Shown one piece after another: positions 1-55,362 of a stretch of 55,362 bases of DNA. The stretch lies in IMG/VR virus record IMGVR_UViG_3300006734_000009, positions 1-55,362 of that record; one strand, given 5' to 3'. Below the pieces are notes generated by a model. That model was given only the letters and a program-made list of their open reading frames with translations, made no database searches and was not told the origin of the DNA. How positions within the stretch are numbered: position 1 is the stretch's first letter; each line of letters starts with the position of its first letter. This DNA comes from a virus. Its lineage: Duplodnaviria; Caudoviricetes. Both the position numbers and the translations under genes were made by a program.

Positions 1-16002: not shown

Positions 16003-16602
16003 ATGGTAGAAGAAATTACTGATGAAAAGTGGCAGGCATGGACGAACGCAGTTTTGGAATGGGGAGAGGATTATGATTCTCACCTTGAAACTCTTGAAAA
16101 TGCACCCGAAGGTCAATTTGACATTGACGCTGAGGAGATGGAAGATAACTGGGATAGCATCCAAAAAGACATTGGCCGTGGAAACCGACAACCACACCGA
16201 CGCAACAAACTCAAGGATAGAATCCAAAAGGCAGGAAACGAATTCCCCAATTGGCCTCATCGTCGTGGTGCAGGTTCCTCTTTGTCTGTTGAACAACAAG
16301 CCGCACTTGAAAAGGTTGAAGCAATTGCTCAACTTGAGGCAAAGGCTCGCTATCAAGTGTATGTGGAAAACAACGCAACCCATCTTTTGGTGAAGCGTGC
16401 TTCAAGTGCAAACAAGACCGAAGGTGTTGCCTACGAAAATGAGGCTGAATTCGTTGAGGCGCAGGTGAAATCCGTCAAGGCTCAATACCGTGGATTCCTT
16501 CGGGATGGTATTTGGGGCCAAACGGACGAAGAAGGAAACACCCTTCCGTTTGCCTTTGAACAGCCAATCGTTCGCCCGATTCCCACGAAGAAGGAGGACT
16601 GA
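16003..16602 (+). CDS. Putative early protein, unknown function
   Basis: Start MVEEIT after GGAG SD and the repeated promoter. Confidence 0.75.
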   Translation: MVEEITDEKWQAWTNAVLEWGEDYDSHLETLENAPEGQFDIDAEEMEDNWDSIQKDIGRGNRQPHRRNKLKDRIQKAGNEFPNWPHRRGAGSSLSVEQQAALEKVEAIAQLEAKARYQVYVENNATHLLVKRASSANKTEGVAYENEAEFVEAQVKSVKAQYRGFLRDGIWGQTDEEGNTLPFAFEQPIVRPIPTKKED

Positions 16603-16743
16603 GGTTGCTCAACCGGTTCTTTGACGATGATGACGATTGATTTCGTTTGAGTCAAGGCCACACATTCAATGATAGAAAGTGCGAAGAGAACTCACTTTCT
16701 TGAGAACATGACATTCTCACCACGCAGGTTTTGTGTCCTGCGA

Positions 16744-16812
16744 TTTTACCGGTCTCTTAGCGGGGGTTTCGGTCATACCGGTAAAAAAATCAAAAAACAC
16801 AATTTTTTTTTT
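16744..16812 (+). terminator. Inverted repeat plus T-run, likely terminator
   Basis: TTTTACCGGT...ACCGGTAAAA followed by T10. Confidence 0.5.
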
Positions 16813-16986
16813 GAGGTTGCCGCATACAAATTACGCTTCTCCAACCATATGGTCATGCGAAAGCATATTATGGCCGCAGGAGGTGAACGGGTGTTCTACG
16901 ACGACGATGAGTGATGTCTTGTTTAACACTTTTCCGTTACCATATGGTTGGGAGCAAAGGCGTAAATTTGTGTAGTATAACGCTCA

Positions 16987-17042
16987 CACCTTATATACTC
17001 AAAATTACACCATCAAATGCCCCAAAAGGGCAGGAGAAAGAA
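16987..17042 (+). promoter_or_regulatory. Early promoter/leader, copy 2
   Basis: CACCTTATATACTCAA...ATCAAATGCCCAAAAGGGCAGGAGAAA. Confidence 0.7.
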
Positions 17043-17429
17043 ATGCAGAACACAACTGAAGCATACGAGCGAATTGTTGCTAAGGCCACCGCCTTCATCA
17101 ACAACGACATGAACGACCCCGAAACCGTGGAGGATGTGAGATACACCCTCGGACGATTCACCGAAGCATTGGAAGCCCAAAACGATGCTCGTGCCGTCCG
17201 CCTCGGAGAATCCCTTCAACGCCTCACGAAGGGAACCCGAATTTCCATCACCCTTCACCCCTCGGAAAAGGAGGACTGTGCGTTCCACGCAGAAAGCCTC
17301 AACGCACTTTTCGAGCGATTCCCGACCCTCAGCATCCCAAGGGAGCATTCGCTTGAGAAATTCACCATCGCCTTGGAGAAGGCCTTCATTGACAACAAGA
17401 AGGAAGCGGCGAAGGAGGGCTCAAACTGA
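17043..17429 (+). CDS. Putative early protein, GC3-rich
   Basis: Start MQNTTE after SD; codons visibly rich in C/G endings. Confidence 0.75.
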   Translation: MQNTTEAYERIVAKATAFINNDMNDPETVEDVRYTLGRFTEALEAQNDARAVRLGESLQRLTKGTRISITLHPSEKEDCAFHAESLNALFERFPTLSIPREHSLEKFTIALEKAFIDNKKEAAKEGSN

Positions 17430-17473
17430 GTCGTCGGGATGACGACGAGTGAGGATTAGGCCCCTCACGCCCC

Positions 17474-17520
17474 GGACTCTCCCCCAATGGGCAAGGGGGA
17501 GGGTCCACTTGGGGTTTTTT
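17474..17520 (+). terminator. GC-rich hairpin plus T-run
   Basis: GGACTCTCCCCC-AATGGGCAA-GGGGGAGGGTCC then GGGGTTTTTT. Confidence 0.6.
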
Positions 17521-17607
17521 CGCTACACAAATTTTCGCTTACGCATAATTGCCACCATATGGTAGGAGATAATTTGCATCTACACCTCATATTCTAAACG
17601 CCCAAGA

Positions 17608-18532
17608 TTGAATATGTTCTGGAGTAAAAAGCCGACATTTACCATTAAAGTGAAGCAAAACCGATACGAACGATTCATCATTGATGAATTGCGTATCTCA
17701 AATATCAGTGAGGAAAACCTCGCTGATACTCTCATGCGTGCTATCGCTGAGATTGAACAACAATTGAACACCCTAAACGGAGAGGACTGAAATGAACAAA
17801 GAAGAATTAATTGAACTTTTGCAGTTTGTCATTAAAGCATTGGAAGCAACCGAAGATGACTGTAAAATTGACCAATACCAACAAACACTTGATACCTTGA
17901 GAGGTGAAGAAGAATGAAAGCATACCGATGTCCTAACTGTGAAGAAACCGACTACATGAAATCCGTGGAAGAAGAGGTTCACTACTACGACATTCACCCC
18001 AATGAAGATGGTGAAAAAACCTACACAGGATATTCCGATGTTGCTGATAGTAGCATTGATTTTATTTTGTGCTTGAACTGTGGTGCAGATTTTCGTGAGT
18101 CCCAATTGCCCGATATGGTCGTTGATATGGAGGAAGAAGAATGAGTCAAAAAATCTGTTTTATTTGCAAGGCCCCGGTTTCAAACAACATCAAATCTGCA
18201 ACCTGCAACAAATTGGACTGTCAGCACAAATACTCAGTCCAGCACGACACATGGAAGAAAATCCAAATGGATTACCTTTACGGTATTACTTATGAACCAG
18301 CAGGTGATGAAGAATGATTTCCCACGACGCATTTATGGGCATGACTGATGAACATTGGACAATGGAACAGCAGTTAGTTTTCCTCGCTGAAAACCAAGAT
18401 TGGTGCGACTTGTTCTTCAAAGTCATTCAAGAACAATGGGAAGCCATCGGAGACACAATGGAGATTTCGTGCATTCAAGCCTTCGCTGACCAAAAAGGTT
18501 TGAAACTCACATTGTTTGAAGACCCGGAGTGA
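17608..18532 (+). CDS. Chain of five small ORFs (17608-17790, 17792-17917, 17914-18144 Zn ribbon, 18141-18317 Zn finger, 18314-18532)
   Basis: Closely spaced, mostly ATGA-coupled ORFs with SD motifs; CPNC..CLNC and CFIC..CNKLDC. Confidence 0.6.
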
Positions 18533-19131
18533 TGATATGAAATACAATCTTTACTACGGTATACGATTAGTTGCATCGTATGACTCTTTGCAGGAAGCGA
18601 GAGAAGCAAAGAGAAAATTGCACTCACCCCTGTCGGCTTCAATTTTTTATTGTGGTCGTCATGTGGGATGATTGGGCGGAGGGTGGTTTGTGTGGTCGGT
18701 TTAAATCTAATTCGTTAGACTATGCCGAGCCCGAAATACCGGGTTCTTTGTTGCCACCGCTTCAAGGAAGCAAATGAACAAAGAAATTAGTTAAGGGGGA
18801 AAGTCCCACTCACAAGCAGTATTTGGTTTGTGAAAAAAAATACCGACATCGTTAGTAATGCGGGGCTAGACTATCGTTAATTACCGGGTGGGTGAGAGGC
18901 CTACATTTCATATTCCTTACGGAATGCGGTTTGCCAATAATAAAGGATAAAGTTTGACTCCAACCGGTCAAAGGGGGTTTCTTGGGTTTTTGTTCCTCCT
19001 TTCCTTTCCCGCATTTCGTAGGAATTTTGAAAATTTTTTTGTTGAGGTTCTCTACAAATTATACAACCATATGGTAACTTTGGTAGCCAAAAAAACATAA
19101 CCACCAATCTGTTTTTGTGCAACTTTTCCAT

Positions 19132-19145
19132 AAATATTTATATAG
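19132..19145 (+). promoter_or_regulatory. Putative late promoter (AAATATTTATATAG)
   Basis: Identical 14-mer at 48054 upstream of the protease/MCP operon. Confidence 0.55.
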
Positions 19146-19258
19146 AATAAGTCCCAAGTTCATTTTGAGGCCCCAAAACCGATACAAACTTAAAAAACCT
19201 TACCAAAAGGCGGCCAAAACTGAAAAAAAGTGAGCAAAACGCGCCCGGAAGTGAAAAA

Positions 19259-20077
19259 ATGTGGTTCAATGTGCTAAAAACTGAGGAAAGGCGGGCCGCC
19301 TACCAAGATTTTCTTAATGCACTTGGGTTGGGGCCGGATGATGACCTGCTGGACACCTCTAAATTGGGCGAGGTTGAAACATATTATCCGAATAACCCAT
19401 CCCCTGTTGCTTTAACAATCCCTGTTGAACCCGGCCAATACATTTATAGATTTTTTTATTCCATTTATAAAGATGAAGTTAGCCTAATAGTTTCAAACCA
19501 ATACGAGCCCTACGAAGATTTCGTATTTAACCTCTTCAAGGAGGAATACCCCCGAGCCTTCTCAACTATACAAAGAATGTTCCTTGAAAAGAAACAAGAA
19601 ATTGAAGAAGAACAAATCAAAAATAACCAAATGTTAAAATTCCAACGATACATGAAGGACGGCTACAATGTTTCCGCCCGTGACATTACTATTAGGCCGG
19701 ATGGACTCTCACCATCTCGGGTCCATATTCAACACTTATTAGTAGAATCCCAAGAATACCTAAGAAAGAGAAGTCCTACCATGAATGTTTTACGAATGCC
19801 TATGAAGAGTTATTACATAGATAAATTTCTAGCGTCCCTACAAAATAATGATTATGATACTTCTCTCGCAGAATTAGTTGAAACGATACATGAAGTATTC
19901 AACCATAGTGGGGGTTCAGTTCATACCCTAATGAATACTGGAACACGAGAAGATTATTATTTAGATTTAATAGAACGCTTACGATATAGGGGATTGATTA
20001 GTCTTAAAAAAGATATGCTACTGTTGTTAGCACTGAAAGAAGAAGAGGATGATGATTTATCAAGTTTATTTGCTTAA
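19259..20077 (+). CDS. WxxhhK-motif protein, paralog family A
   Basis: MWFNVLKTEERRAAY...LFKEEYPR, shared with 20499 and 22871. Confidence 0.7.
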   Translation: MWFNVLKTEERRAAYQDFLNALGLGPDDDLLDTSKLGEVETYYPNNPSPVALTIPVEPGQYIYRFFYSIYKDEVSLIVSNQYEPYEDFVFNLFKEEYPRAFSTIQRMFLEKKQEIEEEQIKNNQMLKFQRYMKDGYNVSARDITIRPDGLSPSRVHIQHLLVESQEYLRKRSPTMNVLRMPMKSYYIDKFLASLQNNDYDTSLAELVETIHEVFNHSGGSVHTLMNTGTREDYYLDLIERLRYRGLISLKKDMLLLLALKEEEDDDLSSLFA

Positions 20078-20167
20078 AGTTCTGTGGGAATAAAAACAAA
20101 AAAGAAAAAAAAATTTCGCAAGTGGCAAAAAAATTCCGGGGCAATTTTTGAAAAGGGGGGTGCAATT

Positions 20168-20494
20168 ATGGGTTGGGAAGAACTACTAAAGAGAGCATAT
20201 GGGAAAATAAGTGAGGCGGATAAGAGGTTAGTAAATTACATTTTGCGTGATGGTGAGTTTAGAACCATTGAAGCAATCATGGATGAAGCATACGATTTAA
20301 TACAAGAAAATAAAAAATTAGGTGATAAAAAAGTTAGTAGAATGGAAGGGAGGCCCCGCCATACCAAATTTGCACAGGGCAGGAGAGCGATACAAGGTTA
20401 TATGCAACTTTCGCCTAATCACGAGGTTAGAGAGACAGAAATAAAACTCCCCAGTGGAAAAGCCGTAAAAGAATATAGATACATCGGAGAATGA
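20168..20494 (+). CDS. WxxhhK-motif winged-helix-like protein
   Basis: MGWEELLKR; ILRDGEFRTIEAIMDE resembles the 9375 protein. Confidence 0.65.
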   Translation: MGWEELLKRAYGKISEADKRLVNYILRDGEFRTIEAIMDEAYDLIQENKKLGDKKVSRMEGRPRHTKFAQGRRAIQGYMQLSPNHEVRETEIKLPSGKAVKEYRYIGE

Positions 20495-20498
20495 GGTT

Positions 20499-21299
20499 AT
20501 GGGTTGGTGGTCAATAGTAAAATCCTCCCGTGAGGAAGCCTACGATAAATTCATAGAAGAGTTTGGTCCGGGGGTAAAATTAGACTCCTTAAAATTATCC
20601 GAGGATGAACAAGACAATATATATCTACCGGGAGATAAATGGTATATTAAATTAGAAGAGGGTAAAATATCATTTCGCTCTAGGCTTGGACACGAAGCAT
20701 TCGTTGAAGGAATGTTTAAGGAGGAATACCCGGAAAGGTATCAAGAATTATTGGAAATGGTTAATGGGGCCCCACTTACCACAAACCACGAAATTCCCCT
20801 AGATGTAATAAACAGATATTTAGAGTGTATGAAGCAAATTCAAAAATATCTTGTTGATGTGATTGCAAACGAATATAGTGATAACACCCTCAGTAAAAGA
20901 GATGTGATGATGGCTCTTGCCCTTTACGGAGCCGATAATATCTCTCCAACTTCTATTAGTAGACTAATTGATATGGGATTAGCAAGTAAAACATATGGTC
21001 CCGATTTAAATTTAGAGGGAGGTGAGGGGTTGCATGTTATGGTTCATTCAATCGCTACGGTCGTGTCAAATAGAACATTAAACCACCCCTTCGTTCAAGA
21101 GTTAAAGCCGAGTGACGAGGCCCACTTCCGAGAACGATTACAATTAGCATATTATGACTTATATGGGTGGGGAATTTCAGACAACGACTTTAGTAATCCG
21201 GTGTTTTACTCTGCTTCACATCTAGCAGACCAAATAGATTATGTAATAAAAATATTATCCGGTATTTACCAAAGGGTTATGATAGAACGGAGAGGGTGA
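20499..21299 (+). CDS. WxxhhK-motif protein, paralog family A
   Basis: MGWWSIVKSSREEAYDKFIEEFGPG...GMFKEEYPER. Confidence 0.7.
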   Translation: MGWWSIVKSSREEAYDKFIEEFGPGVKLDSLKLSEDEQDNIYLPGDKWYIKLEEGKISFRSRLGHEAFVEGMFKEEYPERYQELLEMVNGAPLTTNHEIPLDVINRYLECMKQIQKYLVDVIANEYSDNTLSKRDVMMALALYGADNISPTSISRLIDMGLASKTYGPDLNLEGGEGLHVMVHSIATVVSNRTLNHPFVQELKPSDEAHFRERLQLAYYDLYGWGISDNDFSNPVFYSASHLADQIDYVIKILSGIYQRVMIERRG

Positions 21300-21303
21300 G
21301 ATT

Positions 21304-22077
21304 ATGGGTTGGGAAAATAATATTAAAAAACAAACTAGATTTGATACTAGTTTTGATGAAGTCGTAGAGGCTTTTGAAAAGGTCACATCACATCCTAATT
21401 TTAAACACGATGAAAGTTTTTACTGGTCAGTATACGACTCTGCAAGACAGGTTTATTTACGGGTCGCTGACGGCTCACCACTTTTGGAAGCCATTAGGGA
21501 TGTTTATGGACTTGATAATGAATCGGGACGATTTGGTTTTCGTGATAGGAAGGAACAAATACTCCACTATTTAAAGCAAGACTTAGAAACACTGGCAAAA
21601 GTAAGGTCGGAGAGGTGGCTTGAAACCATTATGGGGACTTACTCGGATAGGATTACTAATCCAGAAATTCGTAAGGCCCAATTAAAATTTGGATACGATG
21701 GACTTAACTACCGTATTGGGAGGGCACTCATAAGAATAACAAACGGAAGATTCCGAATAGATATTTGTGTTCTTCCCGCAGATGATACGCTACCCTTCCA
21801 TGACCACGCCGCTAATGTCTTCTTGGCTATTCTAAACTCCCCCGAAGGATTAGATGTGTTAAACTTCGGAATAGGATTAGCAAACATCCTTAAAAGTAGT
21901 AATTATAATACACAGGTTTCTATATTTAGCCCGTTCAATAAAAAGAATAACGAAAACACGGATTTTACGTATTTTTTAAAAGAATTTAAATTAAGAGATG
22001 TAACTTATCCGCTATTATACGAGAAGATTAATGAACTATACAAAGAAATATTTGGCAAATACTGGGAGGACTCGTGA
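21304..22077 (+). CDS. WxxhhK-motif protein, paralog family B (E2-like Cys domain)
   Basis: KVTSHPNF; DICVLPADDTLPFHDHAA; IFSPF..N..F. Confidence 0.7.
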   Translation: MGWENNIKKQTRFDTSFDEVVEAFEKVTSHPNFKHDESFYWSVYDSARQVYLRVADGSPLLEAIRDVYGLDNESGRFGFRDRKEQILHYLKQDLETLAKVRSERWLETIMGTYSDRITNPEIRKAQLKFGYDGLNYRIGRALIRITNGRFRIDICVLPADDTLPFHDHAANVFLAILNSPEGLDVLNFGIGLANILKSSNYNTQVSIFSPFNKKNNENTDFTYFLKEFKLRDVTYPLLYEKINELYKEIFGKYWEDS

Positions 22078-22874
22078 TGTGGTGGAGTATAATTAAAGAC
22101 GATAGATTTAATAGATTTTTATTGAAAGCAATTGAGCGTGTTTATGAAAAACTTAGTAAGATAACTTCCCACCCCGATTTTAACCTTGAAGCGTTCAATG
22201 AAAGGGCGAACGACTACGCTAAAACCACCTTTAAACAATTTGATGAAACATCTAATGAGGCTGAGTTCACAGAAAAAATGGTTTCTATTTATGGTGAAAG
22301 TCGTTTTACAAATACACAATTAGTAGCGGCAATAAATGACATTTTCCAAGAACACCGATTACTAACTGGTAATAGAAGTATGCTGGTATTACAAGGTATG
22401 GCTTCCGACTTAAATATAGATATAGAGATTGATACCAAAAATTACCCTCGTCAACCCTACACGGTTAATTTTTCCTACGGTGGTCTTGACTATAAAATGC
22501 ACGATGGTGGTCTAAATATTTATGTGGACAACGCCAAAATTTGGGTCTGCATAGGAGATACGGCCAAACTTCCAATAGGTGATTTTTACGCTAGTATGTT
22601 GGGTCTCCTTAAAAACGACCCAGCAAGAATTCCTACTTTGGAATTCGGCATTAAACTTGCCGATATTTTAAAAACACACATGAGTAGTATTAAAACCTAT
22701 TATCCTAATTCTTTATTTCTTGAAATTCACACACCCTTCATGGCTGACGAACCGGTTAATGAAGAGTTTCAATTTTTTATCCAAAAACTAAAAAGAAACA
22801 TGAGAAAGGATATTTTAGACGAAATTAAGCAGGCCCTCAAAGAAACTGTTGGGAACGATGGGGGTTTCTTTTGA
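22074..22874 (+). CDS. WxxhhK-motif protein, paralog family B (E2-like Cys domain)
   Basis: KITSHPDF; RSMLVL; VCIGDTAKLPIGDFYASMLGLLKND. Confidence 0.7.
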   Translation: MMWWSIIKDDRFNRFLLKAIERVYEKLSKITSHPDFNLEAFNERANDYAKTTFKQFDETSNEAEFTEKMVSIYGESRFTNTQLVAAINDIFQEHRLLTGNRSMLVLQGMASDLNIDIEIDTKNYPRQPYTVNFSYGGLDYKMHDGGLNIYVDNAKIWVCIGDTAKLPIGDFYASMLGLLKNDPARIPTLEFGIKLADILKTHMSSIKTYYPNSLFLEIHTPFMADEPVNEEFQFFIQKLKRNMRKDILDEIKQALKETVGNDGGFF

Positions 22875-23170
22875 TGTGGTGGGAAATATTGAAGTCTACC
22901 CGTGAGGAGGCCTACTCTAACTTCGTGGAACAATTTGGTCCGGGGACGAATCCCGAAGATTGGGGGAGTCAATTTACAACTCTAATTGTGGCTGGTGGGT
23001 GGGTGCTTGGTTTAGATAATTCAGGTGATATTTTGCTAGGAAGCGATATGGAATATAAACCCCACAGGGATTTTGTTTTAGGTATGTTCGGGGAAGAATA
23101 CCCCGAAAGATTAGAAGAAATACGGGCAATCTTAGAAAAAAAGGTTCACGAGGAACCCAAAGAAATATAA
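22871..23170 (+). CDS. WxxhhK-motif protein, short family A paralog
   Basis: WWEILKSTREEAYSNFVEQFGPG...GMFGEEYPER. Confidence 0.65.
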   Translation: MMWWEILKSTREEAYSNFVEQFGPGTNPEDWGSQFTTLIVAGGWVLGLDNSGDILLGSDMEYKPHRDFVLGMFGEEYPERLEEIRAILEKKVHEEPKEI

Positions 23171-23219
23171 AGAATGCCCTAGATGGACATTCCATAGACG
23201 ACTACAAAATTGTGAGGGT

Positions 23220-24134
23220 ATGACGATGTGGGAAGTTATAGTTAAGGACGACATTGAAGATACCCCTTATTATACTCTATTTGAGGAATTTGCAGCCGCT
23301 TACGAAAATCTAACAAAACACCCGAGTTTTTCCAAAAAAATGCTTGATGAAAATTATAGTGAAGAATTTTGGGGCTTTCCTCACCCCTATTACAGTTTCT
23401 TTTCTAGCATTTATGAGGAGTTTGGAGACACCGCCCCCACCGCTTTTGATTTTACTCCCAGTGATATGAAACAGTGGCTTATTGATAAAGAAGTTTCGAT
23501 GGGCCTACCTCGCGACCAGTATGCGCTACAACCACACCATAGTTTTTTACAGAAAGCGATAAGATTTTTACAACGAACCTACGGGGATTTAGCCAAAATT
23601 AGAAGTCTTACTGTGTTAAGAGGTATGGCTGAATCAATGGGTAAGACCATTACAATTAAAGATTCCGATGTAGACTATAGAATAGAAGTTGATTTTTCAC
23701 ACGAAGGGTTAGATTTCACACTAAGGCAAGGTCGCCTACATGTTAAAACTCAACAGGGAATCACACTAGTAGTTTGCGTGGTGGATGAAAGGGAACTACC
23801 CGTGGGGGATTATTTAGCCTCCCTATTAGGTTTAGTCGTCGCAAAACCCGAACAAATCCCCACCGTAGAGTTCTCTATTGAGTTTGCTAAACTCATTAAC
23901 AAAAATCCGGGTATAAATTGGGGGGGTTTGCTCCCCGAGGACTGGACCGAAGATAAGAACGATGTTATCGGTATTTTTACTCCCTTTGAAAGAGACAACG
24001 ACGAAAACTCAGATTTCGGACATATGCTTTACGAATTTTATGACTATGCAGTTGGGCAAACAAACCCGACCGCATACATGGAATTAGAGAAACTATTGAC
24101 CCGTATATTTGGAAGGGAGGCGTGGTTTGAATGA
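23220..24134 (+). CDS. WxxhhK-motif protein, paralog family B (E2-like Cys domain)
   Basis: LTKHPSF; RSLTVL; VCVVDERELPVGDYLASLLGL. Confidence 0.7.
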   Translation: MTMWEVIVKDDIEDTPYYTLFEEFAAAYENLTKHPSFSKKMLDENYSEEFWGFPHPYYSFFSSIYEEFGDTAPTAFDFTPSDMKQWLIDKEVSMGLPRDQYALQPHHSFLQKAIRFLQRTYGDLAKIRSLTVLRGMAESMGKTITIKDSDVDYRIEVDFSHEGLDFTLRQGRLHVKTQQGITLVVCVVDERELPVGDYLASLLGLVVAKPEQIPTVEFSIEFAKLINKNPGINWGGLLPEDWTEDKNDVIGIFTPFERDNDENSDFGHMLYEFYDYAVGQTNPTAYMELEKLLTRIFGREAWFE

Positions 24135-25561
24135 GTTGGAAATTGATTTTAAAAAACCAAAAGGACACTTTGGAAAGGCTAATAACTTCCCTTGAGAACA
24201 GGGGACACCCGGAATACCCCGGTGATATTATTAGGGAACACATTGATGGACTTAAAGACATAGAATGGAATGGGGACTTTGTTTTTAGTAATAAGCACAG
24301 CGAAATTAAATTTCACCCTAGAGAGTTTTTTAATACTCGTGTAGTGAGCGTGGATAGGTTTTTCACTTTAATGGATAAAGAAAAATTTATAGACCTCTAT
24401 GATACTGATTTTGAGCAGGACCCGGACATAGAAGATTTGGGCTACAGTAGAGAACAATTAGAAGGCATCTTAGCCTCCTTCAAAGCACTAAATTGGTTTT
24501 TGGAAAATGTTCCTGCCGGTCAAATAGAAACCTCTAGGTATTCATCTGGTAATTGGATGGCATTTGATGTGGGAGAGAGCAGAATTATTGTAAATCTAAC
24601 CCCACAATGTAGCAACAGGGCTAGTTATTGGTCGGGAGAATACGATATGTGTCTCTCCCCCGATGAACAAGGTGATGCAAAATCACCTGCCGATAGATGG
24701 CTTACTTATTACATGTTATACTCATCTTTGTCCGAAATGGACGAATCCGAAATTGAGCAAATGGCAGATAAACAAATGATTCCTGATGTAATTTGGCACG
24801 CCTCCGTCGGTGGGGGGGATTTGACTTGTAGCAATTGCGGAACGGGAGTTATTTGGGTCCAGTTAAACGACCCGGGCGGACATGAAGAATGCGACTACTG
24901 CGGAGCGATGCTAGATAAATCAGACTACCAAATAGAAATACACGAGGGCGACGGTATTCATGGGACGGTTGAAGCCGTCGGCATCGGTTGTCCTTACGGA
25001 CACCAAGTTAATTACCACGATGGAAGTAGTTTTTATTGTGATGAACACGGTGTTAACATTATCAATGAAAATAAAGGAGCATATGAATATGAGGGCTTAC
25101 AGGGTATTGGGGATTATCGTATCTATAACGGAAGACTTTTTAATGATAATACATACGAAATAAGAGACATGAGATACGAAACACTAAGAGAGTTGTTCAC
25201 CTTTGAAGAAATGGTAGACGACCCGGAATTTAGAGAATACGCATTTGACGCCTATAATTACCAACTCGTTGACGGCCAAGATGATATATATTACTCGGAC
25301 ATACAAGAAAATTACTATAATGTTGAAACCGATGAATTTACCGAGCCCCAGCCCGAAAAATTTGAAGAAATGAAGGGCCACATCCGTTCCTCCGGTATAG
25401 AAGTTGAATTTGACGAGGATATGCCCTTTGCAGAATCCTTAAGTGAAGTCATAGAAAGGGTTAAAGAAATGATTGCCGAGGGAGAAGAGGAAGAGGAGGA
25501 ACCCAATTACCTAAAGGACGCAAAAAACCTACTCTTGGAATTAGAATCTATGGAGTATTGA
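24131..25561 (+). CDS. WxxhhK-motif acidic protein with divergent Cys domain and two Zn fingers
   Basis: MSWKLILK; MCLSPD..SPADRWLTYYML; CSNC..CDYC; CPYGH..CDEH. Confidence 0.7.
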   Translation: MSWKLILKNQKDTLERLITSLENRGHPEYPGDIIREHIDGLKDIEWNGDFVFSNKHSEIKFHPREFFNTRVVSVDRFFTLMDKEKFIDLYDTDFEQDPDIEDLGYSREQLEGILASFKALNWFLENVPAGQIETSRYSSGNWMAFDVGESRIIVNLTPQCSNRASYWSGEYDMCLSPDEQGDAKSPADRWLTYYMLYSSLSEMDESEIEQMADKQMIPDVIWHASVGGGDLTCSNCGTGVIWVQLNDPGGHEECDYCGAMLDKSDYQIEIHEGDGIHGTVEAVGIGCPYGHQVNYHDGSSFYCDEHGVNIINENKGAYEYEGLQGIGDYRIYNGRLFNDNTYEIRDMRYETLRELFTFEEMVDDPEFREYAFDAYNYQLVDGQDDIYYSDIQENYYNVETDEFTEPQPEKFEEMKGHIRSSGIEVEFDEDMPFAESLSEVIERVKEMIAEGEEEEEEPNYLKDAKNLLLELESMEY

Positions 25562-25599
25562 CAAAAGAATATAAATAGTAATAGCGGAGATGGTGTAAT

Positions 25600-25809
25600 A
25601 TGAAGTGGCAAGATTTTTTGAAGAAGTCCGATGTTAGTCGGGAAGATTGGAACACCGCTATCAAATCCTTTATTGACGAGGGTAAAAAATTAGGCGTCCC
25701 GCTAGATGTAATCTCTTTACTAAAGGAGGCCATGACGACTTCCTCTTCGGATGCTTCTGCGGTCATCAACACCACCTACGGAGGAGATGAAGATGACGAA
25801 AACGAGTGA
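25600..25809 (+). CDS. Small WxxhhK-motif protein
   Basis: MKWQDFLKKS. Confidence 0.6.
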   Translation: MKWQDFLKKSDVSREDWNTAIKSFIDEGKKLGVPLDVISLLKEAMTTSSSDASAVINTTYGGDEDDENE

Positions 25810-26941
25810 TTTTTCTTGGAGGCAGGACGAAGCCCGAGCCTTAATGGATAAGTTTGAACAGTTTTGGTCGCAGAACCCCGGCGACTACGGTATTACAGGT
25901 GGAACCGATGCTGGTTCGGGCGGTGCAAACGCTAAAAATTTATTTGTCACAATGCAGAACCACGGCTCAGTTTCTAGAAAAACCAAAGGAAAGGGTTCCG
26001 TTGGTGGATTGTTTTTTGGGGCGGGGGCCGTTTGGGAACAACTAGAGGACTTAGTAGAGGATAATTTAATTTTGGAAGACGAGGTTGAAGATTTTGACCG
26101 CCTCCTACGACAACTTGACCGATTAGAGGGCGGGGACCGCGACCCAAGAAATATTATTTTTAACACGGTTATTTCCTACGATAGTGAGAGTGGGGAGGCC
26201 GAAAGAGGAGAAGTTAGGGGGCATTTCCTAACCGAGGCCTACTACAACTTCCGTAAGGATAAAGCAGAAAAATCCGGCTCGGCCTACAATGTTTCCCGAC
26301 CAAAGGAGGAGTGGGTATCTCTAGATAAGAAAAAAAACGAGGCAAAACCCCCACTGTGGAGAATTATCTTCGGAAGAAAAAACAGTCTCCGCACGCTAAT
26401 TGAGGACATCAAAAAACTTACAGAGCCGATTCCACCACCCATCGCACACTTGGATGTAAAAATTAATAAAAGAAGAACCGGACAACTTGCTAAAATTACT
26501 CAAGTTCAACAGGCTGTAAGAAATGTATTGGAAATGCCTAGTATTTATGAAGCAGGAAAGCGGCGTGCGCCAAACAAAGGTAGGCTTAACGAGGCCATGA
26601 GCCAACAGGTCATTGGCACTACACCCGAAATGATGAAATTGATTGGTCCCGATGCAACCGTTTTAGTGGAAAACGAGGGAAAAATTATTACCCGTAATTT
26701 AGACGAGTTTCCCAATTATGAGAATATTAAATCCATTACCTTGAATTTTCCTAGAAATAACATTATTTTAAACAGACTCATTAGAGAAGTTATGGGGGAT
26801 GAAATGGAAACCTTTGAACGACCTAACCGAGTTGAAGATGGCCCCATCGGTTTAGTATTAACCTCAGCCGACGAAGCAGAATTAATTCACGACGCAACTA
26901 CTATTATGAAAAATTTAATGGGGTGGAACCGTGAGGCGTAA
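25793..26941 (+). CDS. Hypothetical (probable virion-associated) protein
   Basis: Long ORF in the late operon. Confidence 0.65.
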   Translation: MTKTSDFSWRQDEARALMDKFEQFWSQNPGDYGITGGTDAGSGGANAKNLFVTMQNHGSVSRKTKGKGSVGGLFFGAGAVWEQLEDLVEDNLILEDEVEDFDRLLRQLDRLEGGDRDPRNIIFNTVISYDSESGEAERGEVRGHFLTEAYYNFRKDKAEKSGSAYNVSRPKEEWVSLDKKKNEAKPPLWRIIFGRKNSLRTLIEDIKKLTEPIPPPIAHLDVKINKRRTGQLAKITQVQQAVRNVLEMPSIYEAGKRRAPNKGRLNEAMSQQVIGTTPEMMKLIGPDATVLVENEGKIITRNLDEFPNYENIKSITLNFPRNNIILNRLIREVMGDEMETFERPNRVEDGPIGLVLTSADEAELIHDATTIMKNLMGWNREA

Positions 26942-27596
26942 AGTTTTGAAAACCTGTCCGTTGTGTAATCACCCCCAACGGGATGAATTAGAAAGAGACA
27001 TTCTTTCCGGTGATATTACCGCAGGAGAACTTGACCGAGAGGAAGATTGGAAAGCGGGAACTACCCGTAGACATATGCAGGAACACTTGGGCGATTATTT
27101 GGATAATTCTAATGAGTCTTGTCCGTTTTGTGTGGCCCCAAACAGAAATGATTTAGAAGCGGCCCTCTCCGCCGGTTCTATGAAGCCTAGCGAGGTCGCT
27201 GAATATTTGGATTGTAGTGTTGACTCGGTTAGATTGCATATGAAAAAGCACCTTAAGCCGTTGGTGCAGAAGGCCGCTTCTTTAGAGTTAGCAAAGGTTG
27301 AAATTGACGAGATTAATATGTTGAGTAATAACATTCAAATGCTACAACAGAAGGTGCAGGAATTTATTTTTGACAACGATGAATTAGACCACCGGACGAT
27401 TGACTCGTTGGTTAAATTAAGTAAAGAAATCCGAGAGTCGTTAAAATACGCTTTGGAGTTTAAGGGACAATTAGTTCACAAGCGGGAGGAAACCGTAGTG
27501 GTGCAACAAATTGAAGTTATCCAAAAGGTTTTAATAGACCGTTATCCACAGGTATGGAACGAGATACGAGATTCAATAGCGGAGAGATTAGCATGA
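26931..27596 (+). CDS. Putative terminase small subunit (duplicated Zn-HTH plus coiled coil)
   Basis: Two repeats CxxC..P.R..LE..L......RHM..HL, followed by an oligomerisation coiled coil. Confidence 0.55.
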   Translation: MRRKVLKTCPLCNHPQRDELERDILSGDITAGELDREEDWKAGTTRRHMQEHLGDYLDNSNESCPFCVAPNRNDLEAALSAGSMKPSEVAEYLDCSVDSVRLHMKKHLKPLVQKAASLELAKVEIDEINMLSNNIQMLQQKVQEFIFDNDELDHRTIDSLVKLSKEIRESLKYALEFKGQLVHKREETVVVQQIEVIQKVLIDRYPQVWNEIRDSIAERLA

Positions 27597-28087
27597 GTTG
27601 GGAAGATGTATTAAAAAGAAGTGTGTTAAACAACCAATTGGGGGAATTTATTGAATATTTACAAATGACCCCCCCGGAATTTGATAACGAGACTAGTTTT
27701 ATAGGTGTTAAAAGAGTAGAACCAACCGAAGAAATCCCCTTTCCCACTGTAACTATTAAGGTTAGAGAGCCAGTAGAAGCAAAAATAACAAAAAGAGAAC
27801 TTTCAAAATATGCTAAAAACACAGTAGAAGAAGACGGAGAAATTCTAATAAATGGGATTGTTATTGGTGAATATTTTGAAGAGGGCGGAGATATTCTAAT
27901 AAATCAAAGTCGCTCAATAACAGATTCACAAATTCAAGAAGTTTTTGATTACTTCGTAAATAATATCACCGATGAAGAATTAGCAACCTATAAAGAAGAA
28001 CTTCCCCAAATGTTTAGTAGCGCACAGTCTTATTCTCAATCACAGAACTTTTGGGAAAACGCTTTTAGAAATAGTAGGAGAGATTAG
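27593..28087 (+). CDS. WxxhhK-motif protein
   Basis: MSWEDVLKRS; ATGA overlap with the upstream gene. Confidence 0.65.
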   Translation: MSWEDVLKRSVLNNQLGEFIEYLQMTPPEFDNETSFIGVKRVEPTEEIPFPTVTIKVREPVEAKITKRELSKYAKNTVEEDGEILINGIVIGEYFEEGGDILINQSRSITDSQIQEVFDYFVNNITDEELATYKEELPQMFSSAQSYSQSQNFWENAFRNSRRD

Positions 28088-28088
28088 C

Positions 28089-28631
28089 ATGACTTGGTGG
28101 GACATTATTAAAGCAAGAGATTTTATGCAAGAACCCTTGGGGGAAAAATATGACGCATACATGTATATCGTAGACCTCCTAGACAAAAGAGAAATGGCCG
28201 TTAAGGAAATGCTTTTAGAAGCATTTGAGGCTTGGAAGGATGAAAGAATTGAGGTTAGCGTTAATTATTTCACCTTAAGAGGCGGCGGATTCCGACAATT
28301 AGGAATGGTAGAAAATTTGAAATTTACCCCCGAAGAAATAAGAGAATATAAGCAACTTAGTCTAAAAGTAAGTCGTGGACAAGCCACCCCTGAAGAAACA
28401 CAAAGACTTAGAACCCTTAGTGATAAGGGAGGAATTATTGTCGGAGAGGATAAGGGGTCGGGAGAAAACCCATCATCCTTTTACCCCAACAATACTATTA
28501 CTTTTCACAAAGAACCCTTTGACCCAAGCAACGAAAGGGTTTCCTTACAAGTGGAACTTAGGGACGGGGTGTTTTACCCCCTAAATAAAGAGCGGTTTAT
28601 TATCAAAATGGAAAAACTCTTGGGGCTTTAA
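28089..28631 (+). CDS. WxxhhK-motif protein
   Basis: MTWWDIIKAR. Confidence 0.65.
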   Translation: MTWWDIIKARDFMQEPLGEKYDAYMYIVDLLDKREMAVKEMLLEAFEAWKDERIEVSVNYFTLRGGGFRQLGMVENLKFTPEEIREYKQLSLKVSRGQATPEETQRLRTLSDKGGIIVGEDKGSGENPSSFYPNNTITFHKEPFDPSNERVSLQVELRDGVFYPLNKERFIIKMEKLLGL

Positions 28632-28633
28632 GT

Positions 28634-29224
28634 ATGAACTGGAAACTAATTCTTAAGTCGGAAAAGGACCCAAGAGATTTTTTTGAAGGATTTATTAATG
28701 ATAAAAAAGAATATAATAGAAGGGGAAGCAAAGTTTTAACTTCTCTTAAAGAGGGCCTATTTGATTTTATTTCCCGATGGGGCGTTGAAACCTACGAGGA
28801 TATACTAGAATCGGGAGAACTGGGAGATGTTAGGCAAGGACATTTTATTTTTACTAACCAATACTACCGCAACGGAAAAATTGATTTTGATGCTTATAAC
28901 GACCCGCAGGGTAGAGAACAGCGGATAGGAGAGGTTTTACGGAGAGAGGCTTACTATCAAATTTTAGTTTCAGTATCACAAAACAAGCGCAATTTTGGAT
29001 TGCCCCTATTTTTATTTGATATTATAAACGGTGAGGGAGCAGACCCAAACTTTAGACCAACAATTACCGGAGTTTTTGCTGGAAAAAACCCAGATTTGAC
29101 TCAATTTGATACAGAGATTGAGACTGAAATACAACACGACACAATAGAATTCCTTGAAACATTAGTTGAGGAAATTAAAACTCTACCCGAACCTAGAAAG
29201 CAATTGGGGGGCGGTTCGTCTTGA
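28634..29224 (+). CDS. WxxhhK-motif protein
   Basis: MNWKLILKSE. Confidence 0.65.
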   Translation: MNWKLILKSEKDPRDFFEGFINDKKEYNRRGSKVLTSLKEGLFDFISRWGVETYEDILESGELGDVRQGHFIFTNQYYRNGKIDFDAYNDPQGREQRIGEVLRREAYYQILVSVSQNKRNFGLPLFLFDIINGEGADPNFRPTITGVFAGKNPDLTQFDTEIETEIQHDTIEFLETLVEEIKTLPEPRKQLGGGSS

Positions 29225-29436
29225 AGTGGGAAACAATTCTAAAAATTGACTGGCGAGAAATTGTTGACGAGTTAATGCAACCGGACAATGTTCTTTTTGA
29301 CTCGCTATACATGGAACTCTCCCAAAGGTTAGGGTTTAAGGCTCCCTCAAAGGACGAGGTAATTGACTACTTGGAGGATAACTACTCAAGGCATAAAATT
29401 TGGAACAATTTATATAGTATTAGTGAGGATGAATAA
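29221..29436 (+). CDS. Small WxxhhK-motif protein
   Basis: MKWETILKID. Confidence 0.6.
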   Translation: MKWETILKIDWREIVDELMQPDNVLFDSLYMELSQRLGFKAPSKDEVIDYLEDNYSRHKIWNNLYSISEDE

Positions 29437-29543
29437 TTAATGACGAGATGTGTTCTCTTGGATGAATGGTTTGATGCTGAGTCGGAAAAAATTGATAAGA
29501 AAGAATCTAAAACAAAAAAATGTTTTGTAACGGGGGAAAGTAA

Positions 29544-29801
29544 ATGTCTTGGGAAGATATTGTCAAAAAAAGAGACATGACCGGAGGCATGAACTCTATT
29601 GTTGATTTTATCGCCCGTCTGCGAGAAAACATTACCGAGATGGAAGAAATCGTTAAGGAATCGTTTGCTACTTCAACAGACGACCCGATAGCCCCGTTTG
29701 ATGTAGCCGATGCAAAGGACTTACTAGACGACTACAAAAAATTCTCAAAAAGTGTAGAGGTGTTATTTCAAAAAATGATTCAACAGGGGGAGATGGCATG
29801 A
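29544..29801 (+). CDS. Small WxxhhK-motif protein
   Basis: MSWEDIVKKR. Confidence 0.6.
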   Translation: MSWEDIVKKRDMTGGMNSIVDFIARLRENITEMEEIVKESFATSTDDPIAPFDVADAKDLLDDYKKFSKSVEVLFQKMIQQGEMA

Positions 29802-30154
29802 CGGGGTGGTGGGAAATTGTTAAACTCCGGTTGGGTCATTTAGAACACCTCATTGGTCAGTTAACACACTTTCACAACACCTCACTAGCGAGGCAATATA
29901 TTTCTAAAGAGGACCGACCTAAAGCAGAACGCCTCTTTGAAAAAATTAAAGGTATGCTGAATGACCCTAATTTATTTGACAGACTAGACGCAAGAGGAAA
30001 CCCACTAGCAGACCCCATGAATTCCTACTACTCTCTTTTGGTCGCTTCCCCGGAAATGCACCACCGAGACTTTGGACATTTATACGAGGCCATCTTTGAC
30101 CAATTGGAAGAAATGCGTCGTCTAAACTTGGAAGGGGATGGTGTGGGTGTCTAA
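29798..30154 (+). CDS. WxxhhK-motif protein
   Basis: MTGWWEIVKLR. Confidence 0.6.
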   Translation: MTGWWEIVKLRLGHLEHLIGQLTHFHNTSLARQYISKEDRPKAERLFEKIKGMLNDPNLFDRLDARGNPLADPMNSYYSLLVASPEMHHRDFGHLYEAIFDQLEEMRRLNLEGDGVGV

Positions 30155-30932
30155 TTGGTTTTCTATTCTTAAGATTAGAACCCAAGACGGGAAAATGATG
30201 ACTATTCCTAGTATTGAAGAATACCATGAAAAGTTTAGACAAGAACTTCGCCCGGTTGTTCTAGCGGAATACCGAAAGGTAAGCGACCGAGCCACCGAAG
30301 CGTCAAAAATTAACATCAAGCGTTATTCTAAAACCCCCGGTTTTGTTGAATATGATGCCTCTTGGAGGGACAGAAATACCGAAGAAACTCATTCAATTAT
30401 TATCAAGTATAAGGGAAGCGGAGAAGAGGATGAACCCCACGAAGTTATTGCCGTGTTTTCCGACAACCTCGGACCAGAACTACAAATGGGAACGGACTTT
30501 GAAGCAAACACCCCATACGACTTTCTTCAAGAAGTGGTTAAAAGAATTGAAGATTTTTACCAATCCCGAGCAAAAACTGAATCTTTGGGGGTTCCATCAA
30601 TTGAAGAAGATGAGGATAGGGTTTCCACGACCGAATACAATAGAAGTCTAGAAGAAGCAAACCCCGGCTATCGGATGGTCGAAGGTAAATTGAGAAATTT
30701 AGCAGATATGGAAAGACTCGCTAGAATTAAAGGAATTAACCTAAATGAAATCCTAGCGAGAAATAATTTAACGATGGCTGATTTCGTGGATGAAATACCT
30801 CAACAACCACAACCCGAAGAACCCGCCCCAAGAGAACCACAAGTTAGCGAGAGAAGGGAAAGGATGCGGGGAAGAAGAGATTTATTACGCCCTAGAAGAG
30901 GAAGAAGAGGCCCTGTTAGAGAAGAGGAATAA
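30138..30932 (+). CDS. WxxhhK-motif protein with Arg-rich C-terminal tail
   Basis: NWFSILKIR; tail RRERMRGRRDLLRPRRGRRG. Confidence 0.65.
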   Translation: MVWVSNWFSILKIRTQDGKMMTIPSIEEYHEKFRQELRPVVLAEYRKVSDRATEASKINIKRYSKTPGFVEYDASWRDRNTEETHSIIIKYKGSGEEDEPHEVIAVFSDNLGPELQMGTDFEANTPYDFLQEVVKRIEDFYQSRAKTESLGVPSIEEDEDRVSTTEYNRSLEEANPGYRMVEGKLRNLADMERLARIKGINLNEILARNNLTMADFVDEIPQQPQPEEPAPREPQVSERRERMRGRRDLLRPRRGRRGPVREEE

Positions 30933-30979
30933 AAAGTATTATATATGGGATTCCTCTTAGGGCCAACTAAGGTGGTTTT

Positions 30980-31156
30980 ATGACTATTGAAGAAAAAATT
31001 GAAAAGGTCGCAGAAGAGACCGAAGACTTGGTGGAACTTGCTGAGGATTTGGGCTTAATTAGTGAAGCAGACGAAGCCAAATATAAGGCCATTTTAAAGA
31101 AGGCTCTCCCAGCGTTATTGGTTGCAGTTCCATTGTTCATTGTTCTCCTTCAATGA
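30980..31156 (+). CDS. 58-aa protein with C-terminal TM helix
   Basis: MTIEEKIEKVAEETEDLVELAEDLG...KKALPALLVAVPLFIVLLQ; TATA-like sequence and SD upstream. Confidence 0.6.
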   Translation: MTIEEKIEKVAEETEDLVELAEDLGLISEADEAKYKAILKKALPALLVAVPLFIVLLQ

Positions 31157-32643
31157 TTGGTATGTCCGCCCAACGAAAGTTTCGTAGTGCGTTAGGGCGT
31201 GCGGATAGAAACAGAGAATATTCCATTGAGTTTGAAGAACTTACTCCTCAATTGATGGATGAGATTAGAACTCTTCTTTCCGAGGGAGAGGAAGCATTAA
31301 TTCAATACGCTGAAAATTTCACACCTAGAATGTCGGAAGAAAAAAGAAGAAAGGTCGTAGGGGAATTATTGGACCAATTTCAAAACATCTTAGAAAACTC
31401 TCTAATGATTCAGTTAGGTAAGTTGGGTGTTGAGGGACCGTCAAACGCCCCCACTAAAACCATGTCGGATATTTACGAAATGGAAGGTAGTTCGGCGGAA
31501 GATTGGTTCTCTAATAATAAGCAGGACCTATACGATAAATTCATTAATGGGGATTTTAGACCACTGTTTAATACTTATACTTTTTTTAAGGCACAGGGAC
31601 TTGAGGAAGAATACCAAAATACTATCTCCACCGTGAAAACAAATGAGGAGGTTGATAACGCCTTACCTTTATTGGACGACACCAACCGAGAAAAAATTAC
31701 CGGCGACAGCGTAGAAATTTTACAGGTGTTTAGAGAAATTGATACTAGTCGCCTACCCGAACTAAAAGATGTCTTGGGTGGTGGGAAAGAATTAACACCC
31801 CTCGGTGAACTTAGGGAAATCACGCCCTCCGATGTAAGGAATTTCTCTAGCGAGGAACAATTACAGAATTTTTTGGAATTGATTATTTCTGCTAACTCCC
31901 GAACAAACAACACTAGTGTAGCAATCGCTTCTTTGGCTGACCTCGCTATTGTCCCGTTAACAACTTTCGTGAGAAGACTTTTCCGAACCTCTTCAAACAA
32001 GGATGGGGTTCAATTTTTAAATCTGTTCGCTAACTTGGTTTCTCGTAGGGGTGAGACACAAACAGAAGGTAAATTTAGGCTCGGTGCAGGAGACTTGGTT
32101 CCCACCGGACAAATGCTTAGGGACTTTTATGATTTTGAAAAACCCGATGAACCCTACCAAGAATGGGTTAGGGACAGAGATACAGCCGCATTTAACACCC
32201 GCCTTGAGGCTTTCGTTAGTCGGGGGGAGAATAGAAATCTAACCCGCCAAAGAAGAACTACGGGTGGGCGGGAACTTTTGGCCTACTACGGAGCGGGTTC
32301 CCCTCGTAGGGGAAAAATTGTTCCTAATTTTGCCGTGGGGATTCAGCCCGACCAAGCCTTACCCTCCCTTGTTGGGTTTATTCAATTGTTTGACAGTTCG
32401 TTTAATTTAAACGATGTTCCAGCGTTTAGAAGCATTGATTTCCAAACTCAAGCCGACGAAATAGAAAGTCAATTAAATGACCTGCTAGTAGAAGGTATGG
32501 GGGCTTTAAGAAGAGGAATGGTTGGCGAGTTTAATGATGTGTTAGAGATTATTTATAATCGTCCGGGGATGTCCTTTAAGTCGGTAGGCGGGATGTCGGC
32601 TTTGGAATTCTTGGAAGAGTTAGATATTATAGAGAGGGATTAA
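31153..32643 (+). CDS. Hypothetical protein (probable virion/internal)
   Basis: 496-aa ORF in the late operon. Confidence 0.7.
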   Translation: MIGMSAQRKFRSALGRADRNREYSIEFEELTPQLMDEIRTLLSEGEEALIQYAENFTPRMSEEKRRKVVGELLDQFQNILENSLMIQLGKLGVEGPSNAPTKTMSDIYEMEGSSAEDWFSNNKQDLYDKFINGDFRPLFNTYTFFKAQGLEEEYQNTISTVKTNEEVDNALPLLDDTNREKITGDSVEILQVFREIDTSRLPELKDVLGGGKELTPLGELREITPSDVRNFSSEEQLQNFLELIISANSRTNNTSVAIASLADLAIVPLTTFVRRLFRTSSNKDGVQFLNLFANLVSRRGETQTEGKFRLGAGDLVPTGQMLRDFYDFEKPDEPYQEWVRDRDTAAFNTRLEAFVSRGENRNLTRQRRTTGGRELLAYYGAGSPRRGKIVPNFAVGIQPDQALPSLVGFIQLFDSSFNLNDVPAFRSIDFQTQADEIESQLNDLLVEGMGALRRGMVGEFNDVLEIIYNRPGMSFKSVGGMSALEFLEELDIIERD

Positions 32644-32644
32644 A

Positions 32645-35128
32645 ATGTATGAAGAATACCCTAGTGAGGAAGAAAGTAGAACGATGAATTTTGGAGAGGG
32701 TGATATTGAAGAACTCTCCGGTAATAGTCTAGCAGATGAGGTTAGGGGTTCTAACGACCCGAACCAACTTATTGAAGAAGAGGGTGGTTTTAACACCGTT
32801 GCCTACTACAACTCCGTGGGTGCTTTAATTCACGGAATTGAATTTGTTGAACTTGCGGACTTCCCAAGAACCGCTACTTACACCGTTGGAGAGGGTGGAA
32901 CCGAAAGTGGTAATTTCTACGAACGGGGTAAAATGATTTACGATTTAGTTAATGGCTCGCAGGAAATTAACAATATGCCTGCATCATACCAACTGAGGGA
33001 AGCAGAAGCAAACGACTTAGCGGAACTTAACCCGTTGGTTGAAGCCCTCTTTGAAAGGATTAGAAATTTTCTTGGTGGGGAAGAAGAAATTCCCGTTAGA
33101 GAAAACCAATTTAAGCAATTGGCTGAAAAGATTACCATTAGAGATATTAAATCTCTTCGGGGAAAGAATGAAGTCTATGAATATTGGGAAAAATACTACA
33201 ACGCGTTTATGAACATAAAGCCACTAAATGTTTCTTTGACTGATGAGGTAGCAAGTGAATTTAATTCAATATTTAAAAAGGTCAAAATCCCCTGTATCGT
33301 GATTCAGCACACTGATGCTAATTTTGAGCAAGAGGGTGGAAGATTTGGGCTTATGAGAATGGCAAACGAAATTCTAATGGGCAACATGGGAATGACCCCT
33401 AGTCAAGAATACCAATCATTTTTCAGGGAAGATTTTACCATTTCTTCCGATACCGATAGGGCCGCTAGTGCTGATGGACAGGTAGGAGAAGAAACCGGTC
33501 GCACAGGATATATTGATGTTAAAGTAAAAGACAACATTGATGATATAGAAATGGTTATGGAATCTTTGGACCCCCTTACCTTTTTAAACTTGACCGATGA
33601 GGGTATTATTTATTTGGGTCCGGAGGGAGAGACAATTGCTGAACTTAAAAATAAAATTTTATCATACCTTCCTCAGGAGTATAATAATTTAAGCCCCACC
33701 GCTCTTGGTTATTTGGCTGATGCGGTAGAGGAGGCCATCAATGATTATGTCTCACTGGTTGACAAGAAAGAGAAATACTTCTTACCGATGCTCGATAATC
33801 ACATCACGGAGATGAATAAAATCCCTATTGCTGGCGGCTACACTTTTACTTATTACACCATAAAGGTGGTTCCCATCACTGGAGAAGAAGAGGGAGAAGT
33901 CGGCACTATGCCCGACTTTGCCCGATTACAGGCACAGCAGGAAGCCCTTGACGCCGATGAAAATATTACCCACCAAATTATTTTTGAACTTAAACAGGAA
34001 CCAGCCGAGGTCGGTTATTCTACTTTGGTCGGAAATATGAATGATGCGGTAGAAACCCTTTTAGGGGTTATCAATAAAAATATGGTTTCCGGAAAAAAGA
34101 AACGATTCATTCAAAATGTTCCAAAGGCCGAGGGTGGACCTTCTTCTGCTGGTAGTGGACAAAGGGGGGCTTTAGGTGCTAGATACCCAAGTATGCCCGG
34201 TTCTCTTGCTTCGCTTGAGAGTAATATTGGACTTGACCCATTGTTAGATTTAATCTATAAACTATTTGTTGAAGATATTGACTTTAGATATTTCTTCAAT
34301 AAGGACTATCCCGAGTTCACCACTAAGGGTAATTATGTTTCGTTTAAGTCCGCCTACGCCTCTTCTAAGAATAAAAGGGGAACTGCCCTATCAAGACAGG
34401 TTGCTCGTTTCCCGTTCACAGCAATTGATGAAGAGGAATTAAGGGCTCTCAACAATCTTTTCGGTAGACTAAGAAAGGGTTCCACGGCCCGTATTGGAGA
34501 ACTAATTAAGCAAGCAGAAAATACCATTCAGCCGTTCCTCCTGTTAAACCTCTCGCTGGAGTCTAACAGAGCAGACAAAACCCGCCTACAAAAAGAAATT
34601 ACAGACTCTTTGGGTAGAATTATCTACGAGTTTTCTGCCATGCAGGGCAGGGAAAGACTAACGGAGTTTGTTTTTGCTGGTAAGCAAATCCAAGAATACG
34701 CTAATAGTGAAATTGTAGACTCGCATATTAATATCCTGCCCGAGTTAGAAAACGAGGACTTTTTACAAACTCTAAACGACGACGAAGCCGCTCTCGTGAA
34801 GAGTATCAAGAGAAAGATTACAGGGAATTTCCTTCGTGATATTCTCAACACTAACGATTCTACCGATATTGAAAACTCCCTGTTGAAGGCCGTAGACATC
34901 ATGCGGCAATCTAACGGTATCTCAGTATACCGAGCGCACTTGGACTTGGCTAACATTGAAGATGTTATCACGGTATCGGATTTAATTAGAAAGGAGGACA
35001 GGGTGGACCTCTACGCTCAAGATATGGAAACCATTCTTAACTCTCCGGGTAAAACTTTTGACGAGTTATCTGTTCAGTTGGGAGTTAGCAGGGCAGTTAT
35101 TTACAAGGTTAGGGGGCTATTCCGTTGA
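32645..35128 (+). CDS. Large hypothetical protein with C-terminal HTH-like motif
   Basis: 827 aa; KTFDELSVQLGVSRAVIYKVRGLFR. Confidence 0.7.
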   Translation: MYEEYPSEEESRTMNFGEGDIEELSGNSLADEVRGSNDPNQLIEEEGGFNTVAYYNSVGALIHGIEFVELADFPRTATYTVGEGGTESGNFYERGKMIYDLVNGSQEINNMPASYQLREAEANDLAELNPLVEALFERIRNFLGGEEEIPVRENQFKQLAEKITIRDIKSLRGKNEVYEYWEKYYNAFMNIKPLNVSLTDEVASEFNSIFKKVKIPCIVIQHTDANFEQEGGRFGLMRMANEILMGNMGMTPSQEYQSFFREDFTISSDTDRAASADGQVGEETGRTGYIDVKVKDNIDDIEMVMESLDPLTFLNLTDEGIIYLGPEGETIAELKNKILSYLPQEYNNLSPTALGYLADAVEEAINDYVSLVDKKEKYFLPMLDNHITEMNKIPIAGGYTFTYYTIKVVPITGEEEGEVGTMPDFARLQAQQEALDADENITHQIIFELKQEPAEVGYSTLVGNMNDAVETLLGVINKNMVSGKKKRFIQNVPKAEGGPSSAGSGQRGALGARYPSMPGSLASLESNIGLDPLLDLIYKLFVEDIDFRYFFNKDYPEFTTKGNYVSFKSAYASSKNKRGTALSRQVARFPFTAIDEEELRALNNLFGRLRKGSTARIGELIKQAENTIQPFLLLNLSLESNRADKTRLQKEITDSLGRIIYEFSAMQGRERLTEFVFAGKQIQEYANSEIVDSHINILPELENEDFLQTLNDDEAALVKSIKRKITGNFLRDILNTNDSTDIENSLLKAVDIMRQSNGISVYRAHLDLANIEDVITVSDLIRKEDRVDLYAQDMETILNSPGKTFDELSVQLGVSRAVIYKVRGLFR

Positions 35129-36468
35129 AGAAGGAATTGGGAACTGACGCTAAGGGGAACTATCTCCCCTTGAGAACGGATGATGAAGGTCGTCCGGTTA
35201 GTCCCGATACCTACATTGATGATAAAATTTATTCCGAAGAAGAAATGGTTAGTCTGTTTAGGAAGGTTAATCCCGGTAGGAAAACTAGAGCAGAAATGAC
35301 GGATTTCTTTCCCCCGTTGACGGGACAAGACGCTGATGGTTATTTTATTATGTTTGACCGAGCAAACCCACTTGGAGGAGAACCCCTACCTGTTGGTCGG
35401 GTGGGGTGGAAATATTTACCGGAGCATAAATTATATCTCACCACTGGAATTAAGGTGGTTCCAATGTATCGGGGAATGGGTTTGTCTCGCTCGTTGTGGC
35501 AGAAAAGAGATTCTGCGATTATTAAGAATACTCCTGCTATTGGTATGGCTAGTAATTTCTCGGAGAGTTGGATTAAGTTAATTCAGTCGGAGGGCTGGAA
35601 AATAGACCCTCCGGTGGAGTCCTTACCGGAAAGTATTCAAGACGAGGTTAGAGAAACCATTGAGGGAGAGAAGCCTCGCCGGTTAATTAGTAAGAATATT
35701 GATATGGCTATGAAAAAGGCTTGGGAGGTTTTGAAAATGCCTAAACCATACAGAGGCCCGGATATTAGAAACGAAGCACAATATGAAGCGGCTTCTTTAG
35801 AGGGAAGAATGTTATGGCATAATAACCAAGCAAACGGATATGATTACAGGTTAAGGGCTTTACGGACTAATCATAGCGTAGAACTAACAGACACAGAAAA
35901 CTTAATTTATCAAGAAATGAAATATTACCAAGACATGAGGGCCTTTCACAATAGGCAAGCACAAAGATTAAGGAGATGCCTTGAATTGGGAAAAAAGGAA
36001 TGTAATGATTATTATTCTCAAGAGTTAGAAGGAGATAATAGAAGACAAACAAAATATAAAACTACCCCTACGGGAAAATTAGACCCTTATGTAGAATTAT
36101 CATTAGAAGCCTATAATGATTTAACTAATAAACAAAAAGCAAGGTATCATGCAGGTATGGCCCAGTATAAAGACACTAACTTCCATAACAGAATGTATCA
36201 AAGATTACACTATAACATAAACCTTCCTACTTTTCCTTCGCCTAAATATGGTGGAGAATCCTTTACAGGTAAAGAATATACAAAGGAAGAATATTTAAAT
36301 ATGGATAAAAACAATAAACGAAAATATCACGCTATGATGAAAGGTAGATTTGAAAAGGAAGGAGATATTGAATTATATAAATGGCATAATAAAATGTATA
36401 GTCGGCTTATTCGTGATAAAGGTTCACCAACATATTTCTCACCCGAACACCAACAGGAGGAAGAATAA
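35125..36468 (+). CDS. GNAT-like domain fused to His/Tyr repeat domain
   Basis: IKVVPMYRGMGLSRSL (acetyl-CoA motif A); internal AWEVLK; repeats Y..K.RYH..M / FH.RMY.RL..PT..SP. Confidence 0.6.
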   Translation: MKKELGTDAKGNYLPLRTDDEGRPVSPDTYIDDKIYSEEEMVSLFRKVNPGRKTRAEMTDFFPPLTGQDADGYFIMFDRANPLGGEPLPVGRVGWKYLPEHKLYLTTGIKVVPMYRGMGLSRSLWQKRDSAIIKNTPAIGMASNFSESWIKLIQSEGWKIDPPVESLPESIQDEVRETIEGEKPRRLISKNIDMAMKKAWEVLKMPKPYRGPDIRNEAQYEAASLEGRMLWHNNQANGYDYRLRALRTNHSVELTDTENLIYQEMKYYQDMRAFHNRQAQRLRRCLELGKKECNDYYSQELEGDNRRQTKYKTTPTGKLDPYVELSLEAYNDLTNKQKARYHAGMAQYKDTNFHNRMYQRLHYNINLPTFPSPKYGGESFTGKEYTKEEYLNMDKNNKRKYHAMMKGRFEKEGDIELYKWHNKMYSRLIRDKGSPTYFSPEHQQEEE

Positions 36469-37886
36469 TGGACCTACTAACAGAGATGGATATGAAAGCC
36501 TCCAAAGGCAACTTTGAATATTTCTTCACTAAGGTTCTAGGTTTTGAAATGGCCCCCTTCCACAGGGAATGGCTAGAGCGTGTTAAATCCACCCAACGCA
36601 CCGTTACAATTTGTTCACGGGACCACGGTAAATCAGTTTTCTTCCATTCGTGGTGCGTGTTCCAATTGTGTTTCCAAGAACCCCCATACGAAATTATCTA
36701 CATTTCCTCTAACCAAAAACAAACAATGGTTCACATGAAGGACATTGACAGAATGTTTTCTACCATTCCCGCCTTGAAGAAGTTCAAACCTAAACAGGGT
36801 TGGGCCGTTGGCCGAATGGAATTAACCAATGGGAACCGCATCGTTGAAAGGTCGGTTGGTTCTCAAATCCGTGGACTCCACCCCGATGAAATTATCATTG
36901 ACGACCCGATGAAGGAGTTCTCTATGACCGCCATCCAGCGAGTAGCAGATTGGTTTTGGGGAGATATGATTCCTACCCTTCACCACACCTCCTCTTTGAG
37001 AATGATTGGAACGCCCTTCACCTACACGGATATATTCGCTGAATTAGAGGAAAACACCGAGTATGATGTGAAGCGTTATCCCGCCATCAATCAAGCAGGT
37101 GAAGCACTTTGGCCCTCCCGTTGGGATATTGATTCGCTGGACCGACGCAGAAGAGAAATTGGTTCTTCCAAGTTCACAAGAGAATACCTTTGCATTCCTA
37201 TTTCTTCTAACACAATGTTGTTTGGAAAAGAGCATGTGGAGAAAGCAAAAGACCGCACTTCTTCCCTACAATACTACGGAAACAACGAAGCATTCAAATA
37301 CTACATAGGCTACGACCCATCTATGAGCATTAACGGAGACTACACCGTTATGATTGTTCTTGAGGTGGACGAGGAGTTAAACAAAAAGGTCGTTCACATG
37401 GTTCGGGAAAAGAACATGGACTTCCGTTCACACATTACCCGCATTACCGACCTATGCCAAAGATTCTCACCTGAAATCGTAATGATTGAAACGAACACCT
37501 TCGCTAAGTCTTTCGCTATGGAACTGCGAGATATTTCCGACTTTCCCGTAAAGGAGTTCACTATGAGTAGGAAGAAGAAAGAAGAAATCATTCTTAACTT
37601 GCAGATGAATTTTGAGAACAATAAAATTTTCCTGCCGTATCAAAAGGACGAGGACAGAAAGGTTTCTAATATCATCGTGCAAGAACTAGAGGCTTTCGGT
37701 ATTGGAAACAACGGAAGAATCGAAGGGCTGGGCGCACACGACGACACCGTTATTGCTTTGGCGTTGGCTAATTACGCTACAAAAACATTTACAGACACAT
37801 TTATTGAAATTGAGGACTCAGGTATTTTTGCCACTAGCGGTCCGACCATGAATCTAGGAGGTGGAATTTTTGGTATTAATTATTAG
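36468..37886 (+). CDS. terL: Terminase large subunit
   Basis: Walker A SRDHGKS, IRGLHPDEIIIDD Walker B, IGTP, RNase H IGYDPS..DYT, HDDTVIALALA. Confidence 0.95.
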   Translation: MDLLTEMDMKASKGNFEYFFTKVLGFEMAPFHREWLERVKSTQRTVTICSRDHGKSVFFHSWCVFQLCFQEPPYEIIYISSNQKQTMVHMKDIDRMFSTIPALKKFKPKQGWAVGRMELTNGNRIVERSVGSQIRGLHPDEIIIDDPMKEFSMTAIQRVADWFWGDMIPTLHHTSSLRMIGTPFTYTDIFAELEENTEYDVKRYPAINQAGEALWPSRWDIDSLDRRRREIGSSKFTREYLCIPISSNTMLFGKEHVEKAKDRTSSLQYYGNNEAFKYYIGYDPSMSINGDYTVMIVLEVDEELNKKVVHMVREKNMDFRSHITRITDLCQRFSPEIVMIETNTFAKSFAMELRDISDFPVKEFTMSRKKKEEIILNLQMNFENNKIFLPYQKDEDRKVSNIIVQELEAFGIGNNGRIEGLGAHDDTVIALALANYATKTFTDTFIEIEDSGIFATSGPTMNLGGGIFGINY

Positions 37887-39249
37887 TAAGGAAGAAATCA
37901 ATACAGAAGAATTGAGAACTAAACTTGAAGAACTTGAAGAGGCCAAGAGGGTGAAGGATGAAAAAGAAGAAAGTGTTCGCGCAGTGGCCGATGGAGATAA
38001 ATTTATGGCATCATGGCTACAATATCAATGTCACGACGAAACCGAAGTTATTAAGGACATTTCCAACAACCTAAAAATTAACTTCACGGAGGCAAGAGAA
38101 TACCTTGCTAAGATGCCCGAGGAACTCCTTATTGAAGAAAAAACCATTCCCGAAGTAGTGAAAGAACTCCGCCACATGAGAAGAACCCTCAAGGGTAAAA
38201 CCCGTGAGAAGATGGCCTCAACAATTAACCATTTGATTAAGGCATATACTGAGCATTTGGATAACTCGCTGGACTCCATTTATTGGCTTCGTCCGTTTAA
38301 GAAATCTGTTAGAATGCTCACGCCGGACATTAGAATGATGAAGAAACTCTACCACATCAAGGATGGAGAAACAAGACAAACTATTATTGACAACCTAGTG
38401 AAGATGTGGGAGGCGGATATTGAAAAGTCCTCGCTAGACTACGGGGAGGATTACAACTCCGCAGTAATTAAATTCAAGTCTTCCAAGAAAGCAGTGAAAG
38501 AAATCCTAAAGGGTATTTCTCACCAATCAATTAGAAAGCCCCGTCAAGAGGTTTTGGAGGACATACTAGTAAAGACTATTTGTAATAACCCCGGAATTAC
38601 TAGCAACACCATTCATTCAATGTTGCCCTCTTCCTATCATCGGTCCACCACCCCCCAAACGATTTCAAAAATGTTAAAGAAGGTTAAAGCAATTAATGTT
38701 AACGGTGAGTATTACATCTTTAGTGATGCCATTAAAAAAGACCTTTACTCTTATGTAGCGGGCTTTATTGATTCGGACGGCTATATCACAATGGATTCAA
38801 AATACGCTCCCCGTGTGGGAATGATTGCTACGGGGGACCGAGGCAAGGCTTTTTTCAAGGAGATGGAAAACCAATTAAAAATTGGCCGCCTACATCTTGA
38901 CCAAAAGGTGGGCGAGAACAACCGAAGTCAGCACCGGTTGAATTTTTACAGCCAAGGAGACATCTCTAAACTTTTGGATAAGACCATTCCTCACCTCCGA
39001 ATGAAGAAGGTGCAGGGTAAGTTAATACAAGAGGCGATTATGATTAAGCAAAACTTCGCAAAGGAAGAATGGGCCAAACCCCGTCTTGAAGAAATTTTTA
39101 GACTGATTAAGTGGGAAAACTGGAAGGATGCCGCCAATAAGGTGGAACTCCAAAAGTATAATATACAAGAAGAGGATATTATCAAATACAGAGAGAACTC
39201 CCGTTGGGAATATATGACCGGCGGCGACACTATTTCTAAGGAGGATTGA
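37861..39249 (+). CDS. Coiled-coil/wHTH/LAGLIDADG endonuclease-domain protein
   Basis: YVAGFIDSDGYI motif; preceding ICNNPGITSNTIHSML..TPQTISKML wHTH. Confidence 0.8.
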   Translation: MEFLVLIISKEEINTEELRTKLEELEEAKRVKDEKEESVRAVADGDKFMASWLQYQCHDETEVIKDISNNLKINFTEAREYLAKMPEELLIEEKTIPEVVKELRHMRRTLKGKTREKMASTINHLIKAYTEHLDNSLDSIYWLRPFKKSVRMLTPDIRMMKKLYHIKDGETRQTIIDNLVKMWEADIEKSSLDYGEDYNSAVIKFKSSKKAVKEILKGISHQSIRKPRQEVLEDILVKTICNNPGITSNTIHSMLPSSYHRSTTPQTISKMLKKVKAINVNGEYYIFSDAIKKDLYSYVAGFIDSDGYITMDSKYAPRVGMIATGDRGKAFFKEMENQLKIGRLHLDQKVGENNRSQHRLNFYSQGDISKLLDKTIPHLRMKKVQGKLIQEAIMIKQNFAKEEWAKPRLEEIFRLIKWENWKDAANKVELQKYNIQEEDIIKYRENSRWEYMTGGDTISKED

Positions 39250-39251
39250 TT

Positions 39252-40880
39252 ATGGGTTTAAGAGACAGTCTTAGAAATTTGGTTCGTAGAAGGACTCCTA
39301 CGCCCGTGAATGATGAAGTCTATAACATGGGTATTCAAGAACGCCGACAACCACAACACTACGCTGGTAAGTATCTTTACCAAATGGCTCAAAATTCAAC
39401 TGTTGTAAGGACCTGTCTTGTTCAATTAAAAACTGAAATTTTCCGCCGAGGCTACGAATGGGTAAAGGCTTTTGATTTGAAGTGCGGGAACTGCGGATAT
39501 GAACACCACAAAGAAGTAGACGAATGTTCCAATTGTGGTTCCACAGAATTGAAAAGACCGGACCTCACACAAAAACTATACGCACATGACTTCTTTGAGG
39601 GGTATGTTAATTCTTCACACCAAATGTTTATTGATGTTTTGAAGGAGTTAGAAACCGATATGAATATTATTGACGACGCTTATTTAATCTTAGTAAAGGA
39701 CTATTACTTGGATAAGAACGGTGAAATCATTATGTCAAAGGTTAACGAGATTTACCGAGGAGACCCCACAGTTCTTCACATTGAAGTAGACGAGGATGGG
39801 GACCGAGGACAATCCCGCTACACCTGCATTACCCATAGAGATTTTGTGAGTGAGGATAAATACGATAAATGCGGTATTTGTAATTGCTCCTTGCACCCAA
39901 TTGAATTCGTTAATAAGTCCGGAAACCAAGAACAAAACTACATCGTGGGGGAGGTTGTTCATTTTAGTAAATATTCTCCCTCCCGGCTTTACGGACACCC
40001 TCCCGTCATCACACTATTTAATCACATTTTTACCTTAACGGCTATGGAGAATTATATCAGCACCCTGTATACTAAGGCTAGAACCCCAAGAGGTATTCTA
40101 GCGGTGCAGACAAATAACATGGAATCTTTAGTTAAGTATTGGAAAGGCGTGAAGGAAAAGTTAGAAAGAGACCCCCACTACACCCCTATTATGGGTATTG
40201 AAACTGAGGGCGGTTCACGAGGCTCGGTTGAATGGGTTCCGTTCACAAACACCATTAAGGAAATGGATTACATCAATGTAAAGGATGACTTGCGAACGAG
40301 GATTTCTTCCTTTTATGGGGTTAGTAATATTTTTACCGGCGATACCACTACTGGTGGTGGTCTTAATAACGAGGGTATGCAAATTCTTGTAACCAATCGT
40401 GCTGTTGAAAAGGCGCAAAATGTTTATAACAAGTATATGTTTCCGTTCTTAATGAAGCAGTTTGGTATTACTGATTGGAAGGTTCAACTTCTCCGTAGTG
40501 AGGAAGAGGATGAAATTGCTAATATCCGCCGAAGAGAAATGGAACTACAACTTGCTATTCAAATGAAGAATCTAGGGTTTGAGGTTGATATGAACGAGGA
40601 CGGGGACTTTGTTTTCAAGAAATACCCCGCTAAGGAATTGGTTGATGTTGATGTTGAATCCGATGGTAAGATGATAGAAACTGACCCCTATGCGGGAACA
40701 AACATTGACCAATCCCAATTAGGACAACTTCAAGAACAGGCATTAATGACCGGAAACACCAAAGCGCAGGTGGCGGGAGAAACTTCTATGGAGAGGGGTC
40801 CTCCGAAGAGATTTAGTGGTCTACCAAAAGAAGCAGGAAATAACAATGTGGACAGCCGAACAGAAAGGAGGATTCCATGA
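39252..40880 (+). CDS. Portal protein with Zn-ribbon insertions
   Basis: Position after terL; DDAYLILVK, EVVHF..SPSRLYGHPP, ISSFYGVSNIF; inserts CGNC..CSNC and CITH..CGIC. Confidence 0.88.
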   Translation: MGLRDSLRNLVRRRTPTPVNDEVYNMGIQERRQPQHYAGKYLYQMAQNSTVVRTCLVQLKTEIFRRGYEWVKAFDLKCGNCGYEHHKEVDECSNCGSTELKRPDLTQKLYAHDFFEGYVNSSHQMFIDVLKELETDMNIIDDAYLILVKDYYLDKNGEIIMSKVNEIYRGDPTVLHIEVDEDGDRGQSRYTCITHRDFVSEDKYDKCGICNCSLHPIEFVNKSGNQEQNYIVGEVVHFSKYSPSRLYGHPPVITLFNHIFTLTAMENYISTLYTKARTPRGILAVQTNNMESLVKYWKGVKEKLERDPHYTPIMGIETEGGSRGSVEWVPFTNTIKEMDYINVKDDLRTRISSFYGVSNIFTGDTTTGGGLNNEGMQILVTNRAVEKAQNVYNKYMFPFLMKQFGITDWKVQLLRSEEEDEIANIRRREMELQLAIQMKNLGFEVDMNEDGDFVFKKYPAKELVDVDVESDGKMIETDPYAGTNIDQSQLGQLQEQALMTGNTKAQVAGETSMERGPPKRFSGLPKEAGNNNVDSRTERRIP

Positions 40881-43777
40881 TGATTAAGAAAGCACAGGGT
40901 TTGATGAGCGAGGAAGAGGCTAGGGCCTTGTTAGATAAGTACCAAATTTATGTTATAAGTGAACATGATTACCCAAATAAGGAGGAGGCTATTTTTAAAC
41001 CACAATATGCCCCTAGATTGGGTATTGGGGATAAAGGTAGAAATAATATTTTATTTTATACTATTGACCCAGTAGATTATAACATCCTTATGGGAAGGGA
41101 AACTAAACGCAACGAAAAATTATTTGTGACATTCTCGGGGGCAAACGATTTTACAATTGATAAGTTTTTCATGCAATCGGTTATTTATCACCCAATTAAA
41201 GAGTTAAAACAAATGGGTTTTAGCACCACTAGTAATAGCCGGGGTATTAGTAAAAATATCACAGAAAAAAATATTGATGCGTATGATTCTAACAAAGTTC
41301 AAGCGGATTATACCAATACTGTTTTAGCGGTGGCACAATATATTCGTGAAAAAATTTTAGATGAAAGCCGTGGATACGACGAAATAAAAAGATTTTCTTT
41401 TATGTTTAAAGAAACCTTTTTTAGCATTGAATATGACAACCAATCGTTAATAGACGAATATAATAAGGCAATTAATACTCAGTTTCCTAGTTCCTTTACT
41501 GAGGGGTTTGAAACTTACTTTACCCCTAAAGCCTCAAAAAATATAATGAAAAAAATTCGCTCCATTATTAATCGTAGGGGAAGTAGAGAGTTATTTAGGG
41601 GCGTTTCCACGGACAGCACTTCATTTGAATATAGCGACCTAACAGAGCAAAATAAAGAAACCAATTTACTTCGTTTGAATAGATTTTTGGACCCTATTAT
41701 AGATGCGGTAGAGTCTATTGATACTATGAATGTAAGAGCCCTTGACGAAAAAAATTTATTTACCATGAGAGATAATTTTTTGAAGGCGATGGCTCTTTAT
41801 TTTGAAACGAAGTCTTATACCCGCCCCCTAACACTAGCGAGGTTGAAATCACAAGTTATTTCAAGGGAAGTTTCTACTATGTTGAACACTGCCGTTTCTT
41901 CAGCGTTGCCCGGTTTCTATACCTCCGAGGGTAGGCAAGTCGGCTACCAGTTTAACAAATCTATACCCGAAAAAATTAGACAGTTTGAGTTAGCCCTTAC
42001 AAACCCGAAAGAGTTTTTGGAACAATCCGATGATGTGGTTTATAAGGTTCCTTCTAATACGCCTTTAAGCCCAGCAGTAGCAAGACAAATTGAAAGTATT
42101 GACGATATTATAGATAATCAAAAAACTCGGGACAATCTTGAACGAAATGTAGCGATGGGCCTAATTTTTACGAGTGATGCTTTTAATAATTATACTAACC
42201 AATGGGAAAATAAAACTCCGAGAGAACTAGTAAGTGAACACCTCGTAGTGGGAACTACGGAACCTTATGGGTTTAATAGAATACTAGAAGAACCCATACG
42301 AGATTTATTTAAAAGGTATGGGTATGATGATGGGCGTCTTAATGTAGAATACGAAAAAATTTCCGGTAATAAATTTATTATTTCCGTGCTTTATAATTAT
42401 GATGTGGCCGTCAGCGAAGAATATAGAGTTATTAGAGTTGATTTCCTATTTACCCACGAAAGAGAAAATATTATGTCATTAAATTTAATTAGAAATTTAA
42501 AGTTAGAAAAAGCAATAGCGGGCGTATCTCGTTATAGGGAACAAACTAAAACATTTGAAATTGACATTAACTCGCCAACAGATTTTTACTTAGAAATGTC
42601 CAAAGTTTTCAAGAGGATTTTAGTTGCCGAAGATTTCCAAAGTGGAAGTCCGGGGTATTCGGAAAGAAATCCCACGGAACTATCTAATGCTATGGTTAGG
42701 GGGGCTATTAATTCCTATCTTAGAATATTAGGGGGTAAAGCCATTGAAGTTAGGCCCTTTGCATATGATTCCCTAACTGGTAGTAGAAGAGGTTTATATT
42801 ATATCGTTGTTGAAGGAAACGCGACAATATACATAAGTGTAGACGATAGAAAGGCTGGAGTAGCGGCGACAAGGGATGAATACGGTTATGCGGACACTAA
42901 AGGCTCGGCCTGTTTAGGAAACTTAATGCTTGAAATGGTTCCCGAAAATGCACCGTTAGAGGGGTGGGAATCAGCCGTTTATTTATCACCGGAAAATAAA
43001 GTTAAGGTTAACCACGAGCCCTCTATGTGTGTAAATTTAACTATTCCTGAAACGGAAAGGACTAGAGGACCAGCAACAGGAGGCTACAATGTAGACTCTT
43101 TATCTAATGTCTTGGGGGGAGTAGGGTTACAGGGGGGTAAAATTGGAACCCCACTTCTCCCCCCTAATGTTAAACAAACTATTCTTGGTGGTTTTACAGA
43201 CGAACGGGGACGAGAAGTTGCCTCTACTCATTTGCCCTCATTGGATGTTAAACAAAGTTTTAGCACCTTAGTTGGTGATGACGAGACAGGGGAATTTATA
43301 AACGCTGCATTCAATTTCCCCGAAAATATTATGGATGTAGGGGGGTATGATGTCAAAGTTAATAATTTAGCAAAGGTCGCTTCCGGTCTTTTAAATAAAA
43401 ACAATATTAAAAGTTCTGAGGAGGCGCGTGATTTTATTCAAAGTAATATAGAAATAGAACTCCCCGACAGTGTAACGACGATAGTAGAGGCGGACGTTTT
43501 GCCTTCTGTAAAGGATAAGGCGTTTCAATACGCAATTGAAGGGTTGGTAAAATTTTATAACGAGACAGGCCAGCAAAGAATTACTTCTTTTGACTTATTG
43601 CAACAGTTAGTTGATACAAACAGGGAGGAACTATACGAAATTCACCTAGAACAGGCCCGTTTGGGTGCTGACTATGGCGGCGGAGGATTTGATTATAAAC
43701 CTCAGCAAGAAATAGAAAACCGAAGTTTAAACATTAGAAGAATTAAAAGAAGAGAAGGAGGAAATAACAATGAATGA
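40877..43777 (+). CDS. Large hypothetical protein in the head module
   Basis: 966-aa ORF; starts MMIKK-A. Confidence 0.7.
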   Translation: MMIKKAQGLMSEEEARALLDKYQIYVISEHDYPNKEEAIFKPQYAPRLGIGDKGRNNILFYTIDPVDYNILMGRETKRNEKLFVTFSGANDFTIDKFFMQSVIYHPIKELKQMGFSTTSNSRGISKNITEKNIDAYDSNKVQADYTNTVLAVAQYIREKILDESRGYDEIKRFSFMFKETFFSIEYDNQSLIDEYNKAINTQFPSSFTEGFETYFTPKASKNIMKKIRSIINRRGSRELFRGVSTDSTSFEYSDLTEQNKETNLLRLNRFLDPIIDAVESIDTMNVRALDEKNLFTMRDNFLKAMALYFETKSYTRPLTLARLKSQVISREVSTMLNTAVSSALPGFYTSEGRQVGYQFNKSIPEKIRQFELALTNPKEFLEQSDDVVYKVPSNTPLSPAVARQIESIDDIIDNQKTRDNLERNVAMGLIFTSDAFNNYTNQWENKTPRELVSEHLVVGTTEPYGFNRILEEPIRDLFKRYGYDDGRLNVEYEKISGNKFIISVLYNYDVAVSEEYRVIRVDFLFTHERENIMSLNLIRNLKLEKAIAGVSRYREQTKTFEIDINSPTDFYLEMSKVFKRILVAEDFQSGSPGYSERNPTELSNAMVRGAINSYLRILGGKAIEVRPFAYDSLTGSRRGLYYIVVEGNATIYISVDDRKAGVAATRDEYGYADTKGSACLGNLMLEMVPENAPLEGWESAVYLSPENKVKVNHEPSMCVNLTIPETERTRGPATGGYNVDSLSNVLGGVGLQGGKIGTPLLPPNVKQTILGGFTDERGREVASTHLPSLDVKQSFSTLVGDDETGEFINAAFNFPENIMDVGGYDVKVNNLAKVASGLLNKNNIKSSEEARDFIQSNIEIELPDSVTTIVEADVLPSVKDKAFQYAIEGLVKFYNETGQQRITSFDLLQQLVDTNREELYEIHLEQARLGADYGGGGFDYKPQQEIENRSLNIRRIKRREGGNNNE

Positions 43778-43946
43778 TAACATTAGAAAAAAATTAGATG
43801 CTAAGAAAGAAGAGATTAAAAAGAAACATAAAGATTTATCTATGGGAGTTCCCGAAGCACCACCGGAAAAGTGGGAAAAGAATCCTCAAATTCCCAACTT
43901 TGTTCAAGGTGGTCCAAAAATGAGTAAGAAGTGGAAGCAAGTTTGA
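43770..43946 (+). CDS. Small basic protein
   Basis: MNDNIRKKLDAKKEEIKKKH...; GGAGG SD. Confidence 0.55.
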   Translation: MNDNIRKKLDAKKEEIKKKHKDLSMGVPEAPPEKWEKNPQIPNFVQGGPKMSKKWKQV

Positions 43947-43955
43947 GGCGATTAA

Positions 43956-45290
43956 ATGAGTTTCTTAAATCCGATTTTTGGCCTCAAACAATACATTTAT
44001 GAAACTAAGGGTCCTGTTAGTAATGCAGAAATGAACCAAATCATGGACCAAGCAGTAAAGTTTCAAAAGAATGAGGCCTATGACGGCAGTTTAATTACTG
44101 AGGATATTGCTAATTTTATTAGGAACATCCCTAAACCAATTGAGACTATTAGTGCTGATGCTTTAGTGGATAGGTTATTGCCATACTTTAGGGTTAACTC
44201 ACAAAAACAATCTTACACTAAGAAAAAATTAGTAAAGGATGAAGAAACAGGGGAGGAATCCGTGCAGACACTCGGACAGGGAAATACTCGTAGGTTCTTT
44301 ATTAACTTAGGAACTTCCGCTAAATATGTCTCATTTATACCTGACACCGCCGAATTGGGCGAACAACTTGAAGCAGACCCTCACGACGGTCTTAGGTCCA
44401 TTAGTGGGATTTATTCAAGAAAGGGAAACATTGTTAGGGTTGTTATGAGTAGGCTTGATAACGCTTTAAATGGGAACCGCTTCACTAAAGAACTTCGTGA
44501 ACTTTACGATGAGATTATTGATGTTCTACCAATTGACATTAACATACCCAAAAGAAATGTGCAGGAAAGAAAAAATTTACTAAGAGGTTTGTCCAACACT
44601 GCTGACGCTGTTTTAGACGCAAAAAGAACTAGTTCCGACAGACTTAAGGACGCCCTTACACCAGTAGGGGAAGAAGGACAATTTGAGAAATTTCAAAAGG
44701 AATGGCCTACCATTAAGAAAGAAATCGCCAACAGAGTTCCAATTGGTAGAGTCCCCAGCAGGGAAGTTATTGATAGCGTCGGTAAATATTTGAAGGGTAA
44801 ATATACCCTTGATAAATTAGCCGCCCCGCTATTTTCTGTGAACAGTCCTTTAGAGGAGGAACTTGAAGAAAGGGTTTCACAAAGGCCCGGAAGCCCAACC
44901 TACGGAGAGTTAATTTTTAAAGCCATATTGAAAAAGGCTAGTGCTAACGCATTTAAGCAGGTTCAGTTAGATAGGGACTATGCTAGTTTAGAAGAAGATG
45001 ATTCTTTCTTTAACAAAATGGAAATTGCAGACCTACCCGAGGATGAACGCCGCCGTGTCAAAACTTTCTTACAGGACGCCGAGCCGACAGAATTTTTTGG
45101 TGAAGAATACCTTAAGTTAACAAAACTTATAAATACATTGGCTGATGTAGTGGATTCATCCGAGGAGGAAGAGTTAGAGGGGATGGATGAAGAAAACCTT
45201 AAACTCATCAAGAAACTAGCCCACCTTCGTAAGCGATACGAAAAACTTTATCAAGAAATATACGGAATGGTATACGGAGAGGAAGAATAA
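43956..45290 (+). CDS. Hypothetical head-module protein
   Basis: 444-aa ORF. Confidence 0.7.
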   Translation: MSFLNPIFGLKQYIYETKGPVSNAEMNQIMDQAVKFQKNEAYDGSLITEDIANFIRNIPKPIETISADALVDRLLPYFRVNSQKQSYTKKKLVKDEETGEESVQTLGQGNTRRFFINLGTSAKYVSFIPDTAELGEQLEADPHDGLRSISGIYSRKGNIVRVVMSRLDNALNGNRFTKELRELYDEIIDVLPIDINIPKRNVQERKNLLRGLSNTADAVLDAKRTSSDRLKDALTPVGEEGQFEKFQKEWPTIKKEIANRVPIGRVPSREVIDSVGKYLKGKYTLDKLAAPLFSVNSPLEEELEERVSQRPGSPTYGELIFKAILKKASANAFKQVQLDRDYASLEEDDSFFNKMEIADLPEDERRRVKTFLQDAEPTEFFGEEYLKLTKLINTLADVVDSSEEEELEGMDEENLKLIKKLAHLRKRYEKLYQEIYGMVYGEEE

Positions 45291-45514
45291 TGGAAGAAGT
45301 AGTAGAAATTATCAAAATGTTAATTACTAGAATTGAGAGTCTTGAATCGCAGGTTCGGGATGCAAATATGAATTTAATGAAGTCGGGTATGGTTGTTCAC
45401 ACACCACGCCCGTCTATGGCTGTTGCTAGTCCTGTCCCATCAGGCGATAATATCGCTAAAATGGATTGGGAAGAATTAAACGCCTTAGTAGGGAAATTGG
45501 AGGGAACACTATGA
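45290..45514 (+). CDS. Small coiled-coil head-module protein
   Basis: LMKSG and IAKMDWEEL; the latter resembles the scaffold C-terminus MTWEEIH. Confidence 0.65.
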   Translation: MEEVVEIIKMLITRIESLESQVRDANMNLMKSGMVVHTPRPSMAVASPVPSGDNIAKMDWEELNALVGKLEGTL

Positions 45515-45942
45515 GTATGGTAGACGAGGAACCGACGCAAGATTTGAGAGATAGTAAAATGCTGTTAAGCCGACTAGTTGAGTTAGAAAGCATCATTAGC
45601 AACGCATTGGGAATTGCCGCTGAAACTGGAGAAGAACGCCCCTACAAGCAGGTTAAACCACAACCGGTGAATGTTGAAAACTTGGCCGCTAAAGCAATCC
45701 CCGGCTCAGTTCAAGAAGTTAAAAAGAGTAGAGATTACAAACTCTTACCCGAACATATGTTTTACAAAAGCACCGAGGAAGAAAGAGGTGAACCCCGAAC
45801 TGAGGATGCAGATTTACCCGAGGATTCCCAAGATAAGGATTTGGTCGCCGCATTAGAAACCGCTTTGGAAAAACTACGACGAGCAAAACACACTCTCCGA
45901 GTTTCCGAAGAAGCCGCATTTGTTCCCTCCGATGAAGCATAG
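45511..45942 (+). CDS. Hypothetical head-module protein
   Basis: ORF with ATGA overlap. Confidence 0.6.
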   Translation: MSMVDEEPTQDLRDSKMLLSRLVELESIISNALGIAAETGEERPYKQVKPQPVNVENLAAKAIPGSVQEVKKSRDYKLLPEHMFYKSTEEERGEPRTEDADLPEDSQDKDLVAALETALEKLRRAKHTLRVSEEAAFVPSDEA

Positions 45943-45953
45943 GGGGGTTAGAA

Positions 45954-48032
45954 ATGACCGTTGATTTTTTTTCTATTTCTAAGAATAGGACCTCTCTTAC
46001 GAATAGGATTAAGGCTACCTATTTAACTGCTGTTGAAAACCCCAAAGCATACGATTACGAATGGGAAGAACTCGTCATTGAGATGAGAAATCTATTAAAG
46101 GACCCCGTATATCAAGAAATGTTTCCCGACTTAGAAACAGAAATTTTATATTCCGATAAAACACTTGATGTTAAGGAAAGCAGGGCAAGGGAGTTATACA
46201 ACGCCTGTATGTCAAAGCCCGTTTTAATCAAGGAAGAGAAGAGGGAATTTATTGAACCCAATAAACCAATGTATAGAATTTTTTCAATTGACGACTTGCG
46301 AGAAATTAAAGGGATGACCGGTGAGTATATTATTCAAGAAAAATACGACGGTTTAAGAGTGCAGGTTCACAAAAAGGGGGAAAAAATTACTATCTACTCC
46401 TTTAATGGTAATGATATTACTTCTAAATTTTCTAAGTGTGTAAAGTATCTAAAAGAAAAGGACACCAAAGATTTCATTCTTGATGGGGAGGCGGTTCTCT
46501 ACAAAGATGGCGAGCCTCTCGTTAGGGCAGATACGCTGGCTCATATTAATAAAAAGGTTGAGTCGGAGGAGGATATTAAAATTCATGTGTTTGACATCAT
46601 GCACTACGACGAAGAATCGGTTGCGATGGAAAAATTTGAGGATAGAATTAAAATTCTAATTGGAGAATTTAGTGGTCTAACGAATGAGGTAGTTTTATTC
46701 CCCACCAAAAATAATACTCGTGAGGCTGACTCCTACGAAGAAATTGAAGAATACGCTATGGAAATTATGAAGAATCCTACCTCGGAAGGCGTGGTTATTA
46801 AAGATTCAAAATCTTCCTATGTAATCGGAAAGAAGAAAAATCCCAAGTGGATTAAGTGGAAGAAGGTAATTGATTTGGATGTTTTGGTTCTTTCAAAGAG
46901 AAAAAATAAGAATAATTCTTTCACTTACATTGTGGGGGTAGGTCCCGTTGATGAAGAAACTCCCAAAGCAAAAGAATACGAAGGTAAGTTTTACGCCGAG
47001 GTTGGAAAAACTACTAATACTAAAGTAAATGTGGACGAGGGTAAAATTATTCGTGTAAAGGTAGACGAAGTTATGGGCAACGAGAAAAAGGGATTTAGTC
47101 TCTATAATGCACAATTTCACGAAATTCCCGAGGTATCGGAGTCCGATAAATTAATAACACTTGAATTCTTAACTAAGAATGGTAGGAAAAGTTTGGCTGA
47201 CTACAAGGTTGAAGCACTAAAGAAGTCTTATGTCATTACAGACGGGGTTCACGGTATCGCTAAAATGGATTTGGAATTAAACATGGACGGGTTAATTTTT
47301 CACGGATTTAAGGAAAAGAACCTCATGTCTAAGAATGCCTTTCCACAAATGGATGTTTGGAAGAAAGAAATCAAAAGAGCCTACGGGAAAGACAGTGGTA
47401 GGTTCATGGCTTTTGTTCAAAATATTTTAATTAACGAGGGAAGTAAGTCCCTACAAGAATTATTTAAGCGAGGTATGAAGCACGACCCCGATATGATGAG
47501 TAGACTATTTGGTGATAAAGACGGTATAAGGTCTATGAAAAACCGACTCATGGAAGTCGGGGACGCCTACGGCATTAAGGGTAAGGACAGATTTTTTTAC
47601 GATGGTAATGCCTTGAATAAGATGTCGGAAAAGGAAGGCGAGTTTATGATGTGGCTTGGTAAGGATGAAAAAATTTACTTTACGATTAAGCACGAGGACT
47701 TTGAGAATAATTGGGCCGTGGACATTGAATCTAAAGATAATATCTATGACTTTTTGGGCGAGGCAGGTAAATATCCCGTTGAGTTAGTTTCTACAATTCA
47801 AGACGACATGATGATTGATAAGGGTAATCTCATGTTAGGCGCACAACGACATGGTTATCACGAGTATATTCTCAACGGAAAGGATGTTCAGTCTAAACTG
47901 CACATTAGATACCTTCCCGTAAAGGATGAAAAAATGTGGTTGGCTTGGACGGGATATGAAACCGAACCCACACCGGAAAGTTCCGATGATGGGTTAAATG
48001 ATGCTAGGGCAGATAAATATATTAAAATGTGA
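45954..48032 (+). CDS. lig: ATP-dependent DNA ligase with N- and C-terminal extensions
   Basis: Motif I EKYDGLR, III FILDGE, IIIa HVFDIM, IV EGVVIK, V WIKWK, OB domain. Confidence 0.9.
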   Translation: MTVDFFSISKNRTSLTNRIKATYLTAVENPKAYDYEWEELVIEMRNLLKDPVYQEMFPDLETEILYSDKTLDVKESRARELYNACMSKPVLIKEEKREFIEPNKPMYRIFSIDDLREIKGMTGEYIIQEKYDGLRVQVHKKGEKITIYSFNGNDITSKFSKCVKYLKEKDTKDFILDGEAVLYKDGEPLVRADTLAHINKKVESEEDIKIHVFDIMHYDEESVAMEKFEDRIKILIGEFSGLTNEVVLFPTKNNTREADSYEEIEEYAMEIMKNPTSEGVVIKDSKSSYVIGKKKNPKWIKWKKVIDLDVLVLSKRKNKNNSFTYIVGVGPVDEETPKAKEYEGKFYAEVGKTTNTKVNVDEGKIIRVKVDEVMGNEKKGFSLYNAQFHEIPEVSESDKLITLEFLTKNGRKSLADYKVEALKKSYVITDGVHGIAKMDLELNMDGLIFHGFKEKNLMSKNAFPQMDVWKKEIKRAYGKDSGRFMAFVQNILINEGSKSLQELFKRGMKHDPDMMSRLFGDKDGIRSMKNRLMEVGDAYGIKGKDRFFYDGNALNKMSEKEGEFMMWLGKDEKIYFTIKHEDFENNWAVDIESKDNIYDFLGEAGKYPVELVSTIQDDMMIDKGNLMLGAQRHGYHEYILNGKDVQSKLHIRYLPVKDEKMWLAWTGYETEPTPESSDDGLNDARADKYIKM

Positions 48033-48053
48033 GATTTATTACAAAATTTCAAG

Positions 48054-48067
48054 AAATATTTATATAG
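48054..48067 (+). promoter_or_regulatory. Putative late promoter
   Basis: AAATATTTATATAG ending about 22 nt before the ATG; same 14-mer as at 19132. Confidence 0.6.
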
Positions 48068-48088
48068 TCTATTAACCTACTATTTACT

Positions 48089-49237
48089 ATGCAGTTGGAA
48101 ACTCCAATGTTTGGCAACGACCCTACCGACGGTGGGGAATTTGTTATTCTTAAGGAAAACAAGGATTGCGTTATTGCTGGCTACGCTTCGGTTGATGTGG
48201 TGGACAAGCAAAACGACAAAATCACCCTTAATGCTATCCGTGAAGCGGCAGACGGTTTTATGAAAAATGACCGCTTCCGAAATGTGATGATTACCCACTC
48301 CAATGTGCAAGTGGGTGAAGTCCTTGACAGTTATACAGATTCCAAAGGAAAAGTCCTAAAAACAGGCGTAGATGATACAGGTTTTTTTGTAGTGATTAAG
48401 TTAAGAAATGATATTGAGAAGGCAAAGGAAGTAGCGAGGGATGTTCGTCGTGGAAAACTTCGTTCCTTCTCAATTGGAGGACAGGCAATTAATAAGGCCA
48501 ATAAATATGACCCCGACATCGGAAGTTATAAAGAAATTGACAAACTAGAATTGCATGAAATCACTATTTGTGAAGAAGGGATTAATCCCGAAGCCAAATT
48601 TAATATAATTAAGGAGGATAAAAAAATGAGTGAAATTGAAAAGGCGTTGGCCGAATTTAATGATGTTATGGCAGAACTGAAAAATACTGTTCTTCTCAAG
48701 GAAGAAGAAGAGGATAAGATGGAAGAAGCCGGAGGCGACGAGGAGATGAAAGAACTCCGAGGCGGTTCTAAGGATGAAATGGAAATGGAAATGTTGGATG
48801 ACGCCAACATGGAAGAAGTGGAAATGGGCGACTATGGCGAGGACAAGGAAGCCCTTGAATACATGGAAAGAAAGGGTGTTGACACTCTTGACCTCTCCCC
48901 TTCTAACATTGAAAAGGCTTACGAGCATTTCCGTGCAGAAAAGGAAGAGGAGCGAGCCTACGAGTTAATTAAGAATGACTTTGAAGCCCGCTATCAGCGA
49001 GAACTTGAGATTGAGAAGGCTGAAATTGCCAAGTCCAAGTTTAACGCACAGAACGAACTTTCCCAACTCCGAGAGGAACTTTCTACCCTTAAGAAGAGTT
49101 TGGAAAACAACGAAATCGCTAAGGCACAGTCTGTTGAAGAAACGACTCGCCAACTTAGCGAAGATTTTTCCCGTGTTAGCGAGATGACTTGGGAAGAGAT
49201 TCATGGTCTTTTCTCAAAGCACGAGGGAGGTATTTAA
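48089..49237 (+). CDS. Prohead protease fused to scaffold domain
   Basis: IAGYASV..VDKQND, catalytic H (MITHS) and S (RSFSIGG), EITIC..GINPEAKF; acidic coiled-coil C-terminal half. Confidence 0.9.
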   Translation: MQLETPMFGNDPTDGGEFVILKENKDCVIAGYASVDVVDKQNDKITLNAIREAADGFMKNDRFRNVMITHSNVQVGEVLDSYTDSKGKVLKTGVDDTGFFVVIKLRNDIEKAKEVARDVRRGKLRSFSIGGQAINKANKYDPDIGSYKEIDKLELHEITICEEGINPEAKFNIIKEDKKMSEIEKALAEFNDVMAELKNTVLLKEEEEDKMEEAGGDEEMKELRGGSKDEMEMEMLDDANMEEVEMGDYGEDKEALEYMERKGVDTLDLSPSNIEKAYEHFRAEKEEERAYELIKNDFEARYQRELEIEKAEIAKSKFNAQNELSQLREELSTLKKSLENNEIAKAQSVEETTRQLSEDFSRVSEMTWEEIHGLFSKHEGGI

Positions 49238-49238
49238 A

Positions 49239-50453
49239 ATGAGTGGATATTTTAAGACTATTGGAGACTTGGAGCGAGCAACCTATGGATTGGGTAGCGA
49301 TAACCTTATGAAATCGGAAGGTATTACTTCCGGCATTGTCGGTGAACACTTTTCGGCAACTGCTGGTAGCACCCCTGCTCTCTACAACTTGATTTACGGT
49401 CAGAAGGTTTGGTCCATGATTAACCGTGAAATCAACGCTTTGTCTATTCTTCCCAAGAAGCCTTGGAAGTCTAGCGGTTGGAGAATTCTTAAGGAGCGTG
49501 CTGTTGGTGGCGGTGCAGATACTTTTTCTGCTAACCCCGACAAACTCGGTGGAACTGCTGAAAATGCCGCACTTTCGGACATCACGAATGTTAAGCCCGA
49601 ATACGATGTGCTGAGTGTAACGCCTAAGACTATCGCTCACACTTTTGAGATTTCGGAGATTGCACAAATGATGGCTGGTCTTGATGACGGTATTGGCGAC
49701 CTTATTTCCAATTACCGTGAAGAGGTTGGTATTACTCACGCTGAAGTTATGAACCGACAAATTTTGCTTGACCTTACTTCTAACCAAGATGGTCTGCAAC
49801 ATTCCAGTCTTTCCGATGCAGAGCGAGACAGAAACCTTACTTCGTTGTATAAGATTGTTTCTAACTTTGACGAATTGGACGATTCCGGTGAAATCTTTAC
49901 TAACGCTTTAGACCTTTATGGTGCTACGAGAAGTTCCGGCTCCGACCCTCACTTGGAATCCTATGTTGATACTAACTCGGGAACGGACAGAAACCTTACG
50001 GTTAACCTGCTTAACACGGCCCTTCGTAATTTGAAGGCTCGTGGTGCTGAACCAAAGGTTATTTTGACGGGCTACGATACCATTCAAACCCTCGGTGAAT
50101 TGCTTCAAGCACAGGAGCGTTTCATGGGTAGAACGGAAGTGACGCCATCCCACAACGGTATTAAGGGTGTTGAAGGTAGAGAAGTCGGTTTCCGTGTTGC
50201 TACCTATCACGATGTCCCAATTATTCCTGTTAAGGATATGCCAAACAGTGGCTCGGGTGTTTCGGATATGTTAATTCTTGATACGGACCACCTGTTCCTT
50301 TGCACGCTTAAGCCTACGGAATACTTTGAAGGCGGTATTAACGCTGATGTTTTCGGTCATGGAAAGTTGGGCCACCGAGGTCTTTACCGAACCGTTGCCG
50401 AGACTGTCTGCACCTACTTCCGAGGACAGGGTAAAATCATTGACCTTCAATGA
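49239..50453 (+). CDS. Major capsid protein (HK97 fold)
   Basis: Follows the protease; 404 aa; IYGQKVWSMINRE, PKTIAH, GFRVATYHDVPII, GKIIDLQ as in archaeal tailed-virus MCPs. Confidence 0.88.
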   Translation: MSGYFKTIGDLERATYGLGSDNLMKSEGITSGIVGEHFSATAGSTPALYNLIYGQKVWSMINREINALSILPKKPWKSSGWRILKERAVGGGADTFSANPDKLGGTAENAALSDITNVKPEYDVLSVTPKTIAHTFEISEIAQMMAGLDDGIGDLISNYREEVGITHAEVMNRQILLDLTSNQDGLQHSSLSDAERDRNLTSLYKIVSNFDELDDSGEIFTNALDLYGATRSSGSDPHLESYVDTNSGTDRNLTVNLLNTALRNLKARGAEPKVILTGYDTIQTLGELLQAQERFMGRTEVTPSHNGIKGVEGREVGFRVATYHDVPIIPVKDMPNSGSGVSDMLILDTDHLFLCTLKPTEYFEGGINADVFGHGKLGHRGLYRTVAETVCTYFRGQGKIIDLQ

Positions 50454-50463
50454 GGTGTTTTGA

Positions 50464-50817
50464 ATGGCTCATACTGTAACAATTTTAGCAGACCATTTAG
50501 GTTTTGCTGGCCCCCGTGCTATGGGAGCAGAATATGTGGTGGATGCAATTATTGACATTACCTCTTATACTGCTGGTGGAGAAGCAATTGACGCTTCGGA
50601 TTTGGGTCTTTCTCGTGTTTTGGCAGTTATGGTTACAGGTCAAACCGAGGTAACTCAGTTAGCCGTTGCTGAATGCACCGACGCTGGACTTTACGGAAAT
50701 GCTGATGCTAGCGATAATACGGACGGTTCTAAGTTCACTATTGTTGTTAGTGCTAGTGGTTCCGAGGGTTCCGGCGACTTACAGGGTGTAAGGGTTAGGG
50801 CATTTGGTTTGCTTTGA
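50464..50817 (+). CDS. Putative capsid decoration/minor head protein
   Basis: Beta-rich, SYTAGGEAIDASDLGL; directly after the MCP. Confidence 0.55.
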   Translation: MAHTVTILADHLGFAGPRAMGAEYVVDAIIDITSYTAGGEAIDASDLGLSRVLAVMVTGQTEVTQLAVAECTDAGLYGNADASDNTDGSKFTIVVSASGSEGSGDLQGVRVRAFGLL

Positions 50818-50827
50818 GGTGAAGTAA

Positions 50828-51157
50828 ATGAGAGTTAAGAATATTACCGGCGGGACTAAGGTTATTCTTGGAAGGGCGTATCTTGGAAACAAAGAATACG
50901 ATGTCTCCGAGGACCTGCGTAATATTTTTCTAAAGAATGGATTTGAAATCTTGGGTGAGGAGGTGGCTGAAACCCCCGTTGAGGAAACCTTAGAAGAATC
51001 AACGGAGGTTGATGAAGTCGCACCCTCCCCGGATTTCTCTTCTATGACGAAGAAAGAATTACAAACTTACCTTACCGAGCAAGGTGTTGTATATCTTAGA
51101 CAAAACACCAAGGCTGAATTGCTTTCACTTTGCTTAGGTGAAAGTGAAGAAGAGTAA
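50828..51157 (+). CDS. Protein with C-terminal HeH/Rho-N/SAP-like motif
   Basis: DFSSMTKKELQTYLTEQGV....NTKAELLSL. Confidence 0.65.
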   Translation: MRVKNITGGTKVILGRAYLGNKEYDVSEDLRNIFLKNGFEILGEEVAETPVEETLEESTEVDEVAPSPDFSSMTKKELQTYLTEQGVVYLRQNTKAELLSLCLGESEEE

Positions 51158-51202
51158 GTTTTATAACATAGTCTCGCTTGGTTAATACCAAGAGGGAATA
51201 TT

Positions 51203-51673
51203 ATGCCTGTGAATTCTACGAAAATTACTGCGAACACTCAAGTTTCATCCATTGGTGGAACCTTTGACGGATTTATTTATTACAACGGTGCGACCGCTTC
51301 GGTTGTTTATATCTTTGACAACAACACCGCCGATGTTTCAGCCCCATTTGATTATAACAACGACCCTACGATTACCGGTCCTACGGCTGGTTTATCGGCG
51401 GGAATGTTGGTATTTGGTGATGGTATTCCGGAAGGGGCTACAATTAGTTCTATTACAGACGCACTTAACTTTGAATTAAGTGTTTCCACTACGGGGGGTT
51501 CTAAGACCGCCGAACCACTAACTTTTGTTTCGGTGGATAACCCAATTGGAAAATTCAAAATTGATGCTAACACTAGTGATGATATTCGGGGATTAGAAAT
51601 TATCTGTCGCAACGGAATTAAAATCGTTGCTAATAACTTCACTACTTTGGAAGTCTTTGCCCTCACTAACTAG
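51203..51673 (+). CDS. Virion structural protein (beta-rich)
   Basis: GLSAGMLVFGDGIPEGATISSI motif common in virion proteins. Confidence 0.55.
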   Translation: MPVNSTKITANTQVSSIGGTFDGFIYYNGATASVVYIFDNNTADVSAPFDYNNDPTITGPTAGLSAGMLVFGDGIPEGATISSITDALNFELSVSTTGGSKTAEPLTFVSVDNPIGKFKIDANTSDDIRGLEIICRNGIKIVANNFTTLEVFALTN

Positions 51674-51684
51674 GGGGTTAAAGA

Positions 51685-54057
51685 ATGACTAGAGTTCCAA
51701 ACATTCGTGATTACGAGGGTTTTGCTGAGGGTGTTAATTGGACCGAGGCTTTATCCGTTAGGGTGATGGTAGATTTTATCAATTCACCGGGAAATACCAC
51801 ACTCGGTAGACAATTAGTTGATTGGTTTTTGAAAGACCACTCGCCATTTTCGGGCTACAACGACGAAAGGTTTGATAGTATTAACCGTAAGGCGTATCAA
51901 ACTCTATTAGAAAAGGACATTGATAGTGAGGACTTTTCCCCACTAAGGGATAAAAGAGAACTCGTGGTTGAGGGTCTTTCGGGTCTAACACTTGGACAGT
52001 TAAAGGAAGGTAAGGCAGATAACTACTCGTTGGATTTAGAAGATACCGACGAGAATAAAAAACTTATCGGACAATTGGTCGGAGAGAGGATTCTTTATCC
52101 CGACGAGGAAAGGCCTTACCAGCCCTCCTATGCTTCTAAACTTGTAGAGGAATTTAAAAATCTGTTAGGCGTTGAGAGGATTGAACCATTAGAAGCACCT
52201 CTTCAAACGCAACAAGAAACCGAAGAATTTTACGATAAATACTTTAGAGATGTAGCAACACTTGACGGTCTTATCACGGCAGTTAGTGATTACATTAACT
52301 CTATGAGAACCGGCTTTACTTCAAGTGTTGCAGGTGCTATGGGTGAGGCTTACCTACCCGGAGGAAAGGATTCTAAACCCATTGAATTAGTTAACTTCTT
52401 GGCAGATTTTCAAGGAGGAATATTAGTTAGGAAAAGATACCGTGATAGGGGGAGGGCGGATAACCCTTATTACAAACCTAATGACGAGGACGACGATGAA
52501 CCCGAAGAACTAAACCTTAGAAGTTTAGATGATGAAAGTTATATTGATTATCTAATCGGTCTTCCTAAATCTAAACTAGTTAATCAATTAAATAGAAGCA
52601 TTAAGAGAGTCCTCAATGAAAAACTTTCGGGGTTGAAGGGATTTGACAGTTCTACTATGGAAACAGTTCTTAGAAATGTTGATTCTAAAATCAATACCAG
52701 TCTTGTTACAGAAGCGACCTCTACGGCAGGTTCCCAATATACCCCTTCCCAAGTAGGAGAATATTCAAAAGAAATTGATGACGATGTTCTCGCCAATTGG
52801 TTAGTGGATAATGAGTCCAACCTAGTAGCAGACTTTTTTGATTGGTTAATGGCTGGCGGGGGTAATGAATTTAAACGAAAAATTAATTGGAATACCCTAA
52901 CTGTTTCCGGTGTGAAGGGGAGTATGCAGAAGTTAAGAAGAGTTTCCAACTTCAAGGGAAAACATGTAATAGCAGACCCTAACGCTGAACGCCAAAACAC
53001 CAATGTTGTGCAAAATGCTTTGAACGCAATTAGTGATAAAGAAAAATTTGATGATATGATGGGCATGAAAAAGGTGGAGTCTTATTTTGCTCAAGACGGT
53101 CTTTTTGATGGCATAGTGGACCTGTTTAATAGATTGGACGATTTAGTTAAGAGTTCCAAAAGCATGTATAAAGTATCGGACGACGAAAGACTATTTCCCG
53201 ATGTTTCTAAACTTAGAGAGAAGGCTCTTAAAGAAAAAATATTAGAGGGAGATATGGAAGAGTTTAACGATTTATATGACATCGTGAGAGAGAACATTAA
53301 AAGGTTAGAAGACACTACAAAGGAGGATGAAATTCCTCCCGAGCAAAGGGAAGAGTTTGTTTTCGTTGACTCGGATGTATTAGAGGAGGCGAATAGTTAT
53401 CTAAAGGAACTTGGGACGGCTAAAAGAACTTACTTTAGCGCAATTACCACCGTGGATGTTAACTCTTTCAAAGAGGAGTTGGTTAGAGTTTTAAATGAAA
53501 TGGGTAAGTCAGAAGAAGCAGACTTTATCCGTGGACAGGATTTAAATGAAATTGACAGTAAAAAGTTTTCGGACCTGTTTGATGTGGGGGAGAGTCCTTC
53601 TTCTTCTACCTTTGTTAGCATGATTAGTAAGGAATACTTTGGAGGAGAACCTAATTTTTCACAACGAGAAACAAAGGTAAAGGCGGCTAAGTTATTCCTT
53701 TTCCCAATTTTATACGAGGACTTTACTATTGGAGTAGATAAAGGACAGGTTAAATCAGCACCAGCCACTATTTCTTATTCCGGCCAACTTACTATTACCC
53801 ACGACCTAGAAATTAAAGGTTTAGTGGGTGAATATTTATTTGAGGGAGAACACCAAGTTAGACCCGAAATAGGAACTCGTGCAACAGATTTTAGTGTTGG
53901 TAGGGGGGCCACCCGAGAGGGGGAGAAAAACATTACCCCTTCGGGTGAGGTTCTTTTTGGTGAGTTTGATACCGCATTTAATAAGAAAAAAGATGACTAT
54001 AAAAACGAAATATTAAAGAAGTTAGCCAAACTTGATTTAGCCGTAGGAGGTAATTGA
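51685..54057 (+). CDS. Large acidic hypothetical protein
   Basis: 790-aa ORF in the structural operon. Confidence 0.7.
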   Translation: MTRVPNIRDYEGFAEGVNWTEALSVRVMVDFINSPGNTTLGRQLVDWFLKDHSPFSGYNDERFDSINRKAYQTLLEKDIDSEDFSPLRDKRELVVEGLSGLTLGQLKEGKADNYSLDLEDTDENKKLIGQLVGERILYPDEERPYQPSYASKLVEEFKNLLGVERIEPLEAPLQTQQETEEFYDKYFRDVATLDGLITAVSDYINSMRTGFTSSVAGAMGEAYLPGGKDSKPIELVNFLADFQGGILVRKRYRDRGRADNPYYKPNDEDDDEPEELNLRSLDDESYIDYLIGLPKSKLVNQLNRSIKRVLNEKLSGLKGFDSSTMETVLRNVDSKINTSLVTEATSTAGSQYTPSQVGEYSKEIDDDVLANWLVDNESNLVADFFDWLMAGGGNEFKRKINWNTLTVSGVKGSMQKLRRVSNFKGKHVIADPNAERQNTNVVQNALNAISDKEKFDDMMGMKKVESYFAQDGLFDGIVDLFNRLDDLVKSSKSMYKVSDDERLFPDVSKLREKALKEKILEGDMEEFNDLYDIVRENIKRLEDTTKEDEIPPEQREEFVFVDSDVLEEANSYLKELGTAKRTYFSAITTVDVNSFKEELVRVLNEMGKSEEADFIRGQDLNEIDSKKFSDLFDVGESPSSSTFVSMISKEYFGGEPNFSQRETKVKAAKLFLFPILYEDFTIGVDKGQVKSAPATISYSGQLTITHDLEIKGLVGEYLFEGEHQVRPEIGTRATDFSVGRGATREGEKNITPSGEVLFGEFDTAFNKKKDDYKNEILKKLAKLDLAVGGN

Positions 54058-54058
54058 A

Positions 54059-55153
54059 ATGGTAAAAGTTATTGTTCAGTCGGACCCCTCTTTGAATGTA
54101 GTTAATTATTCTGCTGGGAATGGAGCCTACACTAATGCTGTTAAGATTGCCGCCCTGTTAGGCGTTGCTGATTTCGTTTCAATTGATGCTGTGGGTGCTA
54201 CCTCTCCGACCTTAGAGGAAGTAGGAGATTTAATTCGTAGGGCTGAGGACTACATTGATGAATTTACTAACGAGTCTTGGAGAGAGAATCTTGCTGAGAA
54301 CGAGTTTCACGACTTTGACTTTTTTGACAAATTTGTTTTTTACTATGAAGACTACGCCGGAAAGGTTAGAACTGAACACGAAAATATTAGAAAGATTATT
54401 AGAATTGCATTTTGGGAGGGCTCGTCTTATAGGGATGTTGCCTCGGCGGTTTCCGTTGTAACGATTAGCGACCACACCAACATTACATCTATTACTTTGG
54501 GTGCGGGCTCATTGTCTTGGACTCTTACTGCGGGAACAACTAATTCAAACTCACAGTTTAATAAATCGTTTGGGAAGAGAACTACGGCTCACGAGTTAGC
54601 CTATCTAATCAATGAGCAACCTCCAACCCTTACTGCTTCTTTTACAGGGGCTACTGCTAACAAGGCCTTGAAGGATGGAACAGACACCTACAACATTTCG
54701 GACTTTTTCTATGCTAGTGTTGAGGAAGATGAGACAATCACAATCGTTTCTTTGTTGCCCGGTTCCGATGGGTCGGCTTGCACAATTAGCACTTCGGGTA
54801 GTGGAGTTAGTGCTACCTCCTTTACAGATAAGGAGGAGTATGACAGAAACCAAAATTGGTGGGACATGAAGGATTCCGGGGATATTTTCTTCCGGGCGGA
54901 CTACCCTTTACATTCAAAACATTCTGTAAAATTAACTTACACCTATGGCAATCATAGAGTTCCCGCTATCATTGAAGAAGCGGCTACAAAACTCGTGGCT
55001 TGTGAACTGCTGGCTAGTGATGATTCATATGTTCTCGTGGGGGACGACTCTACGGGAATTGATATTAAATCAAAATACGACTCGTATAAGCAGGATATTG
55101 ATAGGATTCTGCGAATGAAGAAAAGAATTAATTATTATTTGGATAACGATTGA
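54059..55153 (+). CDS. Head-tail adaptor/connector-like protein with insertion
   Basis: LIRRAEDYIDEFTNESWR and VKLTYTYG..RVPAIIEEAATKLVA are adaptor (gp6/gp15-like) motifs around a Ser/Thr-rich beta insert. Confidence 0.65.
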   Translation: MVKVIVQSDPSLNVVNYSAGNGAYTNAVKIAALLGVADFVSIDAVGATSPTLEEVGDLIRRAEDYIDEFTNESWRENLAENEFHDFDFFDKFVFYYEDYAGKVRTEHENIRKIIRIAFWEGSSYRDVASAVSVVTISDHTNITSITLGAGSLSWTLTAGTTNSNSQFNKSFGKRTTAHELAYLINEQPPTLTASFTGATANKALKDGTDTYNISDFFYASVEEDETITIVSLLPGSDGSACTISTSGSGVSATSFTDKEEYDRNQNWWDMKDSGDIFFRADYPLHSKHSVKLTYTYGNHRVPAIIEEAATKLVACELLASDDSYVLVGDDSTGIDIKSKYDSYKQDIDRILRMKKRINYYLDND

Positions 55154-55162
55154 GGGGATATT

Positions 55163-55362
55163 ATGGGATGGTGGAATGTTGTTAAAATGGTTAGAACCAA
55201 CGAGTATAGCGATGCACAGCATTTAGATGAAAAGGCCTTTGTTGTAAATGATGCTATTTGGCTAGAAGCAGGTGGTCGTCCGTGGAAAAATGACGATGCC
55301 GAGGGTTGGAAATACATGGATATTGAAGACATTGAGGAATCAATAGGTCGTAGGTTAACTTA
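55163..55362 (+). CDS. WxxhhK-motif protein (truncated by window edge)
   Basis: MGWWNVVKMVRTNEYSDAQHL...; open to the end of the window. Confidence 0.6.
   Translation, partial: MGWWNVVKMVRTNEYSDAQHLDEKAFVVNDAIWLEAGGRPWKNDDAEGWKYMDIEDIEESIGRRLT

What the first reader, a model, noticed from the sequence alone, without database searches (positions are those of the whole stretch)
21304..25561. The same E2-like Cys domain is expanded in 3-4 late-region paralogs carrying a putative virion-targeting leader
Seen: 21304 (RSERWL...ICVLPADDTLPFHDHAANVFLAILN), 22074 (RSMLVL...VCIGDTAKLPIGDFYASMLGLLKND), 23220 (RSLTVL...VCVVDERELPVGDYLASLLGL) and, more weakly, 24131 (MCLSPD..SPADRWLTYYML) align with the 7666 protein (RSMELV...ICIDQMDTNVSLGDQIASRVMVFIND). 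The Cys and the downstream Asp are kept in all, and all four start with the WxxhhK motif. Inference: a diversified family of E2-like enzymes or decoys packaged in the head and injected, each with a different N-terminal (target-binding?) region. This would link the Ubl system to the virion.
Basis: partly seen in the sequence, partly recalled or inferred. Interest (0 to 1): 0.8.

Follow-up and report, generated by a model that had tools for sequence, protein, structure and literature searches.

The report
Cys-domain paralogs in a magrovirus
An archaeal ocean virus carries three tandem copies of a new protein family with one invariant cysteine, probably a distant E2-like fold, and they share an eight-residue start tag with many other genes of these viruses.

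Summary
The window is a magrovirus, group-B-like (virus of marine group II archaea). ORFs 21304-22077, 22077-22874 and 23220-24134 are true paralogs (blastp E 4e-13 to 7e-19). They belong to a virus-restricted family with no Pfam or PHROG match: 35 representatives among 1.84 billion. Its parts are an N-terminal tag, a helical domain, and an alpha/beta domain with an invariant Cys followed by LPxGD. ORF 24131-25561 is at best a remote relative.

"E2-like" is therefore plausible but unproven. Nothing tested bears on packaging or injection.

The tag M-x-W-x-x-[IV]-[LI]-K is real but not specific to these genes. It heads 14 of 58 window ORFs, or 17 counting looser forms, and 374 ORFs in 80 related viral loci. 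Verdict: partly supported; new variant of a known kind.

The parts
21304..22077 (+). Paralog 1 (257 aa). It has a degenerate W tag (MGWENNIKK), a helical domain with the SHP motif, and an alpha/beta Cys domain. Cys155 is the codon at 21766-21768 and Asp167 the codon at 21802-21804.
   Evidence: ORF. blastp to the other two paralogs gave E 4e-13 and 2.8e-17.
22077..22874 (+). Paralog 2 (265 aa from the ATG at 22077; the listed ORF starts at GTG 22074). It has the W tag MWWSIIK. The alpha/beta domain spans about residues 92-257 (22350-22847). Cys158 is the codon at 22548-22550 and Asp169 the codon at 22581-22583.
   Evidence: The AlphaFold model has pLDDT 91.9 and places Cys158 at the end of strand 153-158, with a helix starting at 167.
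23220..24134 (+). Paralog 3 (304 aa), with W tag MTMWEVIVK. Cys186 is the codon at 23775-23777 and Asp197 the codon at 23808-23810.
24131..25561 (+). Probable remote relative (476 aa). It has the W tag MSWKLILK, a core with invariant Cys174 (24650-24652) and Asp188 (24692-24694), then Cys-pair zinc-ribbon-like motifs and an acidic C-terminus.
   Evidence: The family of 5 is. It is linked only through P0070. Direct profile comparison to the paralog family matched only the tag.
7666..8979 (-). Early-strand 437-aa protein without the tag; homologs start at the ATG at 8973 (435 aa). The C-terminal domain at 7753-8253 (residues 241-407 of the 435-aa form) is the proposed E2-like domain. In 437-aa ORF numbering, Cys360 is the codon at 7900-7902, Asn351 at 7927-7929 and Asp372 at 7864-7866.
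   Evidence: 31 homologs were found and 23 aligned. The model has pLDDT 81.
6553..7110 (-). Short (185 aa) E1-like ThiF-family adenylyltransferase, two genes downstream of 7666.
   Evidence: Pfam ThiF E 1.8e-18. It matches the E1 halves of PADLOC 'E1-E2' models with E down to 4.7e-11. All NCBIfam ThiF/MoeB/UbaA hits are below their cut-offs.
5057..5599 (-). Protein with a JAMM/JAB-type motif (H-x-H, then 7 residues, then S-x-x-D).
   Evidence: Pfam Prok-JAB E 0.0075, below its cut-off. The motif is visible in the translation. The gene is conserved at 83-86% identity in two relatives.
19259..30932 (+). First cluster of W-tag ORFs. Starts are at 19259, 20168, 20499, 21304, 22077, 22874, 23220, 24131, 25600, 27593, 28089, 28634, 29221, 29544, 29798 and 30147. 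Two untagged ORFs, 25751-26941 and 26931-27596, are interleaved.
55163..55362 (+). First W-tag ORF (MGWWNVVK) of a second cluster, cut off by the end of the record.
   Evidence: The relative G001 has 11 tag-like ORF starts at 72672-78262 in the matching place.

Best explanation
SHOWN. The window is a magrovirus. Three tandem genes (21304, 22077, 23220) are diverged paralogs, 24-28% identical, of a family restricted to these viruses. Each protein has an 8-residue N-terminal W tag, a helical domain with a near-invariant S-H-P motif, and an alpha/beta domain of about 170 aa. In that domain an invariant Cys ends a beta-strand and an invariant L-P-x-G-D opens the next helix. Copy number varies: a syntenic relative has one copy where the window has three.

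INFERRED, about 65-70%. This alpha/beta domain is a distant homolog of the C-terminal domain of the 7666-8979 protein. That protein sits in a conserved block with an E1-like ThiF adenylyltransferase and a JAMM-motif peptidase.

INFERRED, about 55%. The shared domain has a UBC/UEV/RWD-type (E2-like) fold, with the Cys lying between the beta-meander and the crossover helix, as in E2 enzymes.

PROPOSED MECHANISM, about 25-30%. 7666 is the working E2-like partner of the viral E1-like enzyme. The tagged paralogs are thiol-bearing E2-like modules whose different N-terminal helical domains give different partners or targets.

The W tag is a general address or recognition peptide of magrovirus accessory proteins, not a feature of this family. 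Capsid targeting of the phage T4 type is one candidate role (about 25-30%) and is untested.

The confidence given (0.45) is for the combined reading that the paralogs carry a Cys domain homologous to that of 7666 and of UBC-like fold.
For: - Virus identity: large terminase subunit, portal, S78 prohead protease, SU10-type capsid protein and a DNA ligase inside the structural block. Also a chaperonin and a class II ribonucleotide reductase, and tRNA-Arg plus tRNA-Leu. These match passages on group B magroviruses in PMC5434244.
- Paralogy.
- Family: 35 proteins at E<=0.001 in the exhaustive search. Cys, Pro and Asp are invariant in 27 of 27.
- Link to 7666, domain-only hhalign: Cys segment score 28.6 (P 0.0012) and helix segment 22.3 (P 0.013). 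The 150 column shuffles had mean 13.4, sd 2.4 and maximum 21.2; the reversed control scored 17.7.
- With the models' secondary structure added, the two collinear segments gave P 0.0014 and 0.0046. Helix aligned to helix, and strand-Cys-loop-helix to the same pattern. The reversed control gave P 0.58.
- An HMM of the paralog domain ranked the three 7666 homologs 6th, 7th and 10th of 731 six-frame ORFs (E 0.031, 0.072, 0.37), each as two collinear pieces.
- Context: the order 7666, HTH protein, ThiF, two small Cys-rich ORFs, JAB is conserved in two relatives.
- Variable copy number.
Against: - Every hhalign probability is 19% or lower.
- The exhaustive HMMER search with the paralog profile returned none of the 31 members of the 7666 family.
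- The reverse HMM ranks paralog 22077 only 7th, at E 1.2.
- Foldseek found nothing at E<=0.001 for either model. Its best rows for the paralog are PD-(D/E)xK nucleases (BsoBI, E 0.014).
- Both models have an extra strand after the post-Cys helices, which canonical E2s lack (the E2 topology is recalled).
- Pfam UQ_con and Prok-E2_A give nothing in the window at E<=10. No member of either family hits an E2 family.
- The paralogs have no conserved Asn before the Cys.
- No ORF ends in Gly-Gly and no Ubl family was detected among the small early ORFs.
- The paralogs lie 12-17 kb from the E1/JAB block, on the other strand.
- The two models could not be superposed on each other with the tools at hand.
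Confidence: 0.45

Rival explanations
1. The paralog family is unrelated to 7666 and to E2 enzymes. The shared h-C-h ... G-D ... motif and the helix motif are chance or convergent. The alpha/beta domain is a generic helix plus beta-meander plus helix arrangement, and the Cys serves some other chemistry (for example another thiol enzyme) or a structural role. On this view the genes are simply fast-evolving accessory ORFans.
For: - hhalign probabilities are at most 19%.
- HMMER finds no link.
Against: - There are two separate motif matches in the same order. Each exceeds the best of 150 shuffles and falls in the same predicted secondary-structure context.
- The residues concerned are invariant in both families.
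- The 7666 homologs are the best non-family full-length hits of the paralog HMM, apart from one further divergent relative.
Confidence: 0.3
2. The domain is UBC/UEV/RWD-like but not catalytic. The tagged paralogs would be adaptors or decoys that bind a Ubl, an E1 or some other partner without forming a thioester. The Cys would be kept for packing or binding.
For: - The paralogs lack the conserved Asn that the 7666 family keeps 9 residues before its Cys.
Against: A single Cys invariant in 27 of 27 sequences that are otherwise 20-40% identical is unusual for a purely structural residue. UEV domains typically lack this Cys (recalled).
Confidence: 0.15
3. The domain is a degenerate PD-(D/E)xK nuclease-like fold (alpha-beta-beta-beta-alpha-beta).
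For: - Foldseek's top PDB rows for the paralog model are BsoBI (E 0.014, probability 0.41), Cas4-family ACE1, VC1899, Card1 and Can2.
- The viral structure library BFVD lists several weak nuclease rows.
- The extra strand after the helices fits this topology (the topology is recalled).
Against: - TM-scores are 0.12-0.18.
- There is no conserved acidic residue or Lys in the beta-strands of either family.
- The structure aligner VIA-align puts E2s, not nucleases, among the alpha/beta-domain rows.
Confidence: 0.05

Closest known systems
E2 / UBC-superfold proteins, including prokaryotic E2-like proteins linked to E1 and JAB (CBASS Cap2, Bil/Bub systems)
   Same: - The predicted order is N-terminal helix, beta-meander, Cys, then helices.
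- 7666 is a neighbour of an E1-like ThiF protein and a JAMM-motif protein.
- The 7666 family keeps an invariant Asn 9 residues before the Cys. This recalls the Asn of the E2 HPN motif (motif recalled).
   Different: - There is no HMM match to UQ_con, Prok-E2_A or the E2 halves of PADLOC E1-E2 models.
- The models have an extra strand after the helices.
- The paralogs lack the Asn and sit far from the E1 gene.
- No Ubl gene was seen.
- The host is an archaeon, and the elements are viral genes rather than a defence island.
Phage T4 internal proteins with their capsid targeting sequence (CTS)
   Same: - Many otherwise unrelated, fast-changing proteins share only a short conserved N-terminal peptide.
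- The gene set differs between close relatives.
- The review PMC3012670 (passages read) describes T-even internal proteins as a highly diverse set with only a conserved CTS that takes them into the scaffolding core.
   Different: - Nothing here shows encapsidation or cleavage.
- The tag marks a much larger share of genes: 14-17 ORFs in 55 kb, and up to 20 in one 14-kb locus.
- No conserved cleavage site follows it, since information content falls to background right after the Lys.
- The sequence differs from the T4 CTS.
Magroviruses (Magrovirales), group B
   Same: The window has ribonucleotide reductase, a chaperonin, tRNA-Leu plus tRNA-Arg, a ligase in the structural block, and a replicative and a structural block on opposite strands. 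These match passages of PMC5434244.
   Different: The three magrovirus papers searched by term contain no occurrence of ubiquitin, ThiF, JAB or N-terminal. The Cys-domain family, the E1/JAB block and the tag appear to be undescribed there. Supplements were not seen.

Membership tests
E2 / UBC superfamily (Pfam UQ_con PF00179; Prok-E2 families) | Sequence match to a family HMM | tested here: not met
   - Pfam scans of 7666 and the four ORFs found no E2 family at E<=0.1.
- PF00179 and PF14457 searched in the window at E<=10 gave 0 matches.
- None of the 23 members of the 7666 family and none of the 27 paralog-family members hit an E2 family at E<=10.
- Only Prok-E2_A of the Prok-E2 families was searched directly in the window.
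E2 / UBC superfamily | UBC fold (helix 1, four-stranded meander, crossover helix, C-terminal helices) | tested here: inconclusive
   [not shown]
E2 / UBC superfamily | Invariant catalytic Cys between the meander and the crossover helix | tested here: met
   The Cys is invariant in 27/27, 23/23 and 5/5 sequences. In both models it ends the last meander strand, 9-10 residues before the next helix. Residue-level equivalence to an E2 Cys was not shown.
E2 / UBC superfamily | Conserved Asn (HPN motif, recalled) a few residues before the Cys | tested here: inconclusive
   The 7666 family has invariant D346 and N349 and near-invariant G347 (D-G-x-N), with N349 9 residues before C358. The paralog family has no conserved Asn there.
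E2 / UBC superfamily | Gene neighbourhood with E1, a Ubl and a deconjugating peptidase | tested here: inconclusive
   For 7666, the E1-like ThiF and the JAMM-motif gene are adjacent and syntenic in 2 of 2 relatives. No Ubl was found. The record is about 57% complete. The paralogs are not adjacent to these genes.
E2 / UBC superfamily | Thioester formation with an activated Ubl | not testable with these tools
   This needs biochemistry.
T4-type capsid targeting sequence | A short N-terminal peptide shared by otherwise unrelated proteins | tested here: met
   14 of 58 window ORFs carry it, against a shuffle mean of 0.025. Across 27 tagged ORFs only W and K are invariant, and mean column identity is 12%. 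There are 374 tagged ORFs in 80 loci. The codons vary.
T4-type capsid targeting sequence | Presence of the tagged proteins in virions and removal of the tag by the prohead protease | not testable with these tools
   No proteome data are available. No conserved site follows the tag.
PD-(D/E)xK nucleases | Conserved D ... (D/E)-x-K in the core strands | tested here: not met
   There is no conserved acidic residue or Lys in the meander strands of either family.

The most novel reading that the evidence does not exclude
The 8-residue N-terminal peptide M-[STG]-W-x-[DEN]-[IV]-[LI]-K is a pan-magrovirus address tag. It would load dozens of hypervariable accessory proteins, among them thiol-active E2-like modules, into the procapsid for co-delivery with the DNA. 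That would be the first CTS-like cargo system in an archaeal virus, and its E2-like cargo would act on the host's Ubl (SAMP)/proteasome pathways at entry.

Two leads, neither of them evidence:
- The C-terminal tail of the protease-scaffold protein carries a tag-like M-[TS]-W-[ED]-E-I in the window and in G001.
- The tag core fits the recalled [W/F/Y]-x-x-[L/I/V] type of Ubl-binding motif.
Probability: 0.12. Interest if true: 0.85.

Novelty: new variant of a known kind. Interest (0 to 1): 0.6.

Why it matters
Magroviruses are reported as abundant archaeal viruses of the surface ocean (PMC5434244, passages read), and most of their genes have no assigned function.

If the Cys domain is a true E2-like module, these viruses carry an E1/E2-like/JAB set plus an expanding family of E2-like paralogs. 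Their hosts belong to a domain whose known Ubl conjugation (SAMPylation) works without an E2 (recalled). That would bear on how viruses use ubiquitin-like chemistry and on the spread of the UBC fold.

Whatever the fold turns out to be, the shared N-terminal tag on hundreds of unrelated ORFs is a concrete, testable handle. It could be checked by virion proteomics, N-terminal peptide mapping or binding assays, and it applies to the largest block of unknown magrovirus genes.

Tried and rejected
- Complex prediction: two copies of the E1-like ThiF protein with 7666 residues 236-435 gave 'no answer' (score 0.00, controls not run). This is no evidence either way.
- ESM Atlas: its own models of both proteins are poor (pLDDT 0.39 and 0.44) and no feature hits were returned, so it was not informative.
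- BFVD and PDB by Foldseek: nothing at E<=0.001.
- PDB sequence search with both family profiles: only chance-level rows, with best E-values of 0.93 and 0.038.
- PHROGs, PADLOC and NCBIfam: nothing for 7666 in any of them. For the four ORFs, nothing in PHROGs or PADLOC, and in NCBIfam only one chance-level row (23220, E 0.076).
- tblastn of 7666 and of 22077 against 50,697 GenBank phage records: no match.
- The search for related loci in viral contigs: with the 9-sequence paralog alignment, 73 pattern matches and none confirmed.
- Genome-contig scan with the 7666 family: the machine gave no answer twice. Cellular homologs and host links were therefore not examined.
- RNA-level origin of the tag was rejected. 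The hydrophobic positions use many different codons, and Rfam finds only the two tRNAs.
- Direct profile comparisons of the 24131 family gave only the tag against the paralog family, and nothing against the 7666 family.
- A Ubl was sought through C-terminal Gly-Gly ORFs and through Pfam on ten small early ORFs. None was found.
- Supplementary files of the papers were not consulted.

Full report
WHAT THE WINDOW IS

The record is a 55,362-base viral contig, estimated at about 57% complete.

On the + strand it has a large terminase subunit (36468-37886), a portal (39246-40880), an ATP-dependent DNA ligase inside the structural block (45954-48032), an S78 prohead protease (48089-49237) and an SU10-type major capsid protein (49203-50453).

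On the - strand it has a Cpn60/TCP1 chaperonin (1-1596), a class II ribonucleotide reductase (9626-11503) and a pyrimidine-dimer glycosylase. It also has tRNA-Arg(TCT) and tRNA-Leu(TAA) at 11876-12042.

Passages of PMC5434244 ascribe exactly this combination to group B magroviruses, the viruses of marine group II archaea: ribonucleotide reductase, a chaperonin, tRNA-Leu plus tRNA-Arg, and a ligase embedded in the structural module. No cultured phage is close; the best terminase match is 26% identical.

THE OBSERVATION

The quoted peptides are all there.

ORFs 21304-22077 (257 aa), 22077-22874 (265 aa) and 23220-24134 (304 aa) are homologous along their whole length. blastp E-values run from 4.0e-13 to 6.8e-19 at 24-28% identity.

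An exhaustive HMMER search of 1.84 billion representative proteins with a 9-sequence family profile found 35 proteins at E<=0.001. Aligning 27 of them shows invariant F132, C158, P166, D169, P182, P220 and F221 in the numbering of the 22077 protein. W2, H32, R100, S101, L165 and N228 are nearly invariant.

No Pfam, PHROG or PADLOC family matches, NCBIfam gives only one chance-level row (23220, E 0.076), and no GenBank phage record matches 22077.

ORF 24131-25561 (476 aa) has its own small family of 5 proteins, with invariant C174, D188 and W190 and several Cys pairs. Neither blastp nor hhalign connects it directly to the three paralogs beyond the tag.

It is connected only through P0070, an 871-aa metagenomic protein. 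P0070 scored E 3.4e-4 against the paralog profile. It contains two Cys-domain-plus-zinc-ribbon modules, and it aligns with 24131 at E 0.006 for the single comparison. I treat 24131 as a probable remote relative.

THE LINK TO THE 7666-8979 PROTEIN

This protein has 31 homologs. In the 23 that were aligned, C195, C358 and a block around C358 are invariant (I-C-I-D-Q, then S-x-G-D-Q). So are D346 and N349 just upstream, and an R-S-M-E-L helix motif.

Direct blastp to paralog 22077 gives only 24 bits (E 0.14 in a 58-protein database). None of the 31 members appears among the 35 exhaustive-search hits.

Profile-profile comparison finds two separate segments in the same order.
- The R-S helix: P 0.0014, probability 17%.
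- The Cys/G-D segment: P 0.0051 to 0.018.

With the alignments cut to the domains, the scores are 28.6 (P 0.0012) and 22.3 (P 0.013). The best scores of 150 column-shuffled controls had mean 13.4, sd 2.4 and maximum 21.2. The reversed control scored 17.7.

Adding the secondary structure of the two AlphaFold models keeps both segments (P 0.0014 and 0.0046). The contexts are identical: helix to helix, and strand-ending-in-Cys, loop, helix-starting-at-G-D to the same pattern. The reversed control gave P 0.58.

An HMM of the paralog domain, run against 731 six-frame ORFs of the window and two relatives, ranks the three 7666 homologs 6th, 7th and 10th (E 0.031, 0.072, 0.37).

The Cys-to-Asp spacing is 11-12 residues in the paralogs and 12 in 7666. 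The helix-motif-to-Cys spacing is 54-58 against 115, so 7666 carries an insert.

IS IT E2-LIKE?

The 7666 model has pLDDT 81 and the paralog model pLDDT 91.9. Neither has a Foldseek match at E<=0.001.

VIA-align gives low but recurrent matches to the UBC superfold.
- 7666, second look: 11 of 50 rows are Ubc9/E2 chains aligned over nearly their whole length.

The genomic context favours the reading for 7666. The order 7666, an HTH protein, a 185-aa ThiF/E1-like protein, two small Cys-rich ORFs and a JAMM-motif protein is conserved in both relatives examined.

No Ubl was found, but 43% of the genome is missing. So 'E2-like' is the best available description of the fold, at about 55%. Catalytic E2 activity of the paralogs is a hypothesis, at about 25-30%.

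THE TAG

The peptide M-x-W-x-x-[ILV]-[ILV]-K is at the very start of 14 of 58 curated window ORFs. That is 14 of 36 on the + strand and 0 of 22 on the - strand. The shuffle mean was 0.025 and the maximum 1 in 2000 shuffles.

Adding the looser forms at 21304, 29221 and 55163 gives 17. The codons at the hydrophobic positions vary freely, so selection acts on the peptide.

The 88-kb relative G001 has about 20 such ORFs in two clusters that flank the structural block.

In the 80 loci read (710 kb) there are 374 tagged ORFs, with a median length of 107 aa and up to 20 in one 14-kb locus. Sixty-four of the 80 loci also encode homologs of window proteins, mostly terminase, portal, ligase, protease or capsid protein at about 40-70% identity.

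Over 348 non-redundant ORFs the consensus is M-[STN]-W-[EKFQ]-[DNE]-[IV]-[LI]-K, and information content falls to background directly after the Lys. One ORF per locus is biased by the seed pattern.

Only 23 of the 374 have a window homolog, and none carries the Cys domain. The tag is thus a general mark of magrovirus accessory proteins.

The closest known parallel is the capsid targeting sequence of T-even internal proteins (PMC3012670, passages). No data here show encapsidation, cleavage or late expression.

Gene content of the tagged clusters is fluid. G001 has one Cys-domain gene where the window has three, and it lacks four tagged genes at 27593-29436. Meanwhile the terminase and portal are 93-97% identical.

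WHAT IS NEW

The three magrovirus papers searched by term (PMC5434244, PMC11706807, PMC10160649) contain no occurrence of ubiquitin, ThiF, JAB or N-terminal. Their supplements were not seen.

I class the finding as a new variant of a known kind. It is a new Cys-bearing, probably UBC-like domain family with viral paralog expansion, carried under a new CTS-like N-terminal tag.

LIMITS

- The two models could not be superposed on each other.
- Complex prediction gave no verdict.
- The genome-contig scan failed twice.

Noticed in passing
window 20080-20170 (+), upstream of the tagged ORF at 20168: A non-coding stretch of about 95 nt is nearly identical between the window and the relative G001, while the flanking coding DNA diverges. 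Gene callers in other viruses have read through it upstream of different tagged genes (P0052, P0053, P0059). It may be a promoter or another regulatory element.
   Followed up: partly
window 19259-20077, 20499-21299, 22874-23170 (+): A second tagged paralog family shares an N-terminal domain of about 85 aa (R-E-E-A-Y ... F-G-P-G). blastp E-values are 3e-14, 3e-7 and 2e-4. G001 has one copy.
   Followed up: partly
window 49180-49237 (+), C-terminal tail of the protease-scaffold ORF 48089-49237: The tail reads ...SEMTWEEIHGLFSKHEGGI in the window and ...NEMSWDEIHDLFSKHKGGI in G001. This resembles the N-terminal tag and lies where a capsid-docking signal might be expected. It is a lead only: the reductase also has a chance W-E-E-I-I-R.
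   Followed up: partly
window 7666-8979 (-) compared with its neighbours: The 7666 protein is only 51-53% identical to its orthologs in two relatives. Its neighbours are far more conserved: reductase 95-97%, ThiF 80%, JAB 83-86% and chaperonin 94-95%. It is a fast-evolving gene in a conserved block.
   Followed up: partly
protein P0070 (871 aa, metagenomic): It reads as three tagged modules in one frame, with tag-like motifs at residue 1, about 395 and about 800. Two modules hold a Cys domain plus zinc ribbon, and the last matches window ORF 25600-25809. It could be a gene fusion, a read-through gene call or a polyprotein.
   Followed up: partly
G001 74588-75394 (+) = L008 14588-15394: This is a further divergent member of the Cys-domain family (E 8e-4 among 731 ORFs). 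It lies in the second tagged cluster, has no clear tag, and has the L-P-x-G-D motif degraded.
   Followed up: partly
window 43956-45290 (+): Fifteen small tagged proteins (107-113 aa) from the IMG/VR loci scanned (L010-L089) match only the last 80 or so residues of this 444-aa head-module protein. This suggests a split or fused gene.
   Followed up: no
window 26931-27596 (+): An untagged 221-aa protein with Cys pairs lies inside the tagged cluster. It is 92% identical in G001 and is found at 41-72% identity in many of the 80 related loci. It is a conserved core gene of unknown role.
   Followed up: no
window 4489-4713 (-): A 74-aa ORF has a weak Pfam histone-fold hit (E 0.013, below the cut-off).
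   Followed up: no
[not shown]
   Followed up: no
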